From an uncultured virus (IMG/VR IMGVR_UViG_3300037153_000351) (lineage: Duplodnaviria; Heunggongvirae; Uroviricota; Caudoviricetes): a stretch of DNA of 64,000 bases. A model generated the notes under the pieces. That model did not search any database. It was not told where the DNA came from and was given only the letters and a program-made list of their open reading frames with translations. Where the stretch lies: IMG/VR virus record IMGVR_UViG_3300037153_000351; one strand, written 5' to 3'. The first letter of the stretch is position 1. Each line of letters starts with the position of its first letter. This document shows, piece by piece, positions 1 through 64,000 of this stretch. The translations under genes were made by a program, and so were the position numbers.

Positions 1-124
1 AAGGGTGTACAGGGGATTAGGCATGGGGCCCCCGTGGTGTGGCCTCCTCCCCCCATGAGGGCCTGTACGGGCTTCCTATCGAATACGGTAACTCCGTACT
101 GTTTGGGAACCCATGCATGGCTAG

Positions 125-170
125 TAAGTCGTTGATTTTATTGCATTTTCCCTACAGCAACCCATTGATT
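125..170 (-). promoter_or_regulatory. Two IHF-consensus sites in an AT-rich non-coding end region (putative cos/packaging region)
   Basis: Minus-strand AATCAACGACTTA (125-137) and AATCAATGGGTTG (158-170) both fit WATCAANNNNTTR; they lie downstream of the HNH gene. Confidence 0.5.
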
Positions 171-376
171 TTATTGTGCTTTTCAGCGTCTAGGGCTGCG
201 CATAGTAACTACATGCCTGCCCACGTTTGGACTCGTGGTCGGTTGCATCAATAAGGCCATTGATATGATTGAAGAATTTAGCCTTTGCATAGGTACTGGC
301 ATACTAGAGTGCGCACATGTGGGGAGTGTAGTTATTCAACGCCATTTCTAAACTACACGAGAACGGCCTGATTTCC

Positions 377-703
377 CTACATTTTCCCGCCAGTGTAGAA
401 AACATGCCTCGGATCTAGGGGCATTCCGTCCTCCCCTATCCGATCGGAAAAGCCCCTGATTTCGAGGGCGTTTTTCTCGCCGTCGTGGCATTCCTTGCAC
501 AGGCTTTGCAGGGCACCGAACCAGAACGCTCGCGGATCCCCCTTATGCGGCACCACGTGATCGGTCACGGTTGCGAGCGTTTTGCGCCCTCGTTTCAGGC
601 ATAGGGCGCACAGGGGGTTCAAACGTCGCTGGTAGCGGGCGCGCCGTTGCCAGCGGCGGGAGGAATACCAATCGTGCCACGGTTCGCGGTTTCGTTTTGG
701 CAT
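377..703 (-). CDS. HNH endonuclease, terminase-associated (HK97 gp74-like)
   Basis: WYSSRRWQRR..PLCALC..ATVTDHVVPHKGD..FW..LQSLCKECHD; start trimmed to MPKRNR at 703. Confidence 0.88.
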   Translation of the reverse strand: MPKRNREPWHDWYSSRRWQRRARYQRRLNPLCALCLKRGRKTLATVTDHVVPHKGDPRAFWFGALQSLCKECHDGEKNALEIRGFSDRIGEDGMPLDPRHVFYTGGKM

Positions 704-923
704 GGAACCGAGTTCCGCCTTGTGGTATTGGTTTGTTGCTCCGCTAGAACCGAGAACCCCCAGCCCCCCGACCCTCGTTCTCGCGAGCCGTGGGCCCGTA
801 CTGAGTGGCACGGGCCCATTGTCATTTTTGGGGCATAGGCCGACACATGACCCAAACGGCGTTTTGCCGGGTCATTCCCACGATATCGGCCCGTTACCTG
901 CGACCGCCCGCCGTCCGGGAGGA

Positions 924-1502
924 CTATTGGATCTCGTGCCGACCTCGTCGCCTGCGGCGTCGCCGTTTACGCCCGGGCGTATTTCGCATTGCCTGTGACT
1001 CGAATACGAGTTGCCGTTCGTCGACCTGACAGGGCACGCTTGCGGAGAGCCATTCGAGGCTCACGAGCGCCCGATATTCGTCGACCATGTATTGAAAGAT
1101 CGCGCGTTGGCCCACGATGCGGTGATCGTCGCTCGAATGGACGATGACGCGGTCACCGAACCTGAATCGGCCGGATTGTCGTTCGGGGGCTGGAATGACG
1201 TCGTCGACGTCAGCGATTTTACGGAGCGAGGTTAGGGCGAGGTCTGGCACCTCGGCGATATGACCGCCGTCGCCGCGAACGAAATCGAAGATCCCGAATC
1301 GGGTGCGCAGCGCGTGGAACGCATTTCGCGGATCCAAGAACACGTAGCGAGGAAAAGCGGGCCGAAGGCGATCCAGCACACGACCGCGAACGACGCAACG
1401 GTTGCGGATCTTGAAAACATGATTTGGGAAATGGTGCCGTGTGAGCGACCGCGCGATCGCAAGCTCGCGGTTAGGTTGGCACAGTGCCAACGCAAACGCC
1501 AT
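924..1502 (-). CDS. NusG/RfaH-family antitermination protein
   Basis: NGN-like CQPNRE and PAFPRYVFL, KOW-like FRFGDRVIV, Arg-rich tail; sits upstream of the packaging end like a late regulator. Confidence 0.8.
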   Translation of the reverse strand: MAFALALCQPNRELAIARSLTRHHFPNHVFKIRNRCVVRGRVLDRLRPAFPRYVFLDPRNAFHALRTRFGIFDFVRGDGGHIAEVPDLALTSLRKIADVDDVIPAPERQSGRFRFGDRVIVHSSDDHRIVGQRAIFQYMVDEYRALVSLEWLSASVPCQVDERQLVFESQAMRNTPGRKRRRRRRRGRHEIQ

Positions 1503-1895
1503 GGGCCTCCGCTCCCCTTATGTCCGCCGTGTGACGTTGAGCGTGGATTGGACGTCTAAACCACGGGCGGGGCTTTTGGCAAGGGGGATCCGCCAGATGT
1601 GGGGGGAAGTTCATCGCGGGGGCGAGGTGGGGGCCGTACCTTAGAAAACGCCGCCCCGGTCAATGCCGAGGGCGGCGTCGTGTTTTTGGGGGGGGCGACA
1701 GGTTCGCGCGATCAAGGGCCTTGCAACCCGCGTGATCGCTTCGGTCCGAATCCGAACGTCCCCACCACCGGCTAAGGCAACGACTGACACCGGTGTCTTA
1801 GCCCACCTCGCGGCCCGGCCGCAACTTGGGAGGCGGTGCATCTTTCCTCGCCTGCTATCGCCTCCGGAGAGGGGCAGGAAGCGCCCGCAACCGCT

Positions 1896-2120
1896 TCAAG
1901 GCAAGCGCCAATGGCTCACGGTCACGCCTTCCGGCATACGCTCGTCGAGATGGATCTCGCGGCCGTGGATCTGGCCTTTGCGCTCGACGTGATCGGAGCA
2001 AAGCAGCACGACGGGGCCGGTGACCTCCGGCGAGGTGTCATCGTCGATAGCGTGCCACGGCCGATCCAAAATGAACGGTGCCGCGCGGAGTTCATGGCGT
2101 TGGGTCATGCGTGAGTCCAA
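1896..2120 (-). CDS. hypothetical protein
   Basis: 74-aa ORF overlapping the upstream gene, ends VSHWRLP. Confidence 0.5.
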   Translation of the reverse strand: MDSRMTQRHELRAAPFILDRPWHAIDDDTSPEVTGPVVLLCSDHVERKGQIHGREIHLDERMPEGVTVSHWRLP

Positions 2121-2395
2121 TCTATCGTTCGGAGTTCGTCTATCAGACGTTGGGCAAGCTCGAAATGGTGCTCGTCGAGAATCCGGCTTTCCTTAGATCT
2201 TGCAAGGCGTTCACCGTTCCAACCCAAATGAAACCACTTTTTTCGCTTGCGGGATGCTCGCCATGGTGCCTCGACCTTGAGATTGTGCCAAGCGCCTGAA
2301 TTTCCCCACCACCATACCCGCCAGCGTTGACCATCGAATTCGAAAGCATGGATCTGAAACGGCGCGCGTGTGTCTCGTGCGACGTCAATCCCCAT
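2105..2395 (-). CDS. hypothetical protein (Trp-rich)
   Basis: C-terminal part of ORF 2105-2473 from MGIDVAR; start uncertain. Confidence 0.5.
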   Translation of the reverse strand: MGIDVARDTRAPFQIHAFEFDGQRWRVWWWGNSGAWHNLKVEAPWRASRKRKKWFHLGWNGERLARSKESRILDEHHFELAQRLIDELRTIDWTHA

Positions 2396-2510
2396 AGCGT
2401 GCCTCGCGCGCGCAATTCTTGGGCGTTTGTCTGGAATGCTTATAGTTTTTTCTTGAATCTTTCCTGTCGTCAAGTGGTGCCACTTGGGGCCGCGCTATGG
2501 ACGGGCGAGT

Positions 2511-2845
2511 GCGGCACCCTCGGAGGGGACGCGAGCGCCAGCGAAGCGCGGCACCTCCCTCCCGGTTTCCCTACCCCGTAGGGGGGGAAACCGGAGGGTG
2601 CCGCACCGTCCGACGCGCGCGGCACTCGTGCGGCACCTTTGCGGCACCTTGAGGTATTGAGACATAGAATCTAATAGCTACGTTTTCGCGAATAAGCGGT
2701 ATTGCGCGGGATTATGCGGGAAAGAGTTATCCACAACAATTTTAACGCGACGATGCATCGCACAATTTCAACCGATTGGATGTTGTCGCGTCATCGGATT
2801 AAAGGGGTGCGGCACCTTGCGGCACCTCGCGGTTTGAGGTGCCGC
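2511..2845. repeat. Putative replication origin: GCGGCAC(C/T) iterons, hairpin, DnaA box
   Basis: Direct copies at 2511, 2548, 2619, 2630, 2641, 2809, 2819; inverted copies at 2597 and 2837; imperfect palindrome 2548-2604; TTATCCACA at 2727-2735 in an AT-richer spacer. Confidence 0.65.
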
Positions 2846-2866
2846 ACCGTTGTTTTTGTTAGCAGA

Positions 2867-3046
2867 TTAGCGCCGGTCGCGGGGCAGGAACGAGCCCAAG
2901 AACCAATCGTAGAGCACCTGTCGGGCGTGCGAGCGGATCTTGCCCTTGTCGCAATCGGCGGGCAGGTCGTTGGCGATACGGTCGGCGATTTCGTCGGCGA
3001 GGCCGTCGACGACGCGTTGGATATTGCCGGAGAGATCTTCAATCAC
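2867..3046 (-). CDS. hypothetical protein
   Basis: GTG start overlapping the end of the upstream gene; (M)IEDLSGNIQRVVDGLADEIAD. Confidence 0.5.
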   Translation of the reverse strand: MIEDLSGNIQRVVDGLADEIADRIANDLPADCDKGKIRSHARQVLYDWFLGSFLPRDRR

Positions 3047-3356
3047 GGCGAGGTGCCAAGCGAGCCGGCCCGTACCAACCTGTGAGCGGGGGCAATCCGA
3101 ATTCGTTGCGGCGTTTGCGGTCGGCCCAAGCGAGCAATTTTTTATAGCTCTTGAACCGTCCGATCTCGCACGACACGCGCGCGTGCTCGCCGAGGACATC
3201 GCGATTTTTCTCGACGAATTGGGTTTGCACGGCGTCGAGGCTGTAATTCTCGTCGATCTCGAACAGCCACACAATCCGACAGTGCTGCGCAAAATTCCAC
3301 TCGTGCGGCAATTCCGGGTCGTCGAATTTAATGAGCACAGCGGCGAGCATGATCAC
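3039..3356 (-). CDS. hypothetical protein
   Basis: 105-aa ORF with 4-nt start/stop overlap with the upstream gene. Confidence 0.6.
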   Translation of the reverse strand: MIMLAAVLIKFDDPELPHEWNFAQHCRIVWLFEIDENYSLDAVQTQFVEKNRDVLGEHARVSCEIGRFKSYKKLLAWADRKRRNEFGLPPLTGWYGPARLAPRRD

Positions 3357-3961
3357 ACGCGATATTTCTCGCGGAGCGTGGCCAAGAGGTCATCGCGATC
3401 AATCCTGTCGCGGCGTGTTTCACAATAACCGAAAACGCGATCTTGCCCCGCGATGATCGCGCGCGCGCAACAATGGATGGAATCGAGGCTTCGGATCCGG
3501 GCGAATTGGGCGCGATAGCCGTGCTCATGCTCGATCACGTCGCCCCACAATTTGACGGTGCCTCCTACCCGGAATGAATCAGTCCACCATGTCGCATAGT
3601 CCGCCATCCGCTCGAAATCCTTGAACGCGTGCACGCCGGCGGCGTCGACGTCGCCTTGCATAACTTCACCCGGCCGCCAACACGCGTCGACGGCCATGCT
3701 AAAGAGCGTTTCTCCATCTTCGCCGACGCGCCAGCACCGATGCGCGATGATTTCGCCGGCGATGATTCCCTCGTTCGGGACGGGCACGGCGTCGTCGTCG
3801 ACCCAATAGAGCGGCAGTCGCCAGATTGGGGGAATATTTTGAAACGAGATCGGCACGGCCATAGCCCGATTGATCGCCAAACGATATTGCGCCAACACCG
3901 AGAAGATCCGAAGTTGATTGACGAGATCAGGCGGGTACGTGTTCGGGGCCGGTAGGGACAT
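3353..3961 (-). CDS. protein with tail-sheath terminal-arm mimic fused to an uncharacterised phage domain
   Basis: aa 9-28 match the sheath C-terminus and aa 37-54 match the sheath N-terminus; C-domain carries GVHAF..GTVKLWGDVIEHEHGYRAQFARI. Confidence 0.8.
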   Translation of the reverse strand: MSLPAPNTYPPDLVNQLRIFSVLAQYRLAINRAMAVPISFQNIPPIWRLPLYWVDDDAVPVPNEGIIAGEIIAHRCWRVGEDGETLFSMAVDACWRPGEVMQGDVDAAGVHAFKDFERMADYATWWTDSFRVGGTVKLWGDVIEHEHGYRAQFARIRSLDSIHCCARAIIAGQDRVFGYCETRRDRIDRDDLLATLREKYRV

Positions 3962-4072
3962 GCGCGGGCTCTTTCGCCGGCGGCGCTTTCGGTGTTGGCT
4001 CGGGTGTCGGTTGGATTGGTTCGGTCAACGGCACGACTGTGATGCGCCGAATGGGTTTGCCTATGTCTGCCA

Positions 4073-4351
4073 TTATGCTCGCTCCCCCCGCAACTTGCCT
4101 GCCATCGCACGGGAGTCGGCGGCGATCGCATTGAGGTCGTCGGAGTTCACGGCGTCGTCCGCGCGATCCGCCATCCGGTCGAGGAAGGCGGCGGCTTCGG
4201 TGATCCGCTTGCCGTCCTCTAGCAGCTTGCCCTCATAGTGGAATAGTCTCTGCTGATCTCCAGCACGCTCGGCGCACAGCCGCTCGATCTCATCGGCGGC
4301 CTCCCATCCTCCACACGCCCCCTCGCGCAATCGCTTAACGATATCGCTCAT
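4073..4351 (-). CDS. small cassette protein (EAADEIERL module)
   Basis: Last cassette of the repeat array; MSDIVKRLRE...AADSRAMAGKLR. Confidence 0.75.
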   Translation of the reverse strand: MSDIVKRLREGACGGWEAADEIERLCAERAGDQQRLFHYEGKLLEDGKRITEAAAFLDRMADRADDAVNSDDLNAIAADSRAMAGKLRGERA

Positions 4352-4352
4352 G

Positions 4353-4613
4353 CTACTTCCCCTCCAGGGCGCGGCGGGCCGTCATAGCTGCACTGGTGAG
4401 CCATTTATCTCCAAGCGCATCCTCCCAAGTATCGTTCACCATCTCTCTTAGCGCCGCCGTCAGCCGCTCGTTTTCAATCGACAGGGCGCAGCGCGAGGCC
4501 GTCAGCCGCTCGATCTCGGCGCGCAGTCTTTCCTCAAGTCCGCAATTGCATGGCCCGACTGGAAGGGCGGGTGCGTTGTAGATCGCACAGTCGGAATGGT
4601 GCACGTCGCTCAT
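4353..4613 (-). CDS. small cassette protein
   Basis: MSDVHHSDCAIYN..PCNCG..LRAEIERL..ALEGK. Confidence 0.75.
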   Translation of the reverse strand: MSDVHHSDCAIYNAPALPVGPCNCGLEERLRAEIERLTASRCALSIENERLTAALREMVNDTWEDALGDKWLTSAAMTARRALEGK

Positions 4614-4614
4614 G

Positions 4615-4716
4615 CTACTTCCCCTCCAGGGCGCTCCAGCCGGGACCACTGCTACCCGGCCTCGCAGGGCGTCGGGGGCGATTGCGCATTCGCCACACCG
4701 CAGGAGTGTTGCTCAT
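4615..4716 (-). CDS. 33-aa cassette peptide (not in ORF track)
   Basis: In-frame MSNTPAVWRMRNRPRRPARPGSSGPGWSALEGK* between two repeats. Confidence 0.5.
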   Translation of the reverse strand: MSNTPAVWRMRNRPRRPARPGSSGPGWSALEGK

Positions 4717-5006
4717 TCCTTCCCCTCCAGGGCGCGCAGCTTCGCCGCCATCGCGCGGCAATCAGAAGCGATAATCTTAAACCCTATGCCGTGGTAATCA
4801 TTAGACGCTTCAAGGTCGTCTGCCAGCCCGTCGAGGAAGGCGGCGGCCTCGGCGATCTGCTCATGCAGATCATCAATGGACTTCTCATAGGACGCATTGC
4901 GTTCCTGTGAACGCTGCACGTCCTTGTCAGCCCGCAGCCGCTCGTTCTCGGCGCGCAGCCGTGCAAGCTCATGGTCCACGCTGGTCATCTCAGAATTAGG
5001 TCTCAT
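4713..5006 (-). CDS. small cassette coiled-coil protein
   Basis: LRAENERL, EAAAFLDGLA, DCRAMAAKLRALEGKE. Confidence 0.75.
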   Translation of the reverse strand: MRPNSEMTSVDHELARLRAENERLRADKDVQRSQERNASYEKSIDDLHEQIAEAAAFLDGLADDLEASNDYHGIGFKIIASDCRAMAAKLRALEGKE

Positions 5007-5088
5007 AGTTTTCCCTCCAGGGCGCTAAGTTTACGCGGTTGCGATGCTCAGCGGGCTCAAAAGCTTCGGAACGGTGCACGTCGCTCAT
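4996..5088 (-). pseudogene. truncated/frameshifted cassette (MSDVHRSE...)
   Basis: Start resembles MSDVHHSD of 4353-4613, but it enters the next repeat out of the ALEGK frame (APWRENYET*). Confidence 0.45.
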
Positions 5089-5089
5089 G

Positions 5090-5395
5090 CTACTTCCCCT
5101 CCAGGGAACGGCGGGACACCCATTTGTCGGCGTCCCTATGCCACGACTGTTGCGGTATAAACTCTCCGGCCATCCAAGCGCGCGCCGCAAGAATGAGCGT
5201 ATTGGCCAGGGCGAGCTCCGCCCTCAATTCGTTGTTGATGCGCATGATCTCCTGCATACCCCGCTCGACCGCCGATGGCTGCCGCAGCGCGATCTGCTCG
5301 ATGAATTGATCTCGTTCTTGAGTCAGCCGCTCGATCTCGGCGCGCAGTTCTGCGTTCTCGTCGCAAAGCCTGCGCCATTCCGGTGCTAGGTTCAT
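5090..5395 (-). CDS. small cassette coiled-coil protein
   Basis: MNLAPEW..LRAEIERL..RRSLEGK. Confidence 0.72.
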   Translation of the reverse strand: MNLAPEWRRLCDENAELRAEIERLTQERDQFIEQIALRQPSAVERGMQEIMRINNELRAELALANTLILAARAWMAGEFIPQQSWHRDADKWVSRRSLEGK

Positions 5396-5396
5396 G

Positions 5397-5588
5397 CTAC
5401 TTCCCCTCCAGGGCGCGGCGGGCACAGTCCGTCATGGACCGAATAATATCCCGCAACCCGTGTTCGTATTCCCCTGTCAGGTTGCACTTGTCGAAATCCG
5501 CGATAATTGTCATCTGCGCCCGCAGCCGCTTGATCTCGGCGACGAGCTTGTCGATGGTGTCCATTGCGCGTTCGGTGATATCGCTCAT
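5397..5588 (-). CDS. small cassette protein
   Basis: MSDITER..AEIKRLRA..ARRALEGK. Confidence 0.72.
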   Translation of the reverse strand: MSDITERAMDTIDKLVAEIKRLRAQMTIIADFDKCNLTGEYEHGLRDIIRSMTDCARRALEGK

Positions 5589-5589
5589 G

Positions 5590-5850
5590 CTACTTCCCCT
5601 CCAGGGCGCGGAGCTTCGCTGCCATCGCGCGGCAGTCGGCGGCGGCTTGTGGCAGGCTTTTGGCGAGTGGATTATCTAGGCGCTTCGCCAGCCCGTCGAG
5701 GAAGGCGGCGGCTTCGGTGCGTATATGCAATAGGTCGGCGATCAGCGAGGCGTCATGCGCCGCATATTCGCGCTGTTGCCGGAGTTCGGCACGCAACCGT
5801 TCGAGCCCGTCATGGTCGGCTTTTTCGCGATAGAACCGATCTGCGCTCAT
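5590..5850 (-). CDS. small cassette protein
   Basis: MSADRFY..EAAAFLDGLA..AADCRAMAAKLRALEGK; ATGA overlap with upstream gene. Confidence 0.72.
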   Translation of the reverse strand: MSADRFYREKADHDGLERLRAELRQQREYAAHDASLIADLLHIRTEAAAFLDGLAKRLDNPLAKSLPQAAADCRAMAAKLRALEGK

Positions 5851-6356
5851 TGCTTGACCCCACCGCCGCGACGGATCACGAGCGCGCGCGGAGGGGCATT
5901 CGGTTTTTTGTCGATTGCCTCGCAGGCTTGCATGATCATGTGCGCGGGCGTTTGCGGATGCTTGACCCAATCCTCGATAGCCTGTTTCGAGACGAAAAAA
6001 TGATCGGCAGGGACGTCCTCGCCGACTATGCTGGAAAATGCGACGCTTGAATTGCTGTATGCGCACAGGCGACCGGCGGCGAGTTCGGCGCGCACGTCAT
6101 CCGGGTCGAGGCCGAACCGTGTGATGAATTCGCCGAGGCCGAGGCCGACCTTGTCGGGTTCGTTGTCGATTTGCTGTTGCGTGGCGAGGCGTTCCTCTAG
6201 CGGGACCGAAATTTTCCGTGCCTCGACTTCTCCGCCCTCGACTTTGGCGGCGAGGAGATCCATCGCTTGTTGCCGAGTATATCCGCCTTTCATGAGGTAG
6301 GCGACGGCCGTGTCGATATCCATCCATTTGCGCTTGTCGGATTTGCGCTTTGTCAT
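5847..6356 (-). CDS. hypothetical protein
   Basis: 169-aa ORF, translationally coupled on both sides. Confidence 0.7.
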   Translation of the reverse strand: MTKRKSDKRKWMDIDTAVAYLMKGGYTRQQAMDLLAAKVEGGEVEARKISVPLEERLATQQQIDNEPDKVGLGLGEFITRFGLDPDDVRAELAAGRLCAYSNSSVAFSSIVGEDVPADHFFVSKQAIEDWVKHPQTPAHMIMQACEAIDKKPNAPPRALVIRRGGGVKQ

Positions 6357-6709
6357 GTTCCATTGTTCTCCGTCATGTTCACCCTGTGCCCGACCGCCTC
6401 GTGGGCCTTGCGCACGGCGGCCTTGTGCCCGGCCTGCGCGTCATCCCATGAGGCATAGCGCCAGCAATATTCATGGAGCGGGCCGCCGAATATCATCGTC
6501 TCGAACAGGATCGGCGGGCCCTTGCCGTGCATGCGATGATCGATCCCGATGAAAACCGTCGAGACATAGGACTCGCTCGTGATGCCCGTATAGGCGACGA
6601 CATGCTCGTTTCGCATCCGCCATCGTCCCCACGTGACGACGTCGGCCTCGACCACGTGATGCTCGTCGTCGAGCACGTAGCATTTGAACGGCGCGCGGGG
6701 TTGGGTCAT
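6353..6709 (-). CDS. conserved phage hypothetical protein
   Basis: VSTVFIGIDH..PILFETMIFGG..RYASWDDAQAGH motif typical of phage accessory proteins. Confidence 0.75.
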   Translation of the reverse strand: MTQPRAPFKCYVLDDEHHVVEADVVTWGRWRMRNEHVVAYTGITSESYVSTVFIGIDHRMHGKGPPILFETMIFGGPLHEYCWRYASWDDAQAGHKAAVRKAHEAVGHRVNMTENNGT

Positions 6710-6951
6710 TCCGTCCCCGATGCCAATTCGACGACCTCTTGCCGGCCGAGGTCGACGCTCCATCTAAGCCCGCTGCGGACATGCGTGACGATCCAGCAAT
6801 GGCCGCAGTTTATTTCCTTGGCGGCGAGCTTGACGGCCTGCAACGGTGTCAGATCCCGCTCGTCGAATTCGTTATGCATTTCCACGATCCAATGCGGGAC
6901 GTCGTCGGGTGTCTCGCCGTCGAGGATGGTGCGCAGGCGGCGTTTCATCAC
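6706..6951 (-). CDS. hypothetical protein
   Basis: 81-aa coupled ORF. Confidence 0.6.
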   Translation of the reverse strand: MMKRRLRTILDGETPDDVPHWIVEMHNEFDERDLTPLQAVKLAAKEINCGHCWIVTHVRSGLRWSVDLGRQEVVELASGTE

Positions 6952-7175
6952 TCCGCCTCGATCGCGCGCGCGAGATTGTCGAGCAAGCGCACCATGGTTC
7001 GCGCATACAAGTCGGTTGTGTGCCGGCGATTGCGCTCATGCGCCTCGACCGCGAGCTTTGCATATTCCTCGATCCGGCGCAGGCGGGCGACTTCGGCCTC
7101 GGCGATTTTGGCCGCCTCCGCCATTAGGCTCGCCCGCTCCGCTCGTGTTCGGGTGCCGCTTGTTCGTCGCTCCAT
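6948..7175 (-). CDS. hypothetical protein (helical)
   Basis: 75-aa coupled ORF; start uncertain. Confidence 0.55.
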   Translation of the reverse strand: MERRTSGTRTRAERASLMAEAAKIAEAEVARLRRIEEYAKLAVEAHERNRRHTTDLYARTMVRLLDNLARAIEAE

Positions 7176-7390
7176 TCCGGATCCGCCCCGGTTTTAGCTT
7201 TCAGAAAATCAGCAATCACACTCTTGCACAGATCCATGAAGGCGCGCCGGCGGCCCTCGTCCTGCATCACGCCGAGGCGGATGCGGGCGATCTCGACTGC
7301 GCCCTCGGTCGTGTTCGACATGGCATAGGACGCGACCCACCATCCGCCCTCGACGCGCAGAATGAGACGACCGACCGGGGTGATTTTCAT
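7124..7390 (-). CDS. hypothetical protein
   Basis: MKITPVGRLILRVEGGWWVA..APEHERSGRA; ATGA overlap. Confidence 0.65.
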   Translation of the reverse strand: MKITPVGRLILRVEGGWWVASYAMSNTTEGAVEIARIRLGVMQDEGRRRAFMDLCKSVIADFLKAKTGADPEWSDEQAAPEHERSGRA

Positions 7391-7614
7391 TGCTTTGCGT
7401 CCGGTGCCATAAGGATTAGCTTGCGGCGCTTCATCAAAGGGCACTCGCGCGCCAGCCTTGCGCCGCATCCCGGTTTGAACGGGCAATGCCATTTGAATTT
7501 ATCGGGGGCTTCGTTCCATTCATCGCGAAGCTCGTCGGCACAATCGAAGCCCACGACGTCGAGGTCGAACCCGTCGAGGTCGTCGCGCCAGTACCAACGG
7601 GCATCCATCATCAT
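7387..7614 (-). CDS. hypothetical protein
   Basis: 75-aa coupled ORF. Confidence 0.55.
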   Translation of the reverse strand: MMMDARWYWRDDLDGFDLDVVGFDCADELRDEWNEAPDKFKWHCPFKPGCGARLARECPLMKRRKLILMAPDAKQ

Positions 7615-7630
7615 GCCTTTCGTTTGCGCT

Positions 7631-7831
7631 TCATGGCCGTGCCCCGCGCAATGCTTCGCGCCGTGTCATGCCGCGCCGGCGTTTCGAAAGCTCGATGACG
7701 CGCAGGCGGCCGGCCTTGATTTCCGAGCGCAGGGTTTCGACCGCGATCTTGCGCAGCGCGGCGGCCTCCGAGAGGTTCACGATTTCATCGAGCCAACGTT
7801 CATATTCCATGTCGCGTTTGGGTTCCTTCAT
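7631..7831 (-). CDS. excisionase-like winged-HTH DNA-binding protein
   Basis: IVNLSEAAALRKIAVETLRSEIKAGRLRVIELSKRRRG, next to the integrase. Confidence 0.65.
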   Translation of the reverse strand: MKEPKRDMEYERWLDEIVNLSEAAALRKIAVETLRSEIKAGRLRVIELSKRRRGMTRREALRGARP

Positions 7832-7898
7832 GGTCAATCCGCATCCTTCCGCCAGAATCACGCATTTAACGTGTACGTGACCCAAGGAAAGGGCAAGA

Positions 7899-7931
7899 GC
7901 GGATCCCCGGTGTCCACAGCCGGGGATCCGC
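7899..7931. terminator. 12-bp stem hairpin just downstream of the integrase
   Basis: GCGGATCCCCGG-9 nt-CCGGGGATCCGC. Confidence 0.5.
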
Positions 7932-7939
7932 CGCAGGGC

Positions 7940-9211
7940 TTAGGCCGCTTTGCCGAACGCCGGCGCGGCGAGCTTGCCGCTCACGAGGCCGGTGACGAAC
8001 TCCGCCCATAGCTCGAATCCCCGCCGTTGTGCGGCAAGCTTTTGTCCGGGCAGATAGGTTTTCTGCACGACGGTGTGGGGCTCGTGGCCGATCATCTGTT
8101 CGGCGACCCGAAAGTCGACGTCGAGGTCGTCAAGGCCGCTGCGCATGGTGCGGCGCAGGTCGTGCAGGCGGAATTCCGCCACCTTGCCGAACACCGCCTC
8201 GTCGAGCTTGGCCTTGGCCTTGCTCCAATTCGAGAATCCAAGATCCTCGGCCCCAAACACGAACCGGCGGCCCTGCGGACGTTCGCCGATGATTTCGAGC
8301 GCGGCCGGCGGGAGCGGGATCTGGCGGGCGTTGCCGGTTTTGGTACGCTCCGCGGGCAGGTTCCAAACGCCGTCGGCAATCTCCGCCCATTCCATGCCGC
8401 CGATTTCTTCGCGGCGGTTGCCCAAGAGGATAGCGAGCCGAACAATCCGGCCGTAATCGCCAAGCACCTCGGCGGCCTGCCATACGAATTTGAGCTCGGC
8501 GTGGGACAAGGCCCGCTCGCGCGGCTTGCGGTCCTTTCTGCCCAACGGATCCTCGGTCACGCTGGCGGGGTTGGCCTCGACCCATTCGCGCGAGCGGGCG
8601 AAATCGAACAGCATGCACGCCGCCTCACGCGCTTGATGCGCCGCGCTGCGGGAGGGTTTCGCCGCCGTGGTGACCGTGTTGCCGGCCTTGTTCTCGCGCG
8701 CGTGTGCCACGCCGACGTCACAAATCAGGTCGAGCCGTTCGGCAATATCGCCAACCGAGATCCGGCGCAGGTCGACGCCGTGCAGGGGGGCAAAGTACGA
8801 GCCCTGTAAATAGCGCGGATATCCCCGCGCGGTGTTGGGGCGAACGTCCTCGGAGCGCCGTGCAATGAACTCCTCGGCCGCCTGCGCCCATGTGCGCCGC
8901 TTGACCGCCTTCGGGGCCTCGGCCGGCTTGCGCTCGGCGAGCGGATCCTTGCCCTCGCGGATGGCCTTGCGCACGGCATAGGATTCCAACTCTGCATCGG
9001 CCACAGGAAGGCCCGCAACCGGGCCGAGGCGCACGGGCACGCGCTTATCGCCGACGAGCGGGCGCACATACCAGATTTTGGAAACGACGCCGTCCTCGCC
9101 CTTCCTAAGCCGAATGGCGAGGTCGTGTTGGCCGTAGATCCACTCGTCGGCCTTGGCCGTGGTGAGGGCGGCGACAATTGCCTGATCAAATTCAATTCGC
9201 GGGGCGCGCAT
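7940..9211 (-). CDS. int: tyrosine integrase with N-terminal arm-binding domain
   Basis: Catalytic set GNRREE, RTKTG, HDLRRT, MIGH, QKTY; P4-type N-terminus (LAIRL..WY..RLGPVAGLPVADA). Confidence 0.93.
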   Translation of the reverse strand: MRAPRIEFDQAIVAALTTAKADEWIYGQHDLAIRLRKGEDGVVSKIWYVRPLVGDKRVPVRLGPVAGLPVADAELESYAVRKAIREGKDPLAERKPAEAPKAVKRRTWAQAAEEFIARRSEDVRPNTARGYPRYLQGSYFAPLHGVDLRRISVGDIAERLDLICDVGVAHARENKAGNTVTTAAKPSRSAAHQAREAACMLFDFARSREWVEANPASVTEDPLGRKDRKPRERALSHAELKFVWQAAEVLGDYGRIVRLAILLGNRREEIGGMEWAEIADGVWNLPAERTKTGNARQIPLPPAALEIIGERPQGRRFVFGAEDLGFSNWSKAKAKLDEAVFGKVAEFRLHDLRRTMRSGLDDLDVDFRVAEQMIGHEPHTVVQKTYLPGQKLAAQRRGFELWAEFVTGLVSGKLAAPAFGKAA

Positions 9212-9232
9212 GGGAAAAGTTCCTTTTGTGAA

Positions 9233-9502
9233 TTAGCGGGCGAGCTTGGCGACTTGGGCGGCGAGCGCCTGTCGGGCGAGCTCAAGGCTCGAGTAGGCTT
9301 GCGGGCCCCGGCCGGCATAGCCTTCCGGCTCGATATCGGCACCGAGTCGGACGCGGTGCGACGCCTGCCATGGCTCGCCGGTTTTGGGATTGAGCGGGCG
9401 GAATTCCACCACATAGGCGTCGGGCGCGAGATAGTGCCCGCTGACAATCCACAGCACGTGGCGTTCCGTGGTGACCCGTTCGACGATCGTTTGCACTGTC
9501 AT
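9233..9502 (-). CDS. hypothetical protein
   Basis: 89-aa ORF with AAGGA SD. Confidence 0.65.
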   Translation of the reverse strand: MTVQTIVERVTTERHVLWIVSGHYLAPDAYVVEFRPLNPKTGEPWQASHRVRLGADIEPEGYAGRGPQAYSSLELARQALAAQVAKLAR

Positions 9503-9874
9503 GGTCCTTTTCGTTGGGAAGTTCCCGGGAAGATCCGGGGGCCGGGAACCGTCCCGGTCGGCTCAACAGATAAGCGGGCGGCACTGATAAATCAACGCAT
9601 TTTGCGGTATTATCCCCAATTGCGACCCATCTAGCGAGGTCCCCGCTTTCGCGGGGGTGTCGGGATGGAGAAAAAACCCCAAGCAAATCAAGGCGGATAG
9701 CGGACACCACGGGCCGCGGGAAGACCACGGGAAGGTGAGGCGCAATGCCGCACAGGGAACGGGGTTAAGAGGTGTTAGTGCGCAATATGGCAAGACACGT
9801 CGGGCCCCTAGTCGCTTGCCTAAACGGCAACGAAGGCCCCGCCTCTCTTGGGCGGTCCCCTTGCGTTCGGCCCC

Positions 9875-10087
9875 TTAATCTTTCCGTTGATAGAGGTCGG
9901 GCCGCAACACTGTCCGGTCGACCCCTGTCACCGCCTCGATCTGCACTAAACGATCTGCGGGAACGCGCCGCCATTCTGAAATTGCCTGCGGTGTCATGCC
10001 CAAGGCCCGCGCGAGCGCGCTTGGCCCGCCCATCTTTTCAAACGCTTGCCGTAGGCCGTCACTGATTTCCACAGGGGGGCCTTGCAT
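9875..10087 (-). CDS. Cro/YdaS-like transcriptional regulator
   Basis: GGPSALARALGMTPQAISEWRRVPADRLVQIEAVTGV..LRPDLY; start could be the GTG at 10072. Confidence 0.88.
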   Translation of the reverse strand: MQGPPVEISDGLRQAFEKMGGPSALARALGMTPQAISEWRRVPADRLVQIEAVTGVDRTVLRPDLYQRKD

Positions 10088-10158
10088 CCGGCGGTCTTTC
10101 ATGGCTACCCTGAAGATGTTCAAGCCTAACCTGAAGCGCCATGCAATAGGAGAAAGAC

Positions 10159-10770
10159 ATGGCAGTCGCACTTTCAAAATATGAGGATGCTTCGTTGGCG
10201 TTCCTCAAGGACCATCCCATCGGGACCATCGTCACGCCTGATCGGTTGGTGAATTGGGCGGTCGCCGCCGACGGCGACGCCGCCGTTCTGAAAACGGATC
10301 TTTTGGTTGACGATCCAGCCAAGCGTCTCTCCGCTCTCCGCCGCCATCTTAATCTCGGCGGCGCGAGTCGCAATCTCGACGAAAGTGAGCGTTTCACGCT
10401 TGTCATCGAGGACTCCAAGCGCAAGACCATGGCGGTGAGGTCTTTGCAAGAGCATGTTCGCGATCAAACGGACGTCGCTTACGCTAAGTCGGTCACCGGC
10501 GCGATCAATCCGGTGAAGCGTCAACAGAAGGCCCTCGACGACATTAAGCTCGACGAGGTCACGCCAGAGGTGAAGGCGGACGTCGAGGCCAAGCTCAAGG
10601 CGTTCGTCGACTACTACAGTCCGTTGCGTAGGTTTCTTTCTCAGTCAGTCATCGACCGTGAGGTGCGGCGGCTCATGGCGAAAGGCAATAGCGAGGCCAC
10701 GGCGCGGATGATGCTGGAAATGGCACCATCCTTACTCGGTTCGCACAAGTTGCTGACTCAGATCGGTTGA
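10159..10770 (+). CDS. hypothetical protein
   Basis: 203 aa, strong AGGAG SD, divergent from cro. Confidence 0.75.
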   Translation: MAVALSKYEDASLAFLKDHPIGTIVTPDRLVNWAVAADGDAAVLKTDLLVDDPAKRLSALRRHLNLGGASRNLDESERFTLVIEDSKRKTMAVRSLQEHVRDQTDVAYAKSVTGAINPVKRQQKALDDIKLDEVTPEVKADVEAKLKAFVDYYSPLRRFLSQSVIDREVRRLMAKGNSEATARMMLEMAPSLLGSHKLLTQIG

Positions 10771-10790
10771 GCCGACAGACTCAAAAAACT

Positions 10791-10820
10791 TGGGGGCCCT
10801 CGTCGGCCCCCTTTTCTTTC
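10791..10820 (+). terminator. rho-independent terminator
   Basis: GGGGCC-CTCGTC-GGCCCC followed by a T-rich tract. Confidence 0.6.
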
Positions 10821-10945
10821 TCAAGGTGCCGGTATGCGTGAACAAATCCAAGCCGAGATCTACGAACTCGCCCGCCAATTGCGGGCGGAAGGCAACGGCG
10901 TGTTGGCTAGGGAGATCATCAACCTTCTGCAAAGGACACAAGACA

Positions 10946-12076
10946 ATGAAGCTCCATTACGTCCCGCTCGATCAAATCGTCTGGAACCCGTGGAGAGATA
11001 AGAAACTATTTCCAATCGACGCCGACCATGTCGCGGGTTTGCGCGCGTCGATTAAGGAGCACGGATTCTTTAGCAGCGTAAAGGGTCGCCGCCGGAACGG
11101 CAAGGTCGAGCTTGCGTGCGGTCACGCCCGGTTCGAGGCCGCCAAAAAGGCCGGCGAAGAAACAATGCCAATCTTCGTCGACGATATCGACGACGATCAA
11201 ATGCTCGCTCTCATGACCGACGAGAACGCGTTGCAATATGGCAGCAACGCCGGTGCCATCATGAACGAGGTCGCCGCCGCCACCCGTCGGATGATTGGTA
11301 GTCTGGTAAGCGACGGGACAATTGTCCCACCGGTCGCCAAGGCTTTTGGGAACAAGGCCGGCATAGAACAGGCGCGCACCAAGCTGCGCGGCGACAGCCC
11401 GCATCTGGCATTCGGCCATAATGTCATCCATGCCTATCTTGGCGAGGCTCGGGGCGAGCGTGCCATTCGCGAGGCCATGGCGGCGCTGAAACAATCCGGC
11501 GTCTATGCCGAAATCGTTGCCGAGGAATTGAGCAAGCACCCGGAGCGGGTCGCCGACAAGCCCGCGGCAAAAACCACGGCCATCGCCAAGTCGGAACGCG
11601 CCCCCGCCCCGCGCTTGCTCGACGAACGAACGGCAAGCGTATTCGAAAACGATTTTCAATTTCACACCTTTAGGCAAGCGGTGACGTCATCGGTGGGGCG
11701 AAAGATGATCCCGGTTAAAGAGCAATTGCCGCTCGCCAAGGCGATCATGGAAGCCAAACCGGAAGGCGGCCCGCGGAAACATATCACGGCCGGCCAAATT
11801 CAGCGGCGCGTGCAGCATGAAATCCAAACCGCACTAAAACAGCAACGCGAACTCGATAAAGAAGAACGCGAACGCTATCTCGCCGAGCAACGCGACGCCG
11901 CCATTGACGCGCAATTGGTGCAGGCGAATGGCGCATTGCGTGGCATGATTAGCGCCATTGCCAAGATGATCGACCTCGCCGAGAAATACCCCAATCACCC
12001 CAAACTCGGAGGCTTTAGCGCAAAGCTCGACACGCTCGTTGCGGCGATTCAGCAATTCAGCAAGAAACTAAAATGA
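10946..12076 (+). CDS. ParB/Srx N-terminal domain protein
   Basis: VPLDQIVWNPWR..LRASIKEHGF..ELACGHARFEAAKKAG; helical C-terminus. Confidence 0.8.
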   Translation: MKLHYVPLDQIVWNPWRDKKLFPIDADHVAGLRASIKEHGFFSSVKGRRRNGKVELACGHARFEAAKKAGEETMPIFVDDIDDDQMLALMTDENALQYGSNAGAIMNEVAAATRRMIGSLVSDGTIVPPVAKAFGNKAGIEQARTKLRGDSPHLAFGHNVIHAYLGEARGERAIREAMAALKQSGVYAEIVAEELSKHPERVADKPAAKTTAIAKSERAPAPRLLDERTASVFENDFQFHTFRQAVTSSVGRKMIPVKEQLPLAKAIMEAKPEGGPRKHITAGQIQRRVQHEIQTALKQQRELDKEERERYLAEQRDAAIDAQLVQANGALRGMISAIAKMIDLAEKYPNHPKLGGFSAKLDTLVAAIQQFSKKLK

Positions 12077-12309
12077 CTTATCGAATGAAACAACCGTTGA
12101 GTCACGTCGAAATTATCGAGATGATTTTGGCCAACCCGCCGACCAACGTGCGCAAGTTTGCGAGAGAGGTCGGTTGTTCGGGCAGGTCCGTCGCGCGCGT
12201 GATTGCTCGACTCGAAAGCGAGGGCCTGATCACACCTCGCCGCCGCAGCAATGGCCTATTGTGGGAGGATGCGCTCGACGAGGTCATATCGAAGCGAAAA
12301 GCAAAATGA
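12073..12309 (+). CDS. winged-HTH DNA-binding protein
   Basis: NVRKFAREVGCSGRSVARVIARLESEGLI. Confidence 0.7.
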   Translation: MTYRMKQPLSHVEIIEMILANPPTNVRKFAREVGCSGRSVARVIARLESEGLITPRRRSNGLLWEDALDEVISKRKAK

Positions 12310-12497
12310 AACAACTCAACCAACACGGTCACGCCGTGCTCAATCGCGTGCGGCTCAAGTTCGGCTTATCAATCAATTGCCCGGTCGCCGACGTCATGGC
12401 GGCATATCTTGCCTATGATGAAAAGCGGATCGAACTACTCGACAAGGACGAAGATCGATTGATGGTCTTTCTACTCGCCGAGATGATTGAAGGCTAG
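12306..12497 (+). CDS. hypothetical protein
   Basis: ATGA-coupled MKQLNQHG... Confidence 0.55.
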   Translation: MKQLNQHGHAVLNRVRLKFGLSINCPVADVMAAYLAYDEKRIELLDKDEDRLMVFLLAEMIEG

Positions 12498-12504
12498 CTT
12501 TCCA

Positions 12505-12535
12505 CGGGGGGCAGAAATGCCCCCGCTCTTTTTGT
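12505..12535 (+). terminator. rho-independent terminator
   Basis: GGGGGCA-GAAA-TGCCCCC followed by TCTTTTT. Confidence 0.65.
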
Positions 12536-12549
12536 GCTAGACTGCGCGC

Positions 12550-13425
12550 ATGATCGAAACCGCCATCTCGACCGAGGGCCGGGTGTTCACGGCGCAGATC
12601 TGCCGCGACGTCATCGCACGCGAGCGCGCAGGGGCGGCCTTGCTGTGGCCGGGGGCGGGTCGCTGGCAAGAGGCATTCCGCGAATTGGGCCTCGCCATCA
12701 GCAAATGCGGCGGCCCGGTCAAGGCGGGGGCCATGTTCAAGGCCGCGCAATTGCGCTTGCTCGACGCGCAACGCGACCACGGCGCATGCTTCCTCAATTG
12801 CTTCATGACGCGTAAGCGTTCGGGGCTCATGGAGGTCGTCACCTACTCGGCAAGCAAGCACCCGCTGACCGAACGTGGATATGAAGGCGTGGGCGTCGCC
12901 GTCTATCGCATGAGCTTGCAACGCAACGGATGCATCATCGTCGGCAAGCCCGACCGCGTCGCCTTCCTGAGTTGGCATACGCTTGGCCGCATGCGCGAGC
13001 GCAGCACCGTCGACCTCGCCGGCGCGAACGGCATTGCCGCCGGATGCGGGCTCGCCGGCCTGTTGCTGCGGGAATCGGCCAAGCACTTCGAAACCGAAAT
13101 CAATTGGTCGAGCGAGGACAGCGCGAAAATGATTTGCACGGGCGTCCTGCGCGGGCCCACGCGCGGGATCAGTCAAGGATTTTTTGACGTGCTCACGGCC
13201 TTGCCCTTCTATGACGACGAGCGCAGGCGGTCGCAATGGAATCAGGGGTGCCAAATCGGATGGATGGTGCACGAATATATCAAAGGCGATAATGCCGACC
13301 CGACCGGCGTCGCCGCTCATATCCCGGTGCTTGCATTCCACGGCCGCGACTATGTCTCCCGCGGCTTGAAGGGCAACACGTTGTCCTCGACCCAATCCGG
13401 ATGCGCCCAACCCTTGACGTCGTGA
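12550..13425 (+). CDS. hypothetical protein
   Basis: 291-aa ORF converging on and overlapping the helicase 3' end. Confidence 0.6.
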   Translation: MIETAISTEGRVFTAQICRDVIARERAGAALLWPGAGRWQEAFRELGLAISKCGGPVKAGAMFKAAQLRLLDAQRDHGACFLNCFMTRKRSGLMEVVTYSASKHPLTERGYEGVGVAVYRMSLQRNGCIIVGKPDRVAFLSWHTLGRMRERSTVDLAGANGIAAGCGLAGLLLRESAKHFETEINWSSEDSAKMICTGVLRGPTRGISQGFFDVLTALPFYDDERRRSQWNQGCQIGWMVHEYIKGDNADPTGVAAHIPVLAFHGRDYVSRGLKGNTLSSTQSGCAQPLTS

Positions 13426-14795
13426 CGGCCACGGCCGGGGATGTTCACTTCTTTAATCACCCGGTCGCGCGCCCACTTGTTGATAATCTCGCGCGCCCAT
13501 TTCTTGCCCGACGCGGTGTCCATGTCGGCGCGGTCGCAATGCCGGCCGACGTCATAGCCTAACCAATCCGCCGATTGTGAATCGGCGCGCCGCGGGCCCT
13601 CGCGTTCGAGCAAGCGTTGAACCCAATCCTTTTCGGTTTGCTCCAACGGATCGAATGAGGCGGGGAACATCCATGGGATAATTGATTGCACGTTGTCGGT
13701 ATTGGGCAGCATCACCGACACAATCTGAAACCACACTGCGGCCTCGGCCGGGGCCATGTTTCTTTTGCCCTTGTCGACCCGAATATAAGCCGAACGCTTG
13801 GCCGTGTCCTTGAGCCGCGCGCGCTCGGCGTCGAATGTGCTCATGCGATTGATCACGCGCGCCGAGCGCACCGCATTGATGATCGCGCCGCCGCCGCGGG
13901 CATCGTCGACCGTGAGCTCGTCCTGCCCCTGTATCGGCTTGCGCACATGATGCGAGAGCTCGATGCAACACTTGCGCCGCTGCGCGATCAAGCCGAGTGT
14001 TTTCACGACCTGATCAATCGCGCCGTTATCGTTCTCCGGAACGGTATGAAAGGAAATGAACGGGTCGAGTATGATCACGTCAATCCGGTTCTCGAGGATC
14101 TGTTGCTCGAACCGCGCCAACCATTGCTTGTTAGGAACGAGCATAGAGACACGCGGGCACGTGCCGATGAATAGCGGGAAGCTTTCCTTGTCGTCGACCC
14201 ACAGGTTCGAAGCAACGACGGCCTGATCGAGCCGCGGATGTTGTTGGCAATGCGCGGCAATGCGCCGATCGATTTCGACCTTCGGATCCTCGCCCGACAC
14301 GTACCACACGCGCCGGCCCTGCGCCGCCATGTCGATTGCCTCGAACAGCGACAGCGTGGTTTTGCCGAATCCTCCGGGCGCAACCGTCGCGGTCGCCGCC
14401 CCGCGCACGTAATGCCCGCCATAAAGAAACTCGCGTGGCGGAATGGCGAACGGGTTCGGGAATACGTAGCGGGTCGCGACGTGCTGCGGCCCTTCCTCTC
14501 TCGCCTCTTGCCGTGCCTCGCGCGTGCGCCCGTTGGGTTTGACCGCCGCGAATGCATCCGTGATGACGGTTTGCACCTCGTCGGCCTGTTCGCCCCATCC
14601 CTGCGCCGACGCCATCTCGAACAGTTCGTCGGCGGCAAGCGTGCGGTCAAGCCCGCGATTGACATATCCCGCGACGTCGAACGCGGCGTCGTTGAAGATC
14701 TTCCATCCCACCTCGTCCGAGGGCGCACTCGCCAGCAAGCGCCGCCACGAGGCGAGCCCTTGCGCGAATTGTCCTAAGTCGGCGGACACCGTCAT
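13350..14795 (-). CDS. AAA_25 / RepA-like replicative helicase
   Basis: Walker A APGGFGKT, YVSGED, VIILDPFISFH..ENDN, SHHVRK, DARGGGA..RSARV. Confidence 0.88.
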   Translation of the reverse strand: MTVSADLGQFAQGLASWRRLLASAPSDEVGWKIFNDAAFDVAGYVNRGLDRTLAADELFEMASAQGWGEQADEVQTVITDAFAAVKPNGRTREARQEAREEGPQHVATRYVFPNPFAIPPREFLYGGHYVRGAATATVAPGGFGKTTLSLFEAIDMAAQGRRVWYVSGEDPKVEIDRRIAAHCQQHPRLDQAVVASNLWVDDKESFPLFIGTCPRVSMLVPNKQWLARFEQQILENRIDVIILDPFISFHTVPENDNGAIDQVVKTLGLIAQRRKCCIELSHHVRKPIQGQDELTVDDARGGGAIINAVRSARVINRMSTFDAERARLKDTAKRSAYIRVDKGKRNMAPAEAAVWFQIVSVMLPNTDNVQSIIPWMFPASFDPLEQTEKDWVQRLLEREGPRRADSQSADWLGYDVGRHCDRADMDTASGKKWAREIINKWARDRVIKEVNIPGRGRHDVKGWAHPDWVEDNVLPFKPRET

Positions 14796-14995
14796 GCGTC
14801 CTCGAAACCGAAAACCCGATTGATGGTCAACACGACGAACTCAATGCCGTACCTGTCCGCTAGGCCGTGAACGTGCGCATAGGCAAGCAAGGGCCCGATT
14901 GCTTCCCCGCTATCCTCATATTCACAGCAACGGAACAACAACGCGCGCGCCTCGCATAACGCCTCGAACACACGCAACGGCGGGACACGCTTCAT
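14792..14995 (-). CDS. small helical protein upstream of the helicase
   Basis: MKRVPPLRVFEALCEARALL..; coupled on both sides. Confidence 0.6.
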   Translation of the reverse strand: MKRVPPLRVFEALCEARALLFRCCEYEDSGEAIGPLLAYAHVHGLADRYGIEFVVLTINRVFGFEDA

Positions 14996-15507
14996 CGCGC
15001 GAACAATGGCGAGCGCGCAATCCCGATCATCGGATCCGCGAGCGCGCAGGCGTAATCCCAGCAAGCGCAAGCATCGGCCGCATTGTGATCGGCAATCGGC
15101 CAACCCAAGCGCCGGCACGTGCTAACGACGTCATCCTTTTTCGCGAACCGCGAGCCGCAGAAATGCTTGCGCACCGCCAAGGTCGGAACGGTTTTGATGT
15201 TGATCACGCCGCGACAGAACGCGACCGCGCCGAGCACCGCCTGCAATGCCACGAGCCGGTCACGCGCGATGCGGTTCGTCTCGCCCTGCAACGCCTCGAT
15301 CGGTAGCACCGCCTCCATGATCAGCACGTCGGGCCGTGGTTCGGGTTCGAGGAAAGCAGAGAACCATTGCAGCGCATTCTTGCCGATCGCCCATTCGCTC
15401 GCACCGTCCGGGCCGACAAACGCCACGCTCCCGGTCGTCGGACACTCGCCCGGGCAACCTCTTGCCCATCCGCATTGCGTTGCGACGTCAAGCGCGAGAA
15501 TGTTCAT
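14992..15507 (-). CDS. RuvC-like Holliday junction resolvase
   Basis: ILALDVATQCGWA, LIMEA, VRKHFCG..AKKDDV, HNAADACA. Confidence 0.8.
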   Translation of the reverse strand: MNILALDVATQCGWARGCPGECPTTGSVAFVGPDGASEWAIGKNALQWFSAFLEPEPRPDVLIMEAVLPIEALQGETNRIARDRLVALQAVLGAVAFCRGVINIKTVPTLAVRKHFCGSRFAKKDDVVSTCRRLGWPIADHNAADACACWDYACALADPMIGIARSPLFAR

Positions 15508-15845
15508 TTCGATTTGCCGTTCAAAGTTCGATACTCGACCGGACGGCCGGCTTCCTGCGCGCGCCCGATGCCAAGCTTCATCCCTTCGCTAATTCCGCGG
15601 TCGGTATAGACCACGATCGCGTCGGCCGACGCCCCCCAAATCAAACCGGCGCGAATACCGCGCATGCGCTCGCCTTGGATGCTATCGCGCAACACGCCCA
15701 TTTGCGTGTAGAGAAGATGACTCGCGAACGGGGCCTCGCCGCGGCGGAAGCAATCGCGCATCGCCTTGCGCGCGTAGCGGCGATTGAGGAAGCGCACGAA
15801 AAACCATTTCGAGCCGTAAGGCGATTCGATGATCACACGGCGCAT
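15504..15845 (-). CDS. nucleoside 2-deoxyribosyltransferase-like phage protein
   Basis: RVIIESPYG..GEAPFASHLLY..ADAIVVYTDRGISEGM. Confidence 0.65.
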   Translation of the reverse strand: MRRVIIESPYGSKWFFVRFLNRRYARKAMRDCFRRGEAPFASHLLYTQMGVLRDSIQGERMRGIRAGLIWGASADAIVVYTDRGISEGMKLGIGRAQEAGRPVEYRTLNGKSK

Positions 15846-15846
15846 T

Positions 15847-16197
15847 TCACGCTCCGTCGAACAGATCCGGATTGTCATCCTCGTGCCGGCCGAACCGATC
15901 GCGCGCGCCGCCCTCGCCTTCGCTGCGCAGCGAACAGAGTCGAAAGAAATCCGGAAATTCCGGATGTTGTTCTAACCAATGCCGCGCATAGTAGGCGCGA
16001 TGATTGTTCGGCAGTTTGAAATCATGCGCCGAGCGCGTTTCAATGGTGAGATGCCAACGCAATCGTTCCCAAATGGTCGCGATTGCATATTCTTTCCAAC
16101 CGCGGTCAATCACCTCTTGCGCGTAGCGGCATATCAATTGATAGACCTGCGGGTTTTCTTCGTGATACGCTCGCCATTCATCATAAAGGCTCGACAT
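15847..16197 (-). CDS. conserved phage hypothetical protein
   Basis: ENPQVY..IWERLRW..FKLPNNHRAYYAR..FF. Confidence 0.75.
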   Translation of the reverse strand: MSSLYDEWRAYHEENPQVYQLICRYAQEVIDRGWKEYAIATIWERLRWHLTIETRSAHDFKLPNNHRAYYARHWLEQHPEFPDFFRLCSLRSEGEGGARDRFGRHEDDNPDLFDGA

Positions 16198-16825
16198 GTG
16201 ATTCCTCCCGCGGCTCGATTGATTGGAATTTATCGACCTCGTTTCCCCACGCATCCCATCCCGCGCGCCGCGCGCGCGCGAACAATTCGAGATAGGGGCC
16301 GGCGACCAACCGCTCGATCCGCTCGTGCACGCATGCCGGTTTGCGGGAATGCTCGCGGCGGGGCTCGATAATCGCTTGCCGAACATCGGCGGCGAGGCGC
16401 TTTGGCTTGCCGCGCGTGGCGAGCAAACAGGGTTCGGTGTTGGCCCGCGTCCAATATCCCATGCCCATCATGTCGGGAATGGCTTGCTCGAACATTTCGA
16501 GTTGTCCGGCGTGCGCCTTTGTCCAAGCGAATGCGCAGGTCTTATAGGTGAAGCCCCATGCCTCGATCACGGATAGCGCGTCGGGCAATTGCGGCCACGA
16601 GATCCACAGGAACAGACTGCAGTCAGAGGCCGCAAGCTCGCCGACCGGGAGCGCCCGGATCTCGGCAATGTCCATCGTCCGATAATGGATAGCACCAACA
16701 CGCCGGCCGCTGCTGCGAACGCGCGGGATGGCCTCGCGATTGTCCCACGTGCGGAACCGCCACGGCGGATCCGCGAGGATCGCGCCATAGAATCCACGCC
16801 GCAGGCCATCGAAGGCCGCCGCCAT
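16181..16825 (-). CDS. MT-A70 family DNA methyltransferase
   Basis: ILADPPW, HYRTM, LFLW, WGFTYKT, MGYWTRANTE, HSRKP, YLELFAR, WGNE. Confidence 0.92.
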   Translation of the reverse strand: MAAAFDGLRRGFYGAILADPPWRFRTWDNREAIPRVRSSGRRVGAIHYRTMDIAEIRALPVGELAASDCSLFLWISWPQLPDALSVIEAWGFTYKTCAFAWTKAHAGQLEMFEQAIPDMMGMGYWTRANTEPCLLATRGKPKRLAADVRQAIIEPRREHSRKPACVHERIERLVAGPYLELFARARRAGWDAWGNEVDKFQSIEPREESHVEPL

Positions 16826-16848
16826 GGCACCGCCTCATGCGGAAAGGT

Positions 16849-17244
16849 TTACGCGAGCGAGTCGAGCGACGCCTCGGCGTCCGGGCGAGCACGGCGGAGC
16901 GCCGCCTGCCCTAGCGGAAGGTCGCAAAAGTCGCCGAGCGAGGCGACCAGCGTGTCATAGTTTGCCTGATCGTCCTGTTCCAACCGCTCGACATTGCTGT
17001 GCATCTTGCGGTCGAGCCGGCGGTTTTTCACCAGCGTCCGGAACGCCCGCACGGGGATCCCGCTATCCTTGGCCGCCGAGATGGCGTCGGCAATGTCCTT
17101 CCGCGGTTCCTTGCAATTGGCCATGTATTCGCCCTTGAGCGAGGCGAGGTGATTGTCCGCGTCGTCGATATCCTTCAACAGGCGTTCGAGCACCGCCTTG
17201 TCATAGCCGTTGCCGCCTGCACCGCTGTTGGTTTCCGTGTTCAT
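16849..17244 (-). CDS. GapR/DUF2312-like nucleoid-associated protein
   Basis: Coiled coil plus DIADAISAAKDSGIPVRAFRTLVKNRR..LPLGQAA. Confidence 0.6.
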   Translation of the reverse strand: MNTETNSGAGGNGYDKAVLERLLKDIDDADNHLASLKGEYMANCKEPRKDIADAISAAKDSGIPVRAFRTLVKNRRLDRKMHSNVERLEQDDQANYDTLVASLGDFCDLPLGQAALRRARPDAEASLDSLA

Positions 17245-17566
17245 GTGGGGGCCTCCGCATAGGTGTCGGCCGCGCCGCCGCGCGCCGGCCGGGTGATTTC
17301 GCGAGAGTCGAATCTGTGACGTATCTCGCATTGCACCGTCAACCGTCGGCGGTTCCTTTGCCTGTGGGCAAGTTTTAGAAAAGGGGGGTTGAGGGAACCC
17401 GGAATCCGTCCCATTATGGCCACAGCGCCCCGCTAAGGGGGGAATGCGGCCACGGCGGCCCGCATCCGGTACGGCAAAGCCCCATGAACGAGATCGAGGT
17501 ACGCAATCTCGCGGCTTTAATCGTGCTGGCGATTGGCCTGTGCCTGTGGTGCGTGGGCGTCATCCC

Positions 17567-18520
17567 ATGAAAATCGAGCGCCGGCCGATCATTAACATTG
17601 AGGAATGGTTGGCGTGGCGGCGGACCGACGTCCTCACGGCAAGCCGCGTCGCCGGCCTGTTCGGCCTGCACCCGCGCGAGACTCCCTATTCGCTGTTCCA
17701 GCGCGCCCATGGCGTCATTCTCCCGGAGGACGAGGGCGACGTCACCTCGCGGCAACGCGGCCTCGATTTCGAGGATCTGATCGGCCGCCGGTTCCAGCGC
17801 GAGCACCCGGAATTGAAGCTCAAGCGCGCCGGCGTCTATCTGCGCGACCCTGTGCGCAAGTTCGGCGGGACGCCGGATTTCTTCCTGCGCTCGCCCGCGC
17901 ATCAAAGGGGCGTGCTCGAATGCAAGAGCGTCGCCCCCTTCGTGTTCAAAAAATATTGGACGGAATACGAGCCGCCGCGATGGATCATCATGCAAACGCT
18001 CGTGCAAATGATGCTCGCACAGGCGACGTTCGGATGGATCGCGGCCTGCATCGTCGACGGATACCGATACGACCTGCATTGCTATGAGGTGCCGCGCCAC
18101 GCCGGCGCGGAGCGCCGGATCCTAGATGCTATCGAGTCATTCTGGCATTGCGTCGAGAACAACAAGGTGCCGGAACCGGACTATGCACGCGACGGAGCTT
18201 TGATTGCGGCCATGAACCAGAGCACGACGGAAGGAAAGACGGTCGACCTGCGCCACGACAACCGCCTGCCCGAAATCCTCGACGAGCGCGCGCGCCTCAA
18301 GCAAGAAATCGACGACGCCAAGGCGCGTTGCGAGGAAATCGAGAACGAAATTCGCGGCAAGATCGGCGACGCCGAGGCCGCGCTCGTCACAGGCTGGCGA
18401 TTGACCTGTAAGGAAATCAAGGAATCCGTCGTCAAGGAATACACGCGCAAGGCTTATCGCCAATTACGCGCCACGCGCGACGAGGCCCCCGCGCCCGCCA
18501 CTAGCGAGGTCGTCACATGA
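17567..18520 (+). CDS. YqaJ-family (lambda Exo-like) exonuclease
   Basis: EWLAWRR..TAS..G..TP, GLDFE, GTPDF..LECKS, QTLVQM. Confidence 0.88.
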   Translation: MKIERRPIINIEEWLAWRRTDVLTASRVAGLFGLHPRETPYSLFQRAHGVILPEDEGDVTSRQRGLDFEDLIGRRFQREHPELKLKRAGVYLRDPVRKFGGTPDFFLRSPAHQRGVLECKSVAPFVFKKYWTEYEPPRWIIMQTLVQMMLAQATFGWIAACIVDGYRYDLHCYEVPRHAGAERRILDAIESFWHCVENNKVPEPDYARDGALIAAMNQSTTEGKTVDLRHDNRLPEILDERARLKQEIDDAKARCEEIENEIRGKIGDAEAALVTGWRLTCKEIKESVVKEYTRKAYRQLRATRDEAPAPATSEVVT

Positions 18521-19563
18521 ATGTCGTTCCGCTCCCGATCATGATGCGTTGCTCCGCCTGCGGGGCCGAGGCGCGCGCGGCCTGCGGATGCGGCGCACCC
18601 TATGTTCACATGCGGGCGGGCAAGCTCGCGGCCAAGGCCATCGCCGCGAATCCGGGCCTATCGAATCGGGCAATCGCCGACAAGCACGGCGTTTCTTTTG
18701 AGACTGTAAGGCGCGCCCGCAAAACAACTGACACAAATGTGTCAGTTGAGCCCCGGGTCGGCAAGGATGGCAAGGTTCGCCGCTCGCCCAAGAAAAAGAA
18801 AAAGGCCCGGATCAAGAATTGGTGGAAAGATATCACCGAGGCCGACATCGAAGCCATTGATCCGGGTCCGTCGAACAATCCGCTCGACGAGGATTATGGA
18901 TCCGAGGATCCGGAAAACTTCCGCACCGCATTTCTCGTTCGCCACATTTTTTATTATAATGTCTGGATTGATCCGACAGATAAAACCGCAAAGCCACGCT
19001 TGGGCAAAGCGTCGGCAAAAGTATTTTCCGCGACAAAACCCATCGAAATGATCTTGACCGCCGATCACGTGACCAAATCAATCAAGGCAAAAGGAGTCGG
19101 CGACACCTTGCGTTGCTCGGTTGCGTTTTGCGTGCGCGATCATGCTGACAAATTTCCCCATGCCATTGACGGCGGCATGATTGACTTCCAATACACCACG
19201 GCTTTCGTTGCCAGCAAGCACAACAAATCAGGATGGCCAACCGAGTGTTATGTTTACCAGCACAGTCTCGGAGAATTCGCAAAGCTCAACGATAGCCGAG
19301 GCGGTCAACGCAAACTCTTGAAATTGATCGAACAGCACGGCCCGATTCACATTGTGCTACGTCCCGCGCGCAAGCGAAAGGAACCGCCGGTCGGCGGACA
19401 TGGCGGAGCGGTTCGAGGTTTGCGCGCAAAAATTGATTATTCGGGACGCGGCGCAAGTCGCCGCGCGGCATATGCTCTCGCTGGCGGCGTGCCGTGGGAT
19501 CAGGTGAACAAGATCCGGGGCCTTGCACAGTCTGCCGCAACAGGCCCCGGTGCGCCCGCGTAG
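18517..19563 (+). CDS. Cys-motif/HTH protein fused to a second uncharacterised domain
   Basis: CSACG..CGCG, NPGLSNRAIADKHGVSFETVRRAR, RVGKDGK; lower-GC second half. Confidence 0.65.
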   Translation: MNVVPLPIMMRCSACGAEARAACGCGAPYVHMRAGKLAAKAIAANPGLSNRAIADKHGVSFETVRRARKTTDTNVSVEPRVGKDGKVRRSPKKKKKARIKNWWKDITEADIEAIDPGPSNNPLDEDYGSEDPENFRTAFLVRHIFYYNVWIDPTDKTAKPRLGKASAKVFSATKPIEMILTADHVTKSIKAKGVGDTLRCSVAFCVRDHADKFPHAIDGGMIDFQYTTAFVASKHNKSGWPTECYVYQHSLGEFAKLNDSRGGQRKLLKLIEQHGPIHIVLRPARKRKEPPVGGHGGAVRGLRAKIDYSGRGASRRAAYALAGGVPWDQVNKIRGLAQSAATGPGAPA

Positions 19564-19613
19564 TGTATCGGGCGCGTTCTTTTACTCTATCACCAAACCA
19601 AAACGGAGGACCA

Positions 19614-20213
19614 ATGGCACGACCTAGAAAGAAACGCGGCCCCGGACGGCCCCCGGGAAGCAAGAATAAGCGCGGGCCCGGACGTCCCAAAGGCAGCAAG
19701 AACAAGCCGAAATCTGTCGCGGTCGCCGGATATGGCAACGTGCCCGCGGTGCTCAACAATATGCGGGCCCGTTTGGGCGAGCTCGAAAGGCGGTTCGTGC
19801 ATATGGCCAGCATCGGCGAGGCGGAAGATCTTGCCGAGGTCGTGCGCTCGACAGTCGAGCAAATAACCGAAATGCACAAGCGGGTCGAAAAGCTCACGAC
19901 CGCTTTCAACGATCTCGTGACCGACGTCGAACATCCGAGCACGCAAATCCTCGCGCGTCGGCTTATTGCTGTTGAGCAAGCCGACAAGATGACTCGCACC
20001 GCGCACGACCGTTTGAACATGCTCGAACAGCATGTGCGCCAGATGCGAACCGAGGTCGCCGAGCTCGTCAACGATCGCATCACGGAACGCAACCGCGCCG
20101 AGGTCGAGCGCATCGCGCGCGGTGAGGAAGAATCGGAAATGCTCTACGGCAAGCGCCCGTCGGAGATTGAACAGGAACAGGACGAGGACCATGGCGACAA
20201 ACGCGAGCACTAA
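19614..20213 (+). CDS. AT-hook-like / coiled-coil protein
   Basis: MARPRKKRGPGRPPGSKNKRGPGRPKGSKNK; GGAGG SD. Confidence 0.7.
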   Translation: MARPRKKRGPGRPPGSKNKRGPGRPKGSKNKPKSVAVAGYGNVPAVLNNMRARLGELERRFVHMASIGEAEDLAEVVRSTVEQITEMHKRVEKLTTAFNDLVTDVEHPSTQILARRLIAVEQADKMTRTAHDRLNMLEQHVRQMRTEVAELVNDRITERNRAEVERIARGEEESEMLYGKRPSEIEQEQDEDHGDKREH

Positions 20214-21318
20214 CAGCGGCGGCGGGCCGCTCCAAATCATCCGGCACGACCTCGAACGCATGACCTCGCAATTCGCCATGGTCATGCCGGCGGACACGGT
20301 CGACCGCTTCAAGCGAATATTCGTCACCATGCTACAGGAAAACCCGAACCTGTTGTCGTGCACGCCCGGGTCGCTCATTCGCTGCGCCATGCGCGCCGCG
20401 CAAGACGGGCTCGAACTCGATGGCCGCGAGGCCGCGTGCGTGCCATTCAAATCCGGCGGCGAAACCATCGCACAATATGTGCCGATGATTTTGGGGATCC
20501 GAAAAAAGGTTCGGCAGTCGGGCCTCGTCTCCGATTGGAATGTGCAGGTCGTTTACGAGGGCGACGAGTTCGAGGTCGCGCTCGGCGATCGGCCGTATAT
20601 CCTGCACAAGCCATCGCTTAAAGGCGGGCGCAAACGCCCCATCATCGGGGCCTATAGCATCGCCACCTTTTCCGACGGCACGGTGTCGCGCGAGTTCATG
20701 AACGCGGACGAGATCGAGGACATCCGCGCCAAGTCGAAATCCCGTCAAGGGCCGTGGGCGGATCCTGTCTATTATCCGGAGATGGCGCGCAAGACGGTCG
20801 CCCGCCTGCACGCCAAGCAACTCCCCATGTCGTCGGATCTCGCCGCGGTGTTCACGCGCGAGGATCAGGAAACCGGCGCGGTTCCGCCGCCGGCCGCGCC
20901 CGCGCCGACCCGCCTGCGCATCGGCAACGTGTCGCACGCGCTCGACGATTTCGCTTCCTCGCCGTCCCTTTCGGCCCCTCCGCAAGAGGCGGCGGCGGAA
21001 GGTCGGGCCCGGGATGACGAGCCGTCGCAATCGTTCCCCGACAGCGGCGGGGCGTCCCCCGGGCCCGGTGCCGATTGGAGCGACGACGTCGCCCCCGTTC
21101 CCGACGACGACCCGGCCGAGCTCGCCGCCGGCCACGAGGCCGCCGACGAGGCATTCGACGCCCGCCGCGTTGCCTATGAACTCGGGAAAAAGGCCAAGGC
21201 CGCTAACCCCACGGCCCTGCCAAACAGGATCATTCCGGGCGAGTACCGTTCCGGCGAACGCACCCGCGAGGCCCTTGCGTGGCGGGCCGGGTTCGATGGG
21301 CAGGACATGCCGGCGTGA
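20191..21318 (+). CDS. recT: RecT-family ssDNA annealing protein
   Basis: NPNLLSCTPGSLI..AAQDGLELD..VYEGDEF..IGAY..PW..EMARKTV..KQLPMS; near YqaJ. Confidence 0.88.
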   Translation: MATNASTNSGGGPLQIIRHDLERMTSQFAMVMPADTVDRFKRIFVTMLQENPNLLSCTPGSLIRCAMRAAQDGLELDGREAACVPFKSGGETIAQYVPMILGIRKKVRQSGLVSDWNVQVVYEGDEFEVALGDRPYILHKPSLKGGRKRPIIGAYSIATFSDGTVSREFMNADEIEDIRAKSKSRQGPWADPVYYPEMARKTVARLHAKQLPMSSDLAAVFTREDQETGAVPPPAAPAPTRLRIGNVSHALDDFASSPSLSAPPQEAAAEGRARDDEPSQSFPDSGGASPGPGADWSDDVAPVPDDDPAELAAGHEAADEAFDARRVAYELGKKAKAANPTALPNRIIPGEYRSGERTREALAWRAGFDGQDMPA

Positions 21319-21689
21319 AACGGCCGCTCAAAATGTTGTCGACGTCGCACCACAAGATCTATTCGGGGCGACGCAACAAAGCGGGGCTTTGCATCGTGCA
21401 CGTGCAAAGCAAGGGCGATTCCTATCTGTTGCCGCTCCGCCTCGATATCGTGAAGCATTCGCCGACCGGTTTCGAGTGGGGATACGGCGGAAGCGGCCCC
21501 TCGCAACTCGCGCTCGCCATCCTCGCCGATTGCGTCAGCGACGAGGTCGCCCTCGCCCTGCATATCAAGTTCAAAATGCAATTCGTCGCCAAGCTTCATC
21601 GCGACCGGCCTTGGAAACTCGGTGACAAGCAAGTGGTGCAATTCGTGCTCGCCAATATGAAACCGCTTAAGCAGCAAGAGGAGTCTTGA
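21315..21689 (+). CDS. DUF6166-like protein
   Basis: HSPTGFEWGYGGSGPSQLALAIL. Confidence 0.75.
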   Translation: MKRPLKMLSTSHHKIYSGRRNKAGLCIVHVQSKGDSYLLPLRLDIVKHSPTGFEWGYGGSGPSQLALAILADCVSDEVALALHIKFKMQFVAKLHRDRPWKLGDKQVVQFVLANMKPLKQQEES

Positions 21690-21691
21690 CC

Positions 21692-22141
21692 ATGACCACC
21701 AATCTCGTGACAGGTAACGGCCGCCCGGTCGACTATGCCGGCCCGCGCCATCGGCAACAGGCCCAAGAGGATCTTGGGTTCTCGCTGCATCCGGAGGTGC
21801 AACGTGCCACCTACGAATTTTCCGAGGCGGTACGCGAGCGCGATCTCTTGCGGGAGGAAAACGCCGCGCTCAAAAATCAGGTGAAATTGTTCGAGGCGAA
21901 TATCGCGGAATTGCAACACACAATCGACCACGAGCGCGTACAGAAAGAAAAATTCCAACGCTATTGCGTGACCGTGCAAACCCTCATTCGTTCCATCGCG
22001 GTCGCCGCCGAGCAAGCCAACGCCGCCGCGACCGATCACGCTGTGCGCGAGGAACCCAAGGCGGTGCCATCCGTGAGCACTATCGAAAAAGAGGTCGCCG
22101 CGCTCGCGAAATCCTTGGGCAATGAAACGCGCGCAGGATAG
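21692..22141 (+). CDS. coiled-coil hypothetical protein
   Basis: Heptad-rich ORF, GAGGAG SD. Confidence 0.65.
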   Translation: MTTNLVTGNGRPVDYAGPRHRQQAQEDLGFSLHPEVQRATYEFSEAVRERDLLREENAALKNQVKLFEANIAELQHTIDHERVQKEKFQRYCVTVQTLIRSIAVAAEQANAAATDHAVREEPKAVPSVSTIEKEVAALAKSLGNETRAG

Positions 22142-22146
22142 CGCCC

Positions 22147-22344
22147 ATGGGCGCGCGCTATACGAACGGGCAGAAGATCCGCGAGATCGAGACGGAAATC
22201 GCCTTTCGTCGCAATGTCTATCGGAGGCTCGTGCGTGAGAATCGAATGTCACCACAAGAGGCCGGCGAGCGCATAGCAATCTTGGAGGACATTTTAGACG
22301 ACTATCAACCGCGCTTGCAGTTTGGAGAACCAGAACGTGCGTAA
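22147..22344 (+). CDS. conserved phage hypothetical protein
   Basis: IETEIAFRRNVYRRLV..M..EA..RIAILEDIL. Confidence 0.7.
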   Translation: MGARYTNGQKIREIETEIAFRRNVYRRLVRENRMSPQEAGERIAILEDILDDYQPRLQFGEPERA

Positions 22345-22555
22345 GGGAAACTTTCTGCAACAAGACGTGACCCGCGCAATCAAGGCCGCCCACGCCGGCG
22401 GCCTTGCCCTCGCGCGCGTGGTCATAGACGCGAGCTTGAATCGGATCACGCTTTACGCCCGCGATGGCAGCGGCAATGACGTGATCGAAAAGGTCGCAAT
22501 CGAAAGGCGCGCCGATGGAAATCGAACACACTCCGACAATGGCGGAGTTGATTGA
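22337..22555 (+). CDS. small phage protein
   Basis: FLQQDVTRAIKAAHAGGL motif. Confidence 0.6.
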   Translation: MRKGNFLQQDVTRAIKAAHAGGLALARVVIDASLNRITLYARDGSGNDVIEKVAIERRADGNRTHSDNGGVD

Positions 22556-22982
22556 GCTCGCCTCGAAAATGGTCGAGCACAGGTTCGATAAATCCGGGCA
22601 GGTCGAGCCGCGCTATATCGCCGTCACCGCCGCGGGGCAGGTTTTTATTGTTCCGCCGCCGCCGTGCGACCGGCAAACCGCGACTAATCTCGTGCGCGAA
22701 TTGTTCGTCGAACACGACGTCGTCGCTTATGTCTATTTCGACGAGGCATATATCGCCGAGGGCAAGACAAAAGAGGAAGCGTTTGCCGGCCTCGACAGGC
22801 AACAGCACGAGGCCGTGGTGATATCGGCAGAATCCGAACGCGAGGGCCAACGCTTCGCGCTGCGCAAGATCGTGCGGCCGACCGGGCGCAAGGCATATCT
22901 CGAACCGCTCGTGATCGAGGATTTTCACGGAGCATCCGGGAATATCGTCGGCATGCTCGCGCGCAGGACAACGCTGCAATGA
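22515..22982 (+). CDS. hypothetical protein
   Basis: 155-aa ORF in the coupled operon. Confidence 0.65.
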   Translation: MEIEHTPTMAELIELASKMVEHRFDKSGQVEPRYIAVTAAGQVFIVPPPPCDRQTATNLVRELFVEHDVVAYVYFDEAYIAEGKTKEEAFAGLDRQQHEAVVISAESEREGQRFALRKIVRPTGRKAYLEPLVIEDFHGASGNIVGMLARRTTLQ

Positions 22983-23010
22983 TCGGTCGGGCGTTTCTTG
23001 GAGGTTGGTT

Positions 23011-23238
23011 ATGATCCCAAAATACCCGTTTTGCGTTTCGGTGTGGCGCAAGGTCGGAACCAAGCTCGACCTGCGCACGAAATCGTTCGAGACATTGCCC
23101 GCGGCCTCAGCATTCGTCGGCGTCGCGCTGCGCGGGGCCGATACCAAACGCGTGCAACTTTACTGCATTCTTGAGGATTTTCACCGCAACAGCGTCGGCG
23201 GTGTCTCGGATTTCAATCGGGAGGCGCAAGCATTATGA
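23011..23238 (+). CDS. hypothetical protein
   Basis: GGAGG SD, coupled to next gene. Confidence 0.6.
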   Translation: MIPKYPFCVSVWRKVGTKLDLRTKSFETLPAASAFVGVALRGADTKRVQLYCILEDFHRNSVGGVSDFNREAQAL

Positions 23239-23429
23239 CGACCGAACCCGCCGACAAGTTCGAACGCTTGGGCGAGGCGGATCTCAAGGCCGCGTTTGAT
23301 TTGCTGTTCGAGGATCTATGCCAACGCTTGCGCGAGCGCGATGTATCCGAGGACGCTATCGAGGGCGTGCAGATTACGCTCATGATTGCGTTCCGGTTGG
23401 GCGAAAAGCACGCGCGCAAGAAATCATGA
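23235..23429 (+). CDS. hypothetical protein
   Basis: 64 aa, ATGA overlaps. Confidence 0.6.
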   Translation: MTTEPADKFERLGEADLKAAFDLLFEDLCQRLRERDVSEDAIEGVQITLMIAFRLGEKHARKKS

Positions 23430-24010
23430 CCACGCTCACCATCAAGCTTGTGCCCGACGCCGTGCGCCGCTGCGGCGATTGTCAACTCTGTTGCAAGCTC
23501 ATGCCGCTGCGCGACGCCACCGTGCACGATGGCTATAAGCCCGCGAACATGAAATGCACGCATCAGAAATTCGGCGTCGGGTGCTCGATCTACGCTAAGC
23601 GGCCGCGCTCGTGCGCCGTGTTCTCGTGCCGATGGCTCACGAAGCACGACACGGCCGACCAGCACAGGCCCGACCGGGCGCATTGCGTTATCGACCCGAT
23701 GCCCGATACCCTCGACATCGCGAACGAGGACGGCACCCGCGACACGATCACGGTTTGCCAGATATGGGTCGACCCGCGATACCGATACGCCTTCCGCGAC
23801 GAACCGATGCGCAGCTTTATCGAGCGCCGCGGGGCCGAGGGTATCGCGACCCTCATTCGTTGGGACGAGCGCGCGGGGCTCGCCGTGTTCCCCGCCTCGA
23901 TCACAGGCTCGCAATGGATGGAGCGCGGCGGCATTGCCGAGGAAGCCCGAACGCCACAAGGGACCATTGCCGCGGTCGCGGCGAGCCGCCGATTGGTGCC
24001 GCCAACATGA
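23426..24010 (+). CDS. Cys-cluster (YkgJ-like Zn/Fe-binding) protein
   Basis: CGDCQLCCKL..C..GCSIYAKRPRSCAVFSCRWL. Confidence 0.75.
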   Translation: MTTLTIKLVPDAVRRCGDCQLCCKLMPLRDATVHDGYKPANMKCTHQKFGVGCSIYAKRPRSCAVFSCRWLTKHDTADQHRPDRAHCVIDPMPDTLDIANEDGTRDTITVCQIWVDPRYRYAFRDEPMRSFIERRGAEGIATLIRWDERAGLAVFPASITGSQWMERGGIAEEARTPQGTIAAVAASRRLVPPT

Positions 24011-24177
24011 CGAAACAACGTCTCGCCATAGATGACGTGCAAACCTTGCTCGACTACCGCATGCCGGCGAGCGGCAAACCCATGTCGTCAATCGTGCTGC
24101 CGCGCGAGCTTGCCGAACGCCTTGTGAAGGAATTCCGCGAGCAACAAGAGGTGAAAGATGCAGATCCACAATCGTGA
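24007..24177 (+). CDS. hypothetical protein
   Basis: MTKQRLAIDDVQTLL.., coupled. Confidence 0.5.
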   Translation: MTKQRLAIDDVQTLLDYRMPASGKPMSSIVLPRELAERLVKEFREQQEVKDADPQS

Positions 24178-24430
24178 AATCGACGACGACGAACTCGTGC
24201 GCTTGTGGCATAGCGAGGAGCGGGTCGGCCCAATTGCCATCCGCCTCGGCCTTGACGCCTCGCATTTGATCGCGGCATGGCGTCGGCTCAAGGAAGGCGG
24301 AATATTGCCCCGCGGCGAGCGCCCCATGGGCAGGACGAGCCGCCCCGATGATATCTATGACGGCCGCCCAAAGGTCGGCCTGTACGGCCGCGACCCGCTA
24401 TATGATGCCCTCGCCCGCGGCAAGCGGTAA
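24158..24430 (+). CDS. hypothetical protein (possible HTH)
   Basis: DDELVRLW..IAIRLGL..WRRLKEGGILP. Confidence 0.6.
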   Translation: MQIHNREIDDDELVRLWHSEERVGPIAIRLGLDASHLIAAWRRLKEGGILPRGERPMGRTSRPDDIYDGRPKVGLYGRDPLYDALARGKR

Positions 24431-24481
24431 TTAAAATCCACGCCAGTCTCGCCGGCATGCTACCATCCGGGCGCTTTTTCT

Positions 24482-24685
24482 ATGTGCGCCGACGGGATTC
24501 AATTGTTTTATTTACCGCTAACCCCTCGACAATTATTAATGATTCGGCGCGCACTGTGCATCGCGCTCGCCGATTCCATGTCGCCGGTGCGGGCGGATTC
24601 GCTCACGCACGCGCCCGATCAATGGAAGGAATTGCTTGATTTCATTATGAATTTCGAGCGGGAGCAAAAACAGGGGGTGAAATAA
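24482..24685 (+). CDS. hypothetical protein
   Basis: 67-aa ORF. Confidence 0.4.
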   Translation: MCADGIQLFYLPLTPRQLLMIRRALCIALADSMSPVRADSLTHAPDQWKELLDFIMNFEREQKQGVK

Positions 24686-24724
24686 AAAATATTTCTTGAA
24701 AAACCGGACATAATGTCCGATATT
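24681..24724 (+). promoter_or_regulatory. sigma70-like promoter with a palindromic operator in the spacer
   Basis: A/T tract, TTGAAA (24696), 17-nt spacer, GATATT (24719); CGGACA-TAA-TGTCCG at 24705-24719. Confidence 0.55.
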
Positions 24725-24777
24725 CAGGGGTGCCCGCGCCAACGGGTTAAAAACTCAAATCGGTGGAGTCCCCTGCC

Positions 24778-25074
24778 ATGGAATTCGTTTTTGCCGTCGC
24801 CTATTTTTTATTGGGCGTTCTGATTATCATCATTGCCCGCCGCCGCGGGCGCAGCGGTTTCGGATGGTGCGTCGTGCCCGTCCTGATCGCCCTCGTTCTG
24901 GCCATCGTCGGCGGCATTCTGGTTTTCGTGCTCGAACCGTTCTTCACGATCGCGCTCTTGTTCGCGCTCCCGCCCAAGGCACGGCGCGTCAAGGATCCCT
25001 CCATTCGCCAACTCAAGCGCGTGTTCGACGCGGTCGAGGCCGATTGCAATCGGCTCGAATGGCAGGGGAGGTGA
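24778..25074 (+). CDS. membrane protein
   Basis: Two to three hydrophobic segments, ARRRGRSGFGW. Confidence 0.7.
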   Translation: MEFVFAVAYFLLGVLIIIIARRRGRSGFGWCVVPVLIALVLAIVGGILVFVLEPFFTIALLFALPPKARRVKDPSIRQLKRVFDAVEADCNRLEWQGR

Positions 25075-25077
25075 CCC

Positions 25078-25275
25078 ATGGAAAAGCGCACCATCGAGGA
25101 TGCGGACGGCCGGCGCACGGTCGAGGTGAAATGCTGCGGCGAGTGGTTACCCTGCCCCGCGTTCACCAACACGTGCCCGCATTGCGAGGCGGATTTCAAT
25201 TTCGCGGGCCAACACCTCGCGCCGCGCTCGCAATGGGGCGAGGAAACCGGCGAACTGTGGTGGGAGTGCTATTGA
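25078..25275 (+). CDS. small zinc-finger protein
   Basis: CCGEW..TNTCPHC..FNFAGQHLAP..QWGEETGE. Confidence 0.7.
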   Translation: MEKRTIEDADGRRTVEVKCCGEWLPCPAFTNTCPHCEADFNFAGQHLAPRSQWGEETGELWWECY

Positions 25276-25508
25276 TGGGATACGCCCTCTGCACGTCCGA
25301 ATGCCTCTTTTGCCGGCGGGTGTTCTCTTACAACCCCATGCGGGTGCCGAGCTTGCCCGCCAACGTGAGCCCCACAGGCACGCGCGAACCGATCTGCCGC
25401 GAGTGCGTCGAGGCGGCCAACCCCCGCCGCATCGCCAACGGGCTCGAACCTATCGTGCCCCATCCCGACGCCTATGAGCCTTGCGACGAAAGCGAATTAG
25501 GAGATTGA
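25275..25508 (+). CDS. small zinc-finger protein
   Basis: CLFC..FSYNP.RVPS..REPICRECV. Confidence 0.7.
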   Translation: MGYALCTSECLFCRRVFSYNPMRVPSLPANVSPTGTREPICRECVEAANPRRIANGLEPIVPHPDAYEPCDESELGD

Positions 25509-25509
25509 T

Positions 25510-25678
25510 TGTGCATACGCTTGTTGCCCTCGCCTTAACTGCCCCGGTTCTCATTTTCTATGTCGTGATTGCTGGCGACGCCTTGGGATATCGGCAACTC
25601 GCCGAGCCGCACATGGTCGTGTCGGTTAGCTCGCTCAATCAAATCTGTTCTGCATTGGCCAAGGATAAACGGCCATGA
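25510..25678 (+). CDS. small membrane protein
   Basis: GTG start after AGGAG; hydrophobic N-terminus. Confidence 0.5.
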
Positions 25679-25785
25679 GCTTCCTCAACGTGCGCCATAC
25701 CGAAACCGTCGTGCTGATCGTGGTTGGCGTGTTCGCGCTCGTCATCGTCTCGGCAACCTTCATTCTTATGGCGGCCTTGCCATGA
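25675..25785 (+). CDS. 36-aa single-TM peptide (not in ORF track)
   Basis: MSFLNVRHTETVVLIVVGVFALVIVSATFILMAALP*, ATGA-coupled on both sides. Confidence 0.5.
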   Translation: MSFLNVRHTETVVLIVVGVFALVIVSATFILMAALP

Positions 25786-26138
25786 AATACGCAACGCTAA
25801 TTCTTGGCCTTGCAATCGCCTTGGCGTCGGTGCTGGCGGCGCGGGCCGACACCATCCCCGCCGCCTATCGGGGGACGTGGTGCCAAAGCGCCAAGAGCTC
25901 GGAGAAATGGCAGCGGTGCCGCTATCGCGACCCGCCCATGACTATCAAGGCCACGGCCATCCTCACGGACGAGACGACGTGCGCGCTCGCCGGCAAAATC
26001 ACCCCCGCCGGCAATGGTATCATGGGGAAATTCCGCTGCGCCGCGCTCGATTCTCGCAATGATCGCTGGCGCTCGCTCGTCGAAATGCGGCTCGTCGACG
26101 GAACGCTGTTCTTTTTCGAGGCGGCCGACGACGAATAA
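25782..26138 (+). CDS. secreted/periplasmic protein
   Basis: Signal peptide ending ARA-D, then IPAAYRGTWC. Confidence 0.7.
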   Translation: MKYATLILGLAIALASVLAARADTIPAAYRGTWCQSAKSSEKWQRCRYRDPPMTIKATAILTDETTCALAGKITPAGNGIMGKFRCAALDSRNDRWRSLVEMRLVDGTLFFFEAADDE

Positions 26139-26360
26139 AAAAAACCTCCGGGCGAGCGGGAGGCTCAAGCCCGGAGGTCAACGCGGCCGCCGCCAAGCGG
26201 CCGACCGGCGCAGGAAATCGGTGGATAACCTGCCCGGAAGAGTCAGATATCTAGCTTAACGCGACGGAAATGGACAAGCGCCACTTGTCGCATTTCTTAA
26301 AAAATGAACGGATACCAGCCATGCCCGCGCCAACGGGTTTCGAATCGGTGAGATCCAAAC

Positions 26361-26546
26361 ATGCCGGCGAATGCCTCCCGCGAGTGGGAATGCTCGATCT
26401 GTCGCGCGATGGTTGTCGGGTTCCCCAACGATGCTTGGCCCGTCAACGACGGCGATTGCTGCGATTCCTGCAATTGGTCGGTCGTGCTGATCGCCCGTTT
26501 CCGCCTGCAAGAGCGCAGCAAAAATGAACCCCAACCGCCCAAATAG
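26361..26546 (+). CDS. small Cys-rich protein
   Basis: CSIC..G..NDAWPVNDGDCCDSCN..V. Confidence 0.6.
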   Translation: MPANASREWECSICRAMVVGFPNDAWPVNDGDCCDSCNWSVVLIARFRLQERSKNEPQPPK

Positions 26547-26721
26547 CGACGGTGATTATGTGCGCCGGGTGCGCGAAATGCTTGGACTCAATCAAACCGA
26601 GTTCGGCCAACGCCTCGGCTTGAGCGACCGTCAAATCCGGCGATACGAGGAATCCGACGAGATCCCGCCTATGGCCATGCTGGCAATTCAGAAACTCGAA
26701 TCCGATTGGTTGAAAAGATGA
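26524..26721 (+). CDS. XRE-family HTH regulator
   Basis: VRRVREMLGLNQTEFGQRLGLSDRQIRRYE. Confidence 0.85.
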   Translation: MNPNRPNSDGDYVRRVREMLGLNQTEFGQRLGLSDRQIRRYEESDEIPPMAMLAIQKLESDWLKR

Positions 26722-27119
26722 AGCCCCTTGCCGCCTTCCTTTGTTCGTTGGTTTTGCTCGCAACCGCCGCACATGCGGAAAATTTCCTAGTTCATAACGG
26801 CTCGCTCATGGCCTTGCGCGCTTTCCCGGGCGGCCGAATCGAGATCAGATACGTCGAGCCGCGGCCGGGGTTGTGGGACGTGGGAGTGCGGCCCGGGACA
26901 ATTCTGTTACGAGGACAATGGGTCGGCCCGGTGCTCAACGCCGAGGCGCGGGTGTTCTCCGCCTTCTGCGGCCCCCTGCCCTATCCTGTACGTGGAGGCG
27001 AACAAGGGGCGGTGCTCGTGCTTAATGGCGTTGCTCCCATCGTAGATCCGTATTCGTGCGTGCTGATCGGCGGGGCCATCACGGACAACTCGACGCTGAT
27101 TTTCACACCCGCCCAATAG
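26718..27119 (+). CDS. secreted protein
   Basis: Signal peptide ending AHA-E; HNGSLM..IRYVEPRPG..GVRPGTILL. Confidence 0.7.
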   Translation: MKPLAAFLCSLVLLATAAHAENFLVHNGSLMALRAFPGGRIEIRYVEPRPGLWDVGVRPGTILLRGQWVGPVLNAEARVFSAFCGPLPYPVRGGEQGAVLVLNGVAPIVDPYSCVLIGGAITDNSTLIFTPAQ

Positions 27120-27127
27120 AGGAAAAA

Positions 27128-27352
27128 ATGTTCGTCTCGAAGATTCTGACAAGCAACCGTTTCGGCGACCATTACTTTATCGCCTATCGCCGAGCGCCGC
27201 GCGGTTTCAAATATCGCTGGACTCGCGTGCCGCTGTTCCCGGGCCCGGAGGTCGAGGTCGAGGCGCATGAGGTGCCCGAACCTATCCGAGAACGAGCCTA
27301 TGACCTGTTCGAGGGGGACCGCTTGCGCGAGCGCGCAGAGGTGACGCTATGA
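27128..27352 (+). CDS. hypothetical protein
   Basis: GAGG SD, coupled downstream. Confidence 0.55.
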   Translation: MFVSKILTSNRFGDHYFIAYRRAPRGFKYRWTRVPLFPGPEVEVEAHEVPEPIRERAYDLFEGDRLRERAEVTL

Positions 27353-27603
27353 CCAAACGACGACAGCATGACCGCGTGTGCGCGGGGGCCGACCGCATCC
27401 TTGCGGCGATCGAAACCATGAGCGAGCCGGAAGGAAAATCCGCGCTCACGATGGCAATCATTGCCGTCATCGCAACCACGAGCGGCACCGCCGAGGAACG
27501 CCGCGGGCAGATCCGCACGCTGTGCAACATCCTCAACGAAAACCTGTTCGGCGAGGACGAGCCCGGGATCGAACTCCCCGCCGAACCGCGCACGCTGCAA
27601 TGA
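27349..27603 (+). CDS. hypothetical protein
   Basis: 84 aa, coupled. Confidence 0.6.
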   Translation: MTKRRQHDRVCAGADRILAAIETMSEPEGKSALTMAIIAVIATTSGTAEERRGQIRTLCNILNENLFGEDEPGIELPAEPRTLQ

Positions 27604-27869
27604 AAAAGATAGACGAGCTCCGCGGCGACGAGGCCCACGAGGCCGTCGAATGTGCACAGGAATGCGGGCGCTTGCTCATGGGATTGCCGCCGGAAATTCA
27701 GGCCGCCGCCTTGCTCGACCTCGTCGCCACCTATCTCGCGGGATGGCCGACGCCGGAACGGCAAAAGGTGTTGAATGATTTCCTCGCGCATTTGCCGGGA
27801 ATGATCGAGGTGAACGAAAGGATCCGGTTCGGCGACGCGGGCCATCCGGAAAATAAACGGGAGCATTGA
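27600..27869 (+). CDS. hypothetical protein
   Basis: LMGLPPEIQAAALLDLVATYLAGW. Confidence 0.6.
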   Translation: MKKIDELRGDEAHEAVECAQECGRLLMGLPPEIQAAALLDLVATYLAGWPTPERQKVLNDFLAHLPGMIEVNERIRFGDAGHPENKREH

Positions 27870-28018
27870 CAACATGATCATGTCGGAAGGCGAACGGCGG
27901 TTGCGCAATCTGGAAAATCAAATCAGTCACGCGAGAACCGAACTTGAATATTGGCAACAGCAACTCGTTCGGTTGCTTGAACGAATGGAACATGAACAGA
28001 AACAAGCGGAGGCATGAC

Positions 28019-28351
28019 ATGCGACGCGACGACCGCCGAGGACGGGCCGTCATTCATGGATTAGAGACTCTGATCGTGGCCGCGCTCGTGGGCGCAATCC
28101 TTGCCACGGTTGCCATTCTCAACCGAGCGCACGGCGGCGAAGCGTTCTATGATCGGAACGGTTCATTCGCCGGAAGCTCCAGCACGCACGGCAATTCGAC
28201 GACCTTCACCGACCGCAACGGCCGATTTGACGGCACGGCCATTCGCAACAGCAACGGCACGACCTCGTTCTATGACCGCTCCGGGCGGTTCACAGGCTCG
28301 GCCTCGCCGACCGGGACGAACAGCAATCCGTTAAGCGGAGGGCGGAAATGA
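28019..28351 (+). CDS. exported protein with short internal repeats
   Basis: TM/signal segment then three F[YT]DR[NS]G.F.G repeats. Confidence 0.65.
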   Translation: MRRDDRRGRAVIHGLETLIVAALVGAILATVAILNRAHGGEAFYDRNGSFAGSSSTHGNSTTFTDRNGRFDGTAIRNSNGTTSFYDRSGRFTGSASPTGTNSNPLSGGRK

Positions 28352-28596
28352 AAAGAGATTTCTATTTTGTGCCTCATGCTGTGCAAACGGAGATCATGGC
28401 GCTTTCGGAGGAAGCCAAGGCCGATGTGATTTATTGGCTCGCAATTCGAGCAATGGCGTCAACCGAAAGTAAATGGATCAATACCTACGGCGAGAACGAA
28501 ATTGTTCAAATGGTGCGCAAGGGAATCGACGCCATGATTGACGCCCGTCGTAAGAAGATAAAATATCGGGAAGCCTTAATAAGGGTGCGCCGATGA
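28348..28596 (+). CDS. hypothetical protein
   Basis: 82 aa, coupled, lower GC. Confidence 0.6.
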   Translation: MKRDFYFVPHAVQTEIMALSEEAKADVIYWLAIRAMASTESKWINTYGENEIVQMVRKGIDAMIDARRKKIKYREALIRVRR

Positions 28597-28960
28597 CGAT
28601 GATCGAAGCGCCCACCACGCGCGGCCGCACGATCAAGTTCACGCCTGAACGGATCGAGCAAATCAAGAACCTCGTCGAGCGCGGCATGTCAGCATGTTTG
28701 GGCCGCCGCAGGCTAATTCCGAGGCGTGAGCATGCGGCGGCCCATTGCGGCCGAAACTTCCGCCCTTGCCACCGGACAAGGCGGAGGGCAACGGCGATAG
28801 GTCATGGAGTCTTGTTCTCCGCCTGCGCGGGAGCGTGCGCGAATTCCCGTTGAATTTGTCACGCGAGGAAATGCACGAGCTTGCGCTGCGCTCAATGGTG
28901 CGTGGGATCCGGATTTCGGAAGTGATCGGCGAAATCATCCGACAGGAGCTCAAGAAATGA
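28593..28960 (+). pseudogene. probably disrupted DNA-binding regulator
   Basis: RGRTIKFTPERIEQIKNLVERGMS in one frame; a protein-like tail (..ELALRSMVRGIRISEVIGEII) in another frame after a stop at 28727. Confidence 0.4.
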
Positions 28961-29139
28961 AACGCAAACCACGAAGAATTTGGGCGGCGGCCAGCAAGGT
29001 TAGATTCCTGCTTAACAAAATCGAAATCACGCTTTGCGATGAGGACCAACTCACTGTCTATATTAGTCCCGACGTTATTGAGGTGACACGCGGCGGTCGA
29101 AAAACCATCCGCCGTCTGTTTCACGAGATCGCCCAATGA
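28957..29139 (+). CDS. hypothetical protein
   Basis: MKRKPRRIW.., coupled. Confidence 0.55.
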   Translation: MKRKPRRIWAAASKVRFLLNKIEITLCDEDQLTVYISPDVIEVTRGGRKTIRRLFHEIAQ

Positions 29140-29567
29140 AATTCGCCATCGTCCGCTGCGGCGAGCACGTCGTCGAATACATCGACGCCGACATGCTCGA
29201 ACAGGTGTTGACGAAAGCGGGGCTCGCTTCCGGGAGCATTGATTTCGCGACAATCCAGCATCCGACCGATGCGGCCTATGGAATCGAAATCGCCGTTTAC
29301 GAATACGGCCTCTATGCCGACCCCTCTGCGCAAGAATATTTTTCGATAGGCCGCGCTCTGTTCGCCGGCAATGCCGTGCTGTTCGGCTTCGACGAGGCCG
29401 GCAACACGGTTGACATTCCCCTGCATCCGCTGTTTCCGCAATGGTATCGCGACGGGCACGACGTCGAGGCCGCCATCCGGGCCGGCAAAATCGACCGGCC
29501 GGTGTTCGTGGTCAACGGCGTCATCATGTGGCAATGGCCCGACCGCAAACCGGACAACGTACCATGA
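29136..29567 (+). CDS. hypothetical protein
   Basis: VYEYGL..YFSIG..FAGNAVLFGFDEAGNT. Confidence 0.7.
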   Translation: MKFAIVRCGEHVVEYIDADMLEQVLTKAGLASGSIDFATIQHPTDAAYGIEIAVYEYGLYADPSAQEYFSIGRALFAGNAVLFGFDEAGNTVDIPLHPLFPQWYRDGHDVEAAIRAGKIDRPVFVVNGVIMWQWPDRKPDNVP

Positions 29568-29830
29568 TGATCGATCCCGCCGAGGCGCGCCGCATGCTCG
29601 TCGCGCTACTGCGCAATCCGAACGATACGCTCCCCGACGTTTCGGCACTCGACAGCGACGAGCGCCTGTTCGCGATTCCTACATGCGCCGCGGTCATGAT
29701 CGAGGAAAGCATCTGCGCGACGGCGGCCTATGACGCCGAGGCGGCGATGCTCGGCCTCGATTCGCTTGTCCATTCGATGCGCGCGCATGTGGTAGAAATT
29801 TGCCAGCGCGAGCGGGCGACGCGACAATGA
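29564..29830 (+). CDS. hypothetical protein
   Basis: Coupled ORF. Confidence 0.55.
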   Translation: MMIDPAEARRMLVALLRNPNDTLPDVSALDSDERLFAIPTCAAVMIEESICATAAYDAEAAMLGLDSLVHSMRAHVVEICQRERATRQ

Positions 29831-30024
29831 GCAAGCGCGTTCGCATCCGCGCGGGCACAGGCCGACGTCTCGGTTTCTATATCGTCGAGCTTCACGTTCG
29901 CGGAAGATTCAATTCCGAATGGTGGGACACCTTGCGCCTGTTCACGAAGCTCGAAACCGCGGTCGCATGGTGCGCCGAACAGGGATTCGAGCTTGATAAC
30001 CCGATAGAGGACGAACATGGTTGA
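29827..30024 (+). CDS. hypothetical protein
   Basis: Coupled ORF. Confidence 0.55.
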   Translation: MSKRVRIRAGTGRRLGFYIVELHVRGRFNSEWWDTLRLFTKLETAVAWCAEQGFELDNPIEDEHG

Positions 30025-30220
30025 GATCGTCTGCACGTTGCTCGTCGTGCTCGGCGTCGTGGCCGTGGTGCAAACCATCGTTAAGGCCGTCGTGTCGTGG
30101 CGCTTGGCCAAGCTCGCTATCGAGGCCGAGGACCGCCGCAAGCGCGATGGCATCCTCGAATGGCGCGACGTCCCGCAGGCCGAAGTCATGCGGGAATGGC
30201 CGCACGACCGGAGGCATTGA
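30017..30220 (+). CDS. small membrane protein
   Basis: N-terminal TM; last gene before the terminator. Confidence 0.55.
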   Translation: MVEIVCTLLVVLGVVAVVQTIVKAVVSWRLAKLAIEAEDRRKRDGILEWRDVPQAEVMREWPHDRRH

Positions 30221-30246
30221 ACCACAGGTGCCGGCGCGCAAAAGCA

Positions 30247-30271
30247 AAAGGCCGCCCGGAGGCGGCCTTTT
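30247..30271. terminator. bidirectional terminator between converging early and late operons
   Basis: AAAAGGCCGCC-CGGA-GGCGGCCTTTT. Confidence 0.85.
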
Positions 30272-30289
30272 TCGTTGCAGGGTAGGCGG

Positions 30290-31924
30290 TCATCTGCGCC
30301 GGCGCGAGAACCGGCGCGAGCGCGGCCCCTCGTCGTCGGGGAGGGCGGTTTGCTCGACCGTCACTGTGACATTGCCCCGGGTCGCGATCGCGACCTTGAC
30401 CTCGGCGGGCTCGCCGGGTTCGGGTTCCGGGTCGGGCCCGGGTTCGGGTGTCGTGTCCATGGCTTGCTCCACGTCGATTAGAAAGTCGGCGACCTGTGGA
30501 ATGATATCGACCTCGTGTCGCCCAATCGGGCCCCAATGCGCGCGCAAGAGACGCATGCCGATCCCGCTCACGAGGATGGTATAGGCGGGCGAAAATTTCG
30601 ACAGCCATTGCGAGGCCACGCCATCAGCCCCGCTCCCGTAGTTGTCGAGGTTCGAGGTTGTCGGCGAGAGTCCTTTCGTGAATGTCTCGCGGAACCCGTT
30701 CGGATCCTCCATGTATTCCTCGAACAGGCCCTCAATCTCGTCGGGCGCGCACGAACGGATGTTGTAGCTCGTTTGCAGTAATCCGGCCTCGCACGTGTCC
30801 GGCGACACATTACTCGCACTCATGTCCCTTCCCTCCCAATGCGAACCCGAGCTTTCCCGCATCGAAAGGCCGGTGATCAGGACAAACAGCGCCCGCAGCG
30901 TGTCGACGCCGCCGTCGCCAGTATCAATTTCGGCCTCGCGGAATTCGGCGGCGAGATAGGCGAGCGCATCCTTGTCCGGATTGCCAAGCGGTTGTGCCAT
31001 GAGCTCGGTGGCCGCGTCGCCGGCGTGCCATCGCGATAGGGCGAGCGAATAGACTTTGCCAAGGCCGGCATATAGTCCGGGAGGGGCACGCCCGCGGTCG
31101 GGCCACGAGAACGATTGCAGCGGCGAGTCATCGGCGAGCTCGTTGATGGCGTCCTCTAGATCTGCACTAAGGCCGGAATCGCCGGCGGCCATGCGCTCGT
31201 CGAGCTTGTCGATTTCTGCCCACGTGGCAGGCCCGCATACGCCATCCTTGGCGAGGCCCATGGCCCCCTGAAATCCCTTCACGCCAGCCTCGGTAACCGG
31301 GCCGAACTCGCCATCGGCGGGCAGGCCGAGGGACCGTTGTAATGCCATGACGTCATCGCCAGAATCGCCCTCGGCGATGGTGCGGCGCGGGGCCGGCGGC
31401 AACGGTGCCTCGCGTGGCCAGAAATATCCGATCAGATCGTCCTTGTCGAAATTGCTCACGCAAACGCAATCGCTTTGATTGCCGCCGCGCAGCGTTATCG
31501 ATCCATTCGTTTCGCCCTCGTACATGGCGACGTGTCCGCCGCCCTCGCGCACGAGCACGGCAATACATCCGATGCGTGGCGTGCCGATCTCAACGAAATC
31601 CGGATCCGATGCAAAGCTCTGCGCCCATAGAAATTTGTCGGTGTCTTCCGGTTCACGATAGGGCGGACGATAGCCGGCGACCGTGCAACAGAATGCCGTT
31701 GCGAGTCCGCACCACGCGGTTGAGTCGTGTCGATACGATAAACAGTACGCCTCCATTTCCTCATAGGTCTGCCCGATGATGCGGGCCATGGCGATGATCT
31801 TGTCGTTGTCGGCCTCACCCGGAACCTCGGCGAGTCCGGTGATTGCCTTCATCACATCGTGCCATGGCGCGCCGCTTCCGGCCGCCCTTGCGCGCAATTC
31901 CGCTAACGATTGTCCGGGCTTCAT
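30290..31924 (-). CDS. modular endolysin: TIGR02594/NlpC-CHAP-like domain, PG-binding domain, lysozyme-like domain
   Basis: AWCG..GGHV..GGNQSD; GDSGDDVMALQRSL..DGEFGPVTEAGVKGFQ..DGVCGPATW; MRESSG..EAGLLQTS. Confidence 0.8.
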   Translation of the reverse strand: MKPGQSLAELRARAAGSGAPWHDVMKAITGLAEVPGEADNDKIIAMARIIGQTYEEMEAYCLSYRHDSTAWCGLATAFCCTVAGYRPPYREPEDTDKFLWAQSFASDPDFVEIGTPRIGCIAVLVREGGGHVAMYEGETNGSITLRGGNQSDCVCVSNFDKDDLIGYFWPREAPLPPAPRRTIAEGDSGDDVMALQRSLGLPADGEFGPVTEAGVKGFQGAMGLAKDGVCGPATWAEIDKLDERMAAGDSGLSADLEDAINELADDSPLQSFSWPDRGRAPPGLYAGLGKVYSLALSRWHAGDAATELMAQPLGNPDKDALAYLAAEFREAEIDTGDGGVDTLRALFVLITGLSMRESSGSHWEGRDMSASNVSPDTCEAGLLQTSYNIRSCAPDEIEGLFEEYMEDPNGFRETFTKGLSPTTSNLDNYGSGADGVASQWLSKFSPAYTILVSGIGMRLLRAHWGPIGRHEVDIIPQVADFLIDVEQAMDTTPEPGPDPEPEPGEPAEVKVAIATRGNVTVTVEQTALPDDEGPRSRRFSRRRR

Positions 31925-31934
31925 GACGTTTCCC

Positions 31935-32564
31935 TCACCATCCTACGCGCGCGCCGACCTTGCCGCCCCAATTGCCGAACGGGTCGATGGCGAACCCGGC
32001 ATAACCCGACGCGCTGCCCCGCAGGCGCATGATTCCCGTCATTCCGAACGCCACGGCATTGTCGCCAAAGCCGAACCCGCCCGATATTGAGAACCGCTCA
32101 TAAGGTTCCAGCCATGCCGGTTGCGCCAAGGCGGAATTGAGCGCGACGATTTCGCCGAGCTTGACCGACAGGCCGGCCGGCCCTTGCGGTCCCATGGGGC
32201 CCTGCGGCCCCGCCGGCCCTTGTGCGCCGGTCGCGCCGGTCGCCCCGGCCGCGCCGGTGGCCCCTACGGCCCCGCTTGTGCCCGCGGCCCCCACGGCCCC
32301 GGTCGCCCCCGTCGCTCCGGTTGCCCCCGTCGCCCCGGGCGGCCCGGGCGGGCCCGGTTGGCTGGCGCAATTGCGCAAGTCGAGGTTGATATTGTAATTG
32401 CCGCCGCCCGGTTGGATGGATGTTCCCGGGCCGAATGTCTGCCCCTGCGGTTGGCGGGTTGCCGTCCATAGGCCGCATCCGGTCGTCGACCACATCGGAA
32501 TATTGTCGGCGAGCGCCGGCGTGGCACCAACCGCGATAAACGCCGCGAGAACGAGCCGCTTCAT
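31935..32564 (-). CDS. collagen-stalk protein with YadA-like trimeric autotransporter anchor
   Basis: Signal peptide, about 20 Gly-X-Y triplets, amphipathic beta C-terminus ending GGKVGARVGW. Confidence 0.7.
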   Translation of the reverse strand: MKRLVLAAFIAVGATPALADNIPMWSTTGCGLWTATRQPQGQTFGPGTSIQPGGGNYNINLDLRNCASQPGPPGPPGATGATGATGATGAVGAAGTSGAVGATGAAGATGATGAQGPAGPQGPMGPQGPAGLSVKLGEIVALNSALAQPAWLEPYERFSISGGFGFGDNAVAFGMTGIMRLRGSASGYAGFAIDPFGNWGGKVGARVGW

Positions 32565-33031
32565 TTGTGATGCTCGACGTGCGGGATCGGTTCGGCGGAT
32601 CCGACCGGCGTAATTGTGCCGGCCACGGCCTCGCCCGCCACGCATTCCACATCCATCGGCGTGACCAGCGGTCGGGCACCCTCGCCGAGGTCGGCGTCGG
32701 CGATCGCCGTGATCTGCACCTGTCCGAGCTTGCCGGCCGCGCGCACAAGCGCGTTGAACGAATCCTCGGGATCGACCGTCACCGTGGCAATCGTGTCGTC
32801 ACTCGAATTCCAACGCACGTCGCCGTCGACCTTTGCGGGATTGCCCGCGCCGTCGACGTAATCGACCTTCACCTGTACTTGCGTATCAACCGCGAGCGTA
32901 TATGCCATGTCATTTCCCCTTGCTCTGATTGTGAAATTGCCGTGACGCACCGTGACGAAACAACCGGCTTTGCTCGGCTCGGTGAGGATTTCGAGCGTGC
33001 CGCCAAGCTTGAATGCGACCGTCGTCGTCAT
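32561..33031 (-). CDS. Ig-like (Big_2-type) domain protein
   Basis: VRWNSSDDTIATV..VRAAGKLGQVQITA. Confidence 0.7.
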   Translation of the reverse strand: MTTTVAFKLGGTLEILTEPSKAGCFVTVRHGNFTIRARGNDMAYTLAVDTQVQVKVDYVDGAGNPAKVDGDVRWNSSDDTIATVTVDPEDSFNALVRAAGKLGQVQITAIADADLGEGARPLVTPMDVECVAGEAVAGTITPVGSAEPIPHVEHHK

Positions 33032-33153
33032 CCGCGCGCCGCATACCAAATTGCCATGCCGACCATGATCATGACGATACCGGCCGCGGCATAAATCCAC
33101 AGGTTCTCGCGGCGGGTTTCGTTGTCGCTTGTTCGTTGTCGGCGTCGCGCCAT
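33028..33153 (-). CDS. 41-aa single-TM peptide (not in ORF track)
   Basis: MARRRQRTSDNETRRENLWIYAAAGIVMIMVGMAIWYAARG*, ATGA overlap. Confidence 0.55.
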   Translation of the reverse strand: MARRRQRTSDNETRRENLWIYAAAGIVMIMVGMAIWYAARG

Positions 33154-33198
33154 GTCAGCCCCCGAAAGAAATCGCGTGTGCTCGATTCCCCACATCGG

Positions 33199-33567
33199 TC
33201 ACCACCGAATCAAGGTACGGCCGGGGCCGGTATAGCCCCGAGAATACACGACCCAATCCGAAAGCACCTTGAGGTGACGGTTTTCGAGAAATGTGATTTT
33301 CTGTTGCCACGTCGTGGCACCGTCGCCGCAATTATTCCACGCCGAAAACGCCATTTCGCCGGAAGCAATCCAACGTCCCTCGCCGAGGCGCACGACCTTC
33401 GTGATATCACACGTCGCGCGCGAGCTTGCGAGCCGTTGCTTGTCGACTTGCAAGAAATTGTCGCCTTGCCAGCAAACCGACCGCGAATAAATCAGATATG
33501 AACTGTCTAATTGCCAGCGCACAGGATTGCACCACAGGCCGAGCAACAGCGCGGGAAGCTCCAACAT
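33199..33567 (-). CDS. hypothetical protein
   Basis: 122-aa ORF, LPALLLGLWC start. Confidence 0.55.
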   Translation of the reverse strand: MLELPALLLGLWCNPVRWQLDSSYLIYSRSVCWQGDNFLQVDKQRLASSRATCDITKVVRLGEGRWIASGEMAFSAWNNCGDGATTWQQKITFLENRHLKVLSDWVVYSRGYTGPGRTLIRW

Positions 33568-33687
33568 TTTGCCCGAATGTCCCTGTTACGTGCTCTTGCA
33601 TGGTGCAGCGGCGAGGCAACCGAACCGACAGCCTTGCGCCGCTCAACCTTTACCCCCGGCGCGCGTTGCATCCAGCGCCGGGGTTCT

Positions 33688-34089
33688 TCATCCCGGACAT
33701 ACGGGTGGCATCCACTTCAAAGCGTTTGCTCGACTCCCGAGATATGCACGAATGCCGGTTGCCATGCCGGTGACCGCTCGTCGTGGCTGGTCGGTGCTGT
33801 CCTTTAACCAGATAGAGAAGATGTGCTTGGTGTGCTCTTTAAGGGCTTCGTCTATGCCTTCCAGTACGAGGTCACGAATACGCTCGCGCGTGGCTTCGTC
33901 CATACATATTTCCGGCTGGATGATCTGGCTCTCCGCGCTCGCCAGCCCATATCCGGGCCGTGCTGTTTCATCTTCTTCCCAATTGCCTGTGAGGTAACCA
34001 TATAGCGCGAGCGCGAACAGCACCGCGAGCACGATCACGACCGTGATCGCCACGCGGTGCCCGATCGAAAGATCTTGCAAGCGCCTCAC
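33688..34089 (-). CDS. N-terminally membrane-anchored protein (lysis region)
   Basis: Single N-terminal TM followed by a helical region. Confidence 0.6.
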   Translation of the reverse strand: MRRLQDLSIGHRVAITVVIVLAVLFALALYGYLTGNWEEDETARPGYGLASAESQIIQPEICMDEATRERIRDLVLEGIDEALKEHTKHIFSIWLKDSTDQPRRAVTGMATGIRAYLGSRANALKWMPPVCPG

Positions 34090-34310
34090 GTCTTTTCCTT
34101 AACCGTGACGTTGAGACAGGATTTTGCCAATCCCTCCCAACGCTCGATTTCATTGTCCCATCGCGCGTTTATCTTGACCGCAGCATAAGCCATCAAAAAC
34201 ATGAACAGGACGTTGAACACGACGAGAGCGAGCACGACTGGCGTCGACTTCAACGCCTCGACTGTCGCACCCGCGACCTTGCCGACTTGCTCACTTGCGC
34301 CCGGGTTCAT
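34086..34310 (-). CDS. putative holin-like membrane protein
   Basis: 74 aa, TM PVVLALVVFNVLFMFLMAY; upstream of the endolysin. Confidence 0.5.
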   Translation of the reverse strand: MNPGASEQVGKVAGATVEALKSTPVVLALVVFNVLFMFLMAYAAVKINARWDNEIERWEGLAKSCLNVTVKEKT

Positions 34311-35197
34311 CCATAGAAATCCTCGACTTGCAACACCGCGAGATCGGACACCGTCGAACCGACCCATCCGTGCGTGCCCGAGGTGTCGGTGTCCATCTTA
34401 CTTTTGTCGAGCGCGGACGCGTAATCGCCATATCGCCAACGCGAGAACCAATCCGATTCCGGATTGCGGGTGCGAACCCACGCCACCGATTCCAGCGGCG
34501 TCCACAACGGACTCGGGCCCGTAATATATCCGCTGATCATGACGCCGTTGCGTGCGTCAATGGCGAGCGCGAGCGGGTCGGTGACCAAATTGCCATCGGG
34601 CCGCGGCCCGGTTTGTCCGGTGTTGGATCCGCCATTGAAGGTCATTCGCGTCAACGCGGTCGCGACGAACGGCTTTGCCGATACCGGGCCGATATAGAGA
34701 TTCGCGAGCGTGAAGATCCCTTGCATTGTCACTCGTACCTGCAAACCGGCGGGCAGCATGAACCGCGACGGACCGAGCACAGTGCAGAACGTATAACCGT
34801 CCCAACCGCTGCCCCATCCGTTCATGAATTGGATTCCGTGCGGGTTCACGCGCGCGCGAATCTGCCAATCGGTGAGCGGCGGAGGGGGAGACGGCGGAGG
34901 CGGCGGTTGATAGAGCTTCAACCATTCGTCATACGGTAACCAGAAATGCCACGGCTCGTCGTCCGCGATGACGTTGTCGTGCCGCCACGCCATGCATTCC
35001 TCGAAGTCGTGGCCGTGCTCCGGTTCCTCGATCGTCTCGACGTTATCGATCTTGCAAATGCGTACGCCCGGGCTTTTTGCGCGCCAGCGCGAATCCGCCC
35101 GCGCCTCGTATTCCATCTCCGCGGTCGACATATCCTTATCCCGCGGATAAAGCGGGTTTTGCCACTTGTCCTCAAGATCTGCGGATTTCGGTCGCAT
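34307..35197 (-). CDS. hypothetical two-domain protein with poly-Pro linker
   Basis: QPPPPPSPPPPL between domains; start trimmed to MRPKSAD. Confidence 0.6.
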   Translation of the reverse strand: MRPKSADLEDKWQNPLYPRDKDMSTAEMEYEARADSRWRAKSPGVRICKIDNVETIEEPEHGHDFEECMAWRHDNVIADDEPWHFWLPYDEWLKLYQPPPPPSPPPPLTDWQIRARVNPHGIQFMNGWGSGWDGYTFCTVLGPSRFMLPAGLQVRVTMQGIFTLANLYIGPVSAKPFVATALTRMTFNGGSNTGQTGPRPDGNLVTDPLALAIDARNGVMISGYITGPSPLWTPLESVAWVRTRNPESDWFSRWRYGDYASALDKSKMDTDTSGTHGWVGSTVSDLAVLQVEDFYG

Positions 35198-35490
35198 CAC
35201 ATCAGCTTGTTGACGACGTTCTCGACCGCGGATTGCAGGTCGGTATCGGTGATCGATTCGCCGTTCGCTTGCACGGCCCCATCCATCACGACCGGTGGCG
35301 TGACCTGCCCCGCCACGCCATCCGGCGACACATAGCACTGTTGCGCCCATTTCTCGCGCGAATTGTGCGCGGGCGTGTTGGGCGCTTCATCCGAAATATA
35401 GGCGGCGTATTTCAGGCACGCGACTTTGACGCGGTCGCGAAATGCCTGATCGGCCATGAGCGCGGCGCTTTGCGCATAGTCCAAAGCCAT
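35197..35490 (-). CDS. conserved phage protein (tail-fibre region)
   Basis: SAALM.D..FRDRVKVACLKYA..ITDTDLQSAVE. Confidence 0.7.
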   Translation of the reverse strand: MALDYAQSAALMADQAFRDRVKVACLKYAAYISDEAPNTPAHNSREKWAQQCYVSPDGVAGQVTPPVVMDGAVQANGESITDTDLQSAVENVVNKLM

Positions 35491-35515
35491 TGCAAGATCC
35501 TCCGTGCGTTAAAGA

Positions 35516-35761
35516 TCAATCTGGCGGCGGGTTCGGCGCAGGCGGGGGACGGTTGACGTACACGCGTTGATTAAACGGCATGCCGTCGGGAATGCCTTGC
35601 GCAATCCGCCATGCTTCCCAATCCGCCGCGGGATGCGCGCCGTTGACCGTGGGATGTGTCGCGTCTCCCGAGTGCTCCATAATTTTGTCGCTCATGAACT
35701 CCTGTCCGCACAGAGTGCAACGCATGAGCTCCGCGACGCCGGCTCCCGGTTCGTCTGCCAT
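35516..35761 (-). CDS. small C2H2-like protein
   Basis: CTLCGQEF..H..H; GGAGG SD. Confidence 0.55.
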   Translation of the reverse strand: MADEPGAGVAELMRCTLCGQEFMSDKIMEHSGDATHPTVNGAHPAADWEAWRIAQGIPDGMPFNQRVYVNRPPPAPNPPPD

Positions 35762-35774
35762 CGAGTCCTCCCTT

Positions 35775-37097
35775 TCAAAGCGCGTTATATGAATTGTAAT
35801 TGCCGACCGTGTTTTGCAATGGCGACAATGGTTGGCCAACGAATGAACCGATTAGCATGGCATTCGAACCATAAAGGCCGACCACGGAATATCCGCCACC
35901 GTTTCCTTGGAATGTATTGTTCGGCAGCACTGCGCCCGAGCTTTCGAGATAGATGCCATATACCCCATTGTTAATGAACCATCCGCCTTGATAGCGCGAA
36001 TTGATATATCCTGCATAAGCGGCCGCGCCGCTATGCGCGTTTAATTCGCACGTGATCCAATTCTCGGCCATGACGACGCCGCCCTCGAACACATCCATGC
36101 CGGGTTGCGGCGCGTTCGCCGAGGTGCCGCCACAGCCCGCGCATGTGACCTTGGCAAAATAGCCGTGACCGCCGACGAGGCGGAATCCGCTGTTGCCGCA
36201 TGACTTGAAAATGCTGTGCGAGTTGTGCTCGGAAATCCATGCGCCATTCAACAAACTCACTCCGTGCGACTTGCAAAAGCAAACCGTGATTGATAGCGAC
36301 GATTGAAACCGCAGCGTTGAATTGTCGAGATTAATTCCAACATCGCCGAACCCCCAAACAGCGATGCAATCCACGCGCAAATCATCATAAGCAAAAATCC
36401 CGCATCCGCCCTTTTCCTGTGGATTGCTCGTGTCAATCGTTTGACTCCCGGTGATCAGTAAATAGCGCAACGTGATTTCGCGCGTATAAACTTGGAATCC
36501 GGTTTTGCCGCCGGTGAATGCAAGCTCAGTTGCGAACACGCTCCGCAAATAGATGATTTGATTGCTGCCGTCGTTCGCTTGTGCGGTCGCGCCCCATCCT
36601 GTGCACGAAAGATTGCCGGGGACCGGGGCCGCGCCGAGCAACGCGCCGCCTTGAATTGCAATGCGGTTGGCGTTTTGATGGTCGATATAAACCGAACTCG
36701 TATAAGTCCATTTCCCGGGAGCAACGAGAAATGTCACGTATCCGGTTGAGGTGATCGTATATTCCGAAACCCACATCATCGCGGAATTCAGATCCGGGAA
36801 ATCCGCGCCCGCGCCGTGCACGGTTTTCGTGATGTGAGTCGTGATGTATTTCTTAGCAAGCAACGCCTGCAACGCGCGCCACAATTGCGTCAGATCCGAA
36901 TGCGCCGGCACGAGCGACGGGTCGCCCGTTATTTTCTGCACCTCCGAAATCACCGTAACGATTTCGATCTGATCCTCGTCGAACGCGGTGTTCGGCGGGA
37001 TCGATCCTTCGGTGCCCGTGGTCGGGTTCCCGTTAATGTACCTCGGATAGTTTTCAAGCGGCGGCTCGGGAGTTCCGAAAGGTTGAGAATAACGAAT
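35775..37097 (-). CDS. tail fibre/spike with beta-helix-like body; probable ATT start
   Basis: Frame stays open 48 codons upstream of the track start to ATT, 5 nt after AGGAGG; YSQPFG..YINGNPTTGTEGSIPP..DLTQLWRAL; follows the gp48-like gene. Confidence 0.75.
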   Translation of the reverse strand: MRYSQPFGTPEPPLENYPRYINGNPTTGTEGSIPPNTAFDEDQIEIVTVISEVQKITGDPSLVPAHSDLTQLWRALQALLAKKYITTHITKTVHGAGADFPDLNSAMMWVSEYTITSTGYVTFLVAPGKWTYTSSVYIDHQNANRIAIQGGALLGAAPVPGNLSCTGWGATAQANDGSNQIIYLRSVFATELAFTGGKTGFQVYTREITLRYLLITGSQTIDTSNPQEKGGCGIFAYDDLRVDCIAVWGFGDVGINLDNSTLRFQSSLSITVCFCKSHGVSLLNGAWISEHNSHSIFKSCGNSGFRLVGGHGYFAKVTCAGCGGTSANAPQPGMDVFEGGVVMAENWITCELNAHSGAAAYAGYINSRYQGGWFINNGVYGIYLESSGAVLPNNTFQGNGGGYSVVGLYGSNAMLIGSFVGQPLSPLQNTVGNYNSYNAL

Positions 37098-37171
37098 CGT
37101 CGCCTCCTATTTGACTTTCGCGCGGCGAGTTTCCCATCCGCGTCGCGTTGCGTAAACGTATGCCCGCATCG

Positions 37172-37897
37172 TCACGGGGTTCCGGCCATGTCGTCGGGCG
37201 GCGTGACGCCCGAATAATCGAACAACACCTCGGTATGCGCGGGCCGCCACCGACGGATCACGCACTCGAGATCTATTGCGAGCGCGATGCGCAAATGCGG
37301 GTCAATGCCCGCCTGTCCCGCGCCGGCGCGAAACCACGTGAGCCGCACGCTATGCACGTGCATCGTCCACACGAACCGCATGGTCGGCGGCCCGATCTGG
37401 CATGGCCATTCGCCGAGCGAGCCGTCGGCGCGATATTCACGATTATCGCCGCAGCGGTCGACGCCAACCATGAACGGGCGATATTCCGAAATCGAAACCT
37501 CGTAACCGAGAAACTTGGCGTATTGAATGAAATGCGCGCGCGATTGCCCGCCGAGCATTGTCATCCGCAGCACGAGGTGCTTTTGCCGCTCGCCGATCGT
37601 TTGCGGGCCTTCGTAGCAGGGATCCGGCAAACCCCATGCCCTCTCCCATTGGTCTAACATTTCGACTGTGATGCGCGGATCCGATTCCCGCTCCAGCATG
37701 TCGCCGGCGCGGCCATCCATGAAACCGAGGATCCCCGCGAGCCCGCGCATAACTTTCATTTGCACGGTGCTTGGCCAACGCGGCCACGCTATGCCCCACG
37801 GCAATAGCGCCGAAATTGCATGCCAATATTCATCCTGTCCGCGGCGGATATGGAGGTCGCGCGGGAATTCCTCGCTCGTGTCGGGCCCGGTCGGCAT
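37172..37897 (-). CDS. baseplate protein, Mu gp48/YmfQ (DUF2313)-like
   Basis: ALLPWGIAW..EMLDQWERAWGLPD..GGQSRAHFI..LECVIRRWRPAHT. Confidence 0.88.
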   Translation of the reverse strand: MPTGPDTSEEFPRDLHIRRGQDEYWHAISALLPWGIAWPRWPSTVQMKVMRGLAGILGFMDGRAGDMLERESDPRITVEMLDQWERAWGLPDPCYEGPQTIGERQKHLVLRMTMLGGQSRAHFIQYAKFLGYEVSISEYRPFMVGVDRCGDNREYRADGSLGEWPCQIGPPTMRFVWTMHVHSVRLTWFRAGAGQAGIDPHLRIALAIDLECVIRRWRPAHTEVLFDYSGVTPPDDMAGTP

Positions 37898-38994
37898 TAT
37901 GGTTCCGGGTAAGTGATCGTTCCGAGCACGCCGAGCGCGCCGTTGTGCGGCATGGGATGGTCATCCATTTCCAAAATGAAATCATCGGTCACCCGGTTGA
38001 CCGCCTCGGAGATCCATGCCGCCTTGATGGTCGTGCCCTCGACGAGCTCGCCGTTGACATGATGCGCGGGATTGGCGCGCTCGCGGATCATGTCGGCGCA
38101 GGACAACGCGACCTGATTGCGCAAGGTCAACGAATCCTTGCCGAGGATTAAGCCGAAATCGATCGGTTCCGGAATCGGGGCCTCGACGAAAAAATCGCGA
38201 ACGGCGACCGGGCGCACGGTGTCGAGATATTGCCGCACAATCTCGACGTCCTCGGGCAGGGGAAACCCGGCATTGTCTGCCCTTAATGCGTCAGTCATAA
38301 ACCTAACTGTAACTGTACCCATTCCCATTTCTCTAGGGGCGCACCAACTCCTAGTTACCGACGGTATAGCTAATGCCCAATGCTCGTAATCATAGGCGCA
38401 TCCGCCCATCGGCGGTTGCCGGATGCGCGCGAGCACGCGGGCGCGCAATTGCTCATCGGTTTCCATCTCCGTGCCGCCGCGCAGATCCACGACCGTCACG
38501 GTGTCAACGCCGGCTTGCGGAACCGCCTGCGCGAACAGCGTTCCGGCCGGTTGATTGCCGGCGGCCCCGGGGTTGAGCGCGCGCACCGCGACCTCAACCG
38601 GGGCGGTGCCAAGCACGGCGAATTCCAATGCCTCATAGGATTGTCCGTCGGGGCTCACGATCTCGTCGCCCTCGGCAATCACGATCCCCGGAACGCCGGC
38701 ATAGGCCACTGTGCCCGACGCGAGCGTGGGGTTTTTGCGGCCCAAGCTTCCGTCGCTGTTGACTAGCCATATCTCGCCGTGCCGCGAAAGCCATTCATGC
38801 TCGGCGGTATCCGGCATTAACTGCAATGAAAGCCAATCGAGATATTTGAGGCACAGTCGACCGATGCCCGCTTGCGTGTCCGATACGGCGCGAAGCACGG
38901 TGTTGCCGACGACGGCCGCGCCCTGCAACGACGCCGTGACATCGTTGCGGACGAGCTCGCGAACTTGACGGAGGCTAGGGGTTTGCCAAGGCAT
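37897..38994 (-). CDS. baseplate J / Mu gp47-like wedge protein
   Basis: QLMPDTAE..GAAGN..GG.EMETDEQLRARVL..PPMGG..DYEHWA. Confidence 0.9.
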   Translation of the reverse strand: MPWQTPSLRQVRELVRNDVTASLQGAAVVGNTVLRAVSDTQAGIGRLCLKYLDWLSLQLMPDTAEHEWLSRHGEIWLVNSDGSLGRKNPTLASGTVAYAGVPGIVIAEGDEIVSPDGQSYEALEFAVLGTAPVEVAVRALNPGAAGNQPAGTLFAQAVPQAGVDTVTVVDLRGGTEMETDEQLRARVLARIRQPPMGGCAYDYEHWALAIPSVTRSWCAPREMGMGTVTVRFMTDALRADNAGFPLPEDVEIVRQYLDTVRPVAVRDFFVEAPIPEPIDFGLILGKDSLTLRNQVALSCADMIRERANPAHHVNGELVEGTTIKAAWISEAVNRVTDDFILEMDDHPMPHNGALGVLGTITYPEP

Positions 38995-38998
38995 TGCG

Positions 38999-39520
38999 TC
39001 AATATCCGTATGGGTTCGACGGGGTTTCCTCGCGCAACGCTTCCCACATATCTTGGAAGATCAATTCGATATCGCCGACCGAGGCACGCGACACGACCAC
39101 ACGCACGTCGATTCGGTCAATGTCGACGCGGGCGGCGCGCACGTCAATACGCGAACAGATCTTGCGCTCGACCAGCGGGAACAGCGCCTCGCGCGTGTAT
39201 GTCTCGGCGCGCACGACCGTGTCGCCCTCGAACGAATATTTGTCCGAGATCTTGGCGCGCGTGAGCAACCAATTTTTCGTCCCGATTTCCCATCCGCCCC
39301 ATATCGCTTGCGCCTCGTAATCCGCCCACCATCCGCGGCGGTTGTCAGAATCCGGGTCAGGCAAGATCTCGTCCGGGGCCGATAGCCGGTCGGTCATCAG
39401 CGCGACCTTGCAAATATTGGCGAGCTCGTCGCGTTCGTCGAGGTTACCGTCTTTCAACAACAACCAATCGGCGACCGTCTCGCGCAGGTCGACTTTCGAT
39501 ATGATGCGAATGTCGGGCAT
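38999..39520 (-). CDS. Mu gp46-like baseplate protein
   Basis: ALMTDR..RRGWWAD..IGTKNWLLTRAK..AETYTREAL. Confidence 0.88.
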   Translation of the reverse strand: MPDIRIISKVDLRETVADWLLLKDGNLDERDELANICKVALMTDRLSAPDEILPDPDSDNRRGWWADYEAQAIWGGWEIGTKNWLLTRAKISDKYSFEGDTVVRAETYTREALFPLVERKICSRIDVRAARVDIDRIDVRVVVSRASVGDIELIFQDMWEALREETPSNPYGY

Positions 39521-39529
39521 TTATGTTGC

Positions 39530-40834
39530 TCACGTTGCCGGCGGACGCGGGCGCAGGAAGCGTTGTTCGAGTGGGATCCCGGCATTCGAGAGCACGCGCA
39601 ATCGGCGCGGCATGAATGCGGGGTGCACGACGCCGTTCTCGACCTCGATCTCGTCCGAGCGCCGCACGTCCTGATAAATGCGATGCGCGAGATAGAGCGA
39701 GGGCATCGGCCACGCCGTCTCGTAGGTGACGAGGCGCGGCAATTGCAACTCCGTCACCGATAGGTGATTGATCAGCGCGCCCGACATGGCGGTCATCGCC
39801 TGATAAACGACGACGTCAATCTCATCTATGCCGATGGCCTTGGCGTCGTCAAACGCTTTCGCCATGTAGATGATCAGGTTGCGGCATTGCTGTTGCGTCT
39901 TGAACTTCAATCGCGTGATGCATTTGGATTCGAGCGCGAGCGTCATGGTCAAGGCGGAGCGGAACACGATTTGCGTAAAGGTCGACTTGCTGGCGACTTG
40001 CGTCATGAGATAGAGGCGCGCCTTGTCGACGCCCGGGAAGGTCGCGCCGGCGGCATCGGCCGCCAACATGATCTCGGACAATTGCGTGCCGAGGGTGTCG
40101 CCACGAATGGCGGCGTCGGCGTTGGCCTTGAGCACGGAAATCAACCGCCGCACGGTGTTGCGCTCGGCCGTTGCCGGCAAGGGCGGGATCGAGCTCAAGA
40201 GTGTATCGAGGAACGTGCGCAGCATGGCCGCCGCCTCGCCCGTCGCCTTGGCATAAGTGAGCGGCCACTCGATCCCGACGAATTGCCACGTCAAGCGCGG
40301 ATAGCCGAACGAGGGCGAGCCGAGGGAATAGGCGTTAACGAGGATGACCGAGTTGACGAGGATCGGGCCGACCGTTCCCCACGAGAGAGCCCCGACGCTA
40401 TAGGCCGGCGCAACGAGTTGCCGATTGGCCAAGACTCGCGCCTGTCCCCACGCGAGGCCGCCGAGCGTATAGGCGTTGGTGAACAGTGTATGCGATTGCG
40501 TGAGAACCGGCGGCGTAGCAAAAGCGAGTGCGCCAAGCGAATAGGCCGGAACCGTGAGCCGTTGCGTCGCCCGTAGTGTCGGCGTGGCAAAGCTCGGCGA
40601 ACCGAGCGTCAGCGGAACCGGATTGAGCGCGAGGAACGCGGTGCCGAGGATCGGCGTCGCGAACGCCGGCGAGGCAAGCGAATAAGCGGCAACGCTTAAC
40701 TGATAATTGACCTTGAGTGTCGGCGTCGCGAACGCCGGCGCGCCGAGAGAATAGTCGAACGCAACGACATTGTTGCCCGCCTGAAAAGCGTTGGCCTGAA
40801 AACCCGGTGATTGGAATGCAGGAAAGCCGGACAT
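39530..40834 (-). CDS. beta-repeat protein fused to a Mu DNA-circulation C-terminal-like domain
   Basis: Repeated AYSLG.P.FATP units, then PSLYLAHRIYQDVRRSDEIEVENGVVHPAFMP. Confidence 0.7.
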   Translation of the reverse strand: MSGFPAFQSPGFQANAFQAGNNVVAFDYSLGAPAFATPTLKVNYQLSVAAYSLASPAFATPILGTAFLALNPVPLTLGSPSFATPTLRATQRLTVPAYSLGALAFATPPVLTQSHTLFTNAYTLGGLAWGQARVLANRQLVAPAYSVGALSWGTVGPILVNSVILVNAYSLGSPSFGYPRLTWQFVGIEWPLTYAKATGEAAAMLRTFLDTLLSSIPPLPATAERNTVRRLISVLKANADAAIRGDTLGTQLSEIMLAADAAGATFPGVDKARLYLMTQVASKSTFTQIVFRSALTMTLALESKCITRLKFKTQQQCRNLIIYMAKAFDDAKAIGIDEIDVVVYQAMTAMSGALINHLSVTELQLPRLVTYETAWPMPSLYLAHRIYQDVRRSDEIEVENGVVHPAFMPRRLRVLSNAGIPLEQRFLRPRPPAT

Positions 40835-41724
40835 TAACGCGCGCGCCTCGCGCGAATGCCGCCACAACACGCGCAATTGCCGTTAAACGAAACCCATTCC
40901 ACGCAATACCATGTTTGCGTCGAGGCGAGGCTCAAGCGCACGGGCCCCGCGCGCAACGTCAATTGCTGAGTCGCGATTGCGGTCAATTGCTGCCGCCCAA
41001 CAAACATCGTATTTGCGGTCATGCTGCCGCCGTTCGCAGCCACATCGGAAATGTACGTAAAGCAAATCGGGTTGAGCGTATTGCCGCTAAAATTGAAATT
41101 GACGACCGCACTCACATCCCAATCGCCGGCCGGAATGGCAAGCGAACGAATGGTCGCATATGCATTTGCGCTCACGAAAAATTCGCCAGCCGATGTTAAA
41201 TTCGCTTCGAGATATTCGCCGACATCACCCGCTGCCGCATTGTCGTTGGTCAGCGTGCCGGCGATTGTAGTTGTGCCATTGAAATCGTTTGTTCCGGAAA
41301 AGACATTCTTGCCGCCGCGCGTAACTGCAATGACAGCCTGATAGGCGGCGGTGCCGTTGCTAAATAGCTCGATATAGTCGCCGCCAACGAGAACAATCGT
41401 TGCGCTTCCGTTGAAGGTCGCGCCGCCTGTGCCGGTGATCGTGACGGTGCCGACTCCAGTATTTCGGATCCGCGTCATCCATCCGGCCGGCATGTTGCCG
41501 CCTGTGGGGGCCGCCATGGAAACTGCGACCGCGCCGGCATTGCTATAACTAATGAGCGAAAAATGGTCGTCGTTTGTAATCGTGTCCGTCGTTCCGGTGA
41601 CGGTCCGATAGCCGTACCAGAGATTATGGTCATCATTCCAATTCGTGAGCGGGCGCACGAGCGTCGCATCCGCACCGTCGGCAATGGCGGATTGGAATTT
41701 ATGCTTGAGGATTTTTGCCGTCAT
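40834..41724 (-). CDS. putative tail fibre/receptor-binding protein, paralog 2
   Basis: MTAKILKHKF..NWNDDH; NDNAAAGDVGEY; GDWDVSA; IRARRAR. Confidence 0.7.
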   Translation of the reverse strand: MTAKILKHKFQSAIADGADATLVRPLTNWNDDHNLWYGYRTVTGTTDTITNDDHFSLISYSNAGAVAVSMAAPTGGNMPAGWMTRIRNTGVGTVTITGTGGATFNGSATIVLVGGDYIELFSNGTAAYQAVIAVTRGGKNVFSGTNDFNGTTTIAGTLTNDNAAAGDVGEYLEANLTSAGEFFVSANAYATIRSLAIPAGDWDVSAVVNFNFSGNTLNPICFTYISDVAANGGSMTANTMFVGRQQLTAIATQQLTLRAGPVRLSLASTQTWYCVEWVSFNGNCACCGGIRARRAR

Positions 41725-41726
41725 CG

Positions 41727-42638
41727 CTAACGCCTCCGCCGTGCGGAAATGCTGCCCCACACATTCACGCCGATACCGAGTCCAAAATTGGCGAATACAG
41801 GCAACCAGAAATCTTTAGCCGTTGATAAGCTCACGCGCGCAGGCCCCACATCACATGAATGGGTGATACCGTTTGTCCAAGTAAAGGTCGTTTTTCTAGT
41901 CTGAAAGAAGTAATTTCCAAAATACGATCCACTATTTGCACTTGCATCGCTAATGATGGCGAACATTGTTAGGTATTCGCCCGACGTTACACTGGCCTCA
42001 AACCCTGCGACCGCGGATACATCCCAATCGCCCGGGGACAAGGTTATCGGCGTCGTGACATTCGAATATGCGGCATTCACCAAGCTAAACCGATTCGCGA
42101 ATAGCCGAACCGCTTCGACATATTGCCCGACATCGCCCGCGGCCGCCGCATCGTTCGTTGCGGTGCCTGCAAATGTGGTCGGGCCATTGAAATCGTTGGT
42201 GCCGGTGAATTGGTTATAACCGAGGCCGCGCGTTGCTGTAATGATTGCTGAATAATTGGCGGTCCCATTGCTAAAGAGATCCACAATGTCGTCGGTTAAG
42301 ACGGCGATGGTACCGACCCCGTTGATGGTCGCGCCGCCGCTTCCCTGCAAATAGACAATGCCCGCGCCGCCCGCAGCGTTGCGTAATCGCGTCGTCCATC
42401 CGGCGGGCATGTTGCTTCCGGACGGCGGCGAGATCGAGACGTTTGTCGTTCCCGCCGCGGTATAGGAAATCAGCGACAGATTGTCATCGTTGGTGATCGT
42501 GTCGCTTGTGCCCGCAACCGTGCGGATGCCATACCACAGATCATGCTCGTCATTCCAATTCGACGGCCTGACTTGTGTCGCGTCGGGGCCGTCGGCGACG
42601 GCCGACACGAACTTATGTTTGAGGATTTTTGCCGTCAC
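41727..42638 (-). CDS. putative tail fibre/receptor-binding protein, paralog 1
   Basis: MTAKILKHKF..NWNDEH; NDAAAAGDVGQY; GDWDVSA; ISARRRR. Confidence 0.7.
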   Translation of the reverse strand: MTAKILKHKFVSAVADGPDATQVRPSNWNDEHDLWYGIRTVAGTSDTITNDDNLSLISYTAAGTTNVSISPPSGSNMPAGWTTRLRNAAGGAGIVYLQGSGGATINGVGTIAVLTDDIVDLFSNGTANYSAIITATRGLGYNQFTGTNDFNGPTTFAGTATNDAAAAGDVGQYVEAVRLFANRFSLVNAAYSNVTTPITLSPGDWDVSAVAGFEASVTSGEYLTMFAIISDASANSGSYFGNYFFQTRKTTFTWTNGITHSCDVGPARVSLSTAKDFWLPVFANFGLGIGVNVWGSISARRRR

Positions 42639-43018
42639 GAGCCGGGAATGCCGAAATCGAAGGCCGGGATCGAGAACACGTTGCCCGACGTGACCGCTTG
42701 CGTGGCGGCAAGGTCGTTGTCGAGCAACAGTCGCGAGTTGACGCTATCGACGATGGCCCATCGTGCGGCGGTGCCTGTGCCTGTCACCGCGCCGTCGGTG
42801 ACGGCAACCGTGGTCACCTTGCGGCCGTTCGGCGTGCGGTCGGTCGGCCCGGTGAAACAATTGCCCGCGCCGAAATTCTTGTTGCCGAGCGCCTTCGTCG
42901 TGGTCGCCTCGGCATAGTCGACCGGCTCGCCGTTGCAAATATAGATATGCGTGGCCATCGCTTTGAGCCCCGCCACGAGCCCGTTGTCGAGCACGGTCGA
43001 GTGACACTTTCCAGCCAT
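42635..43018 (-). CDS. virion structural protein (tail-fibre associated)
   Basis: LDNGL..DGAVTGTGTAARWAIVD..QAVTSGNVF. Confidence 0.65.
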   Translation of the reverse strand: MAGKCHSTVLDNGLVAGLKAMATHIYICNGEPVDYAEATTTKALGNKNFGAGNCFTGPTDRTPNGRKVTTVAVTDGAVTGTGTAARWAIVDSVNSRLLLDNDLAATQAVTSGNVFSIPAFDFGIPGS

Positions 43019-43031
43019 GTCAGAATCCCTC

Positions 43032-43652
43032 CTAGAGTTGTACGCCCTTGAATCGTTCGTCGAATGTCGCGGGGTTTTGCTGTTGCTGATTCAATTGATC
43101 TTTCGCCGCCTTTGTCGCGGCGTCGGCGGCCTGTGCCACCTGCACGACCGTGTTCATTCCCGATTCAAGACGATTGCCGGGAATGCCCGCCTCGACGAAC
43201 GACATTTCGAATTGCGCATACCCGCCGCGCTCGCGGGTTTCGGACATCGTGTAGCGTTCGCACGCAAACAACAGCGGGTTGCCGCTATCGTATCCGGCGA
43301 GCGTTAGCCGGGGATTGTAGGGGTCACTCAAAACCCCCGGTTCCTGCGCGTCGAGCACGGCGCACAGCGCGTCGCGTTGCTCGTCGTAGTTTATGAAACT
43401 GCCGCCCCATCGCGTGCGACCCTCGCGCGGAAGGATCGGCGCTTGCAGAACATAGCCAACAATCTGATAGCGCAATGCGTGGCGACCCATGTCCTCGGCC
43501 CACGGCAGATCACGCTTAGGGTATTGATGTAGAACAATGCGCCGGCCGCTCGCGCGGCCTTGTTGCTCAACGTGGAAGGCGACGCCGCGGAACGACGCCT
43601 CGCGCAGGCGCAAGCGCCATTGCCGCGGCGAGGCGTCCTTGATTGTCGACAT
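43032..43652 (-). CDS. DNA circulation protein N-terminal domain (Mu gpN-like)
   Basis: LREASFRGVAFHVE..GRRIVLHQYPKRD.PWAEDMGR..FEMSFVEAG. Confidence 0.88.
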   Translation of the reverse strand: MSTIKDASPRQWRLRLREASFRGVAFHVEQQGRASGRRIVLHQYPKRDLPWAEDMGRHALRYQIVGYVLQAPILPREGRTRWGGSFINYDEQRDALCAVLDAQEPGVLSDPYNPRLTLAGYDSGNPLLFACERYTMSETRERGGYAQFEMSFVEAGIPGNRLESGMNTVVQVAQAADAATKAAKDQLNQQQQNPATFDERFKGVQL

Positions 43653-43655
43653 GCA

Positions 43656-44456
43656 TCACCATCCCGAAACTATGTCGTAAGCGGCGACCTGCGGAATGGT
43701 CGTGCACGCTTCGATCTCATTGAATTTCGTCACCCAAACATTGCTCAATGAATAGGTGCGCGCCGAAACTGCATTGACCATTTGCGCGGTCGAATTTGCC
43801 GCGAGAGTGACATGCGGCATGTATTGGCCGGCGGAAGGAACCGGGAGTTCATAAAGAAATTGCTCCGGCATCGGCGTGAAAGTAACGTTCGTCGTGTATC
43901 CAGATTCGCCGCCGCCGCTCACTGTGACTTGAATGCTATCGATTGCGGCATTGATCGCCGCGAGATACGCGCCCGCTTTGATGATTGCGTTGTTCAAATC
44001 GACATAGTAGCGAATGAGGTTTGCCAAGTTTGCGTTGAGGGTATCGATTGCCGCATTGACCGCATCGACAACGCCCGCACTCGTAAGCGAACCAATGGCG
44101 GCAACCTGAAAGGTGTCGGTTTGCGCGATCCCGTTATAGGATTGTTGCCGTTTCATATTGAACAGCGATTCGAGCAATGATTGCTTGATCCGCTTCGCCT
44201 GCGCGAGCGTGAGCGGCGGCGTTTCGTTTTCGCCCGCTAATAGAAACCTATCGAAAATCGGCAGATACGGCGTCGGGTCAATGAACTTTTCCCGCACGGG
44301 CATGGTCGCGTCTTGCTTGCGCATGATCTCGCCATGGTCGCCGTGCCAGAACAGCAAGAAAACATTCGAGGCGACCGGCGAGGTATTGAGTCCGCTAATC
44401 GAGGCGTCGTCGATTGTCACCTGACCGTCGGAGGGGCAGATCCACCATTGCGCCAT
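43656..44456 (-). CDS. hypothetical tail-associated protein
   Basis: C-terminal IEACTTIPQVAAYDIVSGW resembles tail-fibre assembly protein ends. Confidence 0.55.
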   Translation of the reverse strand: MAQWWICPSDGQVTIDDASISGLNTSPVASNVFLLFWHGDHGEIMRKQDATMPVREKFIDPTPYLPIFDRFLLAGENETPPLTLAQAKRIKQSLLESLFNMKRQQSYNGIAQTDTFQVAAIGSLTSAGVVDAVNAAIDTLNANLANLIRYYVDLNNAIIKAGAYLAAINAAIDSIQVTVSGGGESGYTTNVTFTPMPEQFLYELPVPSAGQYMPHVTLAANSTAQMVNAVSARTYSLSNVWVTKFNEIEACTTIPQVAAYDIVSGW

Positions 44457-44459
44457 GCA

Positions 44460-45410
44460 TCACACGTCGCATTCGTCGGGCTTGATAATGATCGGTTTCG
44501 ACGAGTAGCAATTCTTGGTTTTCGAATCGACCCAAATCACTTGGCCTTGCTCGCTCATGATATGAGTGTGATCCTTGTCGCACCGATACGATTTCTTTTT
44601 GTCCCCCGGCATGTGGTGCATCCAATCTTTTTTGCGGTCGTAATAGCCGATATCGCCGCCGCCTTCGTTGAAATTGATTCGCTGTTGCGTGAATTGAGCC
44701 TCCGTGTTCACGGAGTCGCCTTCGTGCTTGTAATTGCTCTTGCTCCCGTCGGGGAGCTCGCCCTTGTCCTGTCCGCCGCCGCTATCGGCCGCCTTCGGGC
44801 CCGCGCCCCCGCCTCCGCCGCTCTGTTGCTTTTGTTCTTTCTTGCGGCGTTGCTTTTTCTTGTTGGCATGACGGATGGAGATCATGCGCTGTTGTGATTG
44901 CCCATCCGCGCGCGGCACAAGCGAGCGTTCGTTTTGCTGATCATTGCATGTGACGATATAGAACCCGTCCGCATTGTCGCCGTGCACGCGATGGAACGCC
45001 ATCTGCCCGGATCCGTCGGCGGAATAGAACGCGGCCTCGCCTTGGCGCAAACCGTAAGGCCGCGCGCGCCGATCGTTGGACATGCCGACCGGGTGCGAGG
45101 CGGATCCGTTGACGTAGTTCACAATGAACTCCGCGGCTTCGCCTTGGGGCTGTTGCTTGTTCCAATCCTGCCCGCCCTGTTGCGCTTGCTGGCCCTGTTG
45201 CTTGTTGTCGTCCTCCTTCTGTTTGACCGCGGTCGCCGTCATGCCGAGCGGCGTCCACATTTCAAACGACGTGTGCGTGCGTGAGAATCCGGTGTCGCCG
45301 GTCTTGCACTCTTGGCACAGGTGGTCGTCGTCGATTTCGCGAATGGTGCCGCGGCCAACGGTCGAGGTCGTGACGCGGTGCGCGGCGTCGTTGGCATTGG
45401 TGCGTGACAT
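44460..45410 (-). CDS. baseplate assembly/spike protein, Mu gp45-like
   Basis: IREIDD..PLGMTA..GEAAE..GSASHPV..DRRARPYGLRQGEAAFY. Confidence 0.75.
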   Translation of the reverse strand: MSRTNANDAAHRVTTSTVGRGTIREIDDDHLCQECKTGDTGFSRTHTSFEMWTPLGMTATAVKQKEDDNKQQGQQAQQGGQDWNKQQPQGEAAEFIVNYVNGSASHPVGMSNDRRARPYGLRQGEAAFYSADGSGQMAFHRVHGDNADGFYIVTCNDQQNERSLVPRADGQSQQRMISIRHANKKKQRRKKEQKQQSGGGGGAGPKAADSGGGQDKGELPDGSKSNYKHEGDSVNTEAQFTQQRINFNEGGGDIGYYDRKKDWMHHMPGDKKKSYRCDKDHTHIMSEQGQVIWVDSKTKNCYSSKPIIIKPDECDV

Positions 45411-46705
45411 TAGACGTTTGTCCCCTGATCGGAGGTGCCTTCGGCCTGCGGATAGTTGCCGCCGTTCATGGCGGCCGCGTTGACCAATTCGAGCGTCGAG
45501 CGCGTGCCGCTTTGATTGTCCTGTGAGAACGTCACCGCCTTGAGCATGAGCGGGCGTTGCATGATTAGCATGGGCGAGTCGACATAGACGAGCTCGCCCG
45601 GATCCCACAGGCCGCCGTTCGGCCGCTGCCATCCGACGCAAACCACGGTGACGAATATTTGGTTGGAGTCGTCGACGTTCTTCTCGATCCGAACACGGTT
45701 TTCGAGCATGGCTTTCGACCACGCCGGAATCTCTGACATCATGAGCTTGGGCAAAAACTGACTCGAAAACTGCGCCGGCGACCCGCCTTGCGAATAGGTG
45801 CCGTGGGTCGGCTTCGCGCCCCAATCGTCATCCTTGCCCGGGCGTTGTCCGCTCGACGTATAGGGTTGCCCGCCGCCGCTGCCGCCGCCGGCCTGCGGGA
45901 AATTGCCGCCGGCCGCGATCTGGCGATTGTGAATGACCTCGCGGCCGATCAGAATATTTTTGCCCTCGACCACGGCCGGCATTCCGGAGTCATTGATCAT
46001 GCCGCGAATGAGATATGAGCCGTCATTCGATTCGCCGGTGAGCGCGTTTTTCGCCCGCGCGTATTTCTCGACGAACTCCGCGACCGTCTCGCCCGGTTGC
46101 GAGTTCGCGCGCGGGATCTTCGAGCCGTCGATTGTCCCCAACGTTTTGAGCTTGATCCCATAGGGCGCGATCGCCGACTTGGCGATTTCCACGAGCGATT
46201 TATTGTTCCACTCACCGGTCGGCGAAATCACCGTGCCGCGGCCGAGCACGTCGGTATTGCCGACGGATTGGATCTCGACCGAGTGTTGGGTCGCGTCGTA
46301 GTAGACTTGCCGCGTCGCGACCTGCCCGGTGATCACGAGCATGCCGTCGAGATAGACCTCACACTTATCGCCCGGGCGGATGCGAAGGAACGCCCAATCC
46401 TGCGCCCACGGGGTTTGCTCCGAGCATGTGAGGCGACATTGCCGCGGCGGTTTACCGTACCATTCGATCCGCACGTACACCGATTCCCACTCGAAATACT
46501 CCTCGCCGTTGATCACCACGACCGCGCGCATGAGATAGGGCGGACGGAAGAATGCTTTCGTGCTGCGGTTCGTGCCGCCCTGCGGTGTGTCGCGGCCCTC
46601 GCCGCCGGTACTGTTGCCCTCCGATGCCTTGCCTTCCGGCGCAGCATCGGATCCGGGCGTATCGGTTTCGGGCGTAACGATGACTTCGGGAAGATCTTCG
46701 GCCAT
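45410..46705 (-). CDS. baseplate hub, Mu gpP/gp44-like
   Basis: INGEEYFEWESV..IRPGDKCEVYLDG..QPGETV..VGWQRPNGGLW..GTRSTLEL. Confidence 0.88.
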   Translation of the reverse strand: MAEDLPEVIVTPETDTPGSDAAPEGKASEGNSTGGEGRDTPQGGTNRSTKAFFRPPYLMRAVVVINGEEYFEWESVYVRIEWYGKPPRQCRLTCSEQTPWAQDWAFLRIRPGDKCEVYLDGMLVITGQVATRQVYYDATQHSVEIQSVGNTDVLGRGTVISPTGEWNNKSLVEIAKSAIAPYGIKLKTLGTIDGSKIPRANSQPGETVAEFVEKYARAKNALTGESNDGSYLIRGMINDSGMPAVVEGKNILIGREVIHNRQIAAGGNFPQAGGGSGGGQPYTSSGQRPGKDDDWGAKPTHGTYSQGGSPAQFSSQFLPKLMMSEIPAWSKAMLENRVRIEKNVDDSNQIFVTVVCVGWQRPNGGLWDPGELVYVDSPMLIMQRPLMLKAVTFSQDNQSGTRSTLELVNAAAMNGGNYPQAEGTSDQGTNV

Positions 46706-49557
46706 TAGGCTTGCGCGTAATTATTCCAATCGGACGTCCCCTCGCCGCCGTTCTCGCCCATCTGCGGGGTTTGTCGGAGCGAGGCGTCAATGAATTTCTT
46801 GTCCTTGGCGGCGTGCTTTTGCGACTTGCCCTTGACCTCGACATTGACCTTTGCGCCGCCGAGGTCGGAGCGTTTCTTGCGCTCCGGTGGCAAGGGGATA
46901 TCTTGGCTCGCGCGGTTGCTCGACCGCCCGGTCACCCTATCGCGCTCCGTTTGGTCGACCGGATTTCGCATGCCGCGGTCGAGCGCGTCGCGCAATGCTT
47001 TTGACCCGCGATAGATCCCCGGAGCGCCGCCACGGGACGGGCCCACGACGTCGAGGTGGATCCAGTTCGGGCCCATGTAACTCTGTTCCGCGCCGCCGCC
47101 CTTGACGCCTGCGCGGCCGGCGGCCTCGACGAAATCGAGCGCCCGCTTGTCCGTGTGCGGAACGACGTTGCCCTTTTCGTCGACGAGATCGAAATCAGCG
47201 GCGTCGCCGTAATCGTGCCGATGCGAGCCCGTGCGGTTCGGGCCGCTTCCCGGTTGCCCGCCGGATTTGACCCGCACCGTGAGGCCGGTCATCGCGGAGG
47301 CGTATTCAAGCGCGCCCCGCAGTGCCGCGCTAATCGGTTGCCTGCGCATCCGAGCCTCGCGAGCCTGATCCTCGATCACGCGGCCGGTGCCGCCACTCTG
47401 CCCGCCTTGATCCCCGGGCGTACGTTCGTTACCCGGGCCCCGCACCGCGCGTTGAATGTCTGAAATCTGCATTTGCCGCGGGCCGTCGCCTGTCGTTGGC
47501 CCGTGCAATGTTTTCAACTTCCCGCGCACGCCCGCCGGCCATTGTGCATTCGTCCGGTTCGGATCGTTGCTCGCCCCGGGCGGGGCCCAAACTCTTCCGA
47601 GCTTGTCTATATCGCCACCGGCCTCTTTATAACGCCGGCCCGCCGAGCGCGCGGCGTCGGAAATGCCTTCCTCCGGCGTAGCATAAGTGACATATCGGCC
47701 ATTCTTGAAAATGCCCGCAGGATTATATTTGGTGCGGGCCATCGGCGAGCGGCCATTGTTCGTCTCGAAAGCAATCATGCTCGCAAAAACCGACGGGGGA
47801 ATTCCGTTCTTCTGCGCCTCACGCACGATTGTGTCGTATTGGTTGGCAAACACACCTCCGGAGAACATTTTATTGAAGGCGTCGCGGCTCAAATCGTTGC
47901 CGCCTTCTTGTCCCGCCGGCGCATTCGAGTCGAGCCCGGGCTGTTGCGCCAACGATTCCGGCGCTTGCCCGGGCGAGGTCGGGATGTTGAACGACGAGGT
48001 GAGTTGATCGCCGCCCGCGCTCGTGCCCGTGCCGCCCCCGCCGCCCGCGCCGCCGCCACCTCCCCCACCTCCGCCGCCTCCTCCTCCTCCGCCGCCGCCG
48101 CCACCTCCATAGCCCCCGCCTCCGCCGCCAAATCCCCCTCCGCCGCCCGGTGAAAAGCTCGCGAGTTGGAACCCGGGAGGCCGGCCGCCAGTCGCCGCGG
48201 GGGCCTCGGTTTGATTTCGGATCCACGCCAGAATGTCACGGATCTCGACGAGGGTGACATTGCCCTCTTGTTCCTTAATGCTGATCTCGCGCAACAGGCC
48301 CGGGCCGCCGCCGACCGACCCGGTAAAGCTCATTCGCTTCGCGCCTTGCTCGAATTGCTGTTTGAGTTGATATTCGCCTTCCTCACGTTGCAGCCTCCTA
48401 AGCTCGTCCTCCCATGCCTTGCGCTGCGCGTCCGATGGTTTGCCCCCGCTTGGTGACGTCCCCCTGCCGCCGAGCAATTGGTCGAGATCTTTCATTCGGC
48501 CTTGTCGCTTTTTGGAATCTTCCTCCGCTCCGCCCGTGCCCGGTATGAGCCGGATAATTTTCAACATCACCTCAAGCACGGTGTTGAGCTTGGGCAACAC
48601 GAATTCGAGAACGTTATCCTTGACCCGATTCCACAGGTTCGAGGCCGCGGTCGTGAGCTTGATATAATTCTGATTCAATCGCTCTTGCTGTTCGGAGAGT
48701 TGTCTCGCCTGTTCCTCGGTTCGCCGATAAACTTCGGGCAACGTGCGCCGCGCCCGATCCCATTGCATTAGAATTTCCGGCGGGATCCCCAACGCCTGCG
48801 CGACGTAGCGTTGCACCTTCGGCGAGAATTTCGAGATCTCCCCGACTAACCAGTCCTGCACCTCGACCATGCCCTTGCCTTGCTCGTGGAAAAGCTCACG
48901 GGCGCGGGTCGCGAGGCGCGTGGCATTCGGCCCGAACTTTTCGAGCGCCTGATACATTTCCGAGGACACGCCGCGATAGGAATCGAAAATCAATCGCGAC
49001 ATTTGCCCCATGATTTGCTCGGCTTGCTGCCGATTGGTGCCGATGGATTCGAGCACCATGCGCGAGCGACGAATTTGCGATTCGTCGGTTTCGAGCAATC
49101 GGATCTTGAGGCTTTCCAATTCTCGATTGGTGCGCACGAGCGCGGCGGTGAGGCCAACCGCGGCCGTAGCGGTGCCGCCAAGGACCGTGGCAAATGCACT
49201 AAACGCGCGGCTCGCGGTGCCAACCGACGAGGCCATTTGGCCGGCGGCCGCCGCGGTTTGATTGAGCCCGCGGGTAAGCTCGCCCGACGCCGCGCCCATG
49301 GTTTGCAGGGAACGGGTTGTCCCGGTCAACCATTCGGAGATCGAGCGCGACCAACGCGTGACGGATTCGGTAACGCCGGCATATTCCGCGCGTACGCCAC
49401 CGGATTCGCGGCGGATCTGCCGAAACCCGGTCGCGGTTTCGGAAACAATGGCGTCGACCTTCTGCCGCAACGCCTCGAATTCACCCGTGATTTGCTTTAA
49501 TCCGGGTGATAGCTCGTCGGTGAGTGTTGCGGTTAGACTCGCGCGTTCGTCGGCCAC
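46705..49557 (-). CDS. tape-measure-like protein B with lysozyme/glucosaminidase-like and M15-like peptidase domains
   Basis: Helical N-half, poly-Gly linker, AFETNNG..YNPAGI..YATPEEGI, SHRHDYGDAADF..WIHLD. Confidence 0.75.
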   Translation of the reverse strand: MADERASLTATLTDELSPGLKQITGEFEALRQKVDAIVSETATGFRQIRRESGGVRAEYAGVTESVTRWSRSISEWLTGTTRSLQTMGAASGELTRGLNQTAAAAGQMASSVGTASRAFSAFATVLGGTATAAVGLTAALVRTNRELESLKIRLLETDESQIRRSRMVLESIGTNRQQAEQIMGQMSRLIFDSYRGVSSEMYQALEKFGPNATRLATRARELFHEQGKGMVEVQDWLVGEISKFSPKVQRYVAQALGIPPEILMQWDRARRTLPEVYRRTEEQARQLSEQQERLNQNYIKLTTAASNLWNRVKDNVLEFVLPKLNTVLEVMLKIIRLIPGTGGAEEDSKKRQGRMKDLDQLLGGRGTSPSGGKPSDAQRKAWEDELRRLQREEGEYQLKQQFEQGAKRMSFTGSVGGGPGLLREISIKEQEGNVTLVEIRDILAWIRNQTEAPAATGGRPPGFQLASFSPGGGGGFGGGGGGYGGGGGGGGGGGGGGGGGGGGAGGGGGTGTSAGGDQLTSSFNIPTSPGQAPESLAQQPGLDSNAPAGQEGGNDLSRDAFNKMFSGGVFANQYDTIVREAQKNGIPPSVFASMIAFETNNGRSPMARTKYNPAGIFKNGRYVTYATPEEGISDAARSAGRRYKEAGGDIDKLGRVWAPPGASNDPNRTNAQWPAGVRGKLKTLHGPTTGDGPRQMQISDIQRAVRGPGNERTPGDQGGQSGGTGRVIEDQAREARMRRQPISAALRGALEYASAMTGLTVRVKSGGQPGSGPNRTGSHRHDYGDAADFDLVDEKGNVVPHTDKRALDFVEAAGRAGVKGGGAEQSYMGPNWIHLDVVGPSRGGAPGIYRGSKALRDALDRGMRNPVDQTERDRVTGRSSNRASQDIPLPPERKKRSDLGGAKVNVEVKGKSQKHAAKDKKFIDASLRQTPQMGENGGEGTSDWNNYAQA

Positions 49558-52109
49558 TAGGCGACATTCCTCATTTCATCGTCGTCATCGTCCATCATAT
49601 TTTCCTGCCGGAACGACAGGCCGTCCTCGAACGCCCCATCGGCGGAGGCTTGCGCTTTCACCATGCCAATCGGCGCGCGGATATTGATGGCGATGCGCGC
49701 GTGCGGCGAGGGATCGGCGGCTGGCGATATGAGATCGGAATCAAATTCCCGATCTTGCGTGGCGCGTTGCACATCAATTGTACGATGCGGCCCGCCCGCC
49801 ACCTCGACGCCGCCGAGCGGTTGCATATCCGGGCCTTGCGGTTGATATCCGCGCCCCCTTGACGGTGCAATGATCGGCGACAATTGCGGGAGCGTCGGCG
49901 CTTCCCACGGCGGCATTTTTTGTTCTGCCCCAACATCACTCGGACGGCCAAGATCCTCGCGGTCGCCTCCCGTCGACGTATCTTGTGTGGCAGCCGCCAT
50001 TTGCATGTCGCCGCCGACGCCCGCCCGCACAGTTTCCGGCGGAGCTTGCGGGGCCGGTTGCTGTGGGCCCGCCGGCGCTTGTTGCTGCGGTGCCGCCGGC
50101 GCTTGCTGCGGGGCCGGTTGCTGCCCGCCGCTCTCCGATTTCTTGGGGCTCGTGCGCGCGGGTTGTCCGCCGCGCGGGAGATTCTTGGGATCGTAACCGT
50201 GCTCTTTTCGCGGGCTTATGATCTGACTGCCGCGTTGTCCGGGTTGGCCGCGCCAGCGTTCATAGTGCAAATGCGGGACGCCGTTCGCCGTGCCGCTCGT
50301 GCCGATCTTCGTTCCGCCGGTGACCTTGTCGCCGACTTTGAAATAGCGATCCCGCATATGCAGCATACGGGTAAAGGTGCCGTCGGCATGCTGGATCGTC
50401 ATCGTCGGTTGCCCGAAATTATCGGTGCCGGTTTTGACGACCGTGCCATCCTTCGGCGCAAATACGGGCGACCCGATCGGGGCCATGATATCGTCGCCTT
50501 GATGGCGACCCGCGCCCATGCTCGCGCTCGTGCCGCCGACGCCGCCGCCTAACGAGGTGCCCGTGATCGGGTCATAGAGCGCGCCCTCGCCCCCGGGCCC
50601 CGTGATCGGGTTGCTATCATTGCCGCCTTGCGGCGTCGAGGAGTCGCCGCCCCCGCCTCCTCCTCCTCCTCCGCCGCCGCCGCCACCTCCATAGCCCCCG
50701 CCTCCGCCGCCTCCGCCCCATCCGCCGGTGCCGCCGCCGCCGCCGAAACCGGCGAGCATGACCTGTGCCCCGCCCGCGCCGCCTTGCTGATTTCGGATCC
50801 AATCAAGAATGTCGCGGATCTCGACGAGAGTCTTATTGCCTTCGCTTTCCTTGGTCGAGATCTCACGGAGCGATATCGGTTGCGCGCCCGTGCCCGCGCC
50901 CGCCCCCGGGTCGTAGCTCATGCGCCGGCGGAGCTCGTCCCGCCCCTGTTCGCGCAAGAGCTTTTCGAGGAATTGCGGATTCGGCGCAACGTTGCGCTTC
51001 GTCCATTCGTCCGGGTTCTCGATAATGCGCCGTTGCCGCTCGATTTCCTCGCGCCGCATTTCCGGCGTCCAATATTTCGAATCCAATTGCCGCAAAACAT
51101 TTTCCAGAACGAAATTGATTGCCGGATAAAGGTACTCGAAAAACGCGTCACGGATGCGGCGGAACAGATTGTCAAACGCGGTGCCGATGTTCGTCGTCAA
51201 TTGCTGCATCCGCAAAGCTTCTTTTTCGAGCCGCGCCTCGCGATCTGCGGTTCGCGCGTAAATGTCGGGCAATTGCGCGCGCGCCCTTTCGTGCTGCATC
51301 ATGATTTCGGGCGCGAGGCCAAGCGATTGCCACATGAAGCGTTGCACGTTCGGGGCCTGCCGCGAGATCTCGCGCGCGAGAGTTTCGATGCCGCCGACCG
51401 TACCCTTGCCTTGCTCGTGCACGGCCTTGCGCACGCGTTCGGCGATCTGAATTCCGCCGATCCCGAACTTTTCCAACGCTTGAAACAGATCCGATTGCGT
51501 GCCGCGCATCGAGTCGAATATCAGATCCGACATGCGCTCCATCATGCTGCGCGCTTGCTTTTCGTTCATGCCGAGATTTTCGAGCACCATCTGTTCGCGG
51601 CGCAGATTGGCGCTCGTCTCGTTTCCCATGCGCATGCGGAAATTGCGTTGCTCTTGCTCGGCCTCCGCGTAATAGCGGCCAAGTCGATAGAACGCATATC
51701 CGACCGCTGCGATGGCAGCGGGCACCGCGATAATTCCGGCCGTGATCGCGCCGGCGGTGCCGAGCGCACCGACGCCTGCCATGGCGCGGGTGATCCCGGT
51801 CGTGGCGAGCGAGCGGAATGCGACGTTGAGCGGGCCAAGCGCGCGAGAAACGCCGACGACGGATTCGACCGCAACGCGGGTCGCGGTTTGCATGCCGACC
51901 TTGACGAGGTCGACGCTTGCCTGTGCCCGTTTGGTTTCAACCTGCCACTTTTCAATGTCGCGCAGGATAACGCGCAGATTTGCCGTCTGCGCGTTGCTCG
52001 CTTGATGCATGCGCGAGCGGTAGTTGTCGAACTCGCGGGTGATATCCCGGAGCGAGGCCGACAGGTCATCAGTGAGGCCGATGGTTATATTTATTTTTTC
52101 GTCGGCCAT
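49557..52109 (-). CDS. tape-measure-like protein A with M23 peptidase domain
   Basis: Helical N-half, poly-Gly linker, HQGDDI..GSPVFAPKDGTV..HM..PHLHYE. Confidence 0.8.
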   Translation of the reverse strand: MADEKINITIGLTDDLSASLRDITREFDNYRSRMHQASNAQTANLRVILRDIEKWQVETKRAQASVDLVKVGMQTATRVAVESVVGVSRALGPLNVAFRSLATTGITRAMAGVGALGTAGAITAGIIAVPAAIAAVGYAFYRLGRYYAEAEQEQRNFRMRMGNETSANLRREQMVLENLGMNEKQARSMMERMSDLIFDSMRGTQSDLFQALEKFGIGGIQIAERVRKAVHEQGKGTVGGIETLAREISRQAPNVQRFMWQSLGLAPEIMMQHERARAQLPDIYARTADREARLEKEALRMQQLTTNIGTAFDNLFRRIRDAFFEYLYPAINFVLENVLRQLDSKYWTPEMRREEIERQRRIIENPDEWTKRNVAPNPQFLEKLLREQGRDELRRRMSYDPGAGAGTGAQPISLREISTKESEGNKTLVEIRDILDWIRNQQGGAGGAQVMLAGFGGGGGTGGWGGGGGGGGYGGGGGGGGGGGGGGGDSSTPQGGNDSNPITGPGGEGALYDPITGTSLGGGVGGTSASMGAGRHQGDDIMAPIGSPVFAPKDGTVVKTGTDNFGQPTMTIQHADGTFTRMLHMRDRYFKVGDKVTGGTKIGTSGTANGVPHLHYERWRGQPGQRGSQIISPRKEHGYDPKNLPRGGQPARTSPKKSESGGQQPAPQQAPAAPQQQAPAGPQQPAPQAPPETVRAGVGGDMQMAAATQDTSTGGDREDLGRPSDVGAEQKMPPWEAPTLPQLSPIIAPSRGRGYQPQGPDMQPLGGVEVAGGPHRTIDVQRATQDREFDSDLISPAADPSPHARIAINIRAPIGMVKAQASADGAFEDGLSFRQENMMDDDDDEMRNVA

Positions 52110-52111
52110 CG

Positions 52112-52334
52112 CTATCCGCCCGCTAGTTTAGCCTGCCACGCTTCCTCGAACCGATCCTTTTCGTCGAGTTGGTCGCAACGGCGAAGATACTTGCCGACCT
52201 CGCTGATAGGCTTGTCGAGGAAGATCCCCGGATCGCATCGGAAGCGCATGCCCAAGCGGAAGCAATTCAGAACGATTGCATCCGTGAGCTTTGGGGCGTC
52301 CTCCGGGCTTATACGTCCGGGACAAAAAAACCCC
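52112..52334 (-). CDS. -1 frameshift extension of the tail assembly chaperone (G-T type)
   Basis: Slippery GGGGTTTTTTTG at about 52323-52334; the -1 frame stays open to 52112 (..IVLNCFRLGMRFRCDPGIFLDKPISE..). Confidence 0.7.
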
Positions 52335-52791
52335 AAATCGTGAAGGCCGCGTTTGACCAATCCTTGGAATGCATCATGCGGATGGTGCTCGTCGGAACGC
52401 CGGCGAGGTGAGACATCATCGCCGACATGATCGGGGCCTCGAAATGAATCCCGCCCGCGCCCATGGCAACCGGATTGCCGACCCGCTCGATATCGCCGCC
52501 GGTCGGTTCCTTGAACGTGAGCTTCATCACCTTTTCGCCGTGGGCGACCACTTCCTTGCGCAGGCGGAGCGTGCATTTGCCCGGTTCCCACGTGACCCAT
52601 GGTTCCGGAGGCTTGCCGGCGTCCTCCGGGATTTCCTCCGCCTGTGGCACAGGCTCGGCCGGCGGCGGAGGCGGGGCCGCCTGCGGTTGCGGTTGCGCGG
52701 CCGCTTGTCCATTGCCCTGCGGCCGCGGTTGCTCTTGCGGGGGCGCGCCCGGAGGCGTGCCAAGCGGTGATTCAACATCAAGGAATGTCAT
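52309..52791 (-). CDS. tail assembly chaperone (Mu gp41/P2 gpE-like)
   Basis: LRKEVVAHGEKVMKLTFKEPTGGDI..LAGVP..DW..GFF; between tube and tape measure. Confidence 0.82.
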   Translation of the reverse strand: MTFLDVESPLGTPPGAPPQEQPRPQGNGQAAAQPQPQAAPPPPPAEPVPQAEEIPEDAGKPPEPWVTWEPGKCTLRLRKEVVAHGEKVMKLTFKEPTGGDIERVGNPVAMGAGGIHFEAPIMSAMMSHLAGVPTSTIRMMHSKDWSNAAFTIWGFFVPDV

Positions 52792-52820
52792 TGTTTTTGC
52801 GCCGTGAGGTTAGAGGGAAA

Positions 52821-52844
52821 ATAGTGAAAGCACGCTTTCACTAT
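52821..52844 (-). terminator. hairpin immediately after the tail tube gene
   Basis: ATAGTGAAAGC-AC-GCTTTCACTAT. Confidence 0.55.
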
Positions 52845-53209
52845 TACGGAAGGATTTCGTCGCACTGGACTCCCTCGAAGCGGGCCCGGAATTGACCCTC
52901 CCGGGCGTTCACTTCAAGGGCAGCGCGACAACACGCTTGCCGCAGAACGAACGTCGTTTCGTTGGCGAGCTCGGCGGTCACCGTGGAGTCCACGATGTTT
53001 GCGATGCTTTCAACCGAAAGCCCTTGCAAAGTCGAGAAATCGCCCTCGATATAGGGGACGCGGGGAAGCTCGGAATATCCGTGGACATAATCCTGCCCCG
53101 CGATCATTGCCCTTTCAAAGGGTGAGGGTGAGACAGTAAGGTTTCCGCGGAGAGGATATTGGTTCCCGTCGACCTTGAGGTAGGCGATTCCTGCAATGCG
53201 TTGCGCCAT
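52844..53209 (-). CDS. tail tube protein (Mu gpM-like)
   Basis: RIAGIAYLKVDG..GQDYVHGYSELP..PYIE..TVTAELAN..FEG. Confidence 0.9.
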   Translation of the reverse strand: MAQRIAGIAYLKVDGNQYPLRGNLTVSPSPFERAMIAGQDYVHGYSELPRVPYIEGDFSTLQGLSVESIANIVDSTVTAELANETTFVLRQACCRAALEVNAREGQFRARFEGVQCDEILP

Positions 53210-53227
53210 AGTTGAGTCTCCCTTTCC

Positions 53228-53890
53228 TTAGAGGAATGTCGTGCAGTCGCGCACGATCCCGACATCGAACGGCAAACGATTGCCCTTCGCTTGATTGAGC
53301 GCGGCCGGGACAACGCGCAAATTCCATGGAACGTGCAAACCGCACGACGTCGGGTGGATCAGCGGATAAACGTGATCCACCTCATGCGGCACGCCCGTCC
53401 TGCAACTCAAGTCGGCGGCGATGGCGTAAAGCGCCTCGATATGCGCGCTATTCGCCCACGGCGGACAACCGCGTTTCTTGCGGCGCGCATAACGCACCAT
53501 GTCGCGATTGTTCTTCGCGGCCTTTGCATGCGGGTTGTCGCGCACATAAGCCGCTGCCCGCGTAACCTGCACGGCCGGATCCCTCGCGTACCATTTCCGA
53601 AAGCGTTTCTTGCGACACTCGCGGCATTCGGCGGAGAGATAGGCTTTGCCGTCAACTCGTAACGGATTGAAAAATTCCGCCGTGTTCGGGAATGTTTGTT
53701 TACATGCCGTGCATTGACCGGGCGGCCGTTCCTTCCGTTTGCTGTTCGGATTGGCCGCCCATTTTTTGGCGTTTCGCGCCGCATTCTTTTTGGCAAGACG
53801 CGCCGCCTTCGCTTCCGGAGTTTCCCTTTCCCGAAAGCGGCGCGCCCATTCACGCTTTATTCGTCTAACGTTTTCTTTATCGCGCGGCAT
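53228..53890 (-). CDS. free-standing HNH homing endonuclease
   Basis: CTAC..CREC; PPWA..HEVDHVYPL..CGLHVPWNLRVVPAALNQAKGN. Confidence 0.88.
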   Translation of the reverse strand: MPRDKENVRRIKREWARRFRERETPEAKAARLAKKNAARNAKKWAANPNSKRKERPPGQCTACKQTFPNTAEFFNPLRVDGKAYLSAECRECRKKRFRKWYARDPAVQVTRAAAYVRDNPHAKAAKNNRDMVRYARRKKRGCPPWANSAHIEALYAIAADLSCRTGVPHEVDHVYPLIHPTSCGLHVPWNLRVVPAALNQAKGNRLPFDVGIVRDCTTFL

Positions 53891-53905
53891 TACAACTCCG
53901 GATAG

Positions 53906-55693
53906 CTATAAGATGGCTTGGTCAACTCCACGGGAGTATTGAAGACGAAATTGATTCAATACCGCGAAGATACGTAACTGATTCACAAGATCGGGCGGGT
54001 AAAGGACATTCAAACGGTTGGGATCATTTGCATCCCTTTCCACTATTAGGTTTGCCTTGAAGTTATTCGCGTCCTCCACAAGACCTATGAATTCGTCGTC
54101 GCGGTATTGCGCCACGAGTTCGGCTTTGACGATCTTCGGTGTGACGATGGCCTGTCCCGCGCCGAACCTCGTCCCGTCGTTGGCGAGTTTATGGCGTGGG
54201 AATTTGGTCGTGATGGCGTGGCGTTGATTGCGAATGAGCCTTGCCAGCGTGGCGAGCGTGGTGACGAGCTCGAACGCATCATCGCCAAACCCGTATAGGT
54301 TTACTTGATACGTCGTGGTTTCACGGGCGATCATCGGCACGTTATCGGAGAGCGTGCGTTGCGTCGCGACACCCGAGCTCGACAATGCATTGAGCTCGGC
54401 GAGGTTGAATCGATGATGGAACGGCGCGGGCTTGATGCCTTCCATGTGCAGGGTTTGCAGCGGGCGGGCCGGATCATTGATCAGCGCGCGCGCGGCCTTC
54501 GCGGTATAGGCGGCCGCCACTTCATAGGCCGGCGAAAGCACCTTGGGTTCCATCCCCATGGTCGAGAGGATCTTGCCGTTGCGGGTGAGGCCCCACGTGA
54601 TCAGGTCGGAATAGGATCCGCGCTTGGCCGCGAACAGATGGCCATAGAGTTGGCGCATCCAGCCCCATCGGCCGGTGTCGGAAAAATCCCACTCCCCTTC
54701 CCACGCCAGCAACGACGTGGAATCGGTGTAGCCGCCGAGCGAGACAAATTCATATTCCGTTTCGCCGAGGTTACTGATGACGTTGTCGAAATCCGGCACG
54801 CCGACGCCGCCGCTCAACGTGTAACCGGAATAGACCAGCGAGAGGCCGACCGGCAATTGCTCGCCGCCGATGCGCCCGAAATAGCTATCGGTCATCGTGA
54901 TATCGTTGCCGCTCGTGCCCAACCATTTGCATGTGAGCGTAATGATCGCGGCATTTGCGACCGCCGTGACCGGCAAGTCCTCGTCTTCGTTGATCTCGTC
55001 GGCGACCATTGATGCGACCTCGTTCACGGTCGCGGTAGCATAAATATTGGTGCGGACATTCACGCCGGCGATATAGAGATGAATTGTCCCGGCTTCGCTC
55101 GGCGGTGTGGCGATCGTGATGGTGCCGTTCGCCGCGGTGCCGCCTTCCGGTTCGGCGACGCCCACCGCCCACACCTCATTCGCGAAATTGTTTCGGTAAT
55201 AGGCTTTGAGCGAATTGGCGAGCTCGCTACCTCTGCCGAAATAATGGTCGGCGTCCATCTGGCGATTTACGATCACAGGGACGTCGGGGATCGCGACACC
55301 CGTTCCGGTGCCGGGGATATCCTCCCATGTCACGGTAAACGATGCATTGGTCCCCGTGCCGCTCGTGCTGACTTGCTGCACTGGATTGACCGGCACCGCG
55401 CCGACCGAAACGCTCCCGGGATTGGTGACCGTGACGGTTGCGACCGCGCCCGTTGTGACGGTGTCGACCGTGAGAACGACGCCGTTTCCCAAATCAATCG
55501 TATCGGCGGCGGCATAACCGGATCCGCCGGCGGCGACGACCGCGTTTTGCACGCGCTTCGCTTTGACCGACATGGTGCCGACGACCAGCGAACGCATATG
55601 CGAGCGCGGATATCCGGCTTTCGAGCCGTCGATCTCAACCCAATAAAGGGGTTGCTTCCAATTTGCGGGGATATCTTGGAACGAGATAGGCAT
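53906..55693 (-). CDS. tail sheath protein (Mu gpL-like)
   Basis: PLYWVEID, FGRGSELA, DPARPLQTL, RHKLANDG, VERDANDPNRLNVLYPPDLVNQLRIFA. Confidence 0.95.
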   Translation of the reverse strand: MPISFQDIPANWKQPLYWVEIDGSKAGYPRSHMRSLVVGTMSVKAKRVQNAVVAAGGSGYAAADTIDLGNGVVLTVDTVTTGAVATVTVTNPGSVSVGAVPVNPVQQVSTSGTGTNASFTVTWEDIPGTGTGVAIPDVPVIVNRQMDADHYFGRGSELANSLKAYYRNNFANEVWAVGVAEPEGGTAANGTITIATPPSEAGTIHLYIAGVNVRTNIYATATVNEVASMVADEINEDEDLPVTAVANAAIITLTCKWLGTSGNDITMTDSYFGRIGGEQLPVGLSLVYSGYTLSGGVGVPDFDNVISNLGETEYEFVSLGGYTDSTSLLAWEGEWDFSDTGRWGWMRQLYGHLFAAKRGSYSDLITWGLTRNGKILSTMGMEPKVLSPAYEVAAAYTAKAARALINDPARPLQTLHMEGIKPAPFHHRFNLAELNALSSSGVATQRTLSDNVPMIARETTTYQVNLYGFGDDAFELVTTLATLARLIRNQRHAITTKFPRHKLANDGTRFGAGQAIVTPKIVKAELVAQYRDDEFIGLVEDANNFKANLIVERDANDPNRLNVLYPPDLVNQLRIFAVLNQFRLQYSRGVDQAIL

Positions 55694-55774
55694 GGGGGTT
55701 TCTCCTGCTTATGAGCGAGAATCGTCGTGCCCCCGAATGGGCGACGCGACGACGGATTAGGCGTTAGCGAGAGG

Positions 55775-56080
55775 TTATTCGGTGGGGCGAGTTTGATCGG
55801 CGACGCGACGACGACGCGCTTCGGTTTGCTGTTCGGCCGGCCGCGCTTGTTGTTCGGCCGGTTGCTGTTGCTGTTCCGCCGGCTCGTCTTTCACGAGCTC
55901 AACGTCGCCGTCGTTGATACGGCGTTTCGTGAATTGATCGAACGGCCAATGCGAAATGCCGTCCTTATTGAATTTGAAATTCGTCGGCTTGTGGACAAGG
56001 TGCTCCCGCACGTTGTCTTTCAAGGCGCGAACCTTGACGGTCGGCACCCTGTTTTCTTCAACGACGCGAGTTTTTGCCAT
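55775..56080 (-). CDS. Mu gp38/DUF2635-like protein
   Basis: WPFDQFTKRRINDGDVE, just upstream of the sheath. Confidence 0.6.
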   Translation of the reverse strand: MAKTRVVEENRVPTVKVRALKDNVREHLVHKPTNFKFNKDGISHWPFDQFTKRRINDGDVELVKDEPAEQQQQPAEQQARPAEQQTEARRRRVADQTRPTE

Positions 56081-56092
56081 TTGGGATTCCTC

Positions 56093-56797
56093 CTATGGTG
56101 GCGGTTGTGGTCCCCAATCGGGCGGAACAACCGGGCCGCTTGGCAAACCATCGTCCGAGGTGAGGTCATAGACGACCGTGAACGGCTCGCGCTCGTTCGG
56201 GTCATACGGCCACGGGTAGGCAACGGTGATATGCATGAGGTCGAGGTGATCGGGCACGTAGGGCGGAAATTCGATGCGATGCGTGAACGTGAGATCCATC
56301 TGTAATTCCGCCCACGAGGTTTCGTGCTGTTGTCCGGGCGGGCCGAAATTGAATCGGCGGTTGCCGCCGGTGACGGCCTCGATCTTGAGATGTTGTTGAA
56401 TCACTCTGCCGCGATAGTCGGTGATCTTCATGAACTCGCCGTCGCACACGCCATAATCCCACCACGCTTGATTCTCGAACAAGCGCATGATGGTCCAGCC
56501 GGCGGCGTCAAGATTGTCCTGCGCGACCTTGTTGTCGTTTGACACGACTTGGATCGAGAATCCGAGGCGCGCGGCGCAGGCGAACCGCGGTTGCCCGTGA
56601 TTGCCCTGCCCGTCCTCGGTGAACCGTTCCTCGATCACGTAACAACCGAGATAGGGCAGGTTCTCCGGTTGCACGGGCCCCTTCATCGGATTGTAAGAAA
56701 ACAGCTTGACCGATTTGAACGTCGGAACGGCTTTCAAACGATCCACGAACTTGTCGCGGATGATATAGGTCGGCGAGTTTATGTCGGCGTTGTTCAT
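56093..56797 (-). CDS. putative tail terminator/completion protein
   Basis: Position; IRDKFVDRL..ENLPYLGCY..E. Confidence 0.5.
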   Translation of the reverse strand: MNNADINSPTYIIRDKFVDRLKAVPTFKSVKLFSYNPMKGPVQPENLPYLGCYVIEERFTEDGQGNHGQPRFACAARLGFSIQVVSNDNKVAQDNLDAAGWTIMRLFENQAWWDYGVCDGEFMKITDYRGRVIQQHLKIEAVTGGNRRFNFGPPGQQHETSWAELQMDLTFTHRIEFPPYVPDHLDLMHITVAYPWPYDPNEREPFTVVYDLTSDDGLPSGPVVPPDWGPQPPP

Positions 56798-57222
56798 GTG
56801 AGGACCGGCATTGCAAAGTCGAGCGCGCCGACAGAGAACCCGATCGCCGCGGCGTCATAGGCGAATAGTTTTGGTTCCTCGAGCCGCTTCAATTGCAGGG
56901 TGATTTCGCCGCCGGCGTTGTTGGGCGAGAGATCGGCGATTTCAAAATCGCCGCCGTCGACGTCCTCATGGAACGGGATCCGCACGATATCTTTCTGCCG
57001 CGGCAGAATGCCGAACTCGTCCGCCAGAATGTCGAGCTCGATCCGCGCCGACGACACCATGACTTCGGTGAACGCCTCGATATCCATGTCGTTGCTATCG
57101 AAGATCCCGCGCGCGTCATACGCGCCCGCGCCCGGAATGCTTGCGAGCGGTTGAATGGTGATCGGCCGCGCGAACAGGTCGAAACACGGCTCATAGACAT
57201 TTCGTAGAAAATTCACCGCCAT
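56794..57222 (-). CDS. head-tail joining protein (gpFII-like)
   Basis: ARGIFD..LDILADEF..PRQKD..FEI..GGEITLQLK. Confidence 0.65.
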   Translation of the reverse strand: MAVNFLRNVYEPCFDLFARPITIQPLASIPGAGAYDARGIFDSNDMDIEAFTEVMVSSARIELDILADEFGILPRQKDIVRIPFHEDVDGGDFEIADLSPNNAGGEITLQLKRLEEPKLFAYDAAAIGFSVGALDFAMPVLT

Positions 57223-57343
57223 GGATATTGACCTTCCCTCTGCCGCCGCGGAATATTCCGGGCATGCGCCGCCGTCCTCTCAGCGTGAGTGTGAAAGCAT
57301 CAAAGCGCGCATGGATTGCGCGCAAGCGCAGGTCGCGCGCGAC

Positions 57344-57619
57344 TCACCAATCTCGATCGGGCCGTTCGAAAAACCAGACGAAACGGCGATAAAGAACCTT
57401 CTCTTGCATGCTCGCGATTTTGGCCGCCGTGACTTGCACCCGCCGGCGGCGTCCGCCGAATGCTCCGCCGCGTCGCCGGCGCACCTCGCGGCCGCCCGCC
57501 CACGCGTAGGAGCGCGCGCGCCGTTCGCCTTCCGCGGCCGCTTGCGGCACGAGATTGTCGGCTCGCCACTCGAACAGGGAAATGAGCTTGTCGAGCTCCC
57601 ACGTGTCGACGGTGATCAT
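57344..57619 (-). CDS. hypothetical basic protein (neck region)
   Basis: 91-aa ORF starting just after the connector gene. Confidence 0.45.
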   Translation of the reverse strand: MITVDTWELDKLISLFEWRADNLVPQAAAEGERRARSYAWAGGREVRRRRGGAFGGRRRRVQVTAAKIASMQEKVLYRRFVWFFERPDRDW

Positions 57620-57626
57620 GGATTTT

Positions 57627-58262
57627 TCAAATCCAATGCCGGTAATAATGTTCGAGCACGTTCTTGACCGAATTCCACGTTTGCGTGCTTACGCCCGACG
57701 TTGCCGTGGTCGACCCGCTTTGCGTTGGCGAGTGATATTGCACGCGCGCTTGTTTGTGCGCGATCATGCGCACGCCCGTGAGCGACGGCGGGCGTTGCGA
57801 TGACGTATAGGCTTCGCGCGAGACGGCGGTCACCGCCGCCTTGAGATCGTAGGGGGCCTCGTCGGGCAAGTGGTAACCGCCGGAATAAATCGAGTCGACC
57901 ACGCCGGCGAAATCGCCATACAGCGTCCCGGTTTTTTCCTCCAACGTCCAATTCGTATCAAGCAAAATGTCGACGCCGTTCAAGGTCAGCACCTCGATAT
58001 CGGAGAATTTCACCGGCCATTGCGAAAAAAACAATTCCTTCGTGCCGGCCTCGATTTCGAAAAACGTCTCGGTGACTTTCTGATATCCGAATACACGATT
58101 GACGAGGCGGGCGACCGCCGCCGACATTTCGGTGTTGATCAGCGCAAGCGTTGCATCTTTCGTCGTGTCGCCCGGGGTCACGGCAAGCAACAATTTGAGC
58201 TCGTCGACCGTGACGAGATCAATCGAGTCGGGCTCGATCAGCACGTTCATAATCTGTTTCAT
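57627..58262 (-). CDS. head-tail connector/adaptor (gp6-like)
   Basis: [28 protein letters not shown]. Confidence 0.72.
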
Positions 58263-59620
58263 CGCGCCGCCTCGTCGTGGAATTTCCGGAACAGCGCACG
58301 CAATTCGAGTCGCGGGCCCTCGCTCCCGTTGGTCATGATCGGCGTCGCCGTGTAGTTGGCGGCGTCGATATGCCATGCCCGGATGCTCGCTCCGGGCTCG
58401 CCGCGATCGCCGCGGTCGCCTTTGCGCCCCGACGGGCCGACCCGCCATCCCGGCCCCGGGCAGGGCCCCGGATTATTTTGCACCGCAGCGAACCATGAGC
58501 CGTTGAGGGTGACGACGCTCAACGCCGGATAATTTTCGGCCGCATCATAGGGCCCACGGATCTCCAATCCCCGTCCCGGTTCGCCCGGTTTGCCATCTGC
58601 ACCGTCACGTCCATTCGCGCCCGCTGCGGCGACGAGTTGCCAAGTGTCGCTCGATCCATGTCCCGGCTCGGCCGCAGTGTCGGCGATGGCCTGCCAGCAT
58701 GAGCCCCGGTAAACGACCAATTCATTCGCATAAGTGACGCTCCCGGGTTGCCATTCGCCTTTAACCGCCTTGAGGATTCCCATGGGCCCCTGCGGGCCTT
58801 GTGGGCCTTCGGGGCCGCGGCGACCTTGCGGGCCTTCCGGGCCGACGGGCCCGGGGTTGCCTATCGGCCCCTCGGGGCCACGTTCACCCGCGACACCCGC
58901 AGGGCCGGATTGACCCGGTTCGCCTTGGACACCTTGCGGACCAATGGGCCCGGGCGAGCCGTCGTTGCCTTGAACACCTTGCGGGCCCGTTTCACCTTGC
59001 TTGCCATCGTTGCCTTGCTCCCCTTTTGGGCCCGCCGCTCCGGGCGGGCCCTGTGGTCCTATGGGGCCTTGCGGGCCGGTTTCGCCCATGGGGCCCGGAT
59101 TTCCGACCGGGCCGACGTCGCCCTGTGGGCCCTGTTGCCCGGATGGCCCCTCTTGCCCCTGCGGGCCGATTTCGCCGACGGGGCCCGCAGGACCGGGAGG
59201 ACCGTTGGCCCCTTGTGCCCCATCGGCCCCCGCGGGCCCTTGCGGGCCGGCGGGGCCTGCGGGCCCGCTATCGCCGGCGGGACCGCTCGGCCCTTGCGGC
59301 CCCTGCGGCCCCGGCTCGCCGTCCTTGACGGTTGCCAGCTTGGCCGACATCTCGACCCGGAGCGCGGCCTTTAACTCACTGATTTCGTTGCGCAGAGTCG
59401 ACAATGTTTCCCGGGAAACACTTTCGAGCTCACGCATGTGCGCCATCGCTGCGCGCAACTCCGCGGCAAAGATCTCGGTTTCCTTGCGCCATTCGCGGCG
59501 CAGTTCCGAAATGACGACGCCGCCAGCCTCGACAAGGCCGTCGTCAAGCTCGTCCTGCATGTTCGCGGCGATCAATTCGCCGTGCCCGTTTAAGGAATTG
59601 TTGTCCGAGGGATCGTCCAT
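58259..59620 (-). CDS. collagen-like protein: coiled coil, about 60 Gly-X-Y triplets, Trp-rich C-domain
   Basis: Uninterrupted GXY run; [26 protein letters not shown]. Confidence 0.8.
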
Positions 59621-60974
59621 TGGTCTTGCTCCCGGGTGCGGTCGGCCCCGGTTGTTTCGGGGCGGGCGGAGCGGACGGCGAGGCCGGCGGGATTGTTATT
59701 TTTCCCGGCGCACCCGGCGCAGGGATGGCACCCGCAGCACTTAGGGGCACCTGTTGCTGTTGGACCCTAGGCTCGTCTCCGTGCGGAACGTCGTCATAAC
59801 CTTCTAGATTGCGGGCTTCGTTAGGCGCGAGGATTCCGCCGAGCACGGCCTCTTTTAATGAGGTCATTCGATCCTTGAAGGCGGAGCGCAGCAAGGCGGC
59901 CGTGTCGAATTCACAATATTCGTCGGGTTGGCCCTTGAGCTCGAACGTCACGCCAATCGCTTCCTCGACGTGATTCAAACAAAAACCGAGGCCGGTCGAG
60001 ACCCACAATTGCATAAGCGCTTCGGTCGAGGAAAACGGCGAGCCGCCGAGGCCAAGCACCTGCAACGGGATCCGGAACGCCAAGGCGATATCCTGATCGG
60101 TCGCCTTCATGATCTCCGCGAGTTGCGCGTCGCGCGAGGTCATGGTGATCGGATGCGGCTTGAGGCCAGCGGTTAGGATTGGCGTACCGCCTGCGCCCTC
60201 GCCGCGGGTTTGCTCGTTCCATCGCTCGCGCGCGGCCGCGACCTGATCCTTGTCGAGGATCTGATCGGTCGACAACACGAACGACGGTTGCGCGCGGTTG
60301 AGAAAAAATTTCAATTGCTGTTGCTTCATGGCGTCGCCGGCGCAGATATCCGGCGCGGCCGACAACAGCGGGCTTTCGCCTTTGAGCGGGTCGCGGCCCG
60401 TGTGCAAGCGGATATGCAGCACGTCACGGCGGGGCACGAGTTCGAGCGGCCCGAATTCTTCCTCGATTATAACATTGCCGCGTAATTTGTAAAAAACATC
60501 GCCGTTCTCGGCGACGCGTGCAGCGCATTGTCGTGGATCCATCAAATGCATCTGTTCGATTTCGAACCGTGAATTGCGGATGCAATAGGCATAGGCGTTG
60601 CCGTCGAGATATAAATCGCGGACGGCATTCAACATGAAATCGGAAATTGAATCATATTCATTCGGGTGCCGCAGGATCCGCGACAGGGCCGAGGTCGTGA
60701 TGCGATCGCGTCCGCCTTTCTTGTTGCTTTTCCAATGGTCGCCCGGGAGCATGGCGACGGTTTGCGAATAGGCCGACACGCACGCCTCGACGATGGCCGA
60801 GCGCGCGCCGGCGGGAACCGGGTCATATCCGAGTTGCCACCAATTCCAATATTGGCCGACGTCGTGCGAAAGATATCCGCCCGTGACCGGCAAGAGATAG
60901 GGGCCGGGACGATAAGCCCCCTCGGCCGCTTTCGCGGCCGGGGGGACAATCGGAACGGACGTCCGAGCGGTCAT
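59544..60974 (-). CDS. portal protein, HK97 family
   Basis: [46 protein letters not shown]. Confidence 0.92.
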
Positions 60975-61279
60975 TCGCGCCGCGTAGTCGCACGCGTATC
61001 ATGTGGGGCCGCCGCCGTGGCCTGCCGGGTTTGATAAGTTCCCGGTTTCTTGGCCTCGACGGTACGGCCCGCCCATTTCTCGGCGTGAACATCCGGCCCG
61101 CTGCCGTCATCCTCATGTTCGAGAATGTGCTCGCCGAGCTTGGCGCGATCATTCTCGGCTTGTGTCGGGGTCGGCTTGCCTTGTGCGCGCTCGGCATATT
61201 GCCGATTGGATTCCTCGACAATTTTCTGATCGGCTTCGAGCCTCGCTTTGATGTTTGCTTGATTGGGATCGTCGGCCAT
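60971..61279 (-). CDS. hypothetical protein (head region)
   Basis: GKPTPTQAENDRAKLG..YQTRQATA; AGGAGG SD. Confidence 0.7.
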   Translation of the reverse strand: MADDPNQANIKARLEADQKIVEESNRQYAERAQGKPTPTQAENDRAKLGEHILEHEDDGSGPDVHAEKWAGRTVEAKKPGTYQTRQATAAAPHDTRATTRRE

Positions 61280-61322
61280 GGGTTGGCCTCCTATGCTAGA
61301 GTTTCAGGTGAGCTTAGAACGA

Positions 61323-61353
61323 TTGCGCAACCATTAAGGTTGCGCAACCATTA
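61323..61353. repeat. tandem TTGCGCAACCATTA that also forms a 10-bp hairpin after the capsid stop
   Basis: Copies at 61323-61336 and 61340-61353. Confidence 0.55.
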
Positions 61354-63711
61354 TCACCATGTGATCGCGGAGACGTAGGAAACCATGCCCGTGCGCCGCA
61401 TGACCCAATTCATCCTTTGGATCATTCGCAGTGCAAGGGTATCAGTTTGCCACAGTGACCTAACCGGAGTCGCCGCAGTGCCCGCACCCGTGCCGCCGAC
61501 AATCGGCGCGGGATTCGTGTCTTCCTCGTGAATCGTCGCTTGGTCGCTAATGTCAAAAGCGGGGGCTTCTCCGCCGACAGTAACGAAATCCGCCGCGTCG
61601 AGTAGGATAACCGTTTTCACGGGCACGGTTCCGGAATCGATGACCGGGATATTGAGCAACGTTCCGCGCGCCAACTCGTCACGGAATGGCATGAGGCCTG
61701 TGTTCGGCGGAACGATCATGCTTGCCGAGAGCACGTCGCCCGGGTTCATGAGAAAAACCGGCGAGCGCAGATTGCCCTGTGTCGAGGTAACGAGCGCACC
61801 GACGAGATTCTTGATATCGCCGATAATCGCGTTGAAGGCATTGCCGCCGAGCGCCGTCGGGGTTTGACCCGAAACGCCGTTGAGCAAGCCCGCGGGACGA
61901 ATGGTCGTCGCCGCATTGCTATCGAGCAACACGCTATCGAGCGCGACCGAGGTATCGTCCGAGATAGCTTCACGCAAAAGCCCCTCGATGGCCGGGATAG
62001 AGTATTGATCGATCTCCTTTGTCCAGCTCGTGATCACGGCCATCTTTTTCGGAGTTAACACTTGACTCGTGAACGCGCCGCGCCGCACGGGGATCGGCAT
62101 ACCCTCGCCGACGAATGAGCCGGCGATGGTCGGGGTTGCGCTGCGCATCGGGATATTGATGCGACCGGCACGACCGAACGACAATTGCAGGCCCCTCGCC
62201 GCGAGCCGCGGATATACACTTTGAGGCTGGAGGAGTCCGAGGTAATCCGCGTTAATTTGCGTCACGAGTTCGGCCGCCCATCCGGTGACTGTCGTCAAGG
62301 CCGGATTGACCGCCGCGCGCGTGTGCCAATCAACGACGGCGCGCATCTTGTCGTTATTGTAGGGCTCGTATCCCTTGCAGATTTCCTCCGGCGAGCGATT
62401 GAAGATCCGCGCGAGATAGGTCACCACGCCGGTGCGCACGACATAGTCGAGCGGCTTGATTTCTTTCGAACCGGGCGGGGCGAAAAAGCTCTTGCGGCGC
62501 TCGCGTTCGGCCTCGCTCACGTCGTGGCCGTTACCGTTGTGATGGCGCACGACCTGCACATTGCTATCGTGGCCGTCGCCATTGCTCGGCGTTGTGTGGC
62601 CGGCGAGGTTGCGCTCCGACTCTTCGAGCATGGAGAGAGTCTTTTTCGCCTGCGCGATTTTGCCGTTGAGCGTGGTCGTGGTTTGCATTTGCTCGTCGGT
62701 GACGTTGGAATCGTCGAGCCGACCGATATGCTCCCCAAGCTCGTCGGAATATTGGACGAGCCGCTTTTGGATTTCCTGAATTCTAGCAGCAAGGCCGCTC
62801 ATGGCGGTGCCCTTTCCTGTAGCGTTTGACGATGTGGCGTGCTTGCCATGGGAGGCGTCGGCGGATCGTTTTGGCGTGCTTGCCCGAGTCCTCGACGAAA
62901 TGAGACGCACCACGTTTCTATTGATGGCGTGCTTGCCGAAAACGAGGTGTTCCGTCTCTTGGGAAATGTGCAGCGACTTGACGACCGCCAATGCGTTCGG
63001 GTTGGCGGGGATACTTACGAGCGACGTCTCGACGAGCTCGTGTTTGGTGAACCGTTGCGGCCCGAAAGGATCCTTGTCCTTTTCGTTGAGCGGTTTCGAT
63101 TCGATCGGCCGGAAACCGACCGACACCGCGCGCAGGATTCCGGCTTGCACGAGCCGGCGGATCTCGTCGATCCGTTCCGAGGTGCCTTCCGGCGCGAGCA
63201 TGAGCTCGCCGCGTAATGAATTCTTGTCGGTGCGCACGTTGCGCCATGTGCCGATCGGAAAATTAGGATTGTGGTTGAAGAGAGCCAAGGGGTTGCGGAG
63301 GAAATTTTTGAAATCCCATCCGGCGACATCGATCACGTCGCCGAACCGATCCGGGGTTGCGTCCGATAAAATGAATTCCGTTCCGCTTCCTTGTGTCGTG
63401 GTTTGCTTGTGCACGAGCTTGGCACCCGCGCGTTCCTCCCACGCGATTTGACATGCGTCCTCGGCCTCGTCCTCGTCGGCCCCCGCGTCGGTGAGCTCGC
63501 CAATGCAGCGATCCATATATTCGCCGTGCGATTCACCGTCCTCCGGGATTGGCACGTCGTCCAATTGCTTATTGCGATTGCGCCAAATGTCGAGGCATGC
63601 GGCGACCGCCTGTTCCTGTGGCCGCTTATCCTCGCCGGTGCCAATCATTTCCGGGACGCATCGCGACATCCATTCCGACTGCGATTCACCTTTGTGCGGT
63701 TTGATCGGCAT
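61354..63711 (-). CDS. prohead protease - major capsid protein fusion (HK97 fold)
   Basis: DRFGDVI..NPLALFNH..PIG..AVSVGF..LVETSLVSIPANPNA; then FVGEGMPIP..LTPKK..SLWQTD..R. Confidence 0.9.
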   Translation of the reverse strand: MPIKPHKGESQSEWMSRCVPEMIGTGEDKRPQEQAVAACLDIWRNRNKQLDDVPIPEDGESHGEYMDRCIGELTDAGADEDEAEDACQIAWEERAGAKLVHKQTTTQGSGTEFILSDATPDRFGDVIDVAGWDFKNFLRNPLALFNHNPNFPIGTWRNVRTDKNSLRGELMLAPEGTSERIDEIRRLVQAGILRAVSVGFRPIESKPLNEKDKDPFGPQRFTKHELVETSLVSIPANPNALAVVKSLHISQETEHLVFGKHAINRNVVRLISSRTRASTPKRSADASHGKHATSSNATGKGTAMSGLAARIQEIQKRLVQYSDELGEHIGRLDDSNVTDEQMQTTTTLNGKIAQAKKTLSMLEESERNLAGHTTPSNGDGHDSNVQVVRHHNGNGHDVSEAERERRKSFFAPPGSKEIKPLDYVVRTGVVTYLARIFNRSPEEICKGYEPYNNDKMRAVVDWHTRAAVNPALTTVTGWAAELVTQINADYLGLLQPQSVYPRLAARGLQLSFGRAGRINIPMRSATPTIAGSFVGEGMPIPVRRGAFTSQVLTPKKMAVITSWTKEIDQYSIPAIEGLLREAISDDTSVALDSVLLDSNAATTIRPAGLLNGVSGQTPTALGGNAFNAIIGDIKNLVGALVTSTQGNLRSPVFLMNPGDVLSASMIVPPNTGLMPFRDELARGTLLNIPVIDSGTVPVKTVILLDAADFVTVGGEAPAFDISDQATIHEEDTNPAPIVGGTGAGTAATPVRSLWQTDTLALRMIQRMNWVMRRTGMVSYVSAITW

Positions 63712-63724
63712 GGCGGATCCTTTC

Positions 63725-64000
63725 TCACCAACGGCCTATCGTCCAAGCGACGCCGGCTTGCGAGCGCAGCGCCCATGAGACGGGAAGGCGGAGACGAATT
63801 GCGACGCAATCGGTTTGCCACGTGGATTGCGTTGGGCCGGTCATGAGGTCGGTTGGTGCATTTTCCATTTGCAAGGTGTTCTCGCGCCGCGCCGATATTT
63901 CCGGCACACCATCGAATGCGGAAACCAGCACGTCGGGCGCAACCGCGATCATGTCATTGGTGCCGCGCAGCGCGCGTGTGCCGATCATGGTGACGGGCTC
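63725..64000 (-). CDS. second capsid-like protein, C-terminal fragment (truncated by window edge)
   Basis: PEIS..TLQME..PTQSTWQTDCVAIRLRLPVSWALR..GVAW..W aligns with the capsid C-terminus. Confidence 0.7.
   Translation of the reverse strand, partial: EPVTMIGTRALRGTNDMIAVAPDVLVSAFDGVPEISARRENTLQMENAPTDLMTGPTQSTWQTDCVAIRLRLPVSWALRSQAGVAWTIGRW

Follow-up and report, generated by a model that had tools for sequence, protein, structure and literature searches.

Paralogous mini-genes joined by short coding DNA blocks in a soil phage: a probable site of gene and half-gene shuffling

The array and its setting

The stretch of DNA analysed here (the window, 64,000 nucleotides) makes up the opening 64 kb of the virus record IMGVR_UViG_3300037153_000351 (73,907 nt), from soil metagenome runs, and it carries the gene set of a temperate tailed phage, including a tyrosine integrase, a Cro-like gene, YqaJ, RecT, sheath and capsid. 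A weak GapR-like match (E 0.0014, below the cut-off) suggests an alphaproteobacterial host. Between positions 4073 and 5850, eight small open reading frames (ORFs) of 86, 63, 101, 30, 97, 33, 86 and 92 amino acids follow one another on the minus strand, joined by seven copies of a short repeat, the junction. The genes are paralogues, which have in common the junction and three internal DNA blocks, with variable segments in between:

Gene 1, 5590..5850, minus strand: 86 aa; EAAAFLD and DCRAMA blocks; C-terminus ALEGK*
Gene 2, 5397..5588, minus strand: 63 aa; EIKRL block; C-terminus ALEGK*
Gene 3, 5090..5395, minus strand: 101 aa; EIERL block; C-terminus SLEGK*
Gene 4, 4996..5088, minus strand: 30 aa; start like that of gene 7 (34 nt exact, including the junction); the next junction is read out of frame
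Gene 5, 4713..5006, minus strand: 97 aa; ENERL, EAAAFLD and DCRAMA blocks; C-terminus ALEGKE*
Gene 6, 4615..4716, minus strand: 33 aa; in frame with ALEGK*
Gene 7, 4353..4613, minus strand: 86 aa; Cys/His N-terminal module; two EIERL-type blocks; C-terminus ALEGK*
Gene 8, 4073..4351, minus strand: 92 aa; MSDIV start; EIERL, EAAAFLD and DSRAMA blocks

Judging from its reading frame and its start, gene 4 is likely a deletion relic, and gene 6, whose exact sequence is absent from the protein collection searched, is possibly another relic. None of the array genes gave a match above the cut-off in PHROGs, Pfam, NCBIfam or PADLOC, and the single match of the array in Rfam is due to chance. The structure model of gene 5 (pLDDT 91, 11 sequences) is a helical hairpin with helices at residues 5-68 and 74-95, for which Foldseek returned no match among viral models at E<=0.001. 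From their size, the proximity of the integrase and an analogy with the Ea22 proteins of lambdoid phages, the products may be accessory coiled-coil proteins that interact with the host, and their variable segments could be the parts that meet host or rival-phage targets. The N-terminal Cys/His module of gene 7 (H-x-SDCAIYNAP-x-GPCNCG), possibly a small metal-binding module, is also found in the unrelated proteins P0009-P0011, and a 2,229-nt contig carries a variant of gene 7 with the C-terminus ALEGE.

The junction repeat

A 15-nt core of the junction occurs seven times on the minus strand (4356-4370, 4618-4632, 4719-4733, 5009-5023, 5093-5107, 5400-5414 and 5593-5607), against 0.12 +/- 0.41 expected by chance, and none of 100 shuffles reached seven. 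Outside the array, the core is absent from the 73,907-nt genome with up to 3 mismatches. The recount bears out an earlier sequence-only reading of this DNA, which had reported seven copies and eight ORFs of 30-101 aa. The copies extend as follows:

Junction copy 1, 5583..5611, minus strand: C-terminus, Shine-Dalgarno sequence (SD), stop and next ATG
Junction copy 2, 5390..5423, minus strand: 32 nt identical to copy 7
Junction copy 3, 5083..5107, minus strand
Junction copy 4, 5003..5025, minus strand: degenerate; out of frame for gene 4
Junction copy 5, 4713..4736, minus strand: overlapping ATGA stop/start
Junction copy 6, 4608..4634, minus strand
Junction copy 7, 4340..4379, minus strand: 35 nt identical to copy 1

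The length of 25-29 bp given earlier for the repeat describes five of the seven copies, those with the full ALEGK-TAG-C-ATG form and 22-35 nt exactly shared; it fails for the copy at 4733, which shares 18 nt and has its stop and start overlapping as ATGA, and for the degenerate copy at 5023. That the repeat provides the ALEGK end of one gene, an SD and the ATG of the next is upheld by a GGAGG lying 7-9 nt ahead of each ATG, and the 33-aa ORF indeed ends in frame with ALEGK while the 30-aa ORF runs through its repeat copy in another frame.

No hairpin or dyad is present in any of the seven copies (z-scores of -0.07 to +1.82 against shuffles), one of which folds weakly on both strands. Predicted promoters and terminators in the array are at chance level (2 against 2.0 and 9 against 8.3, respectively), with none at the junctions. 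The Leu codon of the junction is CTG in 7/7 window copies, as compared with 17% of the Leu codons in ten other genes. Across 25 loci, 39 of 45 distinct junctions close an ORF of at least 30 codons in frame, and selection on the protein and the SD alone could therefore maintain much of the junction; the other six comprise one at a contig edge, two that close 14-codon ORFs and three that are out of frame.

Repeated blocks within the genes

The sequence-only reading had overlooked three further repeated DNA blocks, which lie within the array genes:

EIERL block, 5322..5348, minus strand: 27 nt identical to 4501-4527; more copies near 4266-4291, 4933-4959 and 5521-5547
EAAAFLD block, 5687..5719, minus strand: 25-26 nt identical to 4178-4202 and 4822-4847
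DCRAMAAKLR block, 5609..5644, minus strand: copies at 4735-4770 and 4089-4124

As many as 17 of the 21 exact direct repeats of at least 18 nt in the whole genome fall in the 1.8-kb array, the internal blocks of 25-27 nt among them, and 14 of these 17 are 22-35 nt long. The codons of AEIERL, a motif that never served as a DNA search pattern, are fixed: in 22 distinct contexts, drawn from 29 loci, GCC is used in 22/22, CGG in 22/22 and CTG in 21/22. By their fixed codons, the junction and the internal blocks are conserved as DNA, beyond the protein level; fixed codons would also be expected from common ancestry of the segments.

Relatives of the array

The window's own array is stable between two assemblies, and the variation described below is known from sister arrays and other family members. 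A separate 47-kb IMG/VR contig of the same phage has the array region at 99.98-100% identity with the gene order unchanged, the proteins of the array genes are each present on 3-5 contigs, and in run X1, possibly the source sample, every inter-repeat segment is unique and has coverage free of differences. In run X4 (depth 5), one contig links gene 7 to gene 3 via a 32-nt identical block; since contigs built from 31-mers yield such joins when side branches drop out, this link was not counted, and as the 32 letters fit both sides, a circle, a reordering or an assembly join would look alike. Run X6, in which only part of the stretch is present at low depth, was left out.

Arrays of this kind extend well beyond one phage. 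The window's own junction joins genes in L048 (exact over 32 nt), L047, L054, L043 and L063, and a sister junction, ALEPKP* followed by ATG and first found in L004, occurs in 26 viral stretches, many with chains of two to six similar mini-genes. A third variant, LRGET*, is seen in L048, L167 and L169. The whole 2.2 kb of L048, L167 3558-4766 and L169 298-803 hold up to five consecutive genes that end in (D/E)CRxMAxKLRGET* and have overlapping ATGA joints. A metagenome scan gave 28 matches, seven of them array-type (L034, L036, L043, L047, L048, L051 and L054) and one, L050, a single family-like gene, with the remainder treated as chance. A profile of 11 EAAAFLD-type proteins reached at least 146 clusters among 8,000 scored candidates; the 120 listed clusters have one to three members each, and carry the motifs FLD (104), D/ECR (111) and EIERL (63). 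None of PHROGs, Pfam, NCBIfam and PADLOC names this mini-gene family, and the full-text literature searched, in which subscription journals are mostly uncovered, describes neither the family nor a coding stop-SD-start linker combined with intragenic blocks.

Among 50,697 records of cultured phages, the array found only five short Mycobacterium phage matches and a sister array none. The 22 matches of the junction pattern in GTDB genomes are all single, and neither another junction nor an EIERL block lies close to any of them (0/22); therefore no host could be named. Exact matches of 22-35 nt to the array occur in 6 of 160 locus records, a count enriched because these records were reached by array queries; they always lie at the blocks, as compared with 0/160 for flanks of equal length. 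When 17 window proteins were compared with three of the block-sharing phages, either the lysin alone (42-46%) or nothing was shared. As these phages are otherwise unrelated to the window, the exact blocks cross phage lineages.

Evidence for shuffling of genes and half-genes

Gain or loss of whole genes is seen in three pairs, all of which belong to the ALE(P/Q)KP sister variant and thus to arrays other than the window's own. As compared with L015, L051 has an additional gene of 239 bp between flanks of 98.1% and 96.6% identity, and L025 has one of 167 bp relative to L020 (flanks of 89% and 80%); L030 has an additional 440 bp relative to L011 (flank of 99.85%), by way of a repeat of 123 bp of which the junction is part. 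In all three pairs the breaks lie in the junction. The sister arrays thus support the earlier claim that recombination at the junction adds or deletes whole genes. The junction is not the sole crossover site, because half-genes switch at the internal blocks. L015 and L036 differ by a half-gene swap, being divergent between an RLRAAL block and the C-terminus, and L016 and L024 have only 147 bp in common (98%), beginning at EIERL.

Segments of window genes 1, 3, 5 and 8 also occur with new partners, the switch points lying at internal blocks. The segment of gene 1 from FLD to DCR reappears in P0024 behind a different N-terminus, and that of gene 8 from EIERL to FLD in P0028 with other ends. P0002 is a chimera in which the N-terminus of gene 3 (first 60 aa, 56/68 identical) is fused to the middle of gene 5, and the N-terminus of gene 5 is found in P0003. 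Of 38 alignment ends in the array zones of 28 loci, 15 lie within a block in each of the two partners, as compared with 12.6% of positions (p 3e-5, nominal since the ends are non-independent and the loci were selected by junction patterns); the other 23 lie outside the blocks. Given the sister-array indels and the conservation of the repeat as DNA, the two patterns that the sequence-only reading had named as contrary to its view, an invariant gene content and order across relatives and a repeat conserved only as protein, hold for neither this family nor its repeat.

A proposed mechanism and its rivals

The array can be viewed as a row of paralogous mini-genes composed from four short DNA blocks, at which homologous recombination, likely via a phage annealase, would add, remove and swap genes and half-genes; we consider this reading probable, if well short of secure. 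A crossover at the junction block would result in gain, loss or swap of a whole gene, and one at the internal blocks in a swap of half-genes. As the blocks are coding and in register, such crossovers should yield in-frame chimeras or whole-gene indels, with the junction providing SD, stop and start to the recombinants. By coupling translation, the junction would also allow a gene that lands between two junctions to be expressed in frame. Co-infecting or resident phages are the presumed partners in the exchange. Two genes of the window phage, which the sequence-only reading had correctly listed, could supply the enzymes:

YqaJ/RecE-like exonuclease, 17444..18520, plus strand: candidate partner of the annealase, with a putative role at the array
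RecT single-strand annealing protein, 20032..21318, plus strand: candidate driver in the window phage, with a putative role at the array

The lengths of the array blocks fit the minimal pairing segment of 23-27 bp given for Red-beta (31-34 bp for RecA) in a source where RecT and Erf are both said to perform better than RecA on short homology (PMC3945230). RecT, put forward earlier as a possible driver, is present here and is not specific to the system: ERF is found in 3/5 relatives tested (3/4 complete), RecT in 1/10 relative records (0/4 complete), and Sak4-like or Rad52-like proteins in 0/5 relatives. The complete relative G005, with one out-of-frame junction, has no match to RecT, ERF, Sak4-like or Rad52-like proteins. 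With RecT in the window and ERF in 3/4 complete relatives, any annealase would likely do; the driver may be RecT here and ERF in others, and host RecA is also conceivable.

The reading that comes closest to this mechanism is passive birth-and-death, in which the genes arise by tandem duplication, the blocks are kept by selection on motifs and ribosome-binding sites, and recombination is an occasional by-product. It would accommodate the 39/45 junctions in frame, the two relic-like genes among eight, the array of the window phage that is unchanged between assemblies and the conserved predicted helical hairpin that the motifs build. However, it does not sit well with the fixation of rare codons at synonymous positions, both beyond the SD and within the internal blocks, with 22-35 nt kept exact across unrelated phages while the segments between blocks are unrelated, or with the persistence of out-of-frame junctions (at least three in relatives and one in the window). 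We regard it as unlikely while granting it real weight, and its difference from the shuffling mechanism is mainly one of degree. An artefact of assembling short repeats, to which we attach a practically negligible chance, might be feared as 31-mer contigs break at repeats; yet the unique inter-repeat segments all covered without differences in run X1 (possibly the source sample), the same order in the separate 47-kb assembly and the presence of the proteins on 3-5 contigs each speak against it.

Two further explanations assign the junction a role of its own. Were it an att site on which a site-specific recombinase acts as in integrons, the tyrosine integrase (7940-9211), 2.1 kb upstream of the array on the same strand, would be at hand, and the clean whole-gene indels would follow. 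Against this stand the lack of a hairpin or dyad in 7/7 copies, the integrase itself, which is of phage type with an arm-binding domain and no IntI match, the use of four unrelated blocks as breakpoints, the difference of the junction among phages (ALEGK, ALEPKP, LRGET) and the one indel that runs through 123 bp of homology, so that we hold this explanation to be very improbable. The earlier description of the system as integrase-free is correct as to IntI and overlooks this phage-type enzyme. Alternatively, the junction could be chiefly a translation-control site copied before each gene for coordinated expression, akin to the start-associated sequences (SAS) of mycobacteriophages (PMC3203893), with which it shares a non-palindromic sequence, a single orientation and an internal SD 7-9 nt ahead of the ATG. 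But the copies lie within 1.3 kb and not across a genome arm, and the internal blocks and breakpoints are left unexplained; this explanation, too, strikes us as improbable.

Comparison with known systems

Integron cassettes hold one small gene apiece, all pointing the same way, with a repeat between neighbours; their attC site folds into an imperfect single-strand hairpin, and their integrase is IntI. The array resembles them as a row of same-orientation small genes parted by a repeat; in contrast, it has no attC hairpin and no IntI, its repeat is coding, and crossovers are also found inside genes.

By analogy, the best reading is that the array works like the PeSL (promoter-early stem-loop) cassettes of the T4-type phages RB49 and phi1 and like linker-mediated modular shuffling, as a variant with coding linkers. 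In the account of PeSL, short repeats between small unknown genes offer homology for insertion, deletion and replacement by which the genes stay expressible, as in the array, and in both a dedicated recombinase is not identified (Arbiol et al., 2010; PMC2839356). The PeSL element, according to that source, is an intergenic promoter with a terminator hairpin and its excised mini-circles have been demonstrated, whereas the array element is coding and translational, without a hairpin, and the one join that could reflect a circle is that of run X4, also readable as a reordering or an assembly join. The array lacks the sigma70-like promoter and terminator stem-loop of a PeSL and, unlike PeSL, has three additional blocks inside genes; that genes come and go with breakpoints inside the element is seen in the three sister-array cases.

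The Botstein-Campbell linker model (PMC2839356) and the relaxed recombination by Rad52-like proteins such as Red-beta, RecT and Erf (PMC3945230) share with the array the exchange of modules via short conserved flanks, by phage annealases there and probably also here. In the array, on the other hand, the modules are single mini-genes and pieces of 15-40 residues from a single family of paralogues, and each gene contains several linkers. The 'boundary sequences' of HK620 are reportedly grouped with the linker model. As linker shuffling implies, the homologies at the module borders of the array reach the pairing minimum of annealases, and the phage encodes an annealase.

The SAS of Cluster K mycobacteriophages is, like the junction, an asymmetric SD repeat just ahead of the ATG that at times overlaps the upstream stop; the sections consulted describe 13 bp spread across the non-structural half of the genome, with a proposed translational role, no shared C-terminus and, within those sections, no role in shuffling (PMC3203893). 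The junction, in contrast, has a different sequence and seven copies within 1.3 kb. The products may be likened to Ea22/Ead of lambdoid phages (PF13935), accessory proteins of coiled-coil type that are encoded close to the integrase and have flanking regions open to exchange (PMC8614690). The array proteins are far shorter and arranged in arrays; against the PF13935 Pfam model they gave no match at E<=0.01, and the feature-score lead of 0.81 is below the useful bar.

Significance

Shuffling at 22-35-nt coding blocks would provide a concrete case of how phage orphan genes originate, by assembly from parts and beyond slow divergence, and would account for the at least 146 nearly all-singleton clusters unnamed in catalogues. 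It also predicts exactly which deletions and chimeras are to be expected. If it is host targets that the variable segments bind, this would be a reservoir of candidate proteins for anti-defence or host control. A bolder and rather doubtful extension is a selected, recombinase-free generator of diversity common to soil phages, in which a small helical scaffold with three variable slots, constant coding blocks as universal crossover handles across unrelated phages and a self-coupling junction together sustain a community-wide combinatorial library of mini-protein binders, for instance against host defences.

Neighbouring features

The array does not lie directly upstream of the gene described earlier as a sheath mimic, as a proline-rich 48-aa ORF (3927-4073, minus strand; MADIGKPIRR...) intervenes and overlaps the start of that 202-aa gene (3353-3961, minus strand). 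Residues 9-29 of the 202-aa product are similar to the C-terminal end of the tail sheath that the phage itself encodes (53906-55693, minus strand), and the similarity extends to the DNA, with synonymous differences. L065 has the same pair of 48-aa and 202-aa ORFs, overlapping in two frames (4879-5034), and because its homologue is without the sheath-like segment, this looks like a captured fragment and not a conserved mimic. In the search with the 202-aa gene, 78 of 80 loci matched only the short sheath-like motif and were excluded.

Elsewhere on the minus strand, 46705-49557 and 49557-52109 are two genes in tandem, of tape-measure-like or tail-tip type, whose products contain long runs of glycine and which have a 53-nt exact repeat in common, and 40834-41760 and 41727-42638 are tandem paralogous tail-fibre-like genes with near-identical N-termini. 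In the non-coding region 2500-2850, short GCGGCACC/GGTGCCGC repeats are clustered and a 12-bp hairpin lies at 2818-2846; this may be an origin or a set of operators.
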